Shown one piece after another: positions 1 to 64,000 of a DNA stretch of 64,000 nucleotides. The stretch is from an uncultured Pseudomonadota bacterium (lineage in GTDB: Bacteria; Pseudomonadota; Gammaproteobacteria; Natronospirales; REEB76): assembly GCA_963817285.1 (NCBI GenBank), contig CAWFOE010000019.1, forward strand, positions 3,693 through 67,692, written 5' to 3'. Both the position numbers and the translations under genes were made by a program. The notes under the pieces are model-generated. The model was not told the DNA's origin, did not search any database, and saw only the letters and a list, made by a program, of their open reading frames with translations. Each line of letters opens with the position of its first letter. The stretch's first letter is position 1.

Positions 1-260
1 GCATAGGCCTTGCGGAAGAGTCCCAGGGTGCGGACCAGGAGTTCAGGATCGGGTTCGCCGCTCTTCTCGCCCGTGAGCACGCGCTTCAAGAGCCGCGTCA
101 CCCCGTCCCCCACCCAGCTGCCCACGAGATCGCTGCCCAAAGGGGGCAGGCCTAACTCATGTAGGGTTTGTTCAACGGCGAAAACTATATCTGGCAGGCT
201 GTCCACCAGCGTGCCGTCTAAATCAAAGGCCACTAATCGTATCGATTGAATAGAAGTCAT
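1..260 (-). CDS. gph: phosphoglycolate phosphatase (HAD superfamily), N-terminal part; gene runs off the left edge
   Basis: Own translation of the minus strand from the ATG at 260: MTSIQSIRLVAFDLDGTLVDSLPDIVFAVEQTLHELGLPPLGSDLVGSWVGDGVTRLLKRVL... HAD motif I is DLDGTL. It lies directly downstream of rpe, as in the common rpe-gph arrangement. It is absent from the ORF track because no stop falls in the window. Confidence 0.75.
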   Translation of the reverse strand, partial: MTSIQSIRLVAFDLDGTLVDSLPDIVFAVEQTLHELGLPPLGSDLVGSWVGDGVTRLLKRVLTGEKSGEPDPELLVRTLGLFRKAY

Positions 261-386
261 TTAAAACCGTCGCGAGCGCAGGCAGGACGAGGCTCGCGAG
301 GCGAGCATACCGGAGCGTACTCTTGTGTACGTGAGGATTGCGAGCCGGAGCGCAACAAAGTCATGACAAGCGCAGCAGGTTTTAAA
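260..386. repeat. REP/MITE-like intergenic element bounded by terminal inverted repeats TTTAAAACC / GGTTTTAAA
   Basis: TTTAAAACC at 260-268 and its reverse complement GGTTTTAAA at 378-386 bracket a GC-rich interior. The interior has internal complementarity (CGCGAGC...GCTCGCG). It also holds a 27-nt core (310-336) that recurs inverted at 9999-10025. Confidence 0.5.
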
Positions 387-392
387 TGGCTT

Positions 393-1062
393 CTAGGCTT
401 TGGATAGCTCGTCGCGCATCTGCTTAATGACCGCCTTGTAGTCTTTCGCGCCGAAGATGGCGGAACCTGCTACGAAGGTATCGGCGCCGGCGGCGGCGAT
501 CTCGCGGATGTTGTCCGCCTTCACCCCGCCGTCGATCTCCAGGCGGATGTTGCGACCACTGGCGCGGATCATCTCCCGGGCCTGCTTCAGCTTGTCCAGG
601 CTCGAGCGGATGAAGGATTGCCCGCCGAAGCCGGGATTCACCGACATGATGAGCACCATGTCCACCTTGTCCATCACGTACTGCAGATAGTCGAGGGGCG
701 TCGCCGGGTTGAACACCAGGCCGGCTTTGCAGCCGCTGTCGTGGATCAGCGAGAGCGTGCGGTCCACGTGCTCGCTGGCTTCGGGGTGGAAGGTGATGTA
801 GTTGGCGCCCGCCTTGGCGAAGTCCGGCACGATGCGGTCCACCGGGCTTCACCATCAGATGCACGTCGATGGGCGCCTTGATGCCGCGCTTGCGCAGGGC
901 TTCGCACACCACCGGGCCGATGGTGAGGTTCGGCACGTAGTGGTTGTCCATCACGTCGAAATGGATCATGTCCGCGCCGGCCGCCAGCACGGCTTCGACT
1001 TCTTCACCCAGTCGCGCGAAATCGGCCGAGAGGATGGATGGGGCGATGAGGAAGTCGGACAT
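393..1062 (-). pseudogene. rpe: ribulose-phosphate 3-epimerase, reading frame broken by a 1-nt insertion near 843 (or a sequence error)
   Basis: The N-terminal half ([21 protein letters not shown]...IDVHLMVKP) is in ORF 424..1092. The C-terminal half ([22 protein letters not shown]...[11 protein letters not shown]...) is in ORF 393..842. The minus strand reads ctgatggtgaagcccGgtggaccgc; removing one G restores LMVKPVDRIV. Confidence 0.85.
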
Positions 1063-1221
1063 GGCTGGCCTTATAGGCGTGCGTTGTGTCACATTTTAAC
1101 CGAAGCTGGCGGCGTTTTAGGCCTCGTGAACGGATGATTAGGCACAGGCCCGACAGCGCTGCTACCATCTGGCCACACCAACCGGCCAGCCCGGGATATA
1201 TGAGCTAATGGGAGCCGCACC

Positions 1222-1686
1222 ATGTCCGCCCTAGCGATCACCCTGCACGTCCTCGCCGCCATCATCTGGGTAGGCGGCATGTTCTTCGGGTTCCTGGCGG
1301 TGCGCCCGGCACTGGCGGACGTGGATACCAAGCAGCGCGCCCGCCTGTGGGTCGGCATCTTCCGCCGCTTCTTCCCCTGGGTCTGGGGCTGCATCGTGGT
1401 GTTGCTGGGCAGCGGGTTCTACCTGGCTTCAGACGCCTTCGACGGTCTCGCCCATGCCCCGGTCTTCGTGCACGTGATGATGGGCCTCGGCATCTTGATG
1501 ATGCTGCTCTTCGGGCATCTCTTCTTCGCGCCCTACAAGCGGCTGAAACAGGCGGTGGCGACGGGTGACGATGAGCTGGCCAAGAAATCTATGGCGCAGA
1601 TCCGCTCACCATGGGCGGTGAATCTGAGTCTTGGCTTGGTTGTGGTGCTCGTAGCCATGCTCGGCTCGTTCACCGCTTTCAACTAA
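1222..1686 (+). CDS. small polytopic inner-membrane protein (CopD-like / DUF-type)
   Basis: 154-aa ORF with about 4 hydrophobic helices. The N-terminal LHVLAAIIWVGGMFF motif resembles the CopD-domain family. Codon usage is GC-rich like its neighbours. Confidence 0.5.
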   Translation: MSALAITLHVLAAIIWVGGMFFGFLAVRPALADVDTKQRARLWVGIFRRFFPWVWGCIVVLLGSGFYLASDAFDGLAHAPVFVHVMMGLGILMMLLFGHLFFAPYKRLKQAVATGDDELAKKSMAQIRSPWAVNLSLGLVVVLVAMLGSFTAFN

Positions 1687-2465
1687 GCGGGCTTCACAGC
1701 CACCACATTTATAAGCGTCTCTTTCCGCTTGCCCGGTGGCGGCGGCGACTTGATGTGCAGGCGCTCCAGCAGGCCGAAGTCCTTGGCCCGGCTCCACCAT
1801 AGATAGGGATAAGACACGTTACGGGGTGTGAACGCGAACCCTGCCTGCCCGATCAGCTGCAAGTACTCTTCCGCGGTCTTCTGCACATGCATGGGATGGC
1901 GGAACAGGAGACGGATGACCCAGGAGTAGATGTACTCCCGGGTCGACTCAGCGATCAGCAACACCCCGCCCGGCTTCAGCACCCGATGGAATTCCGCCAG
2001 GGTCGCTTCCTGGCGCACCAGGTGATGCAGGGTCTGGTGGCAGAACACCATGTCCACCGAGGCATCCAGCAGATCCATGGCGGCGAGGTCGTTGGCCAGG
2101 AGTTCCGCTTTGATGTCGTGGCGTTGCGCTTCCTGGTCGGCCAGATCGAGGCCCGCATCGTCCACGTCCACGCCGATGATCTGCTCGGGCTTGAAGTGCG
2201 TCGCCAGGGCGTGGAAAGCCTTGCCCTGTCCGCAACCCGCATCCAGGATCACTGGGTAGGAGGTACGGCGGTCATCGATCAAGCCCACGAGATCATCCAG
2301 CGCCACTTCCACCACCCGCTTCTCCCAGGTCAGAGTACCCAGGAACCAGAAGCCGAAGCGGCTCTCCTGTACGTAGTCGCTGCGTAGCTCAGCCGCGTCC
2401 GGTGCCGGCATCCTGCCTGCCGCCTGCTCGGCGGACTTCTCAATCTTCTGGTCCAAGCTCGTCAT
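1683..2465 (-). CDS. class I SAM-dependent methyltransferase
   Basis: 260-aa ORF with SAM-binding motif I (ILDAGCGQGKAF) and the post-I/II region (VLKPGGVLLIAE). It has a 4-nt overlap with djlA upstream. Confidence 0.8.
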   Translation of the reverse strand: MTSLDQKIEKSAEQAAGRMPAPDAAELRSDYVQESRFGFWFLGTLTWEKRVVEVALDDLVGLIDDRRTSYPVILDAGCGQGKAFHALATHFKPEQIIGVDVDDAGLDLADQEAQRHDIKAELLANDLAAMDLLDASVDMVFCHQTLHHLVRQEATLAEFHRVLKPGGVLLIAESTREYIYSWVIRLLFRHPMHVQKTAEEYLQLIGQAGFAFTPRNVSYPYLWWSRAKDFGLLERLHIKSPPPPGKRKETLINVVAVKPA

Positions 2466-3259
2466 TTCATCCCTCGTGAACGTTTGATGGTCTCGTAAGC
2501 CACGTTGATCTGCTGCACTTTCTCTTGCGCCATCTTCATCATGGCTTCCGGCAAGCCGCGGGCCACCAGCTTGTCCGGATGGTTCTCTTTCATCAGACGC
2601 CGATAAGCCGTCTTCACGTCTGCATCCGAAGCCTGGGGGCTCACCCCCAGAGTCTGGTATGCGGAGCCCAGCGGATCATGGCGCGCCGTGCGAGGTTCTG
2701 ACCCGCCGGCGCCACGATAGTTCTGCTGCGCGCCGATGAATTGCTCGTACTGGCGCATCTCGAACTCGGAGATGCCGAGCGCAAGGCAGATGAGCCCGAA
2801 GACACGGCGCTCAGCCGGATGCAGCGTGCCCTCCGCCAAGGCCGCATGCAGCTGGATCTGCAGGAACATGCGCATCATGTCGTGGCGGCCGCGGCAGGCT
2901 TCCCGGAAGCGGGTCAGCTCAGCCTCCAGGTTGAAATCCGGCTGCTTGCCCCGGTTGAAGAGCTCCACGGCCTGGCGCTGTTGCTCGGCGTTGAGGTTCA
3001 TGTGCGCCATCACGGCGCGAGCCGCCCGTATCTCGTCTGCCGAGACCACGCCGTCGGCCTTGGCGATATGTCCCATCACCGCGAAGGTAGCGGTGAAGAA
3101 CGCCTCCTGGGCACGGGCCGAGTCATAGGCGCTCCAGCCGCCACGGGACACGCCCACGGACACGCTCTGGCCCAAGATGGCGCCCACGAATGCACCGAAG
3201 GGGCCGCCGACCATCCAGCCCAGCACCGCTCCGATCACAAGACCCAGCCAATTCGTCAT
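2462..3259 (-). CDS. djlA: co-chaperone DjlA (N-terminal TM helix, TerB-like middle, C-terminal J domain)
   Basis: 265 aa. Gly-rich TM N-terminus (WLGLVIGAVLGWMVGGPFGAFVGAILG). The C-terminal J domain carries the HPD motif (YRRLMKENHPDKLVARGLPEAMMKMAQEK). Confidence 0.85.
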   Translation of the reverse strand: MTNWLGLVIGAVLGWMVGGPFGAFVGAILGQSVSVGVSRGGWSAYDSARAQEAFFTATFAVMGHIAKADGVVSADEIRAARAVMAHMNLNAEQQRQAVELFNRGKQPDFNLEAELTRFREACRGRHDMMRMFLQIQLHAALAEGTLHPAERRVFGLICLALGISEFEMRQYEQFIGAQQNYRGAGGSEPRTARHDPLGSAYQTLGVSPQASDADVKTAYRRLMKENHPDKLVARGLPEAMMKMAQEKVQQINVAYETIKRSRGMK

Positions 3260-3334
3260 CCGTGGCCCGTTATGCTTTTTGACGCGTGATTAATTAGGAT
3301 AAGATGCCAAGCTTATGCAGCCGCAGGACAGCCC

Positions 3335-4228
3335 ATGACCGCCCCGCAGCCCGTCGTGTTCGAAACCAATCTGAGGACCCTGCCGCTGGTGCACCGCGGC
3401 AAAGTGCGGGACATCTACGACGCGGGCCCAGAGCACCTGCTCATCGTCACCAGCGACCGGCTCTCGGCCTTCGACGTGGTGCTGCCCGATCCCATACCGG
3501 GCAAAGGCGCCGTACTGAACGGGATATCGCGTTTCTGGTTCCAAAAGACGGCGCACATTATACCCAACCAGCTCACCGACCTTGCCATCGAGGACGTGAT
3601 CAAGGATCCGGAGGAGCAGGCGCTGCTGAGGGGCCGTGCCGTCATCGTCAAGAAACTAAGGGCCCTGCCCGTGGAAGCCGTGGCCCGCGGCTATCTCATC
3701 GGCTCCGGCTGGAAGGACTACCAGGCCACCGGCGCCGTCTGCGGCCTGCCCCTGCCCCGGGGCCTGACCCTCGCTGAGCGCCTCCCTGAGACCCTCTTCA
3801 CCCCCGCCAGCAAGGCCCCCAGGGGCCAGCACGACGAGAACATCGACTTCTACCAGGTGCAGTCGCTCCTGGGCGAGATCCTGGCCGAGCAGATGCGGGA
3901 CGCCACTCTCAAGATCTATGAGTTTGCGTCGCGGTACGCCCTGGAACGCGGCATCATCATCGCCGACACCAAACTCGAGTTCGGCGTGGATAAAGCGGGC
4001 CAACTCTTCCTCATAGATGAAGTGCTGACCCCGGATTCATCGCGCTTCTGGCCGGCGGACACCTATAAGGCTGGCATCAGCCCGCCCTCCTACGACAAGC
4101 AGTTCGTGCGGGATTACCTCGAGACCCTGGATTGGCCCAAGAAGCCGCCGGCACCGAAGGTGCCCGCCGAGATCATCGCCAAGACCGCCGAGAAATACCA
4201 GGAAGCCTACGACCGTCTTACCCGATGA
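3335..4228 (+). CDS. purC: phosphoribosylaminoimidazole-succinocarboxamide (SAICAR) synthase, long form
   Basis: 297 aa with typical PurC segments: GKVRDIY...[13 protein letters not shown] and [11 protein letters not shown]...[14 protein letters not shown]. Confidence 0.9.
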
Positions 4229-4859
4229 CCTGCCTCAGCCGGATCACTTCCGGGCTGAAGATATCCGGCCAGAACCACACGAGCGCAAGCAACCCCGCCC
4301 CCGCCACGATGAGCGAGACGCGATCCATCAGCCGGTTCGATTCCAGATAGAAAGGCGCCAGCCCCAGGAAGGCCACGAGATACGCGCTCGCGAGATAGAT
4401 CACCGCCGTGGCATAGGCCTTCCAGCGGGACACCGGGTCCGCGGCGAACATCACCACCGCCAGCGCCAAGACCACCCCCGACTGCATCACGATGGAATTG
4501 CGCACACTGAAGACCACCTTGATGGCCAAAGGCGGTATATAGCCTTTCTGGAATGACGTGCATCCCACCAGGATGAACTCCGCGCCGATGAGCGCCACCA
4601 TGAGGCTCGCCATCACGATCAGGGTGCTAGGGTTCAGGGCGCCGGTCACGAAGTTGTAGAACACGTCGTAGGCATCGCTATGCATGCGTCGCATCAGGAA
4701 GAGCGCCACCAGGGTGAGTGCGATGTTCACCACGTAGCTGAAGAGAGTGCTGAGGAAATCCTTGAAGATGGCGAGCCTGAAGAGACTCATCACATCCATC
4801 ACGCTCGTGGCGGTACGTGCAAACATGGCACTACTCCCTACTCTTTCTTGGTTGCCCAA
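4218..4859 (-). CDS. polytopic membrane protein, unknown family
   Basis: 213-aa ORF with 5-6 hydrophobic segments. It is convergent with purC and overlaps the next gene by about 22 nt. I recognise no motif. Confidence 0.45.
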
Positions 4860-5638
4860 TCCGATATCACTTTATGGATCGCGTTCACGCCATCGGTGAG
4901 CGCCGCCGGCCCCGGCTGGAGAATGATGGAAGATTTGATCTCATGGAGTTCTCCGTCCCGCACCGCCGGCACCGCTGCCCAACCCGGGCGCGCTGCCACT
5001 TCCTTGGGGCGGAACTTCTTGCCGCACCATGACCCTAAGATGATGTCCGGCTGACGACGGATCACTTCTGTGGGGTCCGCGATGATGCGATGTTTCCCGA
5101 GGGATTCTTTCGCCAGCTCCGGGAATACATCGATGCCCCCGGCGATGCCGACCAGCTCCGAGACCCAGGCGATGCCCGAGATCTGGGGCTCATCCCATTC
5201 CTCGAAATACACCCGGGGATGCCGGGGCAGGCGCTTCGCGGCCGCCCGTAGTCGCTCCAGGCCCGCGTCCAGTTCCGCCATGAGGGTCCGAGTCTTGGCC
5301 TCGCAACCGATCATGCCGCCCAGGGTCCCGATCATGCGGAAGATGTCGTCCACCGAGCGGTGATTGAAGATGTGCACCTCGATACCGCGCCGCACCAGAT
5401 CGGCCGCGATGTCCGCCTGCAAGTCCGAGAAGCCCAGCACCAGGTCCGGTTTCAAGGCCGCGATCTTGTCCAGCTTCGCGCTGGTGAAGGCGGAGACTTT
5501 AGGTTTATCCCGCCGCGCCTCGGGCGGGCGCACGGTGAAGCCTGAGATACCGACAATCCGAGCCTGCTCTCCCAAGAGATACAGCGTCTCGGTGGTCTCC
5601 TCCGTGAGGCAGACGATGCGTTCGGGATAGCGGGCCAT
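4838..5638 (-). CDS. cobalamin/iron-siderophore-type ABC substrate-binding protein (Peripla_BP_2-like), no obvious signal peptide
   Basis: 266 aa. RIVCLTEETTETLYLLG...KPDLVLGF...DIILGSWCG is the pattern of BtuF/FhuD-class binding proteins. Confidence 0.6.
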   Translation of the reverse strand: MARYPERIVCLTEETTETLYLLGEQARIVGISGFTVRPPEARRDKPKVSAFTSAKLDKIAALKPDLVLGFSDLQADIAADLVRRGIEVHIFNHRSVDDIFRMIGTLGGMIGCEAKTRTLMAELDAGLERLRAAAKRLPRHPRVYFEEWDEPQISGIAWVSELVGIAGGIDVFPELAKESLGKHRIIADPTEVIRRQPDIILGSWCGKKFRPKEVAARPGWAAVPAVRDGELHEIKSSIILQPGPAALTDGVNAIHKVISDWATKKE

Positions 5639-5703
5639 GGAAATCCCAAGACGGCGGGGGTGAACAGGATAACGCAGGGAGAAGCAGGATAAACTGCGGT
5701 CCT

Positions 5704-6714
5704 ATGGAAGATGAAGCCTCACCCAACACGCCCTACGCCGGCCTCACGCCCGATGCGCTGCTGAATGCCGTGGATAGCGCCGGTTACCACACCGATGGCA
5801 CTCTCCTGGCCCTCAACAGCTATGAGAACCGTGTATATCAAGTGGGCGTGGATGGCGGGCCACCCCTCATCGCCAAGTTCTACCGTCCCGGTCGCTGGAC
5901 CGATGCCGCCATCCTGGAAGAGCACGCCTTCGCGGCGGAGCTGGCCGAGCAGGAGATCCCCGTGGTGCCGGCCCTGGTGGATGCCAAAGGCAACACGCTG
6001 CATCACCATGCGGGTTATCGCTTCGCCCTCTTCAAGCGCCAGGGCGGCCGCGCGCCGGATCTGGAGCGGCCGGACAATCTGGAGTGGCTGGGCCGTTTCC
6101 TGGGCCGCATCCACGCCGTGGGCGCCGCACGCCCCTTCCGGCACCGGCATGTGATCGATGCCGAGACCTACGGACGCATCCCCCGGGACTGGCTCATGGA
6201 GAGCCGCTATATCCCACTGGAACTGAAGCCGCGATATAAGGAAGTGACGGATCTGCTCCTCACCGGCATCGCTCGCTGCTATGAGCGGGCCGGCAAGATC
6301 CACGTGCAGCGGCTGCATGGAGACTGCCACCCGGGCAACGTGCTCTGGACCGACGATGGCCCTCACTTCGTGGACTTCGACGATTGCGGCACCGGCCCGG
6401 CGGTGCAAGACCTCTGGATGCTGCTCTCCGGCGATCGTCAGGAGATGGAGCTGCAGCTCGGCGCGGTACTGGAAGGCTATGAGCAGTTCGCTGACTTCAA
6501 TCCTTCGGAGCTCTGGCTGGTGGAAGCCATGCGGACGCTACGCATGATGCATTACGCCGCCTGGATCGCGCGCCGCTGGGATGACCCGGCCTTCCCCCGG
6601 GCTTTCCCCTGGTTCGATGGGCCGCGTTACTGGGAAGAACATCTGCAAGCGCTGCGGGAACAAGTACCGCTGCTGGATGAACCAAGCCTTCAGATAGACG
6701 CGGGCAATCGTTAG
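5704..6714 (+). CDS. srkA: stress-response serine/threonine kinase SrkA (YihE/RdoA family)
   Basis: 336 aa with NSYENRVYQV, the catalytic-loop motif LHGDCHPGNVLW, and the downstream FVDFDD motif typical of YihE-type kinases. Confidence 0.8.
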   Translation: MEDEASPNTPYAGLTPDALLNAVDSAGYHTDGTLLALNSYENRVYQVGVDGGPPLIAKFYRPGRWTDAAILEEHAFAAELAEQEIPVVPALVDAKGNTLHHHAGYRFALFKRQGGRAPDLERPDNLEWLGRFLGRIHAVGAARPFRHRHVIDAETYGRIPRDWLMESRYIPLELKPRYKEVTDLLLTGIARCYERAGKIHVQRLHGDCHPGNVLWTDDGPHFVDFDDCGTGPAVQDLWMLLSGDRQEMELQLGAVLEGYEQFADFNPSELWLVEAMRTLRMMHYAAWIARRWDDPAFPRAFPWFDGPRYWEEHLQALREQVPLLDEPSLQIDAGNR

Positions 6715-6752
6715 CTATTATGGATACGGCAGTTCAGAGAGGTCTATGACTC

Positions 6753-7190
6753 ATGAAGAGTATTTCACAGATGTACAAGGTTACGGGCCGGGCGTATCTC
6801 TATCTCATAATCCTTATCTGTCAGATGCTTATATTTTTGCAGGTGGCGTTTTCGTTGATAGCGGGTTTTTATACCGTGCATGTCATCAAATCGTGGGCAG
6901 ATGGAAACATCGAGCTAATACAGTCAAAGCTCATCCCACATTTGAGCAAGCCTGACTCACACTACCACCCCATAGATATTGCCAATATGGAATTGAGCAA
7001 TTCGCAATTCGCCAGCGAAATGCTTAGTGTGGCTCAACGAGAATTCATTGATGGAGCTCTATGGTTATCCATTTTTCTAGTTTTATATATCGCTGTCCAC
7101 CTAATCTTCCCAGATGCAAAACAGCTCCGCAAAACGGAGCTATTGCCGGGTAAGCTCAAGGTACTGAACCGCCCCATAAAGTTCTGGTAA
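6753..7190 (+). CDS. hypothetical small membrane protein in an AT-rich patch
   Basis: 145-aa ORF with two hydrophobic helices (YLYLIILICQMLIFLQVAFSLIAGF and ALWLSIFLVLYIAVHLIF). It is AT-rich compared with its flanks and ends 8 nt before the CPBP protease gene. Confidence 0.4.
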   Translation: MKSISQMYKVTGRAYLYLIILICQMLIFLQVAFSLIAGFYTVHVIKSWADGNIELIQSKLIPHLSKPDSHYHPIDIANMELSNSQFASEMLSVAQREFIDGALWLSIFLVLYIAVHLIFPDAKQLRKTELLPGKLKVLNRPIKFW

Positions 7191-7197
7191 ACCGCCG

Positions 7198-7944
7198 ATG
7201 ATCCACATGGATTCATCAATAGAGACAAAGATGCCTAGCGCCAACAAAAACAGAGTCAAAGGTATTGTGGCATCCCTCTTGGGCCTGGGTTGCCTGGTGG
7301 CGGTCTATGTCCCGACTTTCCTGTTGGTGTCCCTACTGATCGGGTCCGGGGCACTCGGCACGCTGAGCAAGAGCCAGGCGCAGATCGCCGCCATCCCTCT
7401 CGTCATCCTCATCAGCGCCACACTCGCCTTGGCCGGCATGGTATTCCTGGCGCGGCGACGCGGCCTCACCCTGGCGGCCTACGGCTTCAAGACCGCTGCG
7501 CTACGCCAGTTGGCCGTCGCACTGGGTCTCGGCCTGCTGTTCGCCTTTGGGCTGCGCTTCTTAAGCAGGGTGTTGCCGCTCGGCGCATCCGCCGACCTCG
7601 GTGACCTGCAGCAATGGCAGGTCATCATCTTCTTCTGGGTGGCGGCACCCGTGCAGGAAGAGATCGTCTTCCGCGGTCTCATACAGTCCGTGGTGGAGAC
7701 CCACCATCCACTGCAACTGCGATTGGGGAAATTCAGTCTGCCCTTCTCAGTCCTGGTCTCGGCCCTGCTGTTCGGTCTCGTACACATCGCTACCGCGCGG
7801 CTGGGAGCATCATTAAGCCAGGTACTGTTCATCGTCTGCGGCGCTTTCGTGCTCGGTATCCTGGCCGGCTGGCTGCGCTGGAAGAATGGCAGCCTCCTCC
7901 CGGCCATCCTGGTGCACGCGCTTTTCAACATGCTGGCCGGGTGA
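7198..7944 (+). CDS. CPBP family intramembrane glutamic endopeptidase (CAAX protease / Abi)
   Basis: 248 aa and polytopic. CPBP motifs are present: APVQEEIVFRGL (EExxxR), FGLVH and ILVHALFNM. Confidence 0.8.
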   Translation: MIHMDSSIETKMPSANKNRVKGIVASLLGLGCLVAVYVPTFLLVSLLIGSGALGTLSKSQAQIAAIPLVILISATLALAGMVFLARRRGLTLAAYGFKTAALRQLAVALGLGLLFAFGLRFLSRVLPLGASADLGDLQQWQVIIFFWVAAPVQEEIVFRGLIQSVVETHHPLQLRLGKFSLPFSVLVSALLFGLVHIATARLGASLSQVLFIVCGAFVLGILAGWLRWKNGSLLPAILVHALFNMLAG

Positions 7945-7949
7945 GCTCC

Positions 7950-8432
7950 ATGATCCGTCCCGCCAACTCCAAAGACGTGGATGAGCTGCTCCGGTTGGAG
8001 CACGCCTGCTTCGACCATGACTTGCTGACCCGCACGGATTTCCGCAACGCCCTACGGGCGGCCAAGAGCCTGATCCTGGTGGAAGACGACGGGAGGAGCC
8101 TCGCGGCCTACGCCCTCCTGCGCATGCAGGGCCGCAAGGGGCATCTCCTCTCCCTGGCGGTGGACCCGGAGCAGCGGCGCCGGGGCCTCGGCCGGGCCCT
8201 CATCCTGGCGGCGGAAGAAGCCGCCCTCGCCCGAGGGGCGCGGCATATGCAGCTGGAATTGCGGGAAGACAACGGCGCAGCGGCGGCCCTCTATGCCTCC
8301 CTGGGCTACCGCCATCACGGCACCTGGCTCGCCTATTACGAAGATGAAAGCGACGCCCATTGCATGCAGAAGACCCTGGCCGGAGAGCCGGGGGCGGAGC
8401 CTCACAATCATGTCGGGTTTGAGATACGATAA
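7950..8432 (+). CDS. GNAT family N-acetyltransferase (RimI-like size)
   Basis: In-frame ATG at 7950 within ORF 7614..8432: MIRPANSKDVDELLRLEHACF... The acetyl-CoA motif is LAVDPEQRRRGLGRALI (Q/RxxGxG/A). Confidence 0.8.
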   Translation: MIRPANSKDVDELLRLEHACFDHDLLTRTDFRNALRAAKSLILVEDDGRSLAAYALLRMQGRKGHLLSLAVDPEQRRRGLGRALILAAEEAALARGARHMQLELREDNGAAAALYASLGYRHHGTWLAYYEDESDAHCMQKTLAGEPGAEPHNHVGFEIR

Positions 8433-8461
8433 CGCGGGGCTGATAAAGGGTTGCTGGTCAC

Positions 8462-9838
8462 ATGCTGAAAAAATATCTCGATAGCTTCTCGCAAAATGTC
8501 TGGCAGCAGGACGTCTACAAGATGTCCCGCTCCCGCCGCATCCTCATCTTCTGGGTGCGCATGCTGCATGTGGTCAGCGTAGAGGTCATCAACGGCAACC
8601 TGCGCCTGCGAGCCCTCGGCCTCGTGTACACCTCCATCCTCTCCCTGGTGCCGCTCATGGCCTTCGCCTTCGCGGTGCTGAAGGGCTTCGGCGTGCAGAA
8701 CAAGCTGCAACCCCTGCTGCTCAACCTCTTCTCGGCCCTGGGGCCGAAGGGTGTCGAGATCACCGGCAAAGTCATCGATTTCGTGAACAACGTGAAGGCC
8801 GGTGTGCTGGGCACCTTGGGCCTCGTCATGTTGCTCTTCACCGTCGTCACCCTGGTGCGCAAGGTGGAAGAAGCCTTCAACGTGGTGTGGCGCGTGCGTG
8901 AGCCCCGCAGCCTCACGGAAGGGTTCGGCCATTACATCAGCGTCATCATGATCGGCCCCCTGCTCCTGGTCACCGCGCTCGGCCTCACGGCCACCATCAG
9001 CAGCCCCACGGCCGTGGCCCATATCACCGATTTCGCGCCGGTGGGCGTCATCTTGGTGGCCTGCGCGAAGCTCTTGCCTTATCTCTTCGTGATCGCTGCC
9101 TTCACCTTCATCTACATGTTCGTGCCCCACACCCATGTGCAGCTGCGCGCCGCCTTCACCGGCGCGGTGTTCGCCGGCATCCTGTGGGAACTCTCCGGCT
9201 GGGCCTTCGCCACCTTGAGCGTGAGTTCGACCCGCCTCACGGCCATCTATTCCGGTTTTGCCATCCTCGTGATGTTCATGATCTGGCTGTACGTGAGCTG
9301 GACCATCGTGCTGGTGGGTTCCCTGGTGGCCTTCTACGCTCAGAACCCGGAGCTGGTGCGTTATGGCCTCAAGCGCGGTGAAGTGGGTGGCCGCACCATG
9401 GAACGGGTGGCCCTGCACATCATGTACCTCGTCGGCCGCGCCTATGAAGAGAACCATACTCCCTGGTCCCGGGAGCAGCTGGCCCGACGCCTGCACCTGC
9501 CCACGGACCTCATCCTGGACGTACTGGATCGCTTGAAGCAGCGCGGTCTCGTCATGCTCGTCTCCGGCAAGATCCGCCGCTATGTGCCCGCCCGTGACAT
9601 GGGCACCATCGCCCTCAGTGAAGTGGTGTTGGCGGTGCGGCAGAACCATAGCAAGCATGGTGACGCGGATCGCCACATGAAGACCGTCACTCAGCCGGAA
9701 GAAGTCATCCAGCGGCTGGATATCGCCATCAACGAGGCCTTGGGGGATCAGACTCTCAAGGGATTCATTGGGATGGGGGAGCCGGCGGAGTTAGAGACGA
9801 AGACTGTTTTGTTGGCTCGTCAAAGCTACAAAAAATAA
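8462..9838 (+). CDS. YihY/BrkB (virulence factor BrkB) family inner-membrane protein with a C-terminal soluble extension
   Basis: 458 aa. The N-terminus RLRALGLVYTSILSLVPLMAFAFAVLKGFG and 6 TM helices are typical of the YihY family. About 130 aa of extra C-terminus follow. Confidence 0.8.
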   Translation: MLKKYLDSFSQNVWQQDVYKMSRSRRILIFWVRMLHVVSVEVINGNLRLRALGLVYTSILSLVPLMAFAFAVLKGFGVQNKLQPLLLNLFSALGPKGVEITGKVIDFVNNVKAGVLGTLGLVMLLFTVVTLVRKVEEAFNVVWRVREPRSLTEGFGHYISVIMIGPLLLVTALGLTATISSPTAVAHITDFAPVGVILVACAKLLPYLFVIAAFTFIYMFVPHTHVQLRAAFTGAVFAGILWELSGWAFATLSVSSTRLTAIYSGFAILVMFMIWLYVSWTIVLVGSLVAFYAQNPELVRYGLKRGEVGGRTMERVALHIMYLVGRAYEENHTPWSREQLARRLHLPTDLILDVLDRLKQRGLVMLVSGKIRRYVPARDMGTIALSEVVLAVRQNHSKHGDADRHMKTVTQPEEVIQRLDIAINEALGDQTLKGFIGMGEPAELETKTVLLARQSYKK

Positions 9839-9998
9839 ACGGTTCTTTTGTCTTTGGTATTACGGCAGCTCGGCCATCTCGCTGCGCTATCCTCGGCAAC
9901 TGCTCCTGCGTTGCTCTACCTCCTGTATCTCTACAGTCGTGCTTCGCTCATGGTCCAGGGTTGCCATCCTGGCAACCCGCTGGCTACATGCAACCAGC

Positions 9999-10025
9999 CC
10001 TCACGTACACAAGAGTACGCTCCGG
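9999..10025. repeat. 27-nt core repeat, inverted copy of 310-336
   Basis: CCTCACGTACACAAGAGTACGCTCCGG is the exact reverse complement of CCGGAGCGTACTCTTGTGTACGTGAGG at 310-336. It lies in the intergenic gap at the left border of the AT-rich island. Confidence 0.7.
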
Positions 10026-10083
10026 GGTTCTCGGGAATTTTTACCTAGCCAGTGAATAAAATCTTCAATTTTTAAGGGCATCT

Positions 10084-11826
10084 CTAGCTGTTCAAATAAC
10101 CCATTTCTGCCGATTTTAAAAATCGACTTGGCGCTGCTTGTCTGTAGTACATCCGAAGTACCTTCTTTGCGCGAGTAACTCCGACATAAAATAATCTCCT
10201 GGCCTCGTCCGGATTTCCATAAGAGTGAGGCAATAACCCTTCTTCACAACCAATAATTGCAACAGCATCATATTCAGCACCCTTAGCAGCATGTATCGTC
10301 ATTAATCTAACGGCATCACCGGAATCAGCGAATTCCCCAAGAATGCTGATATCTCGTGTTAGGCCCTGTTTTTCATCTCGGTTTATAGAGACAATCATCC
10401 CCTCTATATATTCAGAGAATTTGTTCGATAGTTCCTTGGATTGCCACGCCCCATCTATAGGAATTCCCTCCAACCCACCAGAAAACTCTCTTAGCCAACC
10501 CAATACAGTTCTATCAGTCTTTAGCGCCCGCATTGCAATGTCTTCCAAAATGACAGCAAGCATCTGCATTTCATAACCATACATAGAGAAATATTTCGTA
10601 GCATCCATAGAAGTTAAAGTGTTATACAACGCCCAAAGCACTCGCCTATTATCTATATGAATGTCACATGCCCGCGCCACCAGAACTTCAATTAAATAAG
10701 CTACTTCAGTTCTTCTATAGGGCCTTGCGCCAGCGCCCGTTACACGAATACCGCGATGCCTGAGTGCTTCACCTATACCCCATAGGCCCCACCACTGAGG
10801 CCCCAATACAGCGGCCTTACCACGCGGGATGCCTTGCCTATCTACCTCGGGTAAGAAATCATCGCAAATCGCATCAACATAAGTGGTCACCGATGCTGCG
10901 CTGGGTAAATCGGGGTACCCCAAATCAAGCCCAACTCCGACCATGGGTTTTTTCCCCTGCAGTAATCTATTTGCAGCATCTACAATAAGTGCAGAAGATC
11001 GGTAATTTTCAGATATAACCAAATCTGTTCTCGCCCCAACGTCCCCAGAGAATTGATCGAATAATTCTGGCCTAGCTCCAGCAAATCCGTAAATGGACTG
11101 TCTTTTATCCCCCACTATGCAGAATCTAGAATAACCACATTCAGCTATCTTCCTTAGTAGTTCAACTTGAATATCAGTTGTATCTTGGAATTCGTCGACC
11201 ATGATCCAGGCGAATTTATTTGATATTTTTTCGGCCACTGAGGGCTGTTGCTTAACTATCTTGAGAGAAAGATAAAGAACGAGGGGGAATATAATTGCCT
11301 TATCGCGCCGTATTCTTTTAATAAATTCTTTTCTAGCCTTTTCTGGGATTCTATCGCCACCCTGCGGCATGCCATCAATACCAATGGTTATTGACTGAAA
11401 TTGCTCTCTAACTCTAGCCTCCAACCCATGGTCGCGAATAATTTCAGCCACAGTATTTCTAAACCAATCAGAGTCGGGTGGCGCTAAATTAAGTTTTGGC
11501 TTAGCCCATTCACCCAATAAACCCGCATGGGGTCTAAGTATGTGATTTAAACAAAATGAATGAATTGTGCATATTTCTACACGCTCAACATCTTCTGCCG
11601 TAGCCGCTGCACTTAATCTAGTCTCTATTTCATTGATTCCGGTGTTTGTATAAGTTATGCAAAGGATATCCCGCGAAGTTTTGCGGACATGCGGGAGCTC
11701 CAGCAATATTTTGGCGATCATGGTTCTAGTCTTACCGCTGCCAGCACATGCTTCAATGGCAAGAGAGTCATTGCAGGACGCACACAAATATTGCTGTGGT
11801 GATAATTTCATTTCTCGACCAGCCAT
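10084..11826 (-). CDS. gajB: UvrD/PcrA/Rep-like superfamily 1 helicase, Gabija GajB-like
   Basis: 580 aa with Walker A (EACAGSGKTRT), motif II (VDEFQDT), motif V (TIHAAKGAEYDAV) and motif VI (LFYVGVTRAKKVL). An alternative start at 11811 (MKLSPQQ) forms an ATGA overlap with the stop of the upstream OLD nuclease. AT-rich. Confidence 0.75.
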   Translation of the reverse strand: MAGREMKLSPQQYLCASCNDSLAIEACAGSGKTRTMIAKILLELPHVRKTSRDILCITYTNTGINEIETRLSAAATAEDVERVEICTIHSFCLNHILRPHAGLLGEWAKPKLNLAPPDSDWFRNTVAEIIRDHGLEARVREQFQSITIGIDGMPQGGDRIPEKARKEFIKRIRRDKAIIFPLVLYLSLKIVKQQPSVAEKISNKFAWIMVDEFQDTTDIQVELLRKIAECGYSRFCIVGDKRQSIYGFAGARPELFDQFSGDVGARTDLVISENYRSSALIVDAANRLLQGKKPMVGVGLDLGYPDLPSAASVTTYVDAICDDFLPEVDRQGIPRGKAAVLGPQWWGLWGIGEALRHRGIRVTGAGARPYRRTEVAYLIEVLVARACDIHIDNRRVLWALYNTLTSMDATKYFSMYGYEMQMLAVILEDIAMRALKTDRTVLGWLREFSGGLEGIPIDGAWQSKELSNKFSEYIEGMIVSINRDEKQGLTRDISILGEFADSGDAVRLMTIHAAKGAEYDAVAIIGCEEGLLPHSYGNPDEARRLFYVGVTRAKKVLRMYYRQAAPSRFLKSAEMGYLNS

Positions 11827-13619
11827 TTAACAGCCGCAGAAATATACTCCGGCAATTCGGCGCTGTCACTTATTTTTCTGGATGCAATTTGAGCGAACCG
11901 AGCCTTACCAAAGCGTTTAGCTGTATTTAATATTTTTCCGCCAGCCTCAATGAGAATTTCATATTTCTTCTCTGGATCTTCCTCGGTATCTATCTGTTTT
12001 TTCCATGCTCGTAATTTTTTAGCTATTTTCGGCGCGCCCAGCTCTTCTGATACCTCGGAAAATAAATCTAAATTCCCAGGTAGCGCCAACTCTCTCTCTA
12101 AAGTTGTATTGCAAACAAATGATTTAACGAAAGCGTTCTCAACCCCAGAATATGTTCTAATTTCATGATCGGGCAAATCATTATCCATCACATCTGCACT
12201 TCCGTCAGAAGGAACAGCGTCGCCATCAGCAACAATGGCGCATCTTTTCCGGATAGCATTTTCACCAAATAAACCTGCGTATTCTTCGAAATGCACTCCG
12301 TGAATCGCAACTATAGATATTCCATGCCTATCTAAATCAATTCCTAGTGCTTTCTTAATTAATGGAGGCAATAAAAACACTTCGGCCGGCCCTTCGACTA
12401 GCAATACACGCCGCGCGTATAGAAGAACACTTCTCGTCGCATCAAGATATCGTTCAATATCTAGTTTTCCCTGAGTATTAATTGGCAGCTTCGCGCCGGA
12501 AATAACGTGAGACCAAGCCTCATTTACATTCGACATTATTACTTGATTATCAATGCCGCATTGCGAAGATATATGAGTGCTATGAGTGGTAGTGATAACT
12601 TGAAATCCAAGAACTTTTAGCGATTCAAACAAAACCCTTTGCAATTGTGGGTGCAAATGCGCTTCTGGCTCTTCAATTAACAAAAGATTACCAGCAGACT
12701 GGCCAGTCGAAATACGTCGCTTGAAGTAACTTATAAGCATGCTTACATACAGCACGTTATTCAGCCCTAGACCATTCTGGGATATAGAGTAATTCTTGTG
12801 ATTTTCCGTACTTAGGATAAGCTCGAGCGCTCTTGCAATTGCGCTGAAGTCGGCAGCGCTCATGCCAAGCTGTGTATCAAACGAGAAAGTATCCCCAGCG
12901 GCATTATATAAAGACTGATGAATTTCTTTCGCAAGTGCGGCAACGCTTGGGCTCACAGAAATTTTATCGTTTGCGTTAGTTAACACATTAACTAATTCAT
13001 TCTTATCCGTCTCCGAAATGGCTCCTGCTTCAATTAGTTTGACTAAGGGCGAGAACCTTGATTGCTTCAATTTTGTTTCTACATCCCTTAATGCTTCCAT
13101 AAATACAACGATAAAATTCTGGTTTATCAAATCAAACCTTACAGATCTTCCATAATCGTCTTTCCAAGTAACATCTGTAGGATCTGAATCACCTCCACCA
13201 ACCAACTCCCAATGATAATCATCAATTACCAGCCCTACCCCTGGATGCTCGCCGGATTCAATCGCAGTACGAATTTCTGCTCGCGGGCGAAATCGGTAAC
13301 TCAATCGCGCCGTTAAATCATCAACCTCACACAAGTAAAGAGTCGCGCGCTCGTCCTTCGTTCCCTTAAAATCGCCGAATTCAATGCTTATAAAAATCTC
13401 ACATGGATTAGAGGGGTTAACGCCCATTGAGAAATCTGTCGCGCTGAGACTCCGATTTTGAGATGAGAAGCCTGGATCTAAAACCAGTCTCAATGCATTT
13501 AGAAAATTACTCTTTCCAACGTTATTTTCCCCAATTACGCAGGTAACGCCCTTACTAACTGGTATATCAATAGAAAGAATATTTCTGAAATTACGGACCA
13601 CAATTCTTTTAATGTACAT
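11808..13619 (-). CDS. gajA: OLD-family ATP-dependent endonuclease (ABC-type ATPase plus Toprim), Gabija GajA-like
   Basis: 603 aa with Walker A (GENNVGKSNFLNAL), signature-like SQNGLGLNNVL, Walker B (LLLIEEPEAHLHPQLQ) and Toprim (VLLVEGPAEVF...CAIVADGDA). It is paired with a UvrD-like helicase, the class 2 OLD / Gabija architecture. Confidence 0.8.
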   Translation of the reverse strand: MYIKRIVVRNFRNILSIDIPVSKGVTCVIGENNVGKSNFLNALRLVLDPGFSSQNRSLSATDFSMGVNPSNPCEIFISIEFGDFKGTKDERATLYLCEVDDLTARLSYRFRPRAEIRTAIESGEHPGVGLVIDDYHWELVGGGDSDPTDVTWKDDYGRSVRFDLINQNFIVVFMEALRDVETKLKQSRFSPLVKLIEAGAISETDKNELVNVLTNANDKISVSPSVAALAKEIHQSLYNAAGDTFSFDTQLGMSAADFSAIARALELILSTENHKNYSISQNGLGLNNVLYVSMLISYFKRRISTGQSAGNLLLIEEPEAHLHPQLQRVLFESLKVLGFQVITTTHSTHISSQCGIDNQVIMSNVNEAWSHVISGAKLPINTQGKLDIERYLDATRSVLLYARRVLLVEGPAEVFLLPPLIKKALGIDLDRHGISIVAIHGVHFEEYAGLFGENAIRKRCAIVADGDAVPSDGSADVMDNDLPDHEIRTYSGVENAFVKSFVCNTTLERELALPGNLDLFSEVSEELGAPKIAKKLRAWKKQIDTEEDPEKKYEILIEAGGKILNTAKRFGKARFAQIASRKISDSAELPEYISAAVKWLVEK

Positions 13620-13710
13620 ATGCCCACCCTGGCAGCACGTAACAAATTAAGGTCATCGACCATAATCCAATGCTATTGAGTTCCTCAAACTTGAGAGCGC
13701 TAATGATAAA

Positions 13711-14355
13711 TCACTGAATCTCAAACCCTGCGTTCCGCAACTCTTCTGCGAACTGAAAAATGAAGAAGTCCCTGAAGTTTTTCAATTTTTCTTTATTTTC
13801 AGTAATTTCTTGAATTTGAAATTGAAGTGCAACCCTAACTTCGCTTAATAAATAAGTGGGGTTCACCCTGATGCCACTGTCCATTAACTCAACCGCAGCT
13901 TTGGATTCCAATGAAAGCTCCAATCCATTTTTTGCTCTAGCTTCATGCACCAAACCATTCCTATATCCTTCCCAAAGCATCTCAGCGTAGCCCTGTTTTC
14001 TAAAACTCTCTAATCTGTCACGGCAATAGTTCTTAAATCTCGTATTCACCGCAGCCCGTTGATCTTCGACTTTTGCCAATGCGTCAATCGCACAAAATAT
14101 CAGCACGCCCGCGGCAAATGCATGTCCACTTTCTATGAGTTCTTCAGCCGGCTTGAGATAGAACCCTTCAACTCTCAATGAATATTGACTCGGCAGCCTG
14201 TGAGCGCTTATATCTAAATCAGAAAATGCTACGCGTGGCGCAAAGTGAAGAGTGTCCCCTATCTTCATAGGGTGAGCCTGTGATATTGGCCGACCTGATG
14301 ATTTGAAATTGATTTCATCGAAAGCATCCCTGTCTCCATCACGCCTTGCGCGCAC
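13711..14355 (-). CDS. hypothetical protein with R-N-x3-H (HEPN-like) motif; the likelier start is MKIGDTLHF at 14268
   Basis: 214-aa ORF (185 aa from the internal start). It is AT-rich like the Gabija pair and lies 91 nt upstream on the same strand. Predicted mostly helical; contains WEGYRNGLVHEARAKNG. I recognise no other family. Confidence 0.5.
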   Translation of the reverse strand: MRARRDGDRDAFDEINFKSSGRPISQAHPMKIGDTLHFAPRVAFSDLDISAHRLPSQYSLRVEGFYLKPAEELIESGHAFAAGVLIFCAIDALAKVEDQRAAVNTRFKNYCRDRLESFRKQGYAEMLWEGYRNGLVHEARAKNGLELSLESKAAVELMDSGIRVNPTYLLSEVRVALQFQIQEITENKEKLKNFRDFFIFQFAEELRNAGFEIQ

Positions 14356-14418
14356 GGAATAGTCCTTAACCCCGACCAGAGTCTACGCCTGGAATCCTTG
14401 GCTTGCAGACATGGGAAT

Positions 14419-15105
14419 TTATTCCCTGTAGGAAGGCACCTTCGAGAGCTCCAGCATCACTTTCTGCTTGAGGGCTTCGGTGTTATCGCTGTTCTGCTCC
14501 GAGGTGGCTTTCGGGTTTGTGTAGATCTTCTCCACGAAATGGAAACCCACGAGGTTCCCGCCCTTCTGGGCCGGGAAGAACTTGAAGACGTTGTAGATGA
14601 GGTAATGCGCTTTGAGGGCGGCGTCATCCCAGGCGATGAAATCCAGCGTCGCCGTGCCGTCTTTGTTGGTCAATACTTCGTAGTTCGCGTACGGGTAAGT
14701 CGCCTTGTAGCCACCCGCCACCTGGGTCGCATAGGCGGCAGTGGTGAGACCCTTCCCTGCCGTGGGATAGACCAGGAGCTCTACGAGCCGGGTCCAGGCC
14801 TTGCCGGATTCGTTCGGGAGGAAATACTCGCGCAGGGCCACGCCGTTGTCGTCACCGTGGTATTGCAGGGCGAAGATGCTGCCATCGAAGGTGATGGAAT
14901 TCGTCACGCTCGCGCTAGGCAGCGGCGGAGCCGGAGGCCTGCGTTTCACGAGGACGGTAGTCGGTTTGGGCGCTACCGTGGCGGGCGCAGGGGCTGCGAC
15001 CGGAGCAGGTGCGGGAGGCGGCGGGGGCGGTGGTTTGGGCGCGGAAGCGCAGCTGGCGACGAAGGCCAGCACAGCTACGATCGTGGATGATCCGAGGCTT
15101 CTCAT
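14419..15105 (-). CDS. lipoprotein with a long proline-rich linker and an uncharacterised C-terminal domain
   Basis: Start chosen at MRSLGSSTIVAVLAFVASC (lipobox-like FVASC). This is followed by APKPPPPPPPAPAPVAAPAPATVAPKPTT and a ~170-aa globular region. Confidence 0.6.
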   Translation of the reverse strand: MRSLGSSTIVAVLAFVASCASAPKPPPPPPPAPAPVAAPAPATVAPKPTTVLVKRRPPAPPLPSASVTNSITFDGSIFALQYHGDDNGVALREYFLPNESGKAWTRLVELLVYPTAGKGLTTAAYATQVAGGYKATYPYANYEVLTNKDGTATLDFIAWDDAALKAHYLIYNVFKFFPAQKGGNLVGFHFVEKIYTNPKATSEQNSDNTEALKQKVMLELSKVPSYRE

Positions 15106-15189
15106 CTCGCCCCTTATTTTTTGACGGGGTATCCCCAAGTCACCAAAGTGTACGCCTGTCATCAACCGGATAGCAGCGCCTAATCCAGA

Positions 15190-15945
15190 TCACTGTATAT
15201 AGTTCAGGCTGAATTCGTAGTGGTGGCTGATATTCCCTGCGAGAGCCACGGGCGGCAGCTTGGTATCCGCCACGCTCTTGATAACGGCCTGGTCTATCAC
15301 CGGGTTGCCGCTGGACTTGACGATCTTGATGTTTATCGGCGAACCGCTGCCGTCGTAATCGAAAGCGACGGTGGCAGTGCCGAAGACGGCCTGCCCATTG
15401 GTCGTGTTCTCCGTGTTCCGCGTCCGCATCAGCTCGGTCTGCAGGACCATATAGAAGACTTCTTCCTGGCCTCCCCGGCTCACCATGGCTTTCTTGTAGA
15501 AATCCCCGGTCTCCGGCAGGTTGCAGGGCACACCGAGGCAGTAATAGTAGAGATACCAAAGATCAGCGGCGGCGATGTCGCTGCCTTGGTCCATGGCTTT
15601 GCGATCCCACTTGATGGCGCCCAGGTAGTTATTGAGGTGCAGCAGCATGAAATCCGCCAAGTGGATCTCACCTGAGACGTCGCCCTTGCCGGCAGCTTGT
15701 TGATAGAAGTCCTGGGCTTTGCCGTAATCCTGGGGCACGCCCTGTCCATATTCGTACATCTGCCCCAACTGCGTCTGAGCTTCTGCATCACCCTGTTGTG
15801 CCAGGGTCTCGATCTCATGCACTTTGGCTTCGCCGCCAGGATAGGGCGCGAGCGGCGCCGAGGCGCAGCCCACGAGACCGGCCAAGACGAGAATGATGGA
15901 CGATGAAGGTCGAGCACATCGCCCGAAGAAGCGTTGCCGGTCCAT
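15190..15945 (-). CDS. lipoprotein with Sel1 repeats plus a TonB C-terminal-like domain (paralog 1)
   Basis: Start at MDRQRFF...ILVLAGLVGC (lipobox). Sel1-type repeats: GDAEAQTQLGQMYEYGQGVPQDYGKAQDFYQQAA. The C-terminus GTATVAFDYDGSGSPINIKIVKSSGNPVIDQAVIKSVADTKLPP matches the TonB_C pattern. Confidence 0.7.
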   Translation of the reverse strand: MDRQRFFGRCARPSSSIILVLAGLVGCASAPLAPYPGGEAKVHEIETLAQQGDAEAQTQLGQMYEYGQGVPQDYGKAQDFYQQAAGKGDVSGEIHLADFMLLHLNNYLGAIKWDRKAMDQGSDIAAADLWYLYYYCLGVPCNLPETGDFYKKAMVSRGGQEEVFYMVLQTELMRTRNTENTTNGQAVFGTATVAFDYDGSGSPINIKIVKSSGNPVIDQAVIKSVADTKLPPVALAGNISHHYEFSLNYIQ

Positions 15946-16044
15946 GACTTCGATCCCCTTTTGGATCACTCCGCGTCTTGTGTGCGCGAGCATCCTATCC
16001 CGATTCCCTTTCAGCGCCCAAGCTCACTTAGACCCATCGGGCTA

Positions 16045-16686
16045 TTAGAAGTGCACCTGCGCTGCGAGGTAAGCATAGTTCACATTACCGCTGCCGATGG
16101 TCTTGCTATCGCCGACGTTGCGGTATTGGTTATAACCCAGGCGCACGCTCCAGGTCTCAGAGAAATCGAACTGCAGTCCGGCGCCGGCGTCGTAGCTCGA
16201 GTTGGTCTTGGTCTGGTCCACGAAGACGAATTCCGACGACCCTGTCCCGGTACCTACGATCACTTCCTCCAAGCTCGAGGTGATGAGGCCCGCCTTGGCG
16301 TACACACTGACGGTGTCACCGAAGGGGTAAGCCACCACCGCATCCAGGCCGACGCCTTCCAGCTTGAACTTCGCTTGCACCTCGTCATTGGGCACGACGG
16401 GCAGCAGGTTGCTGTTGTTCGACCCCATGTCGAAGTCCTGTGCCTCAAGGGAGAAATACCGGTTGAAACGGTAGCCCCCGACGAACGACCACCCTGGGTT
16501 CCAAGCGCTGCCGACTATCGTGAAGCCCGTTTCCTGCTTGTAGAGGGTACGCGCACTGGCGAAGACGCTGCTGTAGTCGCTGACACCGGCCGTGGCGCCC
16601 AGGTACCAACCCGTCTGGTCCGCCATCGCCGCCGGCGCCATGAGCGCGAGCAGTACGCCGGGCATGAACCGATATGTCACCTTCAT
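16045..16686 (-). CDS. small outer-membrane beta-barrel protein (OmpA-like 8-strand / OMP_b-brl type)
   Basis: Start at MKVTYRFMPGVLLALMAPAAMA (signal peptide). It shows alternating hydrophobic beta-strand patterning and a terminal aromatic signature ...YAYLAAQVHF. Confidence 0.7.
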   Translation of the reverse strand: MKVTYRFMPGVLLALMAPAAMADQTGWYLGATAGVSDYSSVFASARTLYKQETGFTIVGSAWNPGWSFVGGYRFNRYFSLEAQDFDMGSNNSNLLPVVPNDEVQAKFKLEGVGLDAVVAYPFGDTVSVYAKAGLITSSLEEVIVGTGTGSSEFVFVDQTKTNSSYDAGAGLQFDFSETWSVRLGYNQYRNVGDSKTIGSGNVNYAYLAAQVHF

Positions 16687-16805
16687 CACTGAACCCCTTG
16701 AGATCGCCACTGAGCGCATATCTTATACGGCAACCCGCTCCCGGACTTATCTTGACCGGGATGAATTAATGATGCAGCGGACCCGCTCGCTGCTCATGCT
16801 CGGAG

Positions 16806-17561
16806 TCAATAAGGGCGGTTGAAATTCACCGCTATCAGGAAATGATGGATGTTGCTCATCGTGCTGGGTCTCTCGGGCAAGTCCGCTTTTTCGACCGCTT
16901 CGACCGCCGATTTATCCTCGAAATCGCTCCCTGATGACTTAAATACCGATACATCGGTGGCCTTGCCGCCGCCTGTGTACTCGAACTGGACGGTCGCGAC
17001 TCCTCCTGCCCGTGCAGCATGGGCAGCGGGGGAGAAATTGCTCTGGATACCGATCATCTTCTTCATATTAGCGGCGAAATCGAGGTTCGTCTTCTGGACC
17101 TCGGTGATGGGCTGTGCCGTGCGATAAAACTCATCAGCCTTTAACGCTCCTTCTGGCGTTCCCATATTCCATTTGCGCATGTACTCCAGATTCTGCTTCG
17201 CGACGACATTTCCTTGATCTGCGGATTTCTGGAACCAGGAGAGCGCACATGAATAATCAGAAAAACTGAAGAAACACAAATCGCCCAACCGAAATTGGGC
17301 CTCCGGATCCCCCTTCACGCCCAACTCCATATAAAGATCCCAAGCTTTTGCCAGGTTATAAACCTCTCCACCTGTACCGGTCACAAATAGGTGAGCGAGC
17401 TGCAATATTGCCTGTGGGTCATGTTTCCCATAGGCGTTGACCTCGAGTTTATGGAGAGGACTCTCGACAGGGGTGCCTGCGCAAGCCACAAGGGTCGAGA
17501 GAGCGATGAAATTGAAAGACAAGGATGCAAACCACGATGCCGCGGACCTTCTCCGATTCAT
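16806..17561 (-). CDS. lipoprotein with Sel1 repeats plus a TonB C-terminal-like domain (paralog 2)
   Basis: Start at MNRRRSAASWFASLSFNFIALSTLVAC (lipobox). Sel1-like segment: DPEAQFRLGDLCFF...SWFQKSADQGN. C-terminus: GGVATVQFEYTGGGKATDVSVFKSSGSDFEDKSAVEAVEKADLP. It is more AT-rich than its paralogs. Confidence 0.65.
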   Translation of the reverse strand: MNRRRSAASWFASLSFNFIALSTLVACAGTPVESPLHKLEVNAYGKHDPQAILQLAHLFVTGTGGEVYNLAKAWDLYMELGVKGDPEAQFRLGDLCFFSFSDYSCALSWFQKSADQGNVVAKQNLEYMRKWNMGTPEGALKADEFYRTAQPITEVQKTNLDFAANMKKMIGIQSNFSPAAHAARAGGVATVQFEYTGGGKATDVSVFKSSGSDFEDKSAVEAVEKADLPERPSTMSNIHHFLIAVNFNRPY

Positions 17562-17632
17562 TCCCCTATCCCTTTTATATATCAAGTCGACATGGTCGTC
17601 TGGAAATTCCGTCCCTGATTATCCCCGATTAT

Positions 17633-18334
17633 TCAGCCGATGTCCGGACCTATCTTCACTGAGATGATGAAGTGGCGCACGCCGGTCAAGGCGGCGGGCA
17701 CCACTGGCAGGGAAGCGCTCTGTACCGCGGCGATGGCCGCGTTATCCAGGTCGGCGTTGCCGCTGGAGCGGTACACCTTCACATCCGTGGCCTTGTCGCC
17801 CTCGCCCCGGTCGAATTCGATGAGGGCGGTGCCCTGCCCTGCATCGGTTTGGGGGTAGTGCCGCTCGCCGTCGATGGCGAGCTTGGTCTCGAGGGCGAAG
17901 AGCTGCCGCATGCCCTCGTCACTCGCCGCCGCCAACTCGTAATAGCCCATGGCTTCCTGGTTGTCTCTGGGGCTGTCGGAAGCCGTCTCATACATGTACC
18001 AGAGGTTCGCCGCGGCGATGCCGTCTCCTTCTGCCGCCGCCCGCCGGTACCAATAATAAGCACTGCGGTACTCATCCCACCGCCACTGGGAGAGGTCCGC
18101 GAGTCGGAGTTCTCCCTCCACGCTGGCACTGCCGTCCAGCTCTCTATAGAGATGCCAGGTCCGGTAGATGTCCGCCGGTGCGTCGCCATCCACGGCATAC
18201 ACATCCCCGGACATGGGTCTCGCGTGGGCGACGTGGTTCGCAGTAGCGGTGGCGCAGCCAGAGAGGATCAGCAGCGCGAAGCCACTGGCCAGGAGAGATG
18301 CGGCAGATCGGCGTAGGTGCATCTTCATATCCAT
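17633..18334 (-). CDS. lipoprotein with Sel1-like repeats plus a TonB C-terminal-like domain (paralog 3)
   Basis: Signal/lipobox MHLRRSAASLLASGFALLILSGC. Sel1-like segment: YYWYRRAAAEGDGIAAANLWYMYE. C-terminus: GQGTALIEFDRGEGDKATDVKVYRSSGNADLDNAAIAAVQSASLP. Confidence 0.65.
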   Translation of the reverse strand: MDMKMHLRRSAASLLASGFALLILSGCATATANHVAHARPMSGDVYAVDGDAPADIYRTWHLYRELDGSASVEGELRLADLSQWRWDEYRSAYYWYRRAAAEGDGIAAANLWYMYETASDSPRDNQEAMGYYELAAASDEGMRQLFALETKLAIDGERHYPQTDAGQGTALIEFDRGEGDKATDVKVYRSSGNADLDNAAIAAVQSASLPVVPAALTGVRHFIISVKIGPDIG

Positions 18335-18641
18335 ATCATGCGCGCTTCGGGTGTCACCTGCAGAGCCCGCTATTCCTGGGGCGGGGATGCACTCCTGTGG
18401 CTGTTCATATCGTATTCATGGGAATTTCATTTCGCCTGGAAATACAGGGCTCAGGTACATATCTGATTTAATTCTATATCCCTTGAACCACCGGCGGCCC
18501 TTAGCCAACATTAAACACGAGAGATACGCACACATGAGGGATGGGAAAAGACCTCGTCTTTCTGGATGCGGACCGGCGGCACGACCTGATTTCCCCACGC
18601 TCAGGCCGAAGCCGCTTAGGACCGCCTCTGGAGGTGTATAC

Positions 18642-18670
18642 ACGGCGGGCACAGGGAGTGTGCCCGCCGT
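18642..18670. other. perfect 11-bp stem / 7-nt loop hairpin in a ~450-nt divergent intergenic region
   Basis: ACGGCGGGCAC-agggagt-GTGCCCGCCGT. There is no downstream T-run, so it is not a canonical terminator. Confidence 0.3.
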
Positions 18671-18782
18671 GATCCGGGATAGCCCACGCCCTTCTCGCCT
18701 GATTTAATCCCGAAATCCTTGAACTAGCTGACCCTCCAGCCACTCTATAAGGGTGCCGCACCCATAGGCGGCGCACTTCTAT

Positions 18783-19679
18783 ATGGCGGAGGAATCCATG
18801 GCTAGCTCGACCAAGTCATCCGGTGCTCTCTTCGGCTTGCCTGCCTTCTTCGGCAACAACCTCTCCATGGGAGCAGCCGAGAGCGCCAGCGGCAAACCCG
18901 GCTTCGGCCGATTCTTCTTCGCCCTCACCTTCATGGGCCTCGGCATCCTCGGCCTCACCTCCGGCTCCTTCGCCGAAGTGTGGCAACCGGTACCGAAAAG
19001 CGTGCCGGCCCAGACGGCTATCGCCTACCTCTGCGCGATCATCATGCTGGCAGGCGGTGTGGGTCTCTTCTGGAAGCGCAGCGTCACCTTGGCCACCCGG
19101 CTGCTCTTCGCGTATCTGCTGCTCTGGGTGCTGCTTCTCGAGATCTGGCCCATCGTGCAGCACCCCGGCATCGAAGCCATGTGGGCCGGCTGCGGCGAGA
19201 TAATGGTGGTGCTGGCCGGCACCTGGACTCTCTTCGCCCTGAATGCAGGGCCCTGGGAGCGTGCTCACCTAGGTTTCGCTACCGGCCAGCGCGGCCAAGC
19301 CATCGCGCGGTTGCTTTTGGGCCTCGCGATCATCGCCATCGGTTTCGAGCACATCCTGTATGCCAAGGATACTGCGGACTACGTCCCGAAGTGGATCCCC
19401 GGCTCTCTCTTCTGGGCCTATCTCACGGGCGTCGGCCACGTGGCCGCGGGCTTCGGCATCCTCTTCGGGGTGTATCCGCGTCTCGCGGCGATGATGGAAG
19501 CGCAGATGATGAACGTGTTCACCCTGCTGGTTTGGGTGCCGTTCTTCTTCTTGAAGCCGCCGGACCACTTCCAGTGGACGGGCTTCTTCATCTCCAACCT
19601 GTTGGCCTTCGGCGTCTGGGTGGTGGCGGATTCCTATCGAGGATCACCCTGGCTCAGCATAGGCAAGTCAAAGGCCTGA
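18783..19679 (+). CDS. polytopic membrane protein, unknown family (DoxX-like topology)
   Basis: 298 aa with about 8 hydrophobic helices and GC-rich codon usage. I recognise no catalytic motif. Confidence 0.45.
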   Translation: MAEESMASSTKSSGALFGLPAFFGNNLSMGAAESASGKPGFGRFFFALTFMGLGILGLTSGSFAEVWQPVPKSVPAQTAIAYLCAIIMLAGGVGLFWKRSVTLATRLLFAYLLLWVLLLEIWPIVQHPGIEAMWAGCGEIMVVLAGTWTLFALNAGPWERAHLGFATGQRGQAIARLLLGLAIIAIGFEHILYAKDTADYVPKWIPGSLFWAYLTGVGHVAAGFGILFGVYPRLAAMMEAQMMNVFTLLVWVPFFFLKPPDHFQWTGFFISNLLAFGVWVVADSYRGSPWLSIGKSKA

Positions 19680-19698
19680 GCGATCTGGCGGCAGGCGA

Positions 19699-21163
19699 CT
19701 ACTTATGAGTGGGCTTGCTGTCGCTCACGTCGCCCGAGGTGGGTAGCTCGTCCGCGCTCCAGCCTCCCCCTAAGTCTTCTATCAGCGTCACGCTCGCCAC
19801 CAGCCTCTGCTGCTCCAGGCTGAGGTCGGTCTGCTCGCTGGCGAGGGCCGTGGCCTGGGCGGTGACCACGGTGGTATAGGCGACCGTGCCCGCCCGGTAC
19901 TCGTTCATGGATATCTGCGCCGCCAGCTCCGAATCCTTCACCGCCTGATCCTGCACCGTGGCCTGCTGGGCCAGGATGCGCAAGCGTGGCGAGCTGGTCT
20001 TCCACGCCCTGGAAGGCGGTCAGCACCGTGAGCCGGTAGTTGGCCACGCTCGCGTCATAGGCGGCCTCGGCGGCGCTCACCGCTGCGCTGGTGGCACCAC
20101 CGTTGAACAGGTTCTCGGTGGCGTCCGCTCCGACCGACCAGGTGCGGTCGGGAGCGGAGACGAGCTTGGCGAAAGCGTTATTCACATAGCCTAAGAGCCC
20201 CGAGAGGCTGAGGTCTGGGTAGTAGCCCGCGTCCTCCACGCCGATCTCGGCATTGGCCGCGGCCACCTGGCGCTCTGCCACGGCGATGTCCGGGCGGCGC
20301 TCCAAGAGTTCGGAAGGCACCATCACCGGCACCACCGGCACGGTGCTGGTGAGCGTACCCGCTGGCAGGTTGAACTCCGAAGGCGCCTTGCCGATGAGCA
20401 CGGCGATGGCGTGCTCCAGGGTCGCCCGCTGCACGCCTACGTTCACGTCCTCGGACTGGGCGGTATCGAGCTGGGTCTGGGCAGTGATCACGTCGAGCCG
20501 GCTCACCACGCCTACGGTGTACTGGTTCTGGGTGATGGTGAGAGAGCGCTTGTAGCCATCCACCGTCTGGTCCAGCAGGATCTGCAGCTGATCAGCGGCG
20601 CGCAGGTTGAAATAGTCGGTGGCCAGGGCCGCTTCCGCCGAGAGGCGCGCGGAAGCGAGTTCCGCGGCGCTCGCTTGTGCGCTCGAGACCGCGTTCTCCT
20701 TCTGGCGCCGGATCTTGCCCCAGAGATCCAGGTCCCAGCTGGCGCTGGCCTGCAGGTTGTAGTTGTTCGTGGGTGCCGGCGTGGTCGTGAGCAGACCATT
20801 GGAACTCGTGCTGGCACGTCCACGAGTGCCCGCGAGGCCAAGGTTGAGACTGGGATAGAGCGCAGCCCCCGCTTCCTGAGCGAGCGCACTCGCTTGCAGG
20901 TAGTTGGCGGCGGCTTCCTGGATGTTCAGGTTGGAGATATCTATCTGCTTCTCCAGGTCATCCAGCGTCGGATCGGCATAGATGGACCACCACGGACCCC
21001 GGTCCTTGTTGTCCTGGGGTTGGCTCACTTTCCACCCCTGCAGCTCCTTGAAGCTCTTGGACTCCGGCGCAGTGGGGCGCTTGTAATCGGGGCCCACGGC
21101 GCAGGCGGCCAACAGAAGCACCAGCAGCGCCGAGAGCGCTCCGGGCATGACACGGCAGATCAT
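19699..21163 (-). pseudogene. NodT-family efflux outer-membrane factor lipoprotein, frameshifted near 19981-19984
   Basis: Start [30 protein letters not shown] (lipobox plus the OMF hallmark). The body is in ORF 19703..21382 up to ...GVEDQLATL. The last 93 aa ([12 protein letters not shown]...LGGGW) are in ORF 19699..19983. Confidence 0.8.
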
Positions 21164-24100
21164 GGATGCTCTCCTTGCGCAGCCGGCAGAGCAGCGCGGG
21201 CGTTCATCGCTGCGCTTGGCGAACCTGAGGCGCAGGCGGTCGAGATAGAGGTAGACCACAGGCGTGGTGTAGAGGGTGAGTATCTGGCTGAAGACGAGGC
21301 CGCCGATGACCGAGATACCGAGAGGGAAGCGGAGCTCAGAGCCGTAACCCGTCACTAGCACCAAGGGTAGCGCCCCCAGCATGGCGGCGGCAGGTGGTCA
21401 TCATGATGGGCCGAAAACGCAGCAGGCAGGCTTCGCGGATGGCCTCCACTGGCGTGAGGCCGTGGTCGCGTTCCGCCTGGAGGGCGAAGTCGATCATCAG
21501 GATGGCGTTCTTCTTCACGATGCCGATGAGCAGGATGACGCCGATCAGGGCGATGATGGTGAAGGCACGTGCAGAGTGCGCTGGCGAGGAGCGCGCCCAC
21601 GCCCGCCGAGGGCAAGCGTCGAGAGGATGGTGAGCGGGTGCACGTAGCTCTCGTAGAGGATGCCCAGCACGATGTACACGGCGGCGAGCGCCGCCAGGAT
21701 CAGGATCGGCTCGCTGGAGAGGGACTGCTGGAACACCTGGGCAGTGCCCTGGAAGCTGCCGTGGATGTGGCAAGGCATCCCGATGCCGACTTCCGCCGAG
21801 CGTATGGCCTTCACCGCGTCGCTGAGCGACTTGCCCTGGGCCCACGTTGAAGGAGAGCGTGCTGGCCACGAAGGGACCCTGGTGGTTCACCGAGAGCGGC
21901 GTGGAGCCGGGCTACGTAGTGGGTGAAGGACGCGAGCGGCACCAGGGTCTCGGCGCTGGTGCTCACGGCGGTGCCGTTGGAAGCCGATGCATGGCCGCTG
22001 GCGGCGATGGCGTTGATGGCGGCGTTACGCGCCGAGTCGGCAGGCCACCTCGGCGGCCGTGGGCGCGGTGGAGGCCGACCGGATCCTTTCCCCGTCACGG
22101 TGCCTACCACGGCATTGGTGCTCTGGGTGCCGCTCGCGGCACCCGCCGAGGTGCTCACGTAGATGTACTTCAGGGAATCCGGGCTCTGCCAGTACTCGGG
22201 TGCAAGCCTCCATGATCACGTGGTACTGGTTCTGCTGCTCGTAGAGGGTGGAGACCTGGCGCTGGCCGAAGGCATCGTAGAGCGCGTTATCCACCTGCGC
22301 GGGCGTGACGCCGAGCCGCGCCATGGTGTCCCGGTCCATCACCAGGTCCGTCTCCAGGCCACCCTGCTGCAGGTCGGAGTTCACGTCCGTCATCACTGTG
22401 GAGTTCTGCAAGGCCGCGGCCAGTTTCGGGGCCCAGGTGTAGAGCTCGCTGTTGGAATCGGACTGCAGGGTGTACTGGTACTCGGCGTTGCTCTGCCGGC
22501 CCCCGGCACGGAAGTCCTGGGCTGCCTGCAGGAAGAGCTTGGCGCCCGTCACCACCCCGAGTTTCGGCCGCAAGCGGCCGATGATGGCATCAGCCGATAG
22601 CTTGCGCTCATCCAGGGGCTTCAGGGTCACGAACATGAAGCCGGAGTTGGTCTGCCGGCCGCCGGTGAAGCCCACTACGTTCGCCACTTCCGGGTCCGCG
22701 TGCACGATGGACATGAATTGGGTGAACTTGATCTTCATGGCCTGGAAAGAGATGCTCTGGTCGGCCTGGATGCCGCCGATGAGCATGCCCGTGTCCTCCT
22801 CCGGGAAGAACCCTTTGGGAACAGCCACGAACAGCACGAAGTTGAGGATGATGGTGGCGAGCAAGGCGAGTATCACGATGCGCGGATGGCGCAGCGCCGA
22901 GTCGAGGGTGCTGGCATAACCGCTCTTGAGGGAAGCGAAGAGGCGCGCCATGCGGCTCGACTTCTCCTCCGCCGCACCCTCTTTGCGGGCGCGCAGCAGC
23001 AGGGAACACATCATGGGCGTGGTGGTGAGGGAGACCAGGAGCGACACGCCGATGGCCAGGGAGAGCGTCATGGCGAACTCGCGGAAGAAGCGCCCGATGA
23101 TGCCGCCCATGAGCAAGATGGGCAGGAACACCGCCACGAGCGACAGGCTGATGGAGAACACTGTGAAGCTCACTTCCTTGGCGCCCACGAGCGCTGCCTC
23201 GAAGGGCTGCATGCCGCCCTCCATGTGGCGCGTGATGTTCTCCAGCACCACGATGGCATCGTCCACCACGAAGCCGGTGGCGATGGTGAGGGCCATGAGC
23301 GAGAGGTTGTCCAGGCTGAACCCGCAGAGATACATACCGGCGAAGGTGCCGATGAGGGAGATGGGTACCGCGACGCTGGGGATGAGCGCCGCCCGGGCCT
23401 GGCCCAGGAACAGGAACACCACCAGGATCACCAGCAGCACCGCGGCGGCGAGTGTGATCTCGGTGTCGTGCAGGGCAGCGCGCACCGTGGTGCTGCGGTT
23501 CAGCGCCACGCGCATATCCACATTGGACGGCAGCGAGGCCTTGAGTACCGGGATGAGCTTCAGCACCCCGTCCACGGTCTGGATCACATTGGCGCCGGGT
23601 TTCGCGTAGAGGATCACCAGCACCGCGGGCTGACCGTTGGAGAGACCTGCGTTGCGCACGTTCTCCACGGAGTCCAGCACCTGGGCCACGTCGAGACAGC
23701 CGCACGGCAGCGTTGTTGCGGTAGGCGACCACCAAGTCCCGGTACTGGGACGCCTTGGTGGCCTGGTCGTTGGTGTAGATCTGGTAGTGCTGGCCGCCGA
23801 ACTCGAGCGCACCCTTGGTGCTGTTGGCGTTAGCCGAGGCGAGTGCTGCGCGCACGTCCTCCATGCCGATGCCGTACTTGTTGAGCGCTGTGGGATTCAA
23901 CTCCACCCGCACGGCTGGCAGCGAGCTGCCGCCCAGGTCCACTTCGCCGATCCCGTCCAGCGGAGAGAGCCGTTGCTGCAGGATGTTGGTGGCAGAATCG
24001 TAGAGTTGGCCTTGGGTGAAGGTGCTGGATGTAAGCGCCAGGATCAGCACCGGTGCGTCTGCCGGGTTGGCCTTGTGATACGTGGGGTTGCTGCGCAGTG

Positions 24101-24464
24101 CTGTGGGCAAGTCCGCCCGCGCTGCGTTGATGGCGGCTTCCACGTCGCGCGCCGCGCCGTCGACGTCCCTATCCAGACCGAACTGCAGCACGATGCGGGT
24201 CGTCCCCGCCGAGCTTGAGGAGGTCATCTCGGTGACGTCGGCGATCTGCCCCAGGTGCCGCTCCAGGGGGGCGGCCACCGTGGCCGCCACGGTCTCAGGC
24301 CCGGCGCCGGGGAGGTTCGCCTGCACCGAGATGGTGGGGATATCCACCTGGGGTAGCGGCGCGACCGGCAGCAATGGAAACGCGAAGATGCCCGCCAAGG
24401 CGATGCCGGCGGTGAGCAGCGTGGTCGCCACCGGCCGCTTGATGAAGGGCGTGGACAGGCTCAC
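21160..24464 (-). pseudogene. mdtC: RND multidrug efflux permease, MdtC-like, with at least 6-8 frame disruptions
   Basis: N-terminus [17 protein letters not shown]... is in ORF 22608..24464, with the frame lost near 23693. The middle is in ORF 22025..23812. Further pieces lie in ORFs 21811..22158, 21336..21890, 21545..21814 and 21355..21615. The C-terminus ([41 protein letters not shown]) is at the start of ORF 19703..21382. Confidence 0.8.
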
Positions 24465-27400
24465 GGCGCCGTCCGATCACGCAGCGCGCGCCGCTCACGG
24501 GCACGCTGGGCGAGGCGGTCGAAGGCGAGGTAGATGACGGGCGTGGTGAAGAGCGTCAGGAGCTGGCTCACCAGGAGACCGCCCACGATGGTGATGCCGA
24601 GGGGCCGGCGCAGCTCCGAGCCTGTGCCGAAGCCGAGCATCAATGGCATGGCCGCAAGCAGCGCCGCCATGGTGGTCATCATGATTGGACGGAAGCGCAA
24701 CAGGCAGGCCTGACGGATGGCGTCTCGCGGCGCCATGCCCTCGCCCCGCTCCGCCTGCAGGGCGAAGTCGATCATCATGATGGCGTTCTTCTTGACGATG
24801 CCTATCAGCAAGACGATTCCGATGATAGAGATGATGTCCAGATCGTTGCCGGTCACGATCAGCGCCAAGAGCGCACCCAAGCCCGCCGAAGGCAGGGTCG
24901 AGAGGATGGTGAGCGGATGCACGAAGCTCTCGTAGAGCACGCCGAGCACGATGTACACCGTGACGATGGCGGCCAGGATGAGGAAGAGCTCGTTGCTCAA
25001 GGCCGCTTTGAAGGCGAGCGCCGCACCCTCGAAGGCGGTGATCACGCTCTGGGGGACCTTGATGTCCTCCTCGGCCGCCTCGATGGCGTCCACCGCTCCG
25101 CCCAATGATTGCCCGGGCGCGAGGTTGAAGGAGATGGTCGCCGAAGGGAACTGGTTCAGATGGTTGATGACCAGCGGCGCCTTCTGGGTCTCGATCGTGG
25201 TGAAGGCCGAGAGCGGCACCTGGCTGCCGGTGGCGGCTGAGGACGGCAGGTACACCGAGTTCAAGGAATCCACGCTCTGCTGCAGGGCCGGGTCCGCCTC
25301 CAGGATCACCCGGTACTGGTTCGACTGGGTGAAGATGGTGGAGACGATGCGCTGGCCGAATGAGTCGTAGAGCGCGTTGTCCACCGTGGCTGGCGTGATG
25401 CCGAAGCGCGCAGCCGTGCTGCGATCGATGTCCACGTAGGCCGAGAGCCCCTGCTCCTCCAGGTTGGAGGTCACATCAGCTAGCTGCGGCATGACCTGCA
25501 TGCGCGCCAAGAGCGCGCTGGACCACTTCGCGAGCTCGGCGGAACTCGTGTCTTCCAGTACGAACTGGTACTGGGTGGCGCTCAAGGTATCGCCGATGTT
25601 GAGATCCTGCACCGGCTGCATATAGAGGCTCACGCCGGGGATGTCTGCCGTCTCTTTCTGCAGGTCATGGATGATGTCACTGGCGTTCTCCCAGCGGCTA
25701 TCTCGCGAGGTCAGGTTGATGAGGAAGCGGCCCTGATTGAGGGTGGTGTTGGTGCCGTCCACGCCCACGTAGGAGGAGAGGCTCACCACGTGGGGGTCCT
25801 GCAGCACGCCCTTAGCCAAGGCCTGCTGCCGATCCACCATGGCCGCGAAGGAGACCGAGGGGGGCGCCGCCGACACGGCCTGGATCAGGCCCGTGTCCTG
25901 GGTGGGGAAGAAACCCTTGGGGATGACTATATAGAGCAGCACCGTTAGCACCAGCGTGCCCACTGCCACCCAGAGGGTCGCTCGCTCCCGCGCGAGCGCG
26001 TAATCGAGAGCCTTCTCATAGCGAGTCAGCAGATCCTGGAAGATCTTGTCGCTCCAGCCCAAGAGTTTGCTCTGGTGGGCCCGGGTCTCGGACTCGGGCT
26101 TCAATATCTTGGCGCACATCATGGGCACGAGCGTGAGAGACACCACCGCCGAGATGACGATGGTCACGGCGAGGGTGATGGCGAACTCGTGGAACAGGCG
26201 CCCCACCACGTCGCCCATGAAGAGCAAGGGGATGAGCACAGCGATCAGGGACACCGTGAGGGAGATGATGGTGAAACCGATCTGTTCGGCGCCCTTCAGG
26301 GCCGCGGCCAGGGGCTTCTCTCCCTCCTCCACGTAGCGGGCGATGTTCTCGATCATCACGATGGCGTCGTCCACCACGAAGCCGGTGGCGATGGTGAGCG
26401 CCATGAGCGAGAGGTTATCCAGGCTGAAACCGATGAGATACATCATCCCGAAGGTGCCGACGATGGAGATCGGGATCGAGAGGCTCGGCACGAGGGTGGC
26501 CGGCAGATTGCGCAGGAACAGGTAGATGATGAGCACCACCAGACGCCACCGCCAGAGTCAGCTCGAACTGGGTGTCATGCACCGAGGAGCGGATGGTGTT
26601 GGTGCGGTCCGTGAGCACGGACATGGTGACGGAAGCCGGCATAGAAGCCTGCAGCTGCGGCAGGAGCGCCTTCACCCGGTCCACCACCTCGATCACGTTG
26701 GCGCCCGGCTGACGCTGGATACTCAAGATGATCGCCGGCGTGGTGTTCATCCACGCGCCCAGCTGGGTGTTCTCCGCGCCCTCCACCACCGAAGCCACGT
26801 CCTTGAGGCGTACCGGCGCGCCGCTCTTGTAGGCGACGATGGCATCGAGGTATGAGTCTGCATCCTCCAACTGGTCGTTGGCGTTCAGGGTGAAGGACTG
26901 GGAAGGCCCGTCGAAACTCCCCTTGGGCCCGTTCACGTTCAGGTTGCCGAGGGTGGTGCGCAGGTCGTCGATGTTGAGCCCATAGCTCGCGAGCGCCCGC
27001 AGGTTCGCCTGCACCCGCACCGCGGGGCGCGCGCCGCCGCTTAAGGAGACGAGGCCCACGCCCGCCACCTGGGAGAGCTTCTGAGCGATGCGCGTGTCCG
27101 CCATGTCCTCCACTTGGGTGAGCGGCAGGGTGTTGGACATGACCGCGAGCGTCAGCACCGGCGCGTCTGCCGGGTTCACCTTGGCGTAGATGGGCGGCGC
27201 CGGCAGGCCCGCGGGCAGGAGGTTGCCGGCGGCATTGAGCGCCGCCTGTACTTCCTGTTCGGCCACGTCCAGGCTCAAAGTGAGATCGAACTGCAGGGTG
27301 ATGACTGAGGCGCCGGCGGATGACGCAGAAGACATCTGATCCAGACCCGGCATCTGGCCGAGCTGCACTTCCAACGGCGCAGTCACCGAACTCGTCATCA

Positions 27401-27572
27401 CGTCCGGACTCGCGCCCGGATACAGAGTGGTCACCTGGATAGTGGGGTAATCCACTTCCGGCAAGGCCGACAGCGGCAGGAACAGGTAGGCCACGCCGCC
27501 CGCCAAGAGGATGGCGACCATCAGCAGCGTGGTGGCCACGGGGCGGAGGATGAAAGGGCGTGACGGGTTCAT
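24461..27572 (-). pseudogene. mdtB: RND multidrug efflux permease, MdtB-like, single 1-nt insertion near 26543
   Basis: The N-terminal 340 aa ([23 protein letters not shown]...FELTLAVA) are in ORF 26415..27572. The rest ([29 protein letters not shown]...) is in ORF 24461..26539. Removing one nucleotide from gcgTctggtg restores LAVALVVLIIY. Confidence 0.85.
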
Positions 27573-27605
27573 GGCCGCCGGGTCTCTTTTATTGTATGGC
27601 GGAGG

Positions 27606-28868
27606 TCAGTTGCCGCCAGCGGCAGCGGAGGACTTGCGGTGACCGGAGCCCTTCTTCCAGCCGTGCTTGGTGGCCGCAGCCGGTGCTGCGACGGTGGCGA
27701 GTTGCGGCAGGGTGATCTGGCCGCCGTCTTTCAACTGCTCTGCCCCATCCGTCACCACTTTCTCGCCGGCCTTCAGACCGGTGAGGATGGCGATACGATC
27801 GCCGTCCACCGGGCCTAAGGTCACCGTGCGCAAGCTCACGGTGTCATCGGAGTTCACCACATATACATAAGTGCCGGGCGCGCCGCGCTGCACTGCCGCC
27901 GAAGGCACCGTCAGAGTGTCATGCAAGGTATCCACCAGCAGCACCGCATTCACGAACTCGTTGGGGAAGAGTCGCCCATCCGCATTCTTGAACAGGGCCC
28001 GCAGCTCCACGGTGCCGGTGCTGGTGTTCACCATGTTGTCCACGGCGGAGAGCTCGCCGTCGGCTAGCTTCTGGGTATTGGTGCGATCGTAGAGGGTCAC
28101 CGGCAGATGGGCGCCGCTGCCATAGCGCTGCATCACCTGGGGCACGTTGTCCTCCGGCAGGGTGAAGATGACGCTCACCGGAGAGAGTTCCGTGATCACC
28201 ACGATGCCGTTGGCATCGGAAGTCTGCACGTAATTGCCGATGTCGACCTGACGCAGGCCCACGCGACCGAATACCGGCGACTCGATGTGGCAATAGGCCA
28301 GGTTCAGCTTGGCGTTATCCACCTGGGCCTGATCGGATTTCGTCGTGCCCTGGTACTGCTCCACGAGGAACTGCTGGTCGTCCAGCTGCTGGGCCGAGAT
28401 GGAGTCTTGGCTCGCGAGGGTCTTGTAGCGCTCGAGGTCCGCCTGCGCCTGATGCAATAGTCCCTGATCGTGGGTGAGCTGTCCCTGGGCCTGCTCCAGC
28501 GCCACTTCATAGGGCCGCGGATCCACCTGGGCGAGGAAATCGCCGACCTTCACCATCTGGCCTTCTTTGAAACCAATCTGCATGAGGCGGCCGCTGATCT
28601 GGGTGCGCACCGTGACCGTCGCGAGCGGCGTGACCGTGCCGAGCGCCGAGAGCGTCACGGGCACATCGCCCTGAGCCACCACGGCGGCTTGCACCGGCTG
28701 GGGTCCGTTGAACTGGGCGAAGCCGCGACGGCTGTTGCGACTCTGGCTCTGCCCAGCGGAGGACATGTGCAGCGCGAGGGCGACGAGCACGACGACGAGG
28801 AGCACGCCACCGCCGAGCAGCGCGAACTTCAGGCGCCGACGGCGCGCATGACTGGAAGGCATGTTCAT
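27606..28868 (-). CDS. mdtA: RND efflux membrane fusion (periplasmic adaptor) protein, MdtA-like
   Basis: 420 aa with an N-terminal TM anchor and the HlyD/MFP lipoyl and beta-barrel pattern (VTVRTQISGRLMQIGFKEGQMVKVGDFLAQVDPRPY). It is the first gene of the adaptor-RND-RND-OMF order. Confidence 0.85.
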   Translation of the reverse strand: MNMPSSHARRRRLKFALLGGGVLLVVVLVALALHMSSAGQSQSRNSRRGFAQFNGPQPVQAAVVAQGDVPVTLSALGTVTPLATVTVRTQISGRLMQIGFKEGQMVKVGDFLAQVDPRPYEVALEQAQGQLTHDQGLLHQAQADLERYKTLASQDSISAQQLDDQQFLVEQYQGTTKSDQAQVDNAKLNLAYCHIESPVFGRVGLRQVDIGNYVQTSDANGIVVITELSPVSVIFTLPEDNVPQVMQRYGSGAHLPVTLYDRTNTQKLADGELSAVDNMVNTSTGTVELRALFKNADGRLFPNEFVNAVLLVDTLHDTLTVPSAAVQRGAPGTYVYVVNSDDTVSLRTVTLGPVDGDRIAILTGLKAGEKVVTDGAEQLKDGGQITLPQLATVAAPAAATKHGWKKGSGHRKSSAAAGGN

Positions 28869-29143
28869 GTTCTTCAGATCCGTGATTGCGGTGGTACGCG
28901 CGGCCCAAAAGCCTAAGGCTGCTTCATATGTATAACAGCCATGTGCCGGTTTTGGATTACAAAACCTGCACCATGCTAGAGGAAATTACCGCGCGCGAAA
29001 GCCTGTTACTCTTCGTAACAATCGACGATCCCAGCGTGATTCAGTTATACCGAATGTTTGAGGGGATTCCAGCGGGATAGTTCAGATGAGCGGAATGTAT
29101 CGAAATGCAACAAGAGGCGAAGCAGGGAGATGGAGCCGGGTCT

Positions 29144-30157
29144 TCAACCTGATATCGCGCGCTTATAGATATCGTCTACCACGATCTGGTTCAGGCAGTT
29201 CATATGCTTCAAAGGGCATTCACGCTCGAAACAGGGGCTGCAATCGAGCTTGAGATAGACCACGTCGGCTTTATCGGTAAGGGGCGGCGTGTAATCGGGA
29301 CTGGAGGAGCCGTAGATAGCCACGAGCTTCACACCGACGGCGGCCGCCATATGCATGAGACCGGAATCGTTGCTCACGGCAGATTGGGCCAGCGCCAGGA
29401 GATCCACCACGTCCACGAGCTTGGTGCCACCGCAGAGGTTCACAGCACCCTCCCGGGCTTGCTTCACGATGGCATCCCCGAGGGTGTGCTCTTTCGCAGA
29501 GCCGAACACCCAGACCTGCTTGCCTGAGGCTATCAACCGCTTCGCCAGCTCGCCGTAGCGATCCAAAGGCCAGCGCTTGGCAGGACCGTATTCCGCGCCT
29601 GGCAAGAGCGCCACCACGGGTTTGTCCAAGTGCAACCGGTTGATGTCCAGCAGCATCGCCTGGTTGTCTTTATCCACCCGGAGATAGGGCTTGTGGATGA
29701 CGGGCGGTAGCGGCGCATCACGCTCCAAGCCTAGCGCCACATAGCGCTGCACTGTCTGGGGTAGGAGTTTCTTATCGAGCTTGCGCATGTCGTTGATGAG
29801 GCCGAAGCGCCATTCACCCCGATAACCGGTGCGTATCGGGATCCCGGCGAAGGCTGGCACCAGGGCGGACTTCCAAGAGCGAGGCAGCACTACGGCCCGG
29901 GTATAGCGGCGATTGAGCGCGCGCCCTAAGCGCTTGCGCACGCCGTAACCGAACTCGCCATGCTCGATGGGCAGCATCACCGCCGCGTGCACCTCCGGCA
30001 TGCGCGCCAAGAGAGGTCGCGACCAGGAGGGCGCCAGCACGTCTATCTCGGAATCGGGGAAGCGTTCTTTAAGGGTGATGAGCAGGCTCTGGGCCATGAC
30101 CATGTCGCCGACCCAGGCGGGCCCCACGACCAGGATGCGCTGGGCAGGCGTGCTCAT
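29144..30157 (-). CDS. waaF: ADP-heptose:LPS heptosyltransferase II
   Basis: 337 aa with the GT9 pattern RILVVGPAWVGDMVMAQSL...PGAEYGPAKRWP...NDSGLMHMAAAVG. It is adjacent to hldD. Confidence 0.85.
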   Translation of the reverse strand: MSTPAQRILVVGPAWVGDMVMAQSLLITLKERFPDSEIDVLAPSWSRPLLARMPEVHAAVMLPIEHGEFGYGVRKRLGRALNRRYTRAVVLPRSWKSALVPAFAGIPIRTGYRGEWRFGLINDMRKLDKKLLPQTVQRYVALGLERDAPLPPVIHKPYLRVDKDNQAMLLDINRLHLDKPVVALLPGAEYGPAKRWPLDRYGELAKRLIASGKQVWVFGSAKEHTLGDAIVKQAREGAVNLCGGTKLVDVVDLLALAQSAVSNDSGLMHMAAAVGVKLVAIYGSSSPDYTPPLTDKADVVYLKLDCSPCFERECPLKHMNCLNQIVVDDIYKRAISG

Positions 30158-30163
30158 GGAGGT

Positions 30164-31108
30164 TTACTTATTGAGCCAAGCCATGTATTTCTCGACGCCT
30201 TCTTCGACGGTCATAAACTGGTGATCGCAACCCGCAGCGCGCAGAGCAGACATGTCCGCTTCCGTGAAGCTCTGATAGCGGCCCTTCAGGTTATCCGGGA
30301 AGGGGATGTATTCGATCTTGCCCTTGCCGTGGTGCTTAATGACTGCTTTCGCCACGTCGTTGAAGGGCTGGCTCTTGCCCGTGCCCAGGTTGAATATGCC
30401 TGAGACCTTCGGGTGCTCTCGGAACCACAGGTTCACGGCGCAGACGTCGTCCACGTGGATGAAGTCCCGGCGCTGCTCGCCGTCACCGTACCCATCGCTA
30501 CCCTTGAACAGACGGCATTTGCCGTCTGCCAGGATCTGGTTGTTGAAATGGAAAGCCGTGCTCGCCATCTTGCCCTTGTGCTGCTCGCGGGGGCCGTAGA
30601 CGTTGAAGTAACGGAAACCCACGACTTGGCTCTTCAAACCCGTCTTGATGCGCCGACGCACATGCTGGTCGAACAGGAACTTGGAGTAGCCGTACACGTT
30701 GAGGGGCGCTTCGTACTGCCGCTCCTCCTTGAACACCTTGCCCCCGCCATAGACCGCGGCCGAGGAGGCATAGATGAAGGGGATGTTGCGGGTCTGGCAG
30801 TAATCCAGCAGTGCCTTGGAGTACTCGTAGTTGGCGGCCATCATGTATTGGCCGTTCCACTCGGTGGTGTCCGAGCAGGCGCCGTTATGGAATACCGCTT
30901 CCACGGGCCCGAAAGTGTGGTTCGAGAGCAGCTGCTGTAGGAAGGCATCCTTATCCCGATAGTCGGCGATGTCGCCGTCCACCATGTTGGTGAACTTGGT
31001 GCCATCCTTCAGATCGTCCACCACGATGATGTCGCTGTGGCCGCGCTTGTTCAGCGCCAGCACCAGGTTGCTGCCGACGAAGCCGGCGCCGCCGGTGACG
31101 ATGATCAT
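30164..31108 (-). CDS. hldD: ADP-L-glycero-D-manno-heptose 6-epimerase
   Basis: 314 aa with [23 protein letters not shown] (Rossmann fold), YGYSKFLFD (the catalytic YxxxK) and a typical HldD C-terminus. Confidence 0.9.
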
Positions 31109-31860
31109 GGTTGTGCTCTCTTCGAATAGATGACCATATATTTATAGAATACGCCGTTCGCTTCGGACACCGATATAAGCAGCCCCCGCCAGCCGTCCAA
31201 CACCCCCAGACGCAACAGGTAGCTGCGGATGAAGGCCCAGAAGGTCTTCAGCATGATCACTGCGGGGTGATAGGTGCGGTCCGATTCGCCGGCCTTCAGC
31301 ATGGTGTAGCGGTGCATCTTCACCAGGAAATCCCCGGCATCGCGCATGGCGGTGTGCTTCAGGGTGCCACCCAACTGTCCCGGGACCTCGCCGGACCGCA
31401 ATTCCACTTTCTCATGCACCACCGCTTCCGTGAAACGATGCTGGCCGCGGTGATAGAGCCGGGTCAGCCACTGGCTGCCCCAACCCGCATGACGCACCCG
31501 CTTGCCGAGCAACCAGTTCTGCCGCTCCAGGTCATAAGCCTTGCCCGAGTCGTCCAGACTCACGGCGCCCAATGCCGCCAGCATAGCGTCGTCCGGCACT
31601 TCGTCCGCATCGATGGAGAACACCCAGTCATGGGTGGCGAGAGCCGCCGCCCGGTTGCGGGTGGTGCCGAAGCCGGTGAACTCGCCTTTATGGATGCGCA
31701 CGTTGGGATAGCGGCCAGCGATCTCGAGAGTGCGGTCCTTGGAGCCGTTGTCGTAAATCACCACTTCGGCGAAACCCTTGAGACCGTCGAGAGTAGCCGC
31801 GAGGGACGCTTCAGCGTCGCGCACCATCAAGACCGCAGAGATACGGGAAAGCGATGACAT
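31105..31860 (-). CDS. family 2 glycosyltransferase (LPS core type)
   Basis: 251 aa with [11 protein letters not shown]...[11 protein letters not shown]...WVFSIDADE (the GT2 DxD region). It has a 4-nt overlap with hldD. Confidence 0.8.
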
Positions 31861-31886
31861 GGATCAGCCTTCCACCGAGGAGTGAT

Positions 31887-32108
31887 TCAGGGGACTAGCT
31901 TGTATTCGGCGCCGCAGTAGGGGCACTTGGCTTCGCCAGTATTTTCGATAGGCAGGAACACCCGGGGATGGGAATCCCACTGGCGCATGCCGTTCATGGG
32001 GCAATGCAGAGGCAGGTCATCCCGCGTCACCTGATAGTTGCGCTGGGCATTGGGGGTCTGGATCCCCTCCTGGGTCTCGGCTCCATCCAGGGTCTCTACA
32101 GCGGCCAC
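31887..32108 (-). CDS. small zinc-finger (zf-CHCC-like) protein
   Basis: 73 aa with LHCPMNG...KCPYCGAEYKL, a Cys/His pattern typical of the small zf-CHCC family. Confidence 0.55.
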   Translation of the reverse strand: MAAVETLDGAETQEGIQTPNAQRNYQVTRDDLPLHCPMNGMRQWDSHPRVFLPIENTGEAKCPYCGAEYKLVP

Positions 32109-32180
32109 GGTAACCTCGGCATCTATATAGATGAGGCGGCGATTATACCAACGGAGCAGGAGCCGTAGCGGGGAGTCCGC

Positions 32181-35018
32181 TCAAGCGCCGGGCCCCAGGA
32201 CCTCGGTCCATAGCGCCCGCACCTGGCCGCGGACCGGCTCCGCCTCTTCCGGCGGCACGCGCGCCGGGCGCCCCTCCAGGGTCAGGCGATGCACGCGGCG
32301 GCGGAAGTCCCGATAAGTATCGGCGATGAAGCCGCCCCGGGTATCGGGAATCAGGCCAGAAGCCGTGAGACCTTCCAGGTTGCGGATGTTGTCGGTCCAG
32401 TCGAGCAGCTTCGGGTGTTTATGGGCATGAGCGAGTACCCAGTACTGCACCAGGAACTCCATGTCCGTGAGGCCACCCGCATCCAGCTTGAGGTCGAAAT
32501 CCGTGCCGGTGTGAGCCTGCTCCTGGCGCATGCGGGAGCGCATGGCCGTGATCTCATGCCGGAGCTTGGCGCCATCCCGCTCCCGCATCAGCACCGAGCG
32601 GCGTATCTGGTTGAAGGCTTCCGCCATTTCCGCATCGCCGGCCACCGGTCGCGCGCGCAGGAGCGCCTGATGTTCCCAGGTCCAGGCCTGCTGCTCCTGG
32701 TATTGGGCGAAGCTATCCAGGGAACTCACGATCAACCCGGCTCCCCCGCTGGGACGCAAGCGCGTGTCCACCTGGTAGAGCACACCCGAAGTGGTAGGGA
32801 TGGAGAGGATGTTGATGATGCGTTGCGCGAGACGCGTGAAGAACTCGACGTTGTCCAGCACTTTCGGCCCGTTGGTCTGCTGCTCGGCGCTGCGGCTGTC
32901 GTGCAAGAACACGAGGTCCAGATCCGAACCATAACCCAGTTCCCAGCCGCCGAGCTTGCCGTAGGCCACGATGGCAAAGCGTGCGTCCCGCAAGCGTCCA
33001 TGCTCGATGCACTGAGGCCGGCCGTGGCGCTTCACCAATTGCCGCCAGGCGATCTCCAGTGCCTTCCGTATCACCTGCTCCGCGGTCCAGGTGAGGAAGT
33101 CGCTCACTTTCATGAGCGGTGCGTTGCCGGCGAGATCCGCCGCCGCCACGTGCACCACCGCGCCCTGCTGGAACTGGCGCAGGGCATCCATCTGCATCTC
33201 GAGATCGTCTGGCGCGATGCCCGCCAGCATGGTCTCCAGTTCCCCATGCAGGGAATCCTGGGAGGGGAATTCCTTGAAGATGCGCGGGTCGATGAGTTCA
33301 TCCAAGAGCAAGGGCGAGCGCACCACCATGTCCACCAGCCACACGCTCTCGGAAGCTACCCTCGCCAACTGCTCCAGCGCTGTCGGGTTCTCCGTGAGCA
33401 GGGCAAGATACGCCGAGCGGCGGGAGATGGTCTCGACCACCCGGGTGAGGCGCTTCAGGGTCTCGTCGGGAGTGCCATGTCTTGCCGCCACTTCTGCCAT
33501 GTGGGGTACGAGGCTCTGCATCAAGCGGCGGGAGCGCTCACCTTGTTCCCGGGTAGCGGCGCCTTCACTTAATAGATGTAACAGCCGTGCGCTCTCGGCA
33601 GGTTCCTTGTAGCCCAGGGCCGTGAGCTTGGCCGTCACCGCGTCGGCGTCGGCCCAGACGGTCACCGATTCTTCCTGCACGGACTTGGGCGCCACCACCA
33701 CGGATTCGAATACCCGGTGCACAGCCGCCTGCTCTGCTTCCAGGTCCGCCTTGAAAGCGGCCCAATCGCCATAGCCCATGGCGAAAGCGATACGAGTGCG
33801 CCCGATCTCGTCCTCCGGCAGGGCATGGACCTGTTCGTCGGCGTATTCCTGCAGGCGATTCTCCACCCGGCGCAGGAAGGTATAGGCCTTCAGCAAGGCC
33901 CGGGCTTCCTCAGTCACCAGATAGTTCTTCTCGCCGAGATAGCCCAACACCGCCACGATACCCCGCTCCCGCAACGGCGGTTCGCGCCCGCCACGGATCA
34001 GCTGGAACACCTGGCCGATGAATTCGATCTCCCGGATACCGCCGGGCCCAAGCTTGATGTTGTCCGTGAGACCGCGCCGCTCCACTTCCTGCACCAGCAT
34101 GGCCTTCATGTCCCGCAGGGACTCAAAAGCACCGTAATCCAGGTAACGGCGATACACGAAGGGTCGCAGGGTCTGCAGCAGACGCTCGCCCGCCTTGATG
34201 TCGCCGGCCACGGGCCGCGCCTTGATGAGAGCGTAGCGCTCCCATTCGCGCCCATGGTTCTGATAATAGGTCTCCATGGCATCGAAGCTCATGGCCAGCG
34301 GCCCTGCTTCGCCGAAGGGTCTCAAGCGCAGGTCCACCCGGAACACGAAACCGTCCGCGGTGGCTTCATCCAACACCCGCACCAGCTTCTGACCTAAGCG
34401 CAGGAAATACTCTTCGTTATCCAGCGGCCGCTCGCCGTCGCTGCTGCCCGCTTCCGGGTAAGTGAAGATGAGGTCTATATCGGAGGAGAAGTTGAGTTCC
34501 CGGGCACCGAGCTTGCCCAAGCCCAGCACCACGAGAGATTGAGCGACACCTTTCGCGCTGCGCGCGGTGCCGTGACGCTCTGCATGCCAGCGGGAGAGAT
34601 GGGTGAGCGCAGCCTGGATGCAGGCGTCCGCGAGCTCTGAGAGATCCCTTAAGGTCTCGTCCAACTCGGCCATGCCCGCGATATCACGCCAGGCGATGCG
34701 CGTGAGTTCCCGGCGACGCACCCGACGCAGGCGTGTCATGAGCATGCGTTCGTCGGGCACTTCCAGCAATTCTTTCTTCACCCGCGCGGCGGGTGAGCTA
34801 CCGCTCAGGAGATCGCCGCTGGCGGCGAGTTCCGTCAACATGGCCGGATCACGGGCGCAGTTGTCTGCCACGAAACGGCTCACGGCCCACACCCGCGAGA
34901 GACTCTGGGCAGCTTCCGCAGGCGGATGCTCGGGTGAGCCGCCGTTCTCCCGATAACGGGCTTCGGCCGCCTGCAGTGCAGGTAGCAGAGCGGAAGGGAT
35001 CGAGACGGTTCGGTTCAT
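32181..35018 (-). CDS. glnE: bifunctional glutamine synthetase adenylyltransferase / adenylyl-removing enzyme
   Basis: 945 aa with duplicated nucleotidyltransferase modules (GKLGARELNFSSDIDLIF and GKLGGWELGYGSDLDLVF). The reading frame is intact. Confidence 0.9.
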   Translation of the reverse strand: MNRTVSIPSALLPALQAAEARYRENGGSPEHPPAEAAQSLSRVWAVSRFVADNCARDPAMLTELAASGDLLSGSSPAARVKKELLEVPDERMLMTRLRRVRRRELTRIAWRDIAGMAELDETLRDLSELADACIQAALTHLSRWHAERHGTARSAKGVAQSLVVLGLGKLGARELNFSSDIDLIFTYPEAGSSDGERPLDNEEYFLRLGQKLVRVLDEATADGFVFRVDLRLRPFGEAGPLAMSFDAMETYYQNHGREWERYALIKARPVAGDIKAGERLLQTLRPFVYRRYLDYGAFESLRDMKAMLVQEVERRGLTDNIKLGPGGIREIEFIGQVFQLIRGGREPPLRERGIVAVLGYLGEKNYLVTEEARALLKAYTFLRRVENRLQEYADEQVHALPEDEIGRTRIAFAMGYGDWAAFKADLEAEQAAVHRVFESVVVAPKSVQEESVTVWADADAVTAKLTALGYKEPAESARLLHLLSEGAATREQGERSRRLMQSLVPHMAEVAARHGTPDETLKRLTRVVETISRRSAYLALLTENPTALEQLARVASESVWLVDMVVRSPLLLDELIDPRIFKEFPSQDSLHGELETMLAGIAPDDLEMQMDALRQFQQGAVVHVAAADLAGNAPLMKVSDFLTWTAEQVIRKALEIAWRQLVKRHGRPQCIEHGRLRDARFAIVAYGKLGGWELGYGSDLDLVFLHDSRSAEQQTNGPKVLDNVEFFTRLAQRIINILSIPTTSGVLYQVDTRLRPSGGAGLIVSSLDSFAQYQEQQAWTWEHQALLRARPVAGDAEMAEAFNQIRRSVLMRERDGAKLRHEITAMRSRMRQEQAHTGTDFDLKLDAGGLTDMEFLVQYWVLAHAHKHPKLLDWTDNIRNLEGLTASGLIPDTRGGFIADTYRDFRRRVHRLTLEGRPARVPPEEAEPVRGQVRALWTEVLGPGA

Positions 35019-35049
35019 GCGTCTTCAGCTAGGCGCATAGGGGAAGGCC

Positions 35050-36288
35050 ATGTACCCTAACACAATGCCAAAGCCCTCCCGCCCCCGAAGATCCCCCGCC
35101 CGGCCGGGCATCCGTTTCTTCGCCACCGCCGCCAAGGGCCTCGAGCCGCTGGTGGCGGACGAGCTCAAGGCCCTGGGGGTGCGCGAGGTGAAGGAAGCCC
35201 GAGGTGGCGCCACCTTCGAAGGCACCCGTGCGGATGCCTACCGCGCCTGCCTGTGGCTGCGTACTGCGAACCGGGTGCTCCTGCCCCTGGGCAGTCTCCC
35301 GGCCCTGGATCCGCAATCCTTATATACCGCCGTGAAACAGCTGCACTGGGAACAGGATCTCTCCCCGGACGGCACCCTGGCGGTGGACTTCAGCGGCACG
35401 AGCCCCGCTTTCACCAACACCCAATTCGGCGCCCAGAAAGTGAAGGACGCCATCGTGGACCGCTTCCGGGATCGTACCGGCCGGCGTCCATCAGTTGATA
35501 AAGTGCGCCCCGACCTTCTGGTGAACGTGCATCTCTTCCACGACCTCGCCACCGTGAGCATCGACCTCTCGGGGGATAGCCTGCACATGCGTGGCTACCG
35601 CAAAGAGAGCGTGGCAGCTCCTTTGAAGGAGAACCTGGCGGCGGCGCTCCTGCTCAAATGCGGCTGGCCGAAGATCGCAGCGGCGGGCGGCAGCTTCGTG
35701 GATCCCCTGTGCGGGTCCGGCACTCTCGTGATCGAAGCGGCCATGATCGCGGGTGACGTGGCGCCCGGACTCTTGCGGGACTACTGGGGATTCACCGGTT
35801 GGCTGAGACACGACCGCGGTCTCTGGGAAGAGACCCTCATGCAGGCCAGGGACCGGCAGAACGCGGGCCGCAGCCGGGGTCACAGCATCTTCGGCTACGA
35901 CCAGGATGCGAAGGCGGTGCTCGCAGGGCAACTGAATGCCCGCACCGCGGGCATCGCCCCGGCAGTGCGTTTCGAGCAGCGGGCCCTCGAACAAAACACC
36001 TTACCCGCGGACCTCAAACCCGGCCTCGTGGTCACCAACCCACCTTACGGCGAGCGCCTTGGCCAGGCGGACCAATTGGGCCCTCTATATAAGTCTCTCG
36101 GGGACTGGCTCAAGACCCAGTGCCTGCACTGGCACGCCGGAGTGATCACCGACAGCGGGGACCTGGGCAAACAGATCGGCCTTAGGGCCGGCAAGATCAA
36201 CGCCTTCTACAACGGGGCGCTGGAATGCAAGCTGCTGCAGTTCGAGGTGGAAGAAGCCCGCTTCACCGGCGGTGACCTGCGTGCTTGA
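35050..36288 (+). CDS. rlmL: THUMP-domain class I SAM-dependent rRNA methyltransferase (RlmL-type module only)
   Basis: 412 aa with an N-terminal THUMP-type region, FVDPLCGSGTLVIEAA (SAM motif I) and VVTNPPYGERLG (the NPPY catalytic motif). Confidence 0.75.
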   Translation: MYPNTMPKPSRPRRSPARPGIRFFATAAKGLEPLVADELKALGVREVKEARGGATFEGTRADAYRACLWLRTANRVLLPLGSLPALDPQSLYTAVKQLHWEQDLSPDGTLAVDFSGTSPAFTNTQFGAQKVKDAIVDRFRDRTGRRPSVDKVRPDLLVNVHLFHDLATVSIDLSGDSLHMRGYRKESVAAPLKENLAAALLLKCGWPKIAAAGGSFVDPLCGSGTLVIEAAMIAGDVAPGLLRDYWGFTGWLRHDRGLWEETLMQARDRQNAGRSRGHSIFGYDQDAKAVLAGQLNARTAGIAPAVRFEQRALEQNTLPADLKPGLVVTNPPYGERLGQADQLGPLYKSLGDWLKTQCLHWHAGVITDSGDLGKQIGLRAGKINAFYNGALECKLLQFEVEEARFTGGDLRA

Positions 36289-36423
36289 CAGCCCCTGCGG
36301 TACTGCGCAGAATCCCCCCATGTCCTGCCACATCCTCAGCTTCGCCAAGAAATGCAAACCCGCCACCGTGCGGGTGAGGACGTATTGACTCTGTAGAGCA
36401 GGATCTCAAGAGCAAAACCCCAA

Positions 36424-36452
36424 CCCGCACGGCCAAGCCGGAGCGGGTTTTT
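36424..36452 (+). terminator. rho-independent terminator candidate after rlmL
   Basis: CCCGCaCGGCcaaGCCGgaGCGGG is followed by TTTTTTAT. It lies in the gap between 36288 and 36490. Confidence 0.5.
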
Positions 36453-36489
36453 TATCGCCCATGCCGGCCGCCACCACAGGAGCACAGGC

Positions 36490-37638
36490 ATGAGCGCACA
36501 GGTACAAGACCCCACATGGTGGCGATCGCGCCGCGAGGCGCTGATCGATCTCGCTGGCACCGGCACGCCCCGCTACGTCTATGACACGGGAGCGGTGGAA
36601 ACCGCGCTCGCGGAACTGAAAACCTTGAGTGCCCTAGACCGCTTGTTCTACGCGGTGAAAGCCAACCCGCATCCGGGACTCCTGCGCACCTTGCACGCGG
36701 CGGGTGTCGGCTTCGAGACCGTCTCCCCCGGTGAGCTTGCCCTGGTGCGTTCGCTCTTCCCGGATCTCGGCCAGGATCGACTGCTCTTCACGCCCAACTT
36801 CGCGCCCCAGAGCGAATACGCCGCGGCCTTCGCTTCTGGCGTCAGCGTGACGCTGGATAACCTGCATCCCCTGCGGGAATGGCCAGACATCCTACGAGGC
36901 CATGAGATCTTCCTGCGGGTGGATACGGGAGTGGGCGCAGGTCACCACAGCCATGTGCGCACCGCCGGCGAAGCGAGCAAGTTCGGTATCCCGTTAGCAG
37001 AGCTGGATGAGGCCCGCGCCCTGGCCGAGAGCCTGCATGCGCCCATCATAGGACTGCATGCTCACGTAGGTAGCGGCATCCTGGACCCGGACGTATGGAG
37101 CGAGACTGCATTGGCACTGGCGGAACTCTCGGAATCTTTCCCGGACTGTCGCGTGCTGGATCTGGGCGGCGGCCTCGGCATACCCGAGCGCCCGGGCGAC
37201 GGCAGCCTGGACCTCGCTCGTCTCGACCGGGGCCTCAGGGCCGTGAAGCGTGCCTATCCCCATCTCGAACTCTGGCTTGAACCGGGGCGTTATCTCGTGG
37301 CCCGGGCCGGGGTGCTGCTCACCCGGGTGACTCAATTGAAGGGCAAGGGCGAGTTGCGTTATCTCGGCGTGGATGCAGGCATGAACTCCCTCATCCGTCC
37401 GGCACTCTACGGAGCTCATCATGAGATCGTGAACCTCACGCGCCTCATGGAACCGGCCACGGCCCGGTACACGGTGGTGGGTCCCATCTGCGAGAGCGGC
37501 GACGTCCTGGGTTGCGGACGGGAACTACCGGAATCCCGGGAAGGGGATGTGCTGCTCATCGCCGATACCGGGGCTTACGGCCACGCCATGAGTTCCCGTT
37601 ACAACCTGCGGGAGCCCGCCCCGGAGACCCATCTATAG
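36490..37638 (+). CDS. PLP-dependent Orn/DAP/Arg decarboxylase family 2 protein (diaminopimelate-decarboxylase-like)
   Basis: 382 aa with FYAVKANPHPGLL (PLP lysine), LDLGGGLGI and VVGPICESGDVL motifs. Confidence 0.75.
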   Translation: MSAQVQDPTWWRSRREALIDLAGTGTPRYVYDTGAVETALAELKTLSALDRLFYAVKANPHPGLLRTLHAAGVGFETVSPGELALVRSLFPDLGQDRLLFTPNFAPQSEYAAAFASGVSVTLDNLHPLREWPDILRGHEIFLRVDTGVGAGHHSHVRTAGEASKFGIPLAELDEARALAESLHAPIIGLHAHVGSGILDPDVWSETALALAELSESFPDCRVLDLGGGLGIPERPGDGSLDLARLDRGLRAVKRAYPHLELWLEPGRYLVARAGVLLTRVTQLKGKGELRYLGVDAGMNSLIRPALYGAHHEIVNLTRLMEPATARYTVVGPICESGDVLGCGRELPESREGDVLLIADTGAYGHAMSSRYNLREPAPETHL

Positions 37639-37696
37639 AAGTGAGAAGGAACGGGTCCGGCTGGCATTGACTGTCACAGGAGCTGTGATATATTTG

Positions 37697-37717
37697 TAAA
37701 TGCGAATCATTATCATT
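37697..37717 (+). promoter_or_regulatory. candidate Fur box
   Basis: GTAAATGCGAATCATTATCAT lies immediately upstream of the 37719 start. The GAATCATTATC half closely matches the Fur consensus GATAATGATAATCATTATC. Confidence 0.5.
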
Positions 37718-37718
37718 T

Positions 37719-38504
37719 ATGTTCTTTTTTGGGGATCAGCCCGTGCCTAACGCCAAGACCCGCACACCTGTATTGGCACTATTCGCCACCCTCGGGCTCC
37801 TGACCCTCTCTGCGCCCGCTTGGGCCGACGACGAGGGCCCAGCTGAACTGCTGACCGAATACAACGTCTATTCCCCCTACGTGACGGAAGGCCAGAGCGA
37901 GGTGGAATTCCGTGCCGCGGAGTTCCGCGACAGCAGCCTGGTGCTGAACGACACCCGCGGCTACGTGGTGTCCATCGCACACTCCTTCACCAGCTGGTGG
38001 CAGCCAGAGGTCTATCTCGGTGAGTACGAGACGCTGCCACGCAACTCCAACCGCTTGGTCGCCAACGAATTCGAGAACATGTTCCAGCTCACGGACCAGG
38101 GCCACTACTGGGCGGACGTGGGCTTCCTCGCCTCCTATGAATACTCGACCCAGCAGGGCGAAGCCAACGCCGTGGAGTTCGGTCCCATATTCCAGAAGCA
38201 GTCCGGCCGCTACACCCAGAAGCTGAACCTCATCTGGGAGAAAGAGATTGGCACCGATGCGGAGCGTAACTACGCGTTCCGCGCCAACTACAGCCTGAAC
38301 TACAGCTGGCGGCGTGCCTTGGCTCCGGGCGTGGATGTGTTCCTGCGCCCTAACCAGAACATCTATCAGGTAGGCCCGGCGATCGCCGGCGAATGGAACG
38401 TGGGCAACGGCGAGGTCGAATACAGCGCCGCCATGGTGCTGGGCGTGAACCGCGACGCGCCGGACCGCACCCTGCTCATCACTCTCGAATACGAATTCTT
38501 CTGA
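37719..38504 (+). CDS. putative outer-membrane beta-barrel protein, probably iron-regulated
   Basis: 261 aa with the signal peptide ...LALFATLGLLTLSAPAWA, alternating beta-strand patterning and a C-terminal ...LITLEYEFF signature. Confidence 0.55.
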   Translation: MFFFGDQPVPNAKTRTPVLALFATLGLLTLSAPAWADDEGPAELLTEYNVYSPYVTEGQSEVEFRAAEFRDSSLVLNDTRGYVVSIAHSFTSWWQPEVYLGEYETLPRNSNRLVANEFENMFQLTDQGHYWADVGFLASYEYSTQQGEANAVEFGPIFQKQSGRYTQKLNLIWEKEIGTDAERNYAFRANYSLNYSWRRALAPGVDVFLRPNQNIYQVGPAIAGEWNVGNGEVEYSAAMVLGVNRDAPDRTLLITLEYEFF

Positions 38505-38557
38505 TCAACCGGTGCCGGCCGAAGTGCTGGCGCGGAACACCCACGAGCGACAGACCC

Positions 38558-40336
38558 ATGACTCAACAGTACCTGTCCAAGCGTAACCTCCTGGTAGGAG
38601 CGGGCATCGCTGCTCTGCTCGCGACTCTGGTGGCCTGCAACATGACCAACGGCACCAACCCGGACACCACTGCGTCCCCGGGTTGCGTCAACGTGGGTCA
38701 CTGCTCCAGCTCCAGCGAAGTCCTGAACCCGCCGGACCAGCTCATGGGTGAGCGCCTGTTCAAGGACACCCGCTTCGGCCATTACTTCGCCACCGAATCC
38801 AACGGCGCTGTGAACTCGCCCCTGGCCGTGGGTGAATCCGTGGTCAAGGACGTGGTGAATGACGGCACACCCGCCACCCTCCCCGGCCCCATGGCCGGCC
38901 AGGCAGTGAACTGCCTGCAGTGCCACCTGGTGCAACAGGAGATCGACCAGGTCGGCGGCGGCATGCGCACTTACGCGGACTTCGCCCAGCGCTCGCCCAC
39001 ACCGGTGCGCACTGCAGACACCATCCACGGCGACTTCACGGCGCGCAACGCAGCCGACATGGTGAATGACGTATTCCACGGCGACGTGGACACCATCCTG
39101 CATTGGGATGCCCAGTTCGGTGCCATGTCGGATCTCGTGACCGCCACGCTCACCGGCCGCAACTTCGGCTGGCTGCCGGGCGAATCCGCCCAGGCCATCC
39201 ATCAGATCGCCACGGTGATCCGCGAGGACGACGGCAACAGCGACCTGGCCCGCCAGTTCAGCGATTCCCTGCCCTACGCCACCCTGTTCAGCTGCAGTGA
39301 CCGACAGATCCCCGTGGCCTACCGGCTGCCGACGCAGTACTGCCTGAACCTGGCCACGGCCACCGACGCCGAGATCGAAGCGGACGTCTCCAACCTGATC
39401 TCCGCCTACGTGAACAGCCTCATCTTCTCCTTCGACGACAGCAACCAGTACGACGGTTCACCCTACGACCAGTTCCTGATCAGCAACAACCTGCCGCGCC
39501 AGCCCGCAGCCGGCCAGAGCCCATTCCAGTACGCCGCGGCGCTACGCGCCTCACTGCAGGGCTTGAGCAATCCCGTGTATGTGAACCAAGGCAACTTCAA
39601 GTTCCATGACCAGCGACCCTTCGTGTTCGGGCCCCAGGAGCTGCGCGGCTTGATGATCTTCCTGGCGCGGCCCGCCGGTAGCACCATCACCGGCGCTGAA
39701 GCTTCCCAGGGCGGCATCGGCAACTGCGCCGCCTGCCATATGCCGCCGAACTTCACCGATTTCCAGATGCATAACACCGGCGTGTCCCAGGCGGAATATG
39801 ACGCCGTGCATGGCCAGGGCAAGTTCGCCCAGCTCGTGATCCCGGACCTGGCCCAGCGTGCTGCGGACCCCGACGCTTACCTGCCGGTGACCCCAGAGCA
39901 CCCGGACGCCACCGAGACCTTCCGTTCGGCGCCCGTGGCGAGCGACCCCAACAAGGCCGACCTCGGCGTGTGGAACATCTTCGCCAACCCTGACTTCACC
40001 AACCGCTATGCGAGCCTGCGCAAGTTCCTCTGTGCCGAGTCCACCCATGAGTTCGCCAACTGCGGCCTGACCGATGACCAGTTGCTCAGCCTCTCCATCG
40101 CCGTGTTCAAGACCCGCACTCTGCGCGACCTGGGCGACTCGAACCCGTACATGCACAACGGACAGTTCCCCACCTTGGCGGCGGCAGTGCAGTTCTACGC
40201 GAATGCAGGGCAGTTGGCCCGAGCGGGTAAGCTGCGTAACGGCGATACCCAGATACAGAACGTGGCGCTGAGTGCGGCGGATGTAGCTGATCTGGCTGCA
40301 TTCCTGTCGGCTCTCGACGAGGATTACAGCAACTAG
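38558..40336 (+). CDS. di-haem cytochrome c peroxidase (CCP/MauG) family lipoprotein
   Basis: In-frame ATG at 38558: MTQQYLSKRNLLVGAGIAALLATLVAC (lipobox). Two haem c sites (CLQCH and CAACH) and the CCP hallmark NPYMHNGQFPTL are present. Confidence 0.7.
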   Translation: MTQQYLSKRNLLVGAGIAALLATLVACNMTNGTNPDTTASPGCVNVGHCSSSSEVLNPPDQLMGERLFKDTRFGHYFATESNGAVNSPLAVGESVVKDVVNDGTPATLPGPMAGQAVNCLQCHLVQQEIDQVGGGMRTYADFAQRSPTPVRTADTIHGDFTARNAADMVNDVFHGDVDTILHWDAQFGAMSDLVTATLTGRNFGWLPGESAQAIHQIATVIREDDGNSDLARQFSDSLPYATLFSCSDRQIPVAYRLPTQYCLNLATATDAEIEADVSNLISAYVNSLIFSFDDSNQYDGSPYDQFLISNNLPRQPAAGQSPFQYAAALRASLQGLSNPVYVNQGNFKFHDQRPFVFGPQELRGLMIFLARPAGSTITGAEASQGGIGNCAACHMPPNFTDFQMHNTGVSQAEYDAVHGQGKFAQLVIPDLAQRAADPDAYLPVTPEHPDATETFRSAPVASDPNKADLGVWNIFANPDFTNRYASLRKFLCAESTHEFANCGLTDDQLLSLSIAVFKTRTLRDLGDSNPYMHNGQFPTLAAAVQFYANAGQLARAGKLRNGDTQIQNVALSAADVADLAAFLSALDEDYSN

Positions 40337-40378
40337 CCGGAACGGCTAGAATCCCGGCACACCACCGGGAGCACTATC

Positions 40379-40753
40379 ATGACGGCTGGAGCAGCACTGG
40401 ATCGCATTGCCCAGGTCGGCATCATGGTCAAGGACCTGGATGCCGCGATCGCCTTCTACCGCGACAAGCTGGGGCTGAAGCACCTCTTCACCGCACCAGG
40501 CATGGCCTTCTTCGACGTGGGCGGCACACGCCTGATGCTCGGGCAGGCCACGGCGGAGAACCCCGCAGCAACCTTCCTCTATTACAAAGTGGACGACATC
40601 GAATCCGCCGCGGCCGTGCTCAAAGCTCGGGGTGTCACCCAAGCGGAAGCGCCGGAACTGGCGCACCGGGCACCGGGTATGGAGCTGTGGCTGGCGCAGT
40701 TCCGGGACATGGACGGGAACGTGGTGTTCCTGATGTGCGAGAAGAAAGTCTAG
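40379..40753 (+). CDS. VOC (glyoxalase/bleomycin-resistance/dioxygenase) family protein
   Basis: 124 aa with the typical VOC beta-alpha-beta-beta-beta pattern: IAQVGIMVKDLDAAIAFYRDKLGL...DMDGNVVFL. Confidence 0.75.
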   Translation: MTAGAALDRIAQVGIMVKDLDAAIAFYRDKLGLKHLFTAPGMAFFDVGGTRLMLGQATAENPAATFLYYKVDDIESAAAVLKARGVTQAEAPELAHRAPGMELWLAQFRDMDGNVVFLMCEKKV

Positions 40754-41735
40754 AGATCGATCTCGGTGCCGAGCCCGCGTTCCAAGGCCGCGTCATAGAC
40801 CAGCCGAGCGGCCACTGCGTCCTGCACCGCGACACCTACCGATTTATACAGAGTCACTTGCCCGGGATTGGACCGCCCCGGGCGGGTGCCAGCCACCAGC
40901 TCTCCCACTTCGGCATGCACGTGCTCCGGCCCGATGACGCCGTCACGGATCGCCCAACCGATATCGTTGGCACCCGAGGGTGGCGGCGCCAAGGCCGCCT
41001 GACGTGACTCCACCACCAGTAAGGCACGCTTCACTGCTGCGGCATCCACTTCCCGACCACGAGCGTTGAGCCCCACAGAATTCATGTGCATCCCAGCGGC
41101 AAGCCACTCGCCTTTCACCACCGGCTCCTCTGCATGAGTCGTGGCGCAGACGATATGCGCACCGATGTAGGCCTCAGGCCCAATGGGGAAAGCTCGTACC
41201 TCAGCATCCAATTCTTCGGAGAGCTTGCGTGCAAAAGCCTCCGTACTCTTGTCGTTGCGTCCCGCCACTCTGAGTTCAATTATCTTGCGCACCCGCGGGA
41301 TGGCACGCACATGGGCAAGCGCCTGCACACCAGTGCCGATGATGAGCAGCACGTCTGCATCCGCAGGCGCCAGCAACTGGGTGGCAAGAGCCGAGCCGGC
41401 GGCAGTGCGTAGCGCCGTGATGGAGGCGCCGTCCATGATCGCCTTGGGCACACCGCTCTCAGCGTCGAAGAGCATCACCACCGCCTGGTGGGTGGGAAGC
41501 CCCGGGAACCGTTGCGTGGGAACACGCTCACGAGCTTGCAGACGAGCGTGCGGCTCGTGGGAGATAGGCCGGCATCACGCCCAGTAGTCCGGATGCCTCC
41601 TGCACCTGAGCCGCCACCCTTTTGGGCATCGAGACGCACCCGGCGGAGAGTTCCACCATGGCCGGCGCCAGCGCTGCGATGAGCACGTCTGTATCGAGCA
41701 GGGATTCGACTTGTTCCCGATTCAGTACGAGCAGG
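40750..41735 (-). pseudogene. ornithine cyclodeaminase / mu-crystallin family protein, 2-3 frameshifts within about 41495-41560
   Basis: The N-terminus (VLNREQVESLLDTDVLIAALAPAMVELSAG...GVMPAYLP) is in ORF 41528..41908. CKLVSVFPRNGSRG is in a third frame. The C-terminus (LPTHQAVVMLFDAESG...LLIIGTGVQA...) is in ORF 40750..41481. The start codon is unclear. Confidence 0.7.
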
Positions 41736-41738
41736 ACA

Positions 41739-42677
41739 CTACTCCACCGGTACCGGGCGGTTTTTGGTACCCGCCAATTCGGCTTCCGTCTGCTCGATGT
41801 TGTGGGTCGCGAAATAATCGAAATAGCCCCAGTCGCCGTACTTCGCTTTGAGGGCGGGCAGCACCGCATCCGTGAGCGCTTGCCCGGATTTGCCCGCGCT
41901 GCCCGCATCCGTCACCGCTTGACGCAGGGCCACGAGGTAATCTCGGAAGGCGGTCACGTCTGCTGCCTTACCCACTTCACCGTGGCCCGGCACGAACGTA
42001 GCCGCGGGATAATCCGTGAGGAAGCTGCTGTTGGTGGCGATCTGTTGGACCGTGTCCGCGTCTATCAGGTTAGGCAAGCAGTGATCCCAGAAAAGATCGC
42101 CGGTGAATACCACCTGGGCATCCGGCACGATCACCACTGAATCACCACCGGTATGGCCGGGCATCACTCGCACCACAAGGGCGCGCCCACCGAGATCGAG
42201 CTGTACCCCGTCGCGGTAGGTCAGGGAAGGTAGCCCCAAGGACTCCACCATCTGTCTCTGTGCCGGAGTGATCTTGTCGCCGAAGAACTTCAGGTTCTCC
42301 GTGTGCTCCCAGGCACGCACGTTCTGCTGCGCCATGACCACGGCGCCCGCCTTGGCGAAGACCTGGTTACCCGCTACGTGATCCAGGTGATAGTGGGTAT
42401 CGATGACGTAACGCACCGGCAGGGGTGTCGTCTTGCGGATGGCTGCCAACAGGGCTTCCGCTGCTTCCGGCACCTGGAAAGTATCGATGACTGCCACCGA
42501 ATCGCCGCCCACCACATAGCCGGCATTGCTGCCCGCGTGGCTGCCGGGCACCGCAACCGCGGCCCACACCCCGGGCCCCAGCTCATGCAGGGTGAAGAAA
42601 GGCTTGGCATCCTCCGCCTGAGCCAGGCCGGAAACCGCCGTCAGCAAGAGGCAAGCGGACAGGTATCTCAGGGACAT
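41739..42677 (-). CDS. secreted MBL-fold metallo-hydrolase
   Basis: 312 aa with the signal peptide MSLRYLSACLLLTAVSGLAQA and the HxHxDH motif (DTHYHLDHVAGN). Confidence 0.8.
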   Translation of the reverse strand: MSLRYLSACLLLTAVSGLAQAEDAKPFFTLHELGPGVWAAVAVPGSHAGSNAGYVVGGDSVAVIDTFQVPEAAEALLAAIRKTTPLPVRYVIDTHYHLDHVAGNQVFAKAGAVVMAQQNVRAWEHTENLKFFGDKITPAQRQMVESLGLPSLTYRDGVQLDLGGRALVVRVMPGHTGGDSVVIVPDAQVVFTGDLFWDHCLPNLIDADTVQQIATNSSFLTDYPAATFVPGHGEVGKAADVTAFRDYLVALRQAVTDAGSAGKSGQALTDAVLPALKAKYGDWGYFDYFATHNIEQTEAELAGTKNRPVPVE

Positions 42678-42760
42678 GGCGTGCTCCTCGTGGCTCTTAA
42701 GGATTCTAACGCTGCAATCATGAGATTATTCCCCCAGCGGCCAAACCATTTGCCCTCGGG

Positions 42761-43669
42761 GTGAATCCAAGAGAGAGCCAGCGAGGACAGGGATCCATGA
42801 ACCGCCGCCCCCACAATCAGGTCTTCGCCCGCGGGCAGTTCCTGGGTGACTGTCACGTCAGCCGTGCGGTGCCGGGGTTCTGCCTGGAGCAGCGTATCCC
42901 CACCGTGCCTGAGCCCCTGGTGCAGGAGCACTCCCATGCGGAGGCCCATTTCCTCCTGTTCACGGAAGGCACCTACCTCTCCACTGCCCATGGCGCCCCG
43001 GCGCTGGCTGCCCGACCCATGTTGATCTACAACCCGCCCGGCACGGTGCATCGCGACTGCTTCAAGAGCGAGAGCGGGCGCTTCTTCACCATCTCTGTCT
43101 CCGCCGCCGCACTGCAGACGAGCACCGTCGCGCTGCCCAACTATGCTCTCGTGCTCGACGCTCCGAGCTTCGATCTGGCCCTGCGCATCGCCCGAGTCTG
43201 CGAAGAAGCCACCAGCGAACCTCTGCAGCTGGAGTCTCTCTGCCTCGAACTCCTGGTGAGCACCGCCGGTATGCTGGAGGCAGTGGTGGCTGGTGCGCCA
43301 CGCTGGTTGCTCTGGGTACGCGAGCTGCTACGTGACGAATGCGACCGGGACCTCGCGCTCACAGACATCGCCAAGCGCGTCGGCGTGCACCCGGTCTACA
43401 TGACCCGCGCCTTCCGCCGCCACTTCCGCTGCACCCCAGGGGGATATCTGCGGCGCTGCCGCCTGGACAAGGCCTCCGCTCTCCTGGACGACACCCACAA
43501 GAGCCTTGCGGATGTGGCCCAGAGCTGCGGCTACTACGACCAGGCGCATTTCTGCCGGGTCTTCAAACAGGCTTACGGCGTCTCCCCCAGTGCTTATCGG
43601 AGCGACGGGTCCGGGTTTGCTGCATACAAGACCATGAGTCGGGCGTCCGCTAACTTCACCTCGGATTGA
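42761..43669 (+). CDS. AraC family transcriptional regulator
   Basis: 302 aa with a C-terminal double HTH (LTDIAKRVGVHPVYMTRAFRRHF...SLADVAQSCGYYDQAHFCRVFKQAYGVSPSAYR). It is divergent from the MBL hydrolase gene. Confidence 0.8.
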   Translation: MNPRESQRGQGSMNRRPHNQVFARGQFLGDCHVSRAVPGFCLEQRIPTVPEPLVQEHSHAEAHFLLFTEGTYLSTAHGAPALAARPMLIYNPPGTVHRDCFKSESGRFFTISVSAAALQTSTVALPNYALVLDAPSFDLALRIARVCEEATSEPLQLESLCLELLVSTAGMLEAVVAGAPRWLLWVRELLRDECDRDLALTDIAKRVGVHPVYMTRAFRRHFRCTPGGYLRRCRLDKASALLDDTHKSLADVAQSCGYYDQAHFCRVFKQAYGVSPSAYRSDGSGFAAYKTMSRASANFTSD

Positions 43670-43696
43670 GCCGATCCTTAGTATCCGGAGTCCACC

Positions 43697-45457
43697 ATGC
43701 GCCGCATCCTGCCCCTCTGCCTCTGTCTGTTCGTCTGCCTGGCTGAAGCCGATGCCCCGCCCGCCGCCGATAAATTGGTGGGACTGTGGGGCAGTGAGCG
43801 CAGCTTCGGCCCGGTGGCTCAAGGCTCCCTCACGGTGGATGGTCGCAGCGAGCCCTGGCAGGCTTCGATAGCGGGCTTCCAGATAGCAGTGCAGCACGAC
43901 AAAGACATCGTGTCTTTCACTCTGCCCGGCGTTCAGGGCAGCTTCCATGGCCAGCTCTCGGCAGATGGCAAGGATGTGCAAGGGTTCTGGGTGCAGCCTC
44001 CTGGCGTCAGCCTGCAATCGGCCTATGCCACACCGCTGACCCTCACGGCTTCGATGAAAGCTGTGTGGCGCGCAGACGTGAAACCGCTCCAGGATCAGGT
44101 CTCCCTCTATCTCGTGGTAAGTCACGCGGATGACGGAAGCCTCAAGGCCTTCATCCGCAACCCGGAATTCAACTTCGGCATGCATCGGGCGTACAAGGTC
44201 ACCCTGGAGGGCACGCAAGTCACCCTCGACGACACCCAGCGTAAGCATGACCAGCTGCGTGGCAACTACGATCCGGAACAGGATCTCCTCACCATCACCC
44301 TGCAAGGCATCGGCAGCTTCGATTTCACCCGCCGTGACCAGGACCACGCCCCCGGGTTCTATCCCGCCACTCCGGCAGTGGCACAGTATCGCTACCGTGC
44401 ACCGGTGAGCGAAGATGATGGCTGGAAGACCGCGGATCTCGCCGCAGCGGCTCTCGACGCCAAACCTTTGACAGCCCTGGTGCAGCAGATCCTGGACACC
44501 AAGACCGATTGGTATACCGCGCCTTACATCCAAAGCCTGCTCATCGCCCACCATGGCAAGCTGGCCCTGGAAGAATACTTCTACAGCTTCGGTCCGGAGC
44601 GCACCCACGACACCCGCTCTTCCGCCAAGACCATCACGGGCACCCTGGTGGGCATCGCCCTCGACCACGGCGCGAAGTTCACGGTGGATACGCTCGTCTA
44701 CACCCTCTATCCGGAATACAAGGAGCTCGCCAATCCGGATCCGCGCAAGCAGAAGATCACCGTGCAGGACCTGCTCACCATGAACTCTGGTCTCGCCTGT
44801 GACGACAACGACGATGATTCACCGGGCAACGAAGACACCATGCAAGGCCAGAGCAAGCAGCCGGACTGGTACAAGTACATCCTGGACGTGCCCATGAAGG
44901 CTGAGCCCGGCGACAAGCAGGCGGTGTACTGCACGGCCGGCATCAACCTCTTGGGCGGCATCATCCGCAATTCCACCGGCATGCCGCTCACGGATTTCTT
45001 CCAGAAGTACTACGCAGCGCCGCTGGATATCCACGACTACCACATGAACCTCTCGCCCATGGGCGATGCCTATATGGGCGGCGGCATCTATCTCAGGCCC
45101 CGGGACATGCTCAAGCTCGGGCAGCTATACCTGGACGGCGGCACCTGGAACGGCAAGCGAGTGCTGGATGCGGACTGGGTCAAGACGGCCACCACCCAAC
45201 ACAGCTACTTCGCGGCCTCGGATTACGCGCCGGGCCATGGCTACGGTTACACCTGGCATCTGTTCCAGGCCACGGTGAGTGGCCATACCTATAGCGAGTA
45301 CATGGCACAGGGCAACGGCGGACAGCTCGTGATGGTGGTGCCGGAACTGGATCTCGCGGCGGTCATCACCGCCGGTAATTACGGCAACTTCCCCACCTGG
45401 CGGAAATACTTCGAAGAACTCCTGCCCCAGTACATCATCCCGGCGGTGAAAGACTGA
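43697..45457 (+). CDS. secreted serine hydrolase / beta-lactamase-family protein with an extra N-terminal domain
   Basis: 586 aa with the signal peptide MRRILPLCLCLFVCLAEA, an SxxK motif (SSAKTITG) and a class C/DD-peptidase-like C-terminal half. Confidence 0.75.
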   Translation: MRRILPLCLCLFVCLAEADAPPAADKLVGLWGSERSFGPVAQGSLTVDGRSEPWQASIAGFQIAVQHDKDIVSFTLPGVQGSFHGQLSADGKDVQGFWVQPPGVSLQSAYATPLTLTASMKAVWRADVKPLQDQVSLYLVVSHADDGSLKAFIRNPEFNFGMHRAYKVTLEGTQVTLDDTQRKHDQLRGNYDPEQDLLTITLQGIGSFDFTRRDQDHAPGFYPATPAVAQYRYRAPVSEDDGWKTADLAAAALDAKPLTALVQQILDTKTDWYTAPYIQSLLIAHHGKLALEEYFYSFGPERTHDTRSSAKTITGTLVGIALDHGAKFTVDTLVYTLYPEYKELANPDPRKQKITVQDLLTMNSGLACDDNDDDSPGNEDTMQGQSKQPDWYKYILDVPMKAEPGDKQAVYCTAGINLLGGIIRNSTGMPLTDFFQKYYAAPLDIHDYHMNLSPMGDAYMGGGIYLRPRDMLKLGQLYLDGGTWNGKRVLDADWVKTATTQHSYFAASDYAPGHGYGYTWHLFQATVSGHTYSEYMAQGNGGQLVMVVPELDLAAVITAGNYGNFPTWRKYFEELLPQYIIPAVKD

Positions 45458-45475
45458 TCCTACAGGCCCCAGATG

Positions 45476-45507
45476 CTCAGGGCGCCCCCTCCTTGGGACG
45501 CCCTGAG
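45476..45507. terminator. hairpin between convergent genes (possible bidirectional terminator)
   Basis: CTCAGGGCG-14 nt-CGCCCTGAG, followed by a second short hairpin CCGGTCttgcatGACCGG. There is no clear U-tract. Confidence 0.3.
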
Positions 45508-45547
45508 TCCGGTCTTGCATGACCGGCGCATCACCTCCACGCAGTGA

Positions 45548-46768
45548 TCAATGTACCGGGCGGTGATAGTCCTTGTAGTCCAGGAGTTGCATGTCATGCG
45601 CTGAAGATGCGGCCTTGATGGGCGCGCCCGTCTGCTTCGGTCGCGGGTCTTTCCGGTAGATCGAGTTGTAGATGTCGTCGTGGTCCAGCCGCGCCCGCTC
45701 CAGGGAGACGCTGAGTTCGGCCATGAGCGCATCCACATCTTCTCCCTTGGAATATTCGGCGATGCCGATGGCGAGGGTGATGGTCAGGGGGCCCGCAGAA
45801 GTCTTGATATCGCGGAACTCCATGCCATGGTGCAGACGTTCGGCACAGTGCTCTGCGCCCTTCAGGTTCACCGTCGGCAGGATGAGGCCGAACAAGGTCT
45901 CACCGACGCGGCCCAGGGGGCGATAACTGTCGTCGTCCAGATCCATGAAGCCCATGTTCTTGATCATGGCCGTAGCGCGCTCGGCGAACTCGCGCAAGAG
46001 TTGCTTGGCCACCACTTCGCCATGGGTGGCGGCGATGTCGGCAAGATGGTCTATCTCGATGAGGCCGATGGAGAAGGTCCCACCCGTCTGGTCGGCGCGG
46101 GCCTTCTCTCGGGCCAGCGCATCCTTGAAATAGGGATGCTTCAGGGCGATGGTATCCATGTCCTGGACCGTCAAGGCATGGATGCGGGCCTCGGCTTCTG
46201 CGAGCTGCTCGGTCTTGTGGGCATTCTCCTCCGCCATCTGCGCCGTCTCGAGACGCACGCTGGTGTAATCCCGGGCCCGCCATATCATGAACACGGCTGC
46301 CAGCGTCGATGCCAGCAACATGAACAGGGTCTCGGTATACAGCTCCCCGCGTTTCGAGACCACGAGGAAGCGTGAGATCACGTTCAGGAACACCAGCACG
46401 TTCATAGCATAGAGGGCGGCGACCCGTCCCGGCGTGAGGTTCGGTAAAGCCACAGCACCCCATAGCGCGAAAGTCACCAGCATGACCTCAGGCCGGGTCT
46501 GGGTGCTGACGAGGCTGTAGAGGCCGCTGCATATGCCGATGCCTAAGGCCGCCTGGATGAAGATCGCGTTCGGATCGTTCAGGAGCTTGGCGGCACCTGT
46601 CATCCGGAGGAAGGCGACGACCGCAGTTGCCACGGCACCGGCCGAGACCAGCTGCATCACTGCCAGGGCGCTCAAGGGCTCGGGGAATATGGGCAATAAA
46701 GCCAACCCGATGCACGCGGCATAGCTGGCGATACCTTCGAAACTGTTGCGTGAAGCTACGATTTTCAT
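45548..46768 (-). CDS. membrane-anchored protein with a degenerate GGDEF domain
   Basis: Start taken at MKIVASRNSF. There are about 6 TM helices, a coiled linker, then a GGDEF-fold region (IGLIEIDHLADIAATHGEVVAKQLL...). The signature reads RVGETLFGLIL where RxGGDEFxxLL is expected. Confidence 0.7.
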   Translation of the reverse strand: MKIVASRNSFEGIASYAACIGLALLPIFPEPLSALAVMQLVSAGAVATAVVAFLRMTGAAKLLNDPNAIFIQAALGIGICSGLYSLVSTQTRPEVMLVTFALWGAVALPNLTPGRVAALYAMNVLVFLNVISRFLVVSKRGELYTETLFMLLASTLAAVFMIWRARDYTSVRLETAQMAEENAHKTEQLAEAEARIHALTVQDMDTIALKHPYFKDALAREKARADQTGGTFSIGLIEIDHLADIAATHGEVVAKQLLREFAERATAMIKNMGFMDLDDDSYRPLGRVGETLFGLILPTVNLKGAEHCAERLHHGMEFRDIKTSAGPLTITLAIGIAEYSKGEDVDALMAELSVSLERARLDHDDIYNSIYRKDPRPKQTGAPIKAASSAHDMQLLDYKDYHRPVH

Positions 46769-47255
46769 GGTCCACTCCCTGTGAGATACGGACATTTGCC
46801 GAGCCCCATCGCATACATGACAAGCTTGGGATCGCGCTGACCACGAGATCTGGGGCTACCGTTGTCGGATACCAGTGAATCACGTGCGATAGCACGCATA
46901 TATAGGCAACACCCTGGGGTGCCCCGGGGGTGGGCACCTGAACTTCGCCTCAGGGAATCCCTGACCTCCCGCGGATCCAGGGCACCTGCCTGCGGCCCAG
47001 CGCACCAGTGGGTATGGATGGCGAGCGATCACAGCTTCGGCTGCATGACAGCCGGAGATTTTTGACATCAGGCATCTGCGCCCATGATGGAATGGGGCAT
47101 GGATGCGCTACTCCTTACATATGACGATAGTGTTACCTGACCTGCATAACATCAGTAACAATTGAATAAATCTCCGTATGACATATGACCCTGGCGCGTT
47201 CGCTTTGCTGGACTAGAATTATTCCTCCGGCCCGAAGCACACGTGGGAGAATCTC

Positions 47256-47810
47256 ATGGCACGCAAGAAAGTCAGCAAGAAGACCAAGCCGGCCAAACGC
47301 AAATCCATCAAGGCGAAATCCAGAGCCAAGCCACGGGCCAAGGCCCGCAAGGTGACCCCCATCCCCCGCGGTTACCACAGCGTCACCCCCTACCTCCATG
47401 TGCGGGGCGCTGCCGCGGCCATCGAGTTCTACAAGAAGGTCTTCGGTGCCAAGGAGAAGATGCGCATGCCCGAAGGCGCACGCATCGCCCACGCCGAGAT
47501 CGTCATCGGCGAATCCCATGTGATGCTCGCGGATGAGTATCCGGAGCGCAACATCCACGCGCCTCAGCCCGGCAACCCCACGCCCATGGGCATCATGGTG
47601 TACCTGAAGGACGTGGACGCAGTAGCCGCCCGCGCCATCGCCGAGGGCGCCACCCTGGAACGTCCCGTGGCCGACCAGTTCTATGGGGACCGTCTGGGCG
47701 GCATCGTCGATCCCTTCGGCCACCGCTGGTTCATCGCCACCCACCTGGAAGACGTCTCTCCGAAGGAGATGCAGAGACGCATGCAGGCCATGGGCCAGAC
47801 CCAACAGTAA
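47256..47810 (+). CDS. VOC/PhnB-like protein with a lysine/arginine-rich N-terminal tail
   Basis: 184 aa. The N-terminus is MARKKVSKKTKPAKRKSIKAKSRAKPRAKARKV. A PhnB-type VOC fold follows (HSVTPYLHVRGAAAAIEFYKKVFGA...DPFGHRWFIATH). Confidence 0.7.
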   Translation: MARKKVSKKTKPAKRKSIKAKSRAKPRAKARKVTPIPRGYHSVTPYLHVRGAAAAIEFYKKVFGAKEKMRMPEGARIAHAEIVIGESHVMLADEYPERNIHAPQPGNPTPMGIMVYLKDVDAVAARAIAEGATLERPVADQFYGDRLGGIVDPFGHRWFIATHLEDVSPKEMQRRMQAMGQTQQ

Positions 47811-47822
47811 CGGAGCGCAGCC

Positions 47823-48335
47823 ATGAAACATGCGGATGTCATAGCGGCTCTCGCCGCCATGCCGACAGCCCTGGAGCAGCGCCTCCTGGGGCTCACTGAC
47901 GCGCAACTGCGCTTCAAACCCAGTGCCGAGACCTTCTCTGCACTGGAGAGCGTCTGTCACCTGCGAGACATCGAGGTGGAAGGCTACGGCCGCCGTCTGG
48001 GATTGATGCTGCGGGAAGAGAATCCCACGCTGCCGGACCTGGACGGCTCGGCACTCGCCCGGGAGCGGCTCTACAACGAGCAGTCCCTGAAGCCCGCTCT
48101 GGATGCCTTCCTCAGCATGCGCCAACGCTGCCTCGACATCATCACAGATCTGTCGAGCGAAGACCTGGCGCGCCGGGGGCAATTCGAGAACGTAGGCGAG
48201 GTGAGCCTTGCAGACCTGCTTATGCTCTGGGCGAAGCATGACCAGGAGCACATCCGGGAGTTGGACGAACTCCTACCCCTGTTGCAACAGCCCCAGATAG
48301 GCCACAAGTCCAAGCCATCCCTGTCTCTAAGATGA
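47823..48335 (+). CDS. DinB-family (four-helix bundle, metal-dependent) protein
   Basis: 170 aa with His-containing helices (SVCHLRDIEVEGY...WAKHDQEHIRELDEL) typical of DinB_2. Confidence 0.65.
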   Translation: MKHADVIAALAAMPTALEQRLLGLTDAQLRFKPSAETFSALESVCHLRDIEVEGYGRRLGLMLREENPTLPDLDGSALARERLYNEQSLKPALDAFLSMRQRCLDIITDLSSEDLARRGQFENVGEVSLADLLMLWAKHDQEHIRELDELLPLLQQPQIGHKSKPSLSLR

Positions 48336-48336
48336 C

Positions 48337-49268
48337 TTAAACTTCCGACTCGGTGCAGACCACTGGTGTCTTGCGCCAGGGCATAGGTGGGGCGAGACGG
48401 CTCGTGGCCAGCACCACGCCAGCGATGGCTAACGTCCCGCCTGCCACCGTGAGCCAGGTGGGGATATCTCCCAGCCATACCCAGGCGATGACACAGGCGA
48501 TGAGCGGCTGCAGATAGAGGAAGCTCGAAACCCGCGATGCGGGCGCCCGGGACAGGGCCCAGCTCCAGCTGAGATAGCCGATCACCGTCGGCACCAGGGC
48601 GAGATAGAGCACCGAGAAGAGCTGCGCATGGGACACGAGGGCGAGCTTCTCCGGCAGATGCATACCGAAGGGGATGAATCCCAGGGTACCGGTGAAGATG
48701 CTGGCGGCAGAGACCCCGAGCGGACTGGTGCGCGCGAACAGCGGTTTCTGCCACACGAAATACACACTGCTGCATACCACGGCGCCGAAGCGCCAACAAG
48801 GCCATGGGCTCGAGATGCAGTTCGTGCCCCCGCCCCAAGGTCACGAGCAGCGTACCTGCGAAGGCGATACCCAGACCGACGACGGCCCGCGACTCAAGCG
48901 CTCCTTGAGGTGCAGCACCGCGAGCACCGAAGTGACCCCGGAATCATGGATATCACCACCGACGCCGCCCCTGCGGAAAGGCGCGTCATGGCATAGCACA
49001 GGCACAGCTGGTAGAGAGTGTTGCCGATGAAACCCAGCAGGAACAGCGCCGGCCAATCTCGCAACGGCGGCAGCTTGATGAAGCCCCATGAGCACGAGCG
49101 CCTCCGAGGCAGACAGGGAGGCGAGGCAGAAGCGCAGCAGCACGAGTTCACCGGGGGTGAACACCTGCAGACCGTACGAGATGGCCGCATAGGAGGAAGA
49201 CCATACAAGCAGGGTGAGCCCGGCGGCGGCGTAGGCAAGCGGATCCGTCGTGGGTTCGCGGTGGTCAT
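48337..49268 (-). pseudogene. EamA/DMT-family transporter with several frame disruptions
   Basis: The C-terminal half is intact in ORF 48337..48780 (...LYLALVPTVIGYLSWSWALSRAPASRVSSFLYLQPLIA...). The N-terminal half is split among ORFs 48841..49434, 48894..49268 and 48071..48844 (e.g. LLVWSSSYAAISYGL / FLLGFIGNTLYQLCLCYAM). Confidence 0.7.
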
Positions 49269-49585
49269 GCTGGGTTCCAGCTCGCTCAGTGCCCGACGCA
49301 GACTTGCTGGGATTCCCTGCGCCGTTTCGCTGCAGGCTTTGAGCCGGTGTGGCCGCTGGCGGTGTTCGCGAGAAACGCGACAGCATCCATACCGCGAACC
49401 ACGCGCTCACGCCCGGCTGATTTCCGATAGCCACCCAGAGCCCGTCGCTCGTCGTCTCTCGTCATGTACCCGTGCTCCTAATCTTTAATCGGCGGTGCCG
49501 TTTTGAGGCACCGATAGGTGCATATCCTCCTGCCCCATCTGGTATATTTTTAAGTGCCAGTTGTGATATTGTGACTAGACCAGAT

Positions 49586-51126
49586 ATGCTGGCCTCCATA
49601 CCGGCCGCGAGGTCCACCGCCATGCTCGAACTCATCCTCTCTGTCCCGGACGACGCCCGACCCGGTTATCTGCGCATCGCCGAGGGCCTACGCAATGCTA
49701 TCCAGAAAGGCACGATCAAACCCGGCGAACGGCTGCCCTCCACCCGTGTTCTGGCTGAGAGTCTAGGCGTGCATCGCCACACCATGAGCGCGGCCATGGA
49801 CGAGCTGGTGGCGGAAGGCTGGTTGGAGGCGGGCGAACGCCGCGCCCACCGGGTGAGTGAGGTACTGCCCTCTGAGTTCTTCAAACCCAAGGGCGGCGGC
49901 AAAGCCTCGCCCTTCGCCCGGGAGATGAGATGGCGTTTCGCCCGGGGCACGGGCAAATCCTTCTGCGCGCCGGAGGTGCAGGAGGACTACCGCTACGTGT
50001 TCCAGAGCGGCGTGCCGGACCTTAGGCTCTTCCCTTACGATGAGTTCCGCGCCTGCCTCGCGGAGTCCATGCGCAAATCCCCGGTCAACTTCGGCGCCTA
50101 CGGCAACGCCGCCGGTCACCCAGGATTCATCGCGCGCTTCGAGGAATATCTGCGCCGCATGCGCGCCATCACTGGCCGGCGCATCATCGTCACCCACGGG
50201 GCCCAGGAAGGCATCTTCCTGGTGGCCCAGCTGCTCTTGAGCTCCGGCCACAAGGTGGCGGTGGAGATGCCGGGCTATGTCTCCGGCTGGGATGCGTTCC
50301 GCGCCGCCGGCGCTGACATCGTGCCGATCCAGGTGGATGCCCAAGGCATGGATCCGGAAGCCCTCGAAACCGCCATCGCGAAGCAGCGCATCCAGCTCAT
50401 CTGCCTGACGCCGCACCATCAGTACCCCACTACCGCGACCCTGCCGGCGTCACGCCGGCTACGCATCTACGAGTTGGCGAGCCGTCATCAGATCCCCATC
50501 ATCGAAGACGATTACGACCACGAGTTCCATTTCCGCTCCCAGCCCATCGCGCCCATGGCGAGCACCGACCCCTGCGGCCTCGTGATCTACATGTCCACCT
50601 TGTCCAAGATCACTTTCCCCTCCATGCGCATCGGCTGCCTCGCCGTGCCGGATGCGCTCTACGAGCCTCTGGTCGAACCTGCGCAGCATCATCACCCGCC
50701 AGACCAACGCCTTCGTGGAAGACGCCATGGCACGCTGGATGGACAGCGGCGGCTTCGAACGCCATCTGCGACGCATGCGCCGCGTCTATGAGGAGCGCCG
50801 GGACGTGACTGTGGCCACCCTCGAGGAAGCGCAAAGCCCGCGGCCTGGATCTGGCCTGGTGCGTGCCCGACGGGGGCATGGCCATGTGGCTGGATTGCAA
50901 GGCGGATGCAGACCGGGTGACGGAGCTCGCGGCGAAGGCTGGCGTATTCGTCACTGCCGAATCCAACTACCACCTGGAACTGCCGCGCCGCACCACCCAT
51001 CTGCGGCTGGGCTATGCGAGCCAGACCCCGGAAGAGATCCGGGCCGGCATCGGCCTGCTCATGCAGTCGGTGGCCACGGTACAGCGCGAGACCACCCGGC
51101 CGCGACGCCGGGTGGCGGGTGCTTGA
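49586..51126 (+). pseudogene. MocR/PdxR-type regulator (GntR HTH plus a PLP aminotransferase-like domain), two frameshifts (about 50670 and 50835)
   Basis: The HTH is YLRIAEGLRNAIQKGTIKPGERLPSTRVLAESLGVHRHTMSAAMDELVAEGWL. The aminotransferase fold continues through ORFs 49472..50791, 50652..51143 and 50863..51126. It is divergent from the EamA gene. Confidence 0.75.
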
Positions 51127-51149
51127 TCCCCTGTAAGCGCTGAAGTGAT

Positions 51150-52850
51150 CTAAGAAGAAGTCGTGACGCAATGCACGCAAGAGGCTGAGGACTTCGCCAG
51201 CGCTTGCTGCTTCTGCATCTTAAAGACCGTGAAGAACTTGTTGGACTGGGTCTGCGTGAATGTCACATCCGTCGCGTAATGCCACTTGATGTAGGCCTGT
51301 AACTGCCTCATCTCGCTGACGCTCGCCACGAAATCCAATGCCTGCCCGGCAACCAGAGCCTGCACCAGGTCTTTCCCACCTGTATAGGCATATAGACCAT
51401 CCAGGGAATAAGGCGCCAAGGAATAAGGCCCGAGCGTATATGTCTTGAAAGGGAGAGCATCGGCCGCGGATCCGAAAGGCAGGTATTCTTGCGTGTAATG
51501 GATACGATCGCCCCATATCACCAAGAACGGTTCATGCGGCATATGATTTGTGACAGCTTGCAGCTCGGTGGATTTGCGGATGTCGCTCTGGTTCGACTGG
51601 TACACCTTCGCGAGCAATAGCGTGGTGGATAAAGCCACAGTGAGGGTAAGGAAAATGTAAGTGCGCCACGTGCCTTGCATAGGACGCATGATGGCGGCCA
51701 AAGCCAGTGCGGCCAGTGCAGGCACATATATCCGGGTTATGCCAGGACGTCCGAGCAGCAACAGCAGCACCATGCATCCCAGCAGAGCAAGGACACCCAG
51801 CTCAAAATATTTCTCGCGGCCGAAGCAGAGCAGACCCAGGATGATCACTACGCACAGAGCCAACACCTGAGGATTCAAGAATGGGGCCAGGGCCGCAGGG
51901 AACTCGTGCAGGTTTGCGATCAACCTCAACACCAGGGGTGCCCGGTGCACGATAGGCGACAGCTTGTCGGCGGAAAACACTCTCGGGTCGGCATAAAACC
52001 AGTCACGGAACAGCTGCATGTCATTACCGGTGTAGCCGCTCCCCTTCAATATCTGCGGATGCATCTCGTAGTAGCCCGCCAGATTGAAGTCGGTGAATTC
52101 CGTACGCAGGGCATAGGTATCCCCGAATAAGGCCCATTGGCCCGGGGAGAACGTGTAGTAATCCAAGAGTTGCAAACCGAGGAATACGGCGCCCGAGACA
52201 GCCAACACGATGAGCCAGCGCCGCCTCACCAGAGAGCCCGCAGCAGCGTACCAATAACCGAGACCGATGGGAGCCATGACCACGGCCACCAGAGCCGTCT
52301 CATCCGCACGCACCAGCCCGGACAACACCACCAAGATGCCTGCGAGGCAGATGCTTGGGATCGACTGTTTTTCAGGCGGGATACACAGGAGCAGGATACC
52401 GGCGCCCGCAAGGTAGCCTGCCACCACGGTGAATTGCGGATATATCAAGATGGGCACGAAGACGATCAACAGGACGGCAGCGCCCAGCAAGGGTTTCGCC
52501 TGGCTGCGCACCAGCGCATACAGCATCACGAAGTACGACAGGATCAGCGCCAGATAAGTCATCGCTGTATAAGGCTGTATACCGCCGATGGACGGCAGCC
52601 AACCCACCAGGTAACCCCAGACGATGTTCGTCATCACAAGACGGGGGCTGGGCCAGGCAGCTATGCCCGTCCCGCTCGACACCATGGCCATGCTGACGTC
52701 GTCGTTCGTCTGCCAGAACGGCCGAGATGAGAATACGCAGGCGGCGAGGATTATTATCCCAAGGGCGTAAGGGTAATAGCGCGAATACCGGCCCTGATTC
52801 CCTTGCCATACCCGCAGCGCGACCGCGCGAGTGCCCATCCAAAACGACAT
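51150..52850 (-). CDS. large polytopic membrane protein, paralog A (GT-C-glycosyltransferase-like topology; function unknown)
   Basis: 566 aa with about 12 TM helices and then a ~150-aa soluble C-terminus. An acidic motif follows TM1 (FWQTNDDVSMAMVSSGTGIAAWPSPRL). It is clearly paralogous to 56356..58101. Confidence 0.5.
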   Translation of the reverse strand: MSFWMGTRAVALRVWQGNQGRYSRYYPYALGIIILAACVFSSRPFWQTNDDVSMAMVSSGTGIAAWPSPRLVMTNIVWGYLVGWLPSIGGIQPYTAMTYLALILSYFVMLYALVRSQAKPLLGAAVLLIVFVPILIYPQFTVVAGYLAGAGILLLCIPPEKQSIPSICLAGILVVLSGLVRADETALVAVVMAPIGLGYWYAAAGSLVRRRWLIVLAVSGAVFLGLQLLDYYTFSPGQWALFGDTYALRTEFTDFNLAGYYEMHPQILKGSGYTGNDMQLFRDWFYADPRVFSADKLSPIVHRAPLVLRLIANLHEFPAALAPFLNPQVLALCVVIILGLLCFGREKYFELGVLALLGCMVLLLLLGRPGITRIYVPALAALALAAIMRPMQGTWRTYIFLTLTVALSTTLLLAKVYQSNQSDIRKSTELQAVTNHMPHEPFLVIWGDRIHYTQEYLPFGSAADALPFKTYTLGPYSLAPYSLDGLYAYTGGKDLVQALVAGQALDFVASVSEMRQLQAYIKWHYATDVTFTQTQSNKFFTVFKMQKQQALAKSSASCVHCVTTSS

Positions 52851-52947
52851 GGAAGATTCCCTGATTTCATGGCCCGCAGCGATACCGGATCGCTCATGGC
52901 GTACATGAAATTATGACCAAGGATGCCGGGGAAATACTGCGATCGCA

Positions 52948-52989
52948 GCATTACGATTCGGCAATGTCAGCGCATTACGGGTTTGCAAT
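52948..52989. promoter_or_regulatory. tandem GCATTACG-N5-GCAAT motifs upstream of paralog A
   Basis: GCATTACGATTCGGCAAT (52948-52965) and GCATTACGGGTTTGCAAT (52972-52989). A near-identical copy lies at a similar distance upstream of paralog B. Confidence 0.35.
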
Positions 52990-53008
52990 ATTGCGTGTGG
53001 CGCGCCAT

Positions 53009-54613
53009 TCAATGGGCAGGTGGAGCCTCGCTCGGTGTCGGAGCACGTTTACTCATGAGCAATACCACCGGGATCACACACAGGAACACCAGGGCCATGA
53101 GCTTGAAGGTGTCGATGAAGGACAGCATCAGCGCCTGCTGCTGCACGATGCCGTAGAGCGCCGCTTGGGCTTCCCGGGCGGCATCGGCCGCATGACCCGG
53201 TACGGTCTGGAAATAGGCGGTGAGCTTGTCCAACAAGGTCTGGGCACCGCCGCTCGAAGCGGTGATGCTCTCGGTCAAGACACTCTGGTGATACTGGACC
53301 CGTCGTGCCACCACCGTCTGCACCAAGGAGATGCCTACACTGCCGCCTAAGTTGCGCGAGAGGTTCACCAGGGCCGTGCCCATGTTGGTCTTCTCTCGCG
53401 GGATACCCACGTACGCCGCCACGTTGATGGGGATGAAGAGGAACGCGAGCCCCAACGCCTGCACCAGGCGCGCCAGGGCGATGGTCCGATAGTCCACCTG
53501 CAGGTCGAAGTTGGTCATATAGAGGACCGCCAGACCCGAGATGCTCAAACCGAACATGATGAGCCAGCGAGCATCCACTCTCGACGCCAGCTTGCCCATG
53601 AGAGGCATGATGAGCACCAGTGCGAAGCCGCCCGGTGACAACACCAGGCCCGCATCGGTGGCGGTATACCCCAGGGAGGTCTGCACGAACTCAGGGATGA
53701 GCTGGGTGCTGGCGAGCAGCACGAACCCCAAGACGAACATCAGCAGGTTGGCCACGGCGAAGTTGCGGTTCTTGAGCAGCCGCAAGTCCACGATGGGTTC
53801 TTTGGCCCTGAGCTCACGCACCACGAACATCACGAGCCCCACCGCCGACAATAGCGACAGGATCAGGATGAGATGGGAACTGAACCAATCTTCCCGCTCG
53901 CCCTTGTCCAGCACTACCTGCAGGCAGCCAAGCCCTAAGGCCAGGAGACCGAAACCCACGTAATCCACGTGCACGCCCTGACTACGGCGTTGCTTGCGCG
54001 CCTCCTCAGCCCCTGGCGCATCGTGCACCATGAGGTTCACCAGGAACAGGAGCAGAGCGCCCACGGGGATGTTGATGAGGAACACCCAGCGCCAGGAGGC
54101 GTGGTCGGTGATCCAGCCGCCCAGGGTCGGACCGATGGCCGGGGCGAACACCACCGCGAGGCCGTAGAAGGCGAAGGCCATGCCGCGCTGGGCCGGCGGG
54201 AAGCTGTCTGCCAGGATGGCCTGAGATACGGGCTGCAGGCCGCCACCGGTGAAGCCCTGTATGGCACGGAAGAGCACCAGCAACGCCAAGGTGGGCGCCG
54301 TCCCGCACAAGAGCGAGCTCAGGGTGAAACCCATGATGCAGGTCATGAAGAAACGCTTACGTCCGAAATACTCGGACATCCAGCCGCTGATGGGCAACAC
54401 GATGGCGTTGGTGACCAGATAAGAAGTCAGCACCCAGGTGGATTCATCCTGGCTCGCGGCCATGGAACCCGCGATATGGTTGAGTGCCACGTTGGCGATG
54501 GAGATATCCAGCACTTCCATGAAAGCCGCGAGCGCCACCACCGGCGCGATCAGCCAGGGTGAATCCTGCCAGCGCTTCAGGGGAGCGGGTATCGAGATCT
54601 CGGCATCAGCCAT
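53009..54613 (-). CDS. DHA2 (EmrB/QacA) family MFS drug efflux transporter, 14 TMS
   Basis: 534 aa with N-terminal LIAPVVALAAFMEVLDISIANVALNHIAGSM and motif A/C-like segments typical of EmrB. Confidence 0.85.
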   Translation of the reverse strand: MADAEISIPAPLKRWQDSPWLIAPVVALAAFMEVLDISIANVALNHIAGSMAASQDESTWVLTSYLVTNAIVLPISGWMSEYFGRKRFFMTCIMGFTLSSLLCGTAPTLALLVLFRAIQGFTGGGLQPVSQAILADSFPPAQRGMAFAFYGLAVVFAPAIGPTLGGWITDHASWRWVFLINIPVGALLLFLVNLMVHDAPGAEEARKQRRSQGVHVDYVGFGLLALGLGCLQVVLDKGEREDWFSSHLILILSLLSAVGLVMFVVRELRAKEPIVDLRLLKNRNFAVANLLMFVLGFVLLASTQLIPEFVQTSLGYTATDAGLVLSPGGFALVLIMPLMGKLASRVDARWLIMFGLSISGLAVLYMTNFDLQVDYRTIALARLVQALGLAFLFIPINVAAYVGIPREKTNMGTALVNLSRNLGGSVGISLVQTVVARRVQYHQSVLTESITASSGGAQTLLDKLTAYFQTVPGHAADAAREAQAALYGIVQQQALMLSFIDTFKLMALVFLCVIPVVLLMSKRAPTPSEAPPAH

Positions 54614-54655
54614 GGGATCTCTGCCTCCTGTGCCTCTGTCGTCCCATCCCGTCTC

Positions 54656-55138
54656 TCACAATCCGAACCGCAGCAAGACCATGCAGACCAGGATGCCGGA
54701 GAAAGCCAAGAGACTGATGAGCCCGTGCCGATTGATGCGGGCCTCAGCCTCAGGCTGCTTCAGGTCGCCGTTCCAGATGAGTTCCGGCAGTTTGCCGTAC
54801 CAGCGGCCCGATTGCCCCGCGAGGAACATGGTCAGGACGAGAGCCGCGATCCAAGTGAGCCCATAGGACGTACCGAAGGCTGCACTGAGAGAACGCACCG
54901 GACCGAACAGCGTGCCGCGCAGGATGCCAGCGAGCATCACTGTGATGCCAGAACCGATCATGACCGGGCGCAGCATCTTGATGAAGGGATCGTAGATCGC
55001 GCGAGCTGCTGGCGTCGGTTTATCCAGCATGGCGCGTGGCAGCAAGTAGCCGGCTACCACTTGGCCGCCGACCCATACGATGGCCGCGGCCACGTGCAGC
55101 CACTGCACCAGGAGCGTGAGCACCAGGGAGAAGGACAT
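54656..55138 (-). CDS. small polytopic membrane protein (CopD-like motif)
   Basis: 160 aa. The LHVAAAIVWVGGQV motif resembles the one in the 1222..1686 protein. It lies between padR and the MFS gene. Confidence 0.5.
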   Translation of the reverse strand: MSFSLVLTLLVQWLHVAAAIVWVGGQVVAGYLLPRAMLDKPTPAARAIYDPFIKMLRPVMIGSGITVMLAGILRGTLFGPVRSLSAAFGTSYGLTWIAALVLTMFLAGQSGRWYGKLPELIWNGDLKQPEAEARINRHGLISLLAFSGILVCMVLLRFGL

Positions 55139-55178
55139 GGGATCTTTCCTCGGGAAGCGCGGGTTGTGTCCCGCGCGG

Positions 55179-55808
55179 TTATTTCTTGTTGATCTCGCTC
55201 AAGGCGCGCTTCAGGATATCCAGCACGCGCCGTTGCTCTTCGGCGGCCGCACGCCGCTTGCTCTTCACGGCCTGCCGTAGCTCATCGCGGATACGATGGA
55301 ACTCCTGGTGCAGCTCGTGGTGGCCGTTGCCCGCTTCGCCCTGCCCGTCATCGAAAGCCTCGCGCACGTCGTCCATGCGGCAGCTCACCCAGTCGAACTG
55401 GGCCAGGATGGCGTCGGCGGCGGCACGGTTGGTCTCGAGATGGGCGCGGCCCGCATCGGTGATGTGGTATCGCTTCTTGGAGCCCTCCGTCTCCACCGTG
55501 GCGTATTCGATCTCTTCCAGATACGTGAGGGCCGGATAGATCACCCCGGGGCTGGGGCTGTAGAAGCCGCCAGAGCGCTCCTCCACGTCCTTGATGATCT
55601 CGTAGCCATGGCGCGGCTTGTCCGCCAGGAGCGAGAGGATGACGAGCTGGAGGTCACTGGAGGCGAGTTTGCGGCCGCTGCGGAAACCCCGCCCGCCGCG
55701 GCCTTCACCTTGGTGGTGGCCGAAGAAATTGCCGAAACCCCGGTGGCGGCCTATACAGTGATAAGCCTCAGGCTCCGGGTGTCTGCTCGAATGATGGCGC
55801 ATGATCAA
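55179..55808 (-). CDS. PadR family transcriptional regulator with an extended C-terminus
   Basis: 209 aa with the winged-HTH core LQLVILSLLADKPRHGYEIIKDVEERSGGFYSPSPGVIYPALTYLEE. Confidence 0.8.
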   Translation of the reverse strand: MIMRHHSSRHPEPEAYHCIGRHRGFGNFFGHHQGEGRGGRGFRSGRKLASSDLQLVILSLLADKPRHGYEIIKDVEERSGGFYSPSPGVIYPALTYLEEIEYATVETEGSKKRYHITDAGRAHLETNRAAADAILAQFDWVSCRMDDVREAFDDGQGEAGNGHHELHQEFHRIRDELRQAVKSKRRAAAEEQRRVLDILKRALSEINKK

Positions 55809-55818
55809 AATCTCAAGT

Positions 55819-55842
55819 TATCGTAAGATAGAACTTACGATA
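55819..55842. promoter_or_regulatory. perfect 9-bp inverted repeat upstream of padR (candidate operator)
   Basis: TATCGTAAG-atagaa-CTTACGATA begins 11 nt upstream of the padR start. It is followed by the duplicated palindrome CTTAAGaCTTAAG. Confidence 0.4.
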
Positions 55843-55979
55843 TATCTTAAGACTTAAGGCTGTCAAGCCCGATTTGAGCCAGAACCTGGCCCCAGGCCCT
55901 TGCCGCGGGTCCTGGGTAGGCAGGTAGAGTGGACGACAGCTATCCCACGAAGTTCCCGTCAGGATCCCGGAGTGTATCC

Positions 55980-56432
55980 ATGAAAGCCAGTACCCTGCGA
56001 CGCATCATGAACCTGTGGCCGCCGTTCCTGGCGAGCGGCATCAGTGTGACGCGGGTCTCGGAGGATTATCGCGAGGCGGAAGTGGTGCTGAAGCAGCACT
56101 GGTACAACGTGAACTACGTGGGCGTGCACTTCGGCGGCAGTCTCTTCGCCATGACCGACGCCTGCTATATGGTCATGCTGATCCGGGTGATGGGCAAGGA
56201 TTATTACGTGTGGGATCGGCGTGCCAGCATCGATTACCTGAAGCCCGGCCGCGGCACGGTGACCGCCCGCTTCAAGATAGATGATGCCGCGCTCGCTACG
56301 ATATTGGAGAAGACCGCGGGCGGCGACAAATATTTCCCGGAGTTCACCGTGGATATCACGGACGCTTCGGGAGAAGTCGTGGCACGGGTGTTGAAGACGC
56401 TATACGTGCGCCGGAAACCGCCGAAGTCATAG
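55980..56432 (+). CDS. DUF4442 / hotdog-fold (YiiD C-terminal-like) thioesterase-type protein
   Basis: Start at MKASTLRRIMNLWPPFLASGISVTRVSEDYRE. The sequence HFGGSLFAMTDACYMVML is typical of DUF4442. Confidence 0.6.
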   Translation: MKASTLRRIMNLWPPFLASGISVTRVSEDYREAEVVLKQHWYNVNYVGVHFGGSLFAMTDACYMVMLIRVMGKDYYVWDRRASIDYLKPGRGTVTARFKIDDAALATILEKTAGGDKYFPEFTVDITDASGEVVARVLKTLYVRRKPPKS

Positions 56433-58101
56433 GGCTGTCGATACCCGGCACCACTTGCGCCGGTCCGACCTTGTACAGCGTGAAGTCTGCGAAGACACCG
56501 GCAGACGTCACCGGCAGTTCAGCGGAATAATGCTGCCGAAAATATCCCTGCAAGCTCAGCATATCCGCCGGGGATGCGATGAAGTCCAACGACTGGCCCT
56601 GCAACAGGGACGGCACCAGGTCCTTGCCTCCGGTAGCTTGATGCAACTGCGCCAGCGAATACGGCGTGAGGGAGTATTCCCCGATGGCGTATATCTTGAG
56701 GGGGCAGAGCCCGTCAGCAGCGCCGAAGGGGGGATAGTGCAGTGTGTAGGGATAGCTGGAACCCCAGATGACGACCAAAGGTTCGTGCGATAGGGAGCAT
56801 CCGGCTGATTGCGTGAGGTGGTAAGCCCGTTGATCCCTCTGGTTCCTGGTATGCACCAGGAGCAGTATCCCTATCGCGGCGAGCACCCCGACCGCCACCA
56901 CGACACCATAGGCGTATCGCGCTGACTTAGCTGGCTGCATGCTGCCGAGCAGCACCAAAGCGGCACATGCGGGCACATATATACGTGTTACACCGGGGCG
57001 CCCCATCAACAACAAGATGATCATGATCCCGGCCAGCACAGCGAGCGACCCAAGAAAATAGCCCCGCCGCTCGTGGAACACCGCGATGAAAGCCATCATG
57101 ATGACCAGGACGATCACCAGGGGATGAGTGAAGGGCAGCAGCAGCACGGGCAGTAAGCACAGGTTCGCGACGATCCGTCCGTACCACGGCATGCCGCCCG
57201 AAAGTTGCGCGAGTTTCTCCGGTGAGAAGACCTGTGGATCCAGGTAGAACCAGTTTGCGAACAGATGCAGATCATTAGCCGAATAGCCGGCGCTGCGCAC
57301 CACTTCCTTGTAGCGCAGGTAATACCCTGCCATGTTGAAGTCGGTGAACTCCGTGCGGAGCGTGTAAGTCCCGGCGAACTCGCCCCAGCTGCCCGAAGAG
57401 AAAGTGTAGAGATCCCACAACTGGAATCCGCTGAAGATTACGGCCGATAACGCCAGTGCCATCAGCCAGTGCCGGCGCATCAGCGAACCGGCCCCAGCTC
57501 GCCAATACCCTATCAAGATAGGAGACGCCACCATCGCCACCAGGATGGTCTCATCGGCGCGCACCAGACCGGAAAAGACTATGAGGACGCCCGTGAGATA
57601 TACACCGAAGACGGATTGCCTATCGGGTGGGATGCAGAGCAGCGCGATCCCGGCAACTGCCAGATGCCCAGCCACGAGGGTGTATTGCGGATAGGTCAGC
57701 ACAGGAACATAGAAGATCAGCAGGAGGCACGCGGCCAAGATGCGGTTCACCTCGCTGCGTACGAGGGCATACAGCACTGCTAGATAAGCAGCGGCCAGCG
57801 CCGTATAGGTCAACAAGGTGTAGGGCTGGATCCCGCCGATATCCGGCAGCCAATGGACGAGATAACCCCAGGCGATGTTGGTGAGGGCGAGCCGTGGGCT
57901 GGGCCAGGCAGCTATGCCTGTCCCGCTCGAGACCATCGCCATGCTCACGTCGTCGTTAGTCAGCCAGAAGGGCTGAGATGCAGCCATGCACACAGCAAGG
58001 ATGAGCAGCCCAACGATGAAAGGGATATAGCCTCGGACTCCGGCGCGCGCTTCGTGAGATGCTGGCTGAAGACACACGCGAATCCGCTCCGCAAGAGACA
58101 T
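56356..58101 (-). CDS. large polytopic membrane protein, paralog B of 51150..52850
   Basis: 581 aa with the same architecture and long identical runs (NDDVSMAMVSSGTGIAAWPSPRL, GLVRADET, LRTEFTDFN, GRPG.TRIYVPA). Its 3' end overlaps the convergent 55980..56432 gene by 77 nt. Confidence 0.5.
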   Translation of the reverse strand: MSLAERIRVCLQPASHEARAGVRGYIPFIVGLLILAVCMAASQPFWLTNDDVSMAMVSSGTGIAAWPSPRLALTNIAWGYLVHWLPDIGGIQPYTLLTYTALAAAYLAVLYALVRSEVNRILAACLLLIFYVPVLTYPQYTLVAGHLAVAGIALLCIPPDRQSVFGVYLTGVLIVFSGLVRADETILVAMVASPILIGYWRAGAGSLMRRHWLMALALSAVIFSGFQLWDLYTFSSGSWGEFAGTYTLRTEFTDFNMAGYYLRYKEVVRSAGYSANDLHLFANWFYLDPQVFSPEKLAQLSGGMPWYGRIVANLCLLPVLLLPFTHPLVIVLVIMMAFIAVFHERRGYFLGSLAVLAGIMIILLLMGRPGVTRIYVPACAALVLLGSMQPAKSARYAYGVVVAVGVLAAIGILLLVHTRNQRDQRAYHLTQSAGCSLSHEPLVVIWGSSYPYTLHYPPFGAADGLCPLKIYAIGEYSLTPYSLAQLHQATGGKDLVPSLLQGQSLDFIASPADMLSLQGYFRQHYSAELPVTSAGVFADFTLYKVGPAQVVPGIDSPMTSAVSGARIASSTPVPRLLPKRP

Positions 58102-58211
58102 CGGAACGTTTCCTTAAGACTCGACCATTGGAGTAGCGGTGTGTCCACCGCCGAGGGATCATTCTGCCGGGACAGTATGACTGCCGACATCCAGCGAATC
58201 AGGCGATGGGG

Positions 58212-58229
58212 ACATTACGATTCGGTAAT
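58212..58229. promoter_or_regulatory. ACATTACGATTCGGTAAT motif upstream of paralog B
   Basis: It matches 52948-52965 at 16 of 18 positions. It contains the inverted repeat ATTAC-N6-GTAAT and lies about 110-130 nt upstream of the start, as in paralog A. Confidence 0.35.
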
Positions 58230-58451
58230 CATTGCGGGCCATACAGCTGGAACGCACTCAACCACAGAGATGAAAGCGATCTTCCTGTTACACAGACAGG
58301 ATCCATGTATCGGATTCGGTGGGATGCCACAAATACGCCCAAAACCGCTGAAGGCATGGCTTCGCTCTATGGTCTTTTTGCGTAAATACGATTCCCCTTA
58401 CATACTCTCATCACTTTCCATCCCGCCGCCCACCAATGGTTCAGCGATATC

Positions 58452-59117
58452 ATGCGCATCCTCCTGATCGAAGACGACCCGATGATAGGTGCCAGCCTCA
58501 CCAAGGCCCTGGAGGAATCCGGCTATTCCGTGGACTGGGTGCAAGACGGATCAGCGGGACAGGAAGCCCTGAGCCTGGGTGGATACATCGCGGTGCTGCT
58601 GGACCTCGGCCTTCCGCGCCGTTCCGGCCACGAGATATTGCAGACCGCACGGGGCAGAGGTGACCACACCCCCATCCTGATCCTCACTGCCCGGGATGGA
58701 GTGGAAGACCGGGTCGCAGGCCTCGACCTCGGTGCCGACGACTACATCGTGAAACCCTTCGAGTTCCGCGAACTCCTCGCCCGCCTGCGCGCCGTCGTGC
58801 GGCGCCGTGACGGCCATGCCCAATCGTTGATCGGCGACGGTGAGTTGCAGCTCGACCTCACCACCCGCGAAGCGCTTCTCCGCGGCGTGCGTGAGCCGCT
58901 CTCGGCTCGGGAGTTCGCCCTGTTGCATGCCCTCCTGGAGCGCCCCGGTGCCATCCTCTCGCGTGAACAACTGGAGGAGCGCATCTACGGCTGGGATCAG
59001 GGCGTGAGCAGCAACGCGGTGGAAGTGATCATCCATGGCCTACGCAAACGCTTGGGCAGTGAGGCCATCCGCAACGTCCGCGGGCTAGGCTGGCAGGTAC
59101 CGAAGGAGGCCCCCTGA
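58452..59117 (+). CDS. OmpR/PhoB-family response regulator (QseB/PmrA-like)
   Basis: 221 aa with the receiver MRILLIEDDPMIG...VLLDLGLP...PILILTARD and a winged-helix C-terminus (SNAVEVIIHGLRKRLG). Confidence 0.85.
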   Translation: MRILLIEDDPMIGASLTKALEESGYSVDWVQDGSAGQEALSLGGYIAVLLDLGLPRRSGHEILQTARGRGDHTPILILTARDGVEDRVAGLDLGADDYIVKPFEFRELLARLRAVVRRRDGHAQSLIGDGELQLDLTTREALLRGVREPLSAREFALLHALLERPGAILSREQLEERIYGWDQGVSSNAVEVIIHGLRKRLGSEAIRNVRGLGWQVPKEAP

Positions 59118-60413
59118 ACTCCCTCAGATGGAAACTCCTGGCCTGGCTGCTGCCGTGTCTATCTGCTGTCTGCGACGCTGGCCGTCGGGATCAGCTATCT
59201 GCAGTACCAGACTAGCGTCAGTGCATCCATGGACGGCCAGATGCATAGTCTCGCACTCAGCTACATGCACCAGTCCACAGCTACCTGCCCTGCGCCCGAC
59301 TGGATAAGGAGCACGTGGAACACGATGGCACCTCCATCGTCCAGTTCTGGAGCGGCGATGGACACCTGCTGTCGGGCTCCTGGCCGATAGCCGGTCTCGC
59401 CCTGCAGACAGAAGAAGGCTTCAGTACTCTCGATCGACGGACATGCCTGGCGTGTGTACACCGCACCCTCAGCTCCGCTCCGAGTGCAGGTGGTACAGAG
59501 CGGAGATTTCCGGCGACACGTGATCTTCGACTCAGCCCTGCGCGCGGCCGAACCCGTGGCGCTCCTCTTCCCGATCACCCTCGCCCTGCTCTGGCTCGCA
59601 GTGTTCCTGGCGTTGCGGCCGATGGACCGGCTGGTGCAGGCCATCGCCAGTCAGGATGAGCGCAGTCTCGCGGCATTACCCCTGGACAAGGTGCCCACCG
59701 AACTGAGGCCTCTCGTCGTATCCATGAACGCCTTGCTCGCGCGCCTGAAGGAAGCCTTCGCCGCCCAACAGCGCTTCGTACAGGACGCGGCCCACGAACT
59801 GCGTACTCCGCTCACCGCCTTGAAGCTGCAGACAGAAGTGCTGCGGCAGAAGCTTGGCGGTTCGGCAGAGGAAGAAGTGGCGCGGCTGGAAGCCGGTATG
59901 GAGCGGATGCAGCGTCTGGTAGAACAGTTGCTGAAGCTCGCACGCCAGGAAGCGGTGGCCCCCGGTGCTCGAGCGGAAGTGGATATCAGGGACGTGCTTA
60001 AGGAGTCCGTCAGCGATCTCCTGCCCCTCGCTGAGACGCGCAGGATCGATCTCGGCCTGACGGCGGTGGAACCTGCACGAATGCACGCCGATGCCGGCGA
60101 GCTACGCAGCGTGTTCGACAATCTGCTGGATAACGCCCTGCGCTACACGCCAGCCGGCGGTCGAGTGGACGTCAGCCTGCACCGGGTCGATGGCGACGTG
60201 CTGGTGGAGTTCACCGATTCGGGTCCCGGCATCCCGCCGGAGCTGCTGGATCGGGTCTTCGAACGTTTCTATCGGGTGCTCGGTAGCGGCACTCAGGGTA
60301 GCGGCCTAGGGCTCGCCATCGCCCGCACCGCAGCCGGCCGCAGCGGCATGCATATCGAACTCCTGAACCGCGGCTCGCAAACCGGACTCGTAGCCCGGGT
60401 ACGTTTCACCTAA
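59114..60413 (+). pseudogene. sensor histidine kinase (QseC/PmrB-like) with at least 3 frame disruptions in the sensor/TM region (59150-59460)
   Basis: The intact HAMP-DHp-CA part is in ORF 59454..60413 (H-box FVQDAAHELRTPLTAL, N-box DNLLDNALRYTP, G-boxes DSGPGI and GSGLGLAI). N-terminal pieces are spread over three frames (LNSLRWKLLAWLLP / VYLLSATLAVGISYLQYQ / EHDGTSIVQFWSGDGHLL). Confidence 0.75.
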
Positions 60414-60473
60414 GTCCCACCTAAGTCTCGCCTGCTAGCCTTTCGCCGGTTCAACCGGAGCAGGTGTTTTCAC

Positions 60474-61471
60474 ATGCGGATCCCGGTCATCGCCCTGACC
60501 TTGACCTCAGCCCTGGTTGCCGCGACACCCGCTGTGGCGGAGACCATCGAAGGCTATATCCCCGGCGCAGACTCAGTCCGCATCCACTTCCTGCAGGCGG
60601 GTGCCGCGGATGCCCGCCATACGCTGCTGCTCATCCCAGGCTGGCAGATCAGCGCCTCCATCTGGTCGACACAGCTGGATCATTTTTCCGCGCATGGCTA
60701 TCGGGTCATCGCCATGGATCCCCGCTCCCAAGGCGGGTCTACCGTGGTGCAGTCCGGTAACGCGCCGGAAGACCGGGCCCGTGATGTCCACGCGGTGATA
60801 GAGGGCTCAAACTCGAGCACCTCACGCTCGTGGGCTGGTCCCAGGGCGTCCAGGACGTGGCCGCCTACGTGGACCACTACGGCACCGCCGCTCTGGACGC
60901 GCTGGCGCTGGTAGACGCATCTGTGAGCGACGGTCCCAGCGGATGTGAAAGAGAATCCGGTTTTCGTGCAGACCATCCTGCGAAACATGGCCATGTACTC
61001 CAGCGATCCACGTGCATATTCCGGTGGCATCATGCATGCCATCATCACCGCCCCGGCTGCGACTGACGACCTTTACGCAGTTGAAAGACGAATCCATGAA
61101 GACGCCATCGGATATGGGCATCTCGATGCACATCCAGGATCTGTTCACCATCGACCGGCGCCCGGCCCTCAAGAAGTTCGACAAACCCACTCTCGTGATC
61201 GCGTCCGCAGCGAGCCCGTTGCTGGACGCGCAACAGCATGGCCGCGGCCCTGCCCCAGGGCCAATTCGTCGCCGTCGAACATGCCGCCCATGCGGTGTTC
61301 TTCGATCAACCGGCGGTATTCGATCGCCTTTTGGAAGCCTTCATGACCGGTAGCGCGCTCCGCGGCTGCTCTGTGACGGCCCAGCACACGACCGAAATAC
61401 GACCCATCACCCGGTGCTGCATGCGGCACTCGCCACCGGGGTCATCCTCGAACTGCTGCTGCAGGCGGTGA
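60474..61471 (+). pseudogene. secreted alpha/beta hydrolase, multiply frameshifted
   Basis: Signal peptide MRIPVIALTLTSALVAATPAVA. HTLLLIPGW...YRVIAMDPRSQGGS is in ORF 60474..60914. The nucleophile elbow VGWSQG is in ORF 60830..61066. Later pieces are in ORFs 60945.., 61012.. and 61238..61471 (VAVEHAAHAVFFDQP). Confidence 0.65.
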
Positions 61472-61499
61472 TGCGTGTGCCCGCGGGAGTGGGTAGGGT

Positions 61500-61950
61500 G
61501 TGGACGATTGGCACCGGCAGGCCTTCGAACTCCACGCCCACTTCGGCCCTACTGTGGCGGTGATATGCGTCCTGCATTGGCTGTGGATCTGCCTACCTTG
61601 GTCCCGCCCCGGCGTCTGTTATCTCTTTCCCTGGTTTCGGCCCGATCTAGCCCCGTCCTTCCGTGAGCTGGCTGCGTCTGTTGCGATTTAATTCCCCCAC
61701 GCGACAGAGTCTCAGCCCACTCGTGGGCACCGTGCATGGCCTCGGTCTCCTCGCTGTCACCGGCAGTGTCGTCGGCGGGACCGTGAGCTATCTCGGCTAT
61801 TACGTGGGTGTGCCCATCTCCCGAGAGGTGCTGCACATGGCGGCCCTGGAACTCATCGTCACCAGCTGGTTCGTCTGGCCCTTCGTCATCGGTCACGTGT
61901 CCATGGCTCTATGGCATCGGTGGCGCGGGGTCTCGGGAATCTCGCGGTGA
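61500..61950 (+). pseudogene. possible cytochrome b561-like membrane protein remnant, frame-disrupted
   Basis: Two adjacent ORFs (61500..61691 and 61663..61950) have His-containing hydrophobic helices (VICVLHWLWI and FVIGHVSMALWHRW). The assignment is weak. Confidence 0.3.
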
Positions 61951-61963
61951 ATTCATAGTCTGC

Positions 61964-63354
61964 CTAGTGTCGCTCCGCGATATGCAGCACGTAATCCAGC
62001 GCCGTGTCCCGCCCAGCGGCATAGTCGCTGAACTTCCAGGGCACGGTCACATCCGGCGCAAGCTTGCCGGCGGGCACGCTGTACAACACGTTCGGCCAGA
62101 AACAGCGGCTCGAGGAATGGCAGCCATGCTCCCAATCGTGATAGCCGGTCCGGAAGGCCATCCATAGCTGCGAATTGGGCAGCACGAAGTGCGAGCCCTC
62201 TGCCCAGAACTCCTCTCGGTCGCCCGCATGCTCGCCGACGATGACCGCTCGCTTGCCGCCGAAATAGCGCAGCCACGCCAGGGTGACGATGGCCGCGGAG
62301 AAGGTGCGGTTATCGGTCAGCACGTAGAGCTTGCCGTCATCCTTGATGTAGTCCGGGATCTTGCGGGCGAAGTGATAGGCCTTGAGGTAGTTGCCGCCGC
62401 CGTCCAGGCGTAGATCCACCACCGCGTAGTCCAAGGACATGGGCTTGAGCCCGTCCAATATTTTCTGTAGCTGGTCCGGTAGCGGCCCGTTCTGGTCGTC
62501 ATCGATGGACCAAAGGTGTACATAGAGACCGCGCCCACCGTCCAGGCTCTGCCAGAAGAGGCTACCATCGGCGTTCTGCAACACCCACGGCTGATGCGCG
62601 TCGTCGTGCAAGACCGTGAGCGTGGCTGCATCATGAGTGATCAGAGCCGGCGCCATCTCGCGTTCCGGCCAGACGTCCGGAGTGTTCGCGTCTGGCGGCA
62701 GCGCGGAGACCTCCACATGGGAGGCGCGGCCATCCGCTGCCACGATATCCAGCACCAGGCGGTCTCGCGGCAAGGAAACATCGGTAGCGTGCAGGGCATC
62801 CGGCGACTCCAGCATGAACGGGCTGTCGGCCTTCATGTGTTCGAAGTTGCCGCCGTAGTAGGGCTTGAGCCGTGCCAGCAGGTCATCGGCAGCTATGCCG
62901 TCGATACGCGCCACTCGTTCGCCCAAGAAGGCCGCCTGCTTGGGTCGGTGCGTACCACGAATAGGCCTTCCGCGAACCAGCCGAAGCGCAGGGGCACCCG
63001 GTCCATCAGCGCTGCCCGGTCAGGCGGGCGCACGTTGGTATGGCCGTTGTCCGCCAAGGCCACGAGGCGCGAGACATCCATGGCGAACTGCGGCGTGTCG
63101 AGATCCCCCGCATGCTTTTCCAGATCCGCGATTCCCGCCAGGAACTGTGCTCGGCTGGCCGCCGTGAAGCTGCCGTCCAGAGACGGCAACTTGCTCAGGT
63201 AATCCAGATCCTGATGCCGGGCCTCGGCGAGAGACGTGGGCGCAGGATACGTATAGGCAGGTGCCGGGTAGTAGAACTTCCGCACCAGCAGCATGAAGAA
63301 CAATGGTTTGGCCGACACCGCCAGGATAGCGATCACGGCCAAGGGCGTGACCAC
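61964..63354 (-). pseudogene. S41-family (tail-specific protease-like) peptidase, 1-nt deletion in a C-run near 62942-62944
   Basis: The N-terminal 140 aa are in ORF 62893..63354 (TM anchor MVTPLAVIAILAV...). The rest is in ORF 61964..62926. S41 hallmarks are VVDLRLDGGGNYL and VLTDNRTFSAAIV. Adding one C to accgaCCCaag joins ...VVRTDP to KQAAFLGERVARIDG. Confidence 0.65.
62690..63312. repeat. left arm of a large inverted duplication (partner 63385-64000)
   Basis: The reverse complement of this segment aligns by eye with 63385-64000 over the whole length, with short diverged patches. The arms are separated by a 72-nt spacer (63313-63384). Confidence 0.8.
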
Positions 63355-63384
63355 GTAGAGCAGGATGCGCCGCAGGCGCGATGA

Positions 63385-64000
63385 GCCAAACCATTGTTCT
63401 TCATGCTGCTGGTGCGGAAGTTCTACTACCCGGCACCTGCCTATACGTATCCTGCGCCCACCGACTGCTCTCGCCGAGGCCCGGCATCAGGATCTGGATT
63501 ACCTGAGCAAGTTGCCGTCTCTGGACGGCAGCTTCCGCGGCCACCAGCCGAGCACAGTTCCTGGCGGGAATCGCGGATCTGGAAAAGCATGCGGGGGATC
63601 TCGACACGCCGCAGTTCGCCATGGATGTCTCGCGCCTCGTGGCCTTGGCGGACAACGGCCATACCAACGTGCGCCCGCCTGACCGGGCAGCGCTGATGGA
63701 CCGGGTGCCCCTGCGCTTCGGCTGGTACCACCGGAAGGCCTATCGGACGCACCGACCCCTCGCGCGGGTTTCTTGGGCGAACGAGTGGCGCTCTTCGACG
63801 GCATAGCTGCCGATGACTTCACTTTTCGAGCCTTACTACAGCACGTTTCGAACACATGAAGGCCCACAGCCCCTTCATGCTGGAGTCGCCTGATGCCCTG
63901 CATGCTCCCGATGTTTCCCTTCACGGGGACCACCTGGTGCTGGATATCGTGGCAGCGGATGGCCGCGCCTCCCATGTGGAGGTCTATCGCCGGACGCAAC
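63385..64000 (+). pseudogene. inverted, 5'-truncated and frame-disrupted copy of the S41-peptidase-like gene; runs off the right edge
   Basis: It encodes KPLFFMLLVRKFYYPAPAYTYPAPT, identical to residues 16-40 of the minus-strand gene, with a TGA immediately upstream. Matching peptides then follow in shifting frames (LAEARHQDLDYLSKLPSLDGSF; MDVSRLVALADNGHTNVRPPDRAALMDRVPLRFGW). Confidence 0.65.

Follow-up and report, generated by a model that had tools for sequence, protein, structure and literature searches.

What might TonB C-terminal domains do when they are carried by lipoproteins, and which of the genes around them belong together? The question is raised by five minus-strand open reading frames, all with exported products, at positions 14419–18334 of the window, the 64,000-nt stretch of DNA analysed here, which comes from an uncultured soil bacterium. 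The first-pass annotation described them as five same-strand genes for exported proteins, and the reading frames and expected peptides were found in the translations. Three of the products, g2, g4 and g5, are lipoproteins in which Sel1 repeats precede a C-terminal TonB_C domain; the others are an OmpA-like barrel (g3) and a lipoprotein with a Pro-rich tether (g1). Profile searches show that these domain calls were correct. The genes are as follows.

g5, 17633–18334, minus strand: core Sel1-like/TonB_C lipoprotein, 233 aa; TonB_C at about 17651–17836
g4, 16806–17561, minus strand: Sel1/TonB_C lipoprotein paralog, 251 aa; the ORF reaches 17585; TonB_C at about 16821–17039
g3, 16045–16686, minus strand: stand-alone OmpA-like 8-strand outer-membrane barrel, 213 aa
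g2, 15190–15945, minus strand: Sel1/TonB_C lipoprotein paralog, 251 aa; the ORF reaches 15993; TonB_C at about 15199–15384
g1, 14419–15105, minus strand: HI_0983-family (PF27161) lipoprotein, 228 aa; Pro-rich disordered tether at about 14911–15048

The true starts of four genes are likely downstream of the listed ORF starts, i.e., at 15105 (g1), 15945 (g2), 16686 (g3) and 17561 (g4), positions chosen from orthologue gene calls. Gaps between the genes are about 50–120 nt, and consensus scans gave no clear single-operon signal.

Domains of the cluster proteins

The sequence pattern of an n-region, an h-region and a lipobox is present in all four predicted lipoproteins, with Ala at +2 in each. 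The lipoboxes are LVGC (g2), LVAC (g4), LSGC (g5) and VASC (g1). Sel1 helices directly follow the lipobox signal peptides in the Sel1-TonB_C proteins, in keeping with the earlier description of the TonB_C-like module as lipid-anchored and free of a transmembrane anchor. Ala at +2, read by the E. coli rule, is the sole basis on which the lipoproteins are provisionally placed at the outer membrane as opposed to the inner membrane or the surface.

The C-terminal domain of g2, g4 and g5 is a genuine homologue of the TonB C-terminal domain (CTD). All three proteins exceed the TonB_C (PF03544) gathering score of 24.6 bits, with 29.5 bits for g2 (E = 1.1e-6), 30.7 for g4 (4.5e-7) and 26.1 for g5 (1.2e-5). 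The same is true of TIGR01352 tonB_Cterm (cut-off 27.1 bits), where scores are 31.2 (g2), 38.8 (g4, 8.9e-10) and 29.3 bits (g5, 8e-7), and the TonB_C-like C-termini proposed from the letters alone are thus upheld in 3/3. There is also a TonB_2 match in g2 (4.1e-6). A C-terminal profile of the three proteins matches the H. pylori TonB CTD with an E-value of 1.8e-10. With the canonical TonB of L102, another soil metagenome contig, as phmmer query, g2, g4 and g5 are the only matches among window ORFs, and the best segment is 36% identical to the L102 CTD.

Sel1 (PF08238, cut-off 30.7 bits) is over threshold in g2 only (38.6 bits, 1.3e-9), which has three repeats. Scores are sub-threshold in g4 (26.9 bits) and g5 (26.5 bits, about two Sel1-like repeats), but family alignments place both in register with the Sel1 repeats of relatives. 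The AF2 model of g2 (pLDDT 82.5, pTM 0.74) displays a C-terminal beta-beta-alpha-beta domain, and a Foldseek search with it finds the Sel1 proteins LceB, LpnE and HcpC (E ~1e-5) as well as the CTDs of TonB, HasB and FusB. The TonB "YP" motif and the terminal strand are retained in g5 (RHYPQ) and most family members; the motif is lost in g2 and replaced by NFSP in g4. Conservation among g5-type proteins is strong in the Sel1 core and the last strand, HFIISV.

Gene g3 matches OMP_b-brl (2.8e-20) and OmpA_membrane (1.2e-14), as well as solved OmpA barrel structures, where query residue 27 aligns with chain residue 9. Its signal peptide ends ...AMA|DQ and its C-terminal residue is Phe; it has neither an OmpA_C domain nor an N-terminal extension. 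It is restricted to the closest strains, L082–L084, and appears to be a lineage-specific addition to the cluster. OMP_b-brl genes also directly adjoin two distant members of the Sel1-TonB_C family, P0053 (L093) and P0191 (L097/98), although these small barrels are unrelated to g3. A three-barrel profile had no match in 1.0 Mb of background loci. Because small barrels recur beside distant family members, g3 may be a membrane partner of the lipoproteins. An N-terminal extension fit for a TonB box is absent from g3 and both distant barrels.

Gene g1 gives no match with the local Pfam copy, but orthologues at 30–97% identity bear a precomputed match to PF27161 (HI_0983), and by this sequence evidence g1 is a member of that family. 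The lipobox is followed by a Pro-rich tether of about 45 residues and an alpha/beta domain of about 160 aa. In the AF2 model pLDDT is below 50 at residues 1–25 and 38–65, and residues from about 66 to 228 are folded; a fold search gave weak matches only (Bet v 1/START/PsbP, TM <=0.45). The Pro-rich stretch had been hinted to be a TonB spacer acting in trans. It is instead the disordered tether of a separate family, and N-terminal tethers of this kind are also present in other outer-membrane lipoproteins, e.g., the Lpo activators.

Conservation of the gene set

The lipoprotein-Sel1-TonB_C architecture is present in about 20 further 50%-identity clusters among the best 150 matches. These proteins are 200–340 aa, align with the C-terminal profile over its full length without a break and are named "TonB family protein" at most in databases. 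The lipobox Cys is nearly invariant across the family, TonB_C is found in 22/22 members and Sel1 in 20/22, whereas none of 79 randomly retrieved generic Sel1 loci has a TonB_C ORF. Judged on these counts the Sel1-TonB_C lipoproteins are a small uncharacterised family and not a one-off. A literature search found no described system of such composition, as the first annotation had also stated. One distant member, at L095/96, is solitary and lacks both a barrel gene and an HI_0983 gene as neighbours.

In about seven related soil lineages a g5-type gene lies next to or close to one of the HI_0983 type, also where the HI_0983 protein is no more than 32% identical, and protein identities go down to about 30%. 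The two are directly adjacent in L090–92, L108 and L110, and are in one cluster with at least one gene between them in the window, L083, L088 and L001; in the frameshifted L087 a TonB_C fragment, not assigned to a type, is upstream of HI_0983. Orthologues of g5 are 61–76% identical and invariably the first cluster gene (L001, L088, L090 and L108), and g5 is matched as well by a partial g5-type sequence (L099a, 63% identity) and by the gene end in L110. The HI_0983 linkage was seen within one soil lineage with a common chromosomal neighbourhood, and part of this synteny may for that reason represent inheritance rather than selection.

The five genes had been presented as a set. The cluster is real and conserved, but its composition is not: even near-identical strains differ in g2, g4 and the barrel, g2 is deleted in L083, and extra Sel1-TonB_C paralogs come and go. 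The conserved unit is the core of g5-type and HI_0983-type genes. The orthogroups are distinct and old, and g4 is 26–30% identical to g2 and g5. Only four close homologues of g4 are found in 5.8 billion proteins; orthologues of g4 are present in L001 (59%) and L086 (56%). It would appear that g2 and g4 are ancient paralogs (26–32% identity) that joined the g5 and g1 core.

A link to the neighbouring defence island had also been suggested. The Gabija genes (GajA/GajB) and a 214-aa ORF form a low-GC insertion at about 9840–14355. This insertion is strain-specific, being missing from relatives that retain the cluster, and the same slot carries other cargo in other strains. The defence link therefore fails, and the cluster is independent of the Gabija island.

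Possible roles of the Sel1-TonB_C lipoproteins

The exbB and exbD genes of L102 gave no phmmer match among window ORFs, as expected from the first-pass annotation. That annotation also had no TonB-dependent receptor in the window, which holds for the ten long window ORFs scanned, and none was found in the neighbours scanned. Because the ExbB/ExbD-binding transmembrane helix and the periplasm-spanning spacer are missing, the Sel1-TonB_C lipoproteins would be unable to transduce the proton-motive force.

The most likely reading, given an even chance, is a passive docking complex on the inner side of the outer membrane, built on the Sel1-TonB_C lipoproteins and the conserved partner g1. Each lipoprotein would consist of a short linker, a Sel1 solenoid of two to three repeats and the TonB CTD, and could act as a bivalent adaptor on the periplasmic side of the outer membrane. 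An extended peptide of one partner would be bound by the TonB_C domain through beta-strand addition, which is how the CTDs of TonB and TolA work (PMC12204202), and a second protein would dock on the Sel1 solenoid. The HI_0983-family g1 would be the evolutionarily conserved partner, its Pro-rich tether letting the globular domain reach from the membrane towards peptidoglycan. Both g1 and g3 are proposed partners of the cluster lipoproteins, and any physiological role is likewise proposed. Surface remodelling, receptor masking and outer-membrane tethering, all suggested by the first-pass annotation, are candidate functions.

Observations that weigh against docking are the YP loss in g2, NFSP in g4, the barrels without N-terminal extension and the lone member at L095/96.

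Two other roles are possible but unlikely. In the first, the outer-membrane-tethered TonB_C domain would occupy the TonB boxes of TonB-dependent transporters, or those on bacteriocins or phage proteins that enter in a TonB-dependent way, and compete with the real TonB, so regulating uptake or blocking parasitic import. The bona fide TonB CTD, with its identity to that of L102 and, in g5 and most family members, the retained YP motif and terminal strand, is consistent with such a decoy; the short lipid linker would put the domain where TonB boxes emerge, and several divergent paralogs could fit several targets. However, a TonB-dependent receptor is linked neither in the window nor in any related locus examined, the conserved HI_0983 partner is left unexplained, the neighbouring Gabija insertion is incidental and does not favour a function in defence, and TonB-box binding is itself a prediction.

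Just as doubtful is an envelope tether or cell-wall adaptor, in which the lipoproteins, the HI_0983 protein and the barrel would together connect the outer membrane with peptidoglycan or bring in a peptidoglycan enzyme, much like a split OmpA/Pal or the TPR lipoproteins NlpI, LbcA and LpoP. The layout resembles outer-membrane-anchored TPR-type adaptors with disordered tethers (PMC11211486, NlpI; PMC11021448, LbcA; PMC7267771, LpoP). The OmpA barrel g3 without a periplasmic domain, the long g1 tether and an S49 peptidase gene that precedes one distant family member point the same way. Domain scans of the cluster, however, gave no peptidoglycan-binding domain (OmpA_C, LysM, SPOR) and no peptidoglycan enzyme, and most loci have no barrel. 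Also counting against this role, peptidoglycan binding is, to our knowledge, not an established general property of TonB CTDs.

A chance neighbourhood of lipoprotein genes with no functional link is highly improbable. Gene content between g5 and g1 differs among strains, the intergenic gaps carry no clear operon signal and one distant family member is solitary. The idea is nevertheless largely refuted by the recurring synteny of g5-type and HI_0983 genes; in addition, g2, g4 and g5 are paralogous, barrels have turned up independently next to distant members, and the control Sel1 loci are devoid of TonB_C. Least probable is a split or alternative Ton-type transducer, in which the TonB_C modules, the g1 Pro-rich spacer and an unlinked motor transmit force: the cluster does encode a Pro-rich segment as well as a TonB_C domain, but all components are cleaved and lipid-anchored, with no transmembrane helix or SHLS-type motor-binding segment, exbB/exbD were not found in the window, the Pro-rich segment belongs to a family with an unrelated fold, whose N-terminal tether it forms, and the true exbB-exbD-tonB-tonB operon of L102 is entirely unlike the cluster.

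Comparison with known systems

The Myxococcus Agl-Glt gliding machinery has the same parts, i.e., TonB_C domains (GltG/GltJ), TPR proteins (GltD/E), barrels (GltA/B/H) and lipoproteins (GltK/CglB). Its TonB_C domains have been proposed to engage the Glt barrel module via a TonB box (PMC11761067; bioRxiv 10.1101/2020.07.22.216333). They are on inner-membrane-anchored, motor-coupled proteins, whereas those of the cluster are on lipoproteins with no linked motor genes. GltA and GltB have long N-terminal extensions, with a possible TonB box in GltB (bioRxiv 10.1101/2020.07.22.216333), unlike g3.

NlpI, LbcA and LpoP/LpoA are likewise lipoproteins with a helical-repeat scaffold, periplasmic adaptors whose disordered tethers reach partners (PMC11211486, PMC11021448, PMC7267771). 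The likeness shown is one of layout; they have no TonB_C domain, and the partners of NlpI, LbcA and LpoP (Prc/MepS, CtpA and PBP1B) are not encoded in the cluster. For g1 the comparison is with the PF27161 type protein, H. influenzae HI0983, also a predicted lipoprotein; the family is functionally uncharacterised, and its link to TonB_C lipoproteins is observed in one soil lineage only.

The Sel1 proteins HcpC, LpnE, LceB, EsiB/c5321, MotX and AlgK share the Sel1 alpha-solenoid of about three repeats, and AlgK is also an outer-membrane lipoprotein scaffold, but they differ from g2, g4 and g5 in having no TonB_C domain. TonB, HasB and FusB (PF03544; TIGR01352) have the homologous CTD, with the YP...G.V.V.F.....G....V..SSG...LD.AA motif region and terminal beta-strand. 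In comparison, g2, g4 and g5 have no N-terminal transmembrane helix, ExbBD-binding segment or Pro-rich spacer of their own; they are lipid-anchored, probably at the outer membrane, fused to Sel1 and unlinked to exbBD or TonB-dependent transporter genes. The Sel1-TonB_C lipoproteins are a previously unstudied type of protein that joins a Sel1 scaffold to the TonB "hand" domain, minus the part that connects to the motor.

Organization of the cluster and export signals

The cluster consists of five consecutive genes on the minus strand, which are listed below in transcription order. The starts of g1–g4 were placed by shortening the raw ORFs to fit the gene calls of orthologues.

Genes of the cluster, in transcription order
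17633–18334 (-), g5, first, 233 aa, predicted Sel1/TonB_C lipoprotein
16806–17561 (-), g4, second, 251 aa, predicted Sel1/TonB_C lipoprotein
16045–16686 (-), g3, third, 213 aa, predicted OmpA-like barrel
15190–15945 (-), g2, fourth, 251 aa, predicted Sel1/TonB_C lipoprotein
14419–15105 (-), g1, fifth, 228 aa, predicted HI_0983-type lipoprotein

The peptides quoted in the first-pass annotation are all present in the ORF translations, and profile searches confirm its TonB_C, Sel1 and OMP_b-brl domain calls. The signal peptides of g1, g2, g4 and g5 begin with a positively charged n-region, continue with a hydrophobic core and close with a lipobox of the pattern [LVI][ASTVI][GAS]C (VASC, LVGC, LVAC and LSGC, respectively), with Ala at +2 in all four. 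Proteins from related loci likewise have a lipobox, and the Cys column is at least 90% conserved in A5, an alignment of the wider family with the window proteins. The four are predicted lipoproteins and signal peptidase II substrates, and sequence rules would place them at the outer membrane. Scans of the cluster for promoters and terminators gave no informative pattern, a plasmid search with g5 and g1 returned zero matches, and a search for RNA-seq runs likewise found none.

The g3 protein matches OMP_b-brl (PF13505) with 73.7 bits and OmpA_membrane (PF01389) with 54.9 bits, and its alignment to OmpA barrel structures begins at residue 5 of the mature protein. It has a type-I signal peptide and a C-terminus, ...AAQVHF, that ends in Phe; no OmpA_C domain is present in its sequence. 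By profile, signal peptide and C-terminal aromatic beta-signal, g3 is predicted to be an OmpA-like 8-strand outer-membrane barrel.

A search of g1 against the local Pfam copy, which holds no model for it, gave no match. Precomputed matches to PF27161 (HI_0983) are found on retrieved proteins P0035–P0040, which are 30–97% identical to g1, and the family is recorded on gene calls in related loci L001, L083, L084, L088, L090 and L108. PF27161 is an uncharacterised family whose namesake is a predicted lipoprotein of H. influenzae. The AF2 model of g1 has an overall pLDDT of 74.5, with values below 50 over most of residues 1–65; this part takes in both signal peptide and Pro-rich tether and is followed by a confident alpha/beta domain of 160 residues. 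Fold matches in the PDB are weak and mutually inconsistent (Bet v 1/START, PsbP and YwmB; TM ≤ 0.45), and a fold assignment was dropped for this reason. The first-pass annotation hinted at a TonB spacer acting in trans. This did not hold up: with a disordered N-terminal part followed by a folded domain in the AF2 model, the Pro-rich stretch is a lipoprotein tether.

TonB-like C-terminal domains and extent of the family

The C-terminal domains of g2, g4 and g5 are truly TonB-like. They score 29.5, 30.7 and 26.1 bits, respectively, against PF03544 (gathering score 24.6) and 31.2, 38.8 and 29.3 bits against TIGR01352 (cut-off 27.1). A 114-column profile built from the C-termini (A2) matches the solved H. 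pylori TonB C-terminal domain (CTD) with an E value of 1.8e-10, a match that takes in the additional N-terminal helix that the long construct has. For g2, the AF2 model (pLDDT 82.5, pTM 0.74) displays six to seven paired Sel1 helices (positions 38–175, pLDDT > 90) followed by a beta-beta-alpha-beta domain. Foldseek relates the helices to the Sel1 proteins LceB, LpnE, HcpC and SEL1L (E approximately 1e-5) and the C-terminal domain to the CTDs of TonB, HasB and FusB. The classical pattern YP...G.V.V.F...G....V..SSG..LD.AA is clear in the wider family (A5); the YP motif is kept in g5, reads NFSP in g4 and is gone from g2. Against Sel1 (PF08238), g2 scores 38.6 bits, above the threshold of 30.7; g4 (26.9 bits) and g5 (26.5 bits) fall below it but still align in register.

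The TonB CTD is the "hand" by which an inner-membrane motor pulls outer-membrane transporters. The three proteins have the TonB_C domain in common with functional TonB, but lack both its motor-binding transmembrane (TM) helix and its spacer. Their N-termini are signal peptides, with no TM helix or SHLS-type motor-binding motif, and the mature proteins begin at Cys and lead directly into the Sel1 helices. These repeats occupy the place of the periplasm-spanning spacer, with no Pro-rich or extended spacer; the sole Pro-rich stretch of the cluster is on the separate protein g1. Because two defining TonB features are missing, g2, g4 and g5 should not be filed as TonB despite the database names. 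The first-pass annotation was correct in finding no exbBD: neither exbB nor exbD is present in the 64-kb window. Its statement that the window has no TonB-dependent receptor stands for the long ORFs scanned; the related loci likewise have no exbB, exbD or such receptor.

Word-indexed homologue searches returned close relatives of g4 (n = 4), g2 (n = 7) and g1 (n = 6). The close homologues of g4 and g2 are all metagenomic, and are unnamed or named 'TonB family protein'. The wider family surfaced not in these searches but only through a profile search run exhaustively over 1.84 billion representatives, which gave 6053 TonB_C-like matches. The best 150 of the 6053 include approximately 20 clusters at 50% identity that are 200–340 aa in length and match the entire profile in a single stretch at the C-terminus. 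Family members in A5 share a near-invariant lipobox Cys, 2–5 Sel1 repeats and the TonB_C domain. TonB_C was found in 22/22 members tested and Sel1 in 20/22, compared with a TonB_C ORF in 0/79 control loci; the latter come from a genome-contig scan with the full-length alignment (A1), were drawn by the generic Sel1 motif and included no family members. The family is therefore small but real. A scan of metagenome contigs with the C-terminal alignment gave nine loci, mostly short, and literature searches found no description of a family combining lipoprotein, Sel1 and TonB_C. The Sel1-TonB_C lipoprotein is a real, conserved and undescribed architecture, rare and so far found only in uncultured soil bacteria.

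One of the nine metagenome loci, L102, has a canonical exbB-exbD operon, behind which stand two TonB paralogs in tandem, both TM-anchored and Pro-rich (positions 3602–6195). These have the expected anchor-spacer-CTD layout, in contrast to the lipoprotein form, and over the best segment the CTDs reach 36% identity with the g4 C-terminus. Other proteins matched in the profile search (P0041, P0043, P0047 and others) have 3–9 tandem TonB_C-like domains; P0041 is 1080 aa and has nine matched stretches. Such tandem proteins use the TonB CTD in a further non-canonical way.

Conservation of the locus and its surroundings

Gene content of the cluster in related loci
L082, near-identical strain: g5, g4, barrel, g2
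L084, near-identical strain: g4, barrel, g2, g1
L083, near-identical strain: g5, g4, barrel, g1; g2 deleted
L088, more distant: g5-type, g2-type, HI_0983
L099, more distant: g5-type, g2-type; short contig ends before any third gene
L001, more distant: g5-type, two inserted genes, HI_0983, two Sel1-TonB_C genes
L090–92, more distant: g5-type, HI_0983, Sel1-TonB_C (29–30% identical to g2)
L108, more distant: g5-type, HI_0983, unrelated lipoprotein
L110, more distant: gene end ...HHFVISVRIGPDIG*, then HI_0983 (32% identical to g1)

The near-identical strains L082–L084 differ by gene gain and loss. A pairwise matrix resolves three old orthogroups, g5-type, g2-type and g4-type, with identities of 56–78% within and 26–32% between groups. 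In the g5-type proteins conservation is high across the Sel1 core and the final strand, HFIISV. The locus comparison and the orthogroups together indicate a conserved core of g5-type and HI_0983-type genes, with g2, g4 and the barrel as accretions. The proposal of a cluster is supported by synteny in that this pair is kept together in related loci, a linkage documented only for a single lineage with a common chromosomal neighbourhood.

At L108, positions 6588–7226 encode a 212-aa predicted lipoprotein (lipobox LMGC, no Pfam match). It follows the g5-type/HI_0983 pair, where a second Sel1-TonB_C gene would stand, and the slot behind this core pair appears to take varied lipoprotein genes. A related strain is represented by a nanopore contig full of frameshifts (L087, contig_163671_np1212), in which a 319-aa chimera (P0014) stands for the g2-type gene and both the HI_0983 gene and the g5-type gene are split. 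The chimera was rejected as a new architecture; the frameshifts mark it as an assembly artefact.

Beyond this lineage, two distant family members (L093 and L097/98) directly adjoin small OMP_b-brl barrels, none of them a close homologue of g3, and a third (L095/96) stands alone. A profile of the three barrels has zero matches in 1.0 Mb of control loci, thus chance is an improbable explanation for the barrel association. A TonB-box-like N-terminal extension was sought on the barrels and not found.

The cluster is flanked upstream by a divergent DoxX gene and an RND/OEP efflux operon, and downstream by a low-GC block (GC 0.42–0.44) identified by PADLOC as a Gabija system (GajA 5.6e-214, GajB 1.3e-143). 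Gene content and soil-metagenome runs suggest that the source is a Gram-negative, probably proteobacterial organism living in soil.

Genes of the low-GC block
10084–11826, GajB, type-typical Gabija
11808–13619, GajA, type-typical Gabija
13711–14355, 214-aa ORF, no Pfam or PADLOC match

By blastn against relatives, the island extends from approximately 9840 to 14355, between the BrkB-Rrf2 gene and g1. This slot has other cargo in L084, L088 and L108 and looks like an integration hotspot. In L001 and L090 the flanking housekeeping genes for SAICAR synthase, APH, BrkB-Rrf2 and GlnE are kept without Gabija. As relatives keep the flanks without Gabija and the cargo of the slot varies, the adjacency of the cluster to the defence island is incidental. 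A PADLOC search with the five cluster proteins gave no meaningful match, the only one being a 19-bit match of the g2 Sel1 region to PtuA. The link to defence suggested in the first-pass annotation thus falls away, and the cluster was rejected as a defence system on the same two grounds, the PADLOC result and the absence of Gabija from syntenic relatives.

The DoxX-family membrane protein gene (18783–19679, +) is divergent from g5, and its position is kept in L001, L082, L088 and L108, but not in L090. Within positions 19699–26539 a break close to the 3' end of the OEP gene leaves the true C-terminus in a separate ORF (19699–19983), and the ORFs of the RND pump are in fragments. Over 6.4 kb, L082 shows 99.9% identity with three gaps, and its OEP is intact at 487 aa; indel assembly errors in the window are therefore likelier than pseudogenes.

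Possible function and relation to known systems

Sel1/TPR solenoids are protein-binding scaffolds, and several outer-membrane lipoproteins of this type are adaptors. In g2, g4 and g5 a Sel1 solenoid on a short linker is joined to a true TonB CTD, without TM helix or spacer, and these paralogs are conserved together with an HI_0983 lipoprotein. The CTDs of TonB and TolA bind their targets by beta-strand addition (PMC12204202). The three proteins may be passive docking adaptors at the inner face of the outer membrane, a general reading to which we assign an approximately even chance. Of the neighbouring products, g1 would be the likeliest partner and the g3 barrel a possible membrane partner, although g3 lacks the N-terminal extension that a TonB-box mechanism would require.

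A role as decoy or gatekeeper for TonB boxes would also make use of the true TonB CTD; this more specific role is considered unlikely. A similarly low probability is given to an envelope tether or cell-wall adaptor, with which the lipid anchor and scaffold could be reconciled. Somewhat more doubtful is the specific proposal that the outer-membrane-tethered CTDs are unenergised TonB-box receptors, a new class of periplasmic gatekeepers with the HI_0983-family lipoprotein as their regulator or second arm. If true, such receptors would retain or mask the boxes carried by outer-membrane transporters, or may instead intercept those of invading bacteriocins or phage proteins, and would represent a new control layer over TonB-dependent traffic. 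A chance cluster is very improbable and was rejected on the basis of the paralogs and the synteny kept with HI_0983; a split Ton transducer is the least credible reading and was rejected, with no TM helix, no spacer and no exbB or exbD in the window.

The placement of a TonB CTD on a lipid anchor and Sel1 scaffold without motor connection, conserved, duplicated and, within its lineage, paired with a second uncharacterised lipoprotein family, implies a second, non-energised use of this domain in the Gram-negative envelope. Should the partners of the putative docking adaptors be TonB boxes, TonB-dependent uptake would be seen to have a layer of regulation or protection; should the partner be the HI_0983 protein, this would provide the first functional context for an orphan Pfam family with a Haemophilus influenzae member. 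The immediate impact is modest because of the rarity of the family and its present restriction to uncultured soil bacteria. In its parts list the cluster resembles the Myxococcus gliding (Glt) complex, but motor coupling is a property of Glt and is absent here. In their layout the cluster lipoproteins resemble the outer-membrane-anchored helical-repeat adaptors NlpI, LbcA, LpoP and AlgK.
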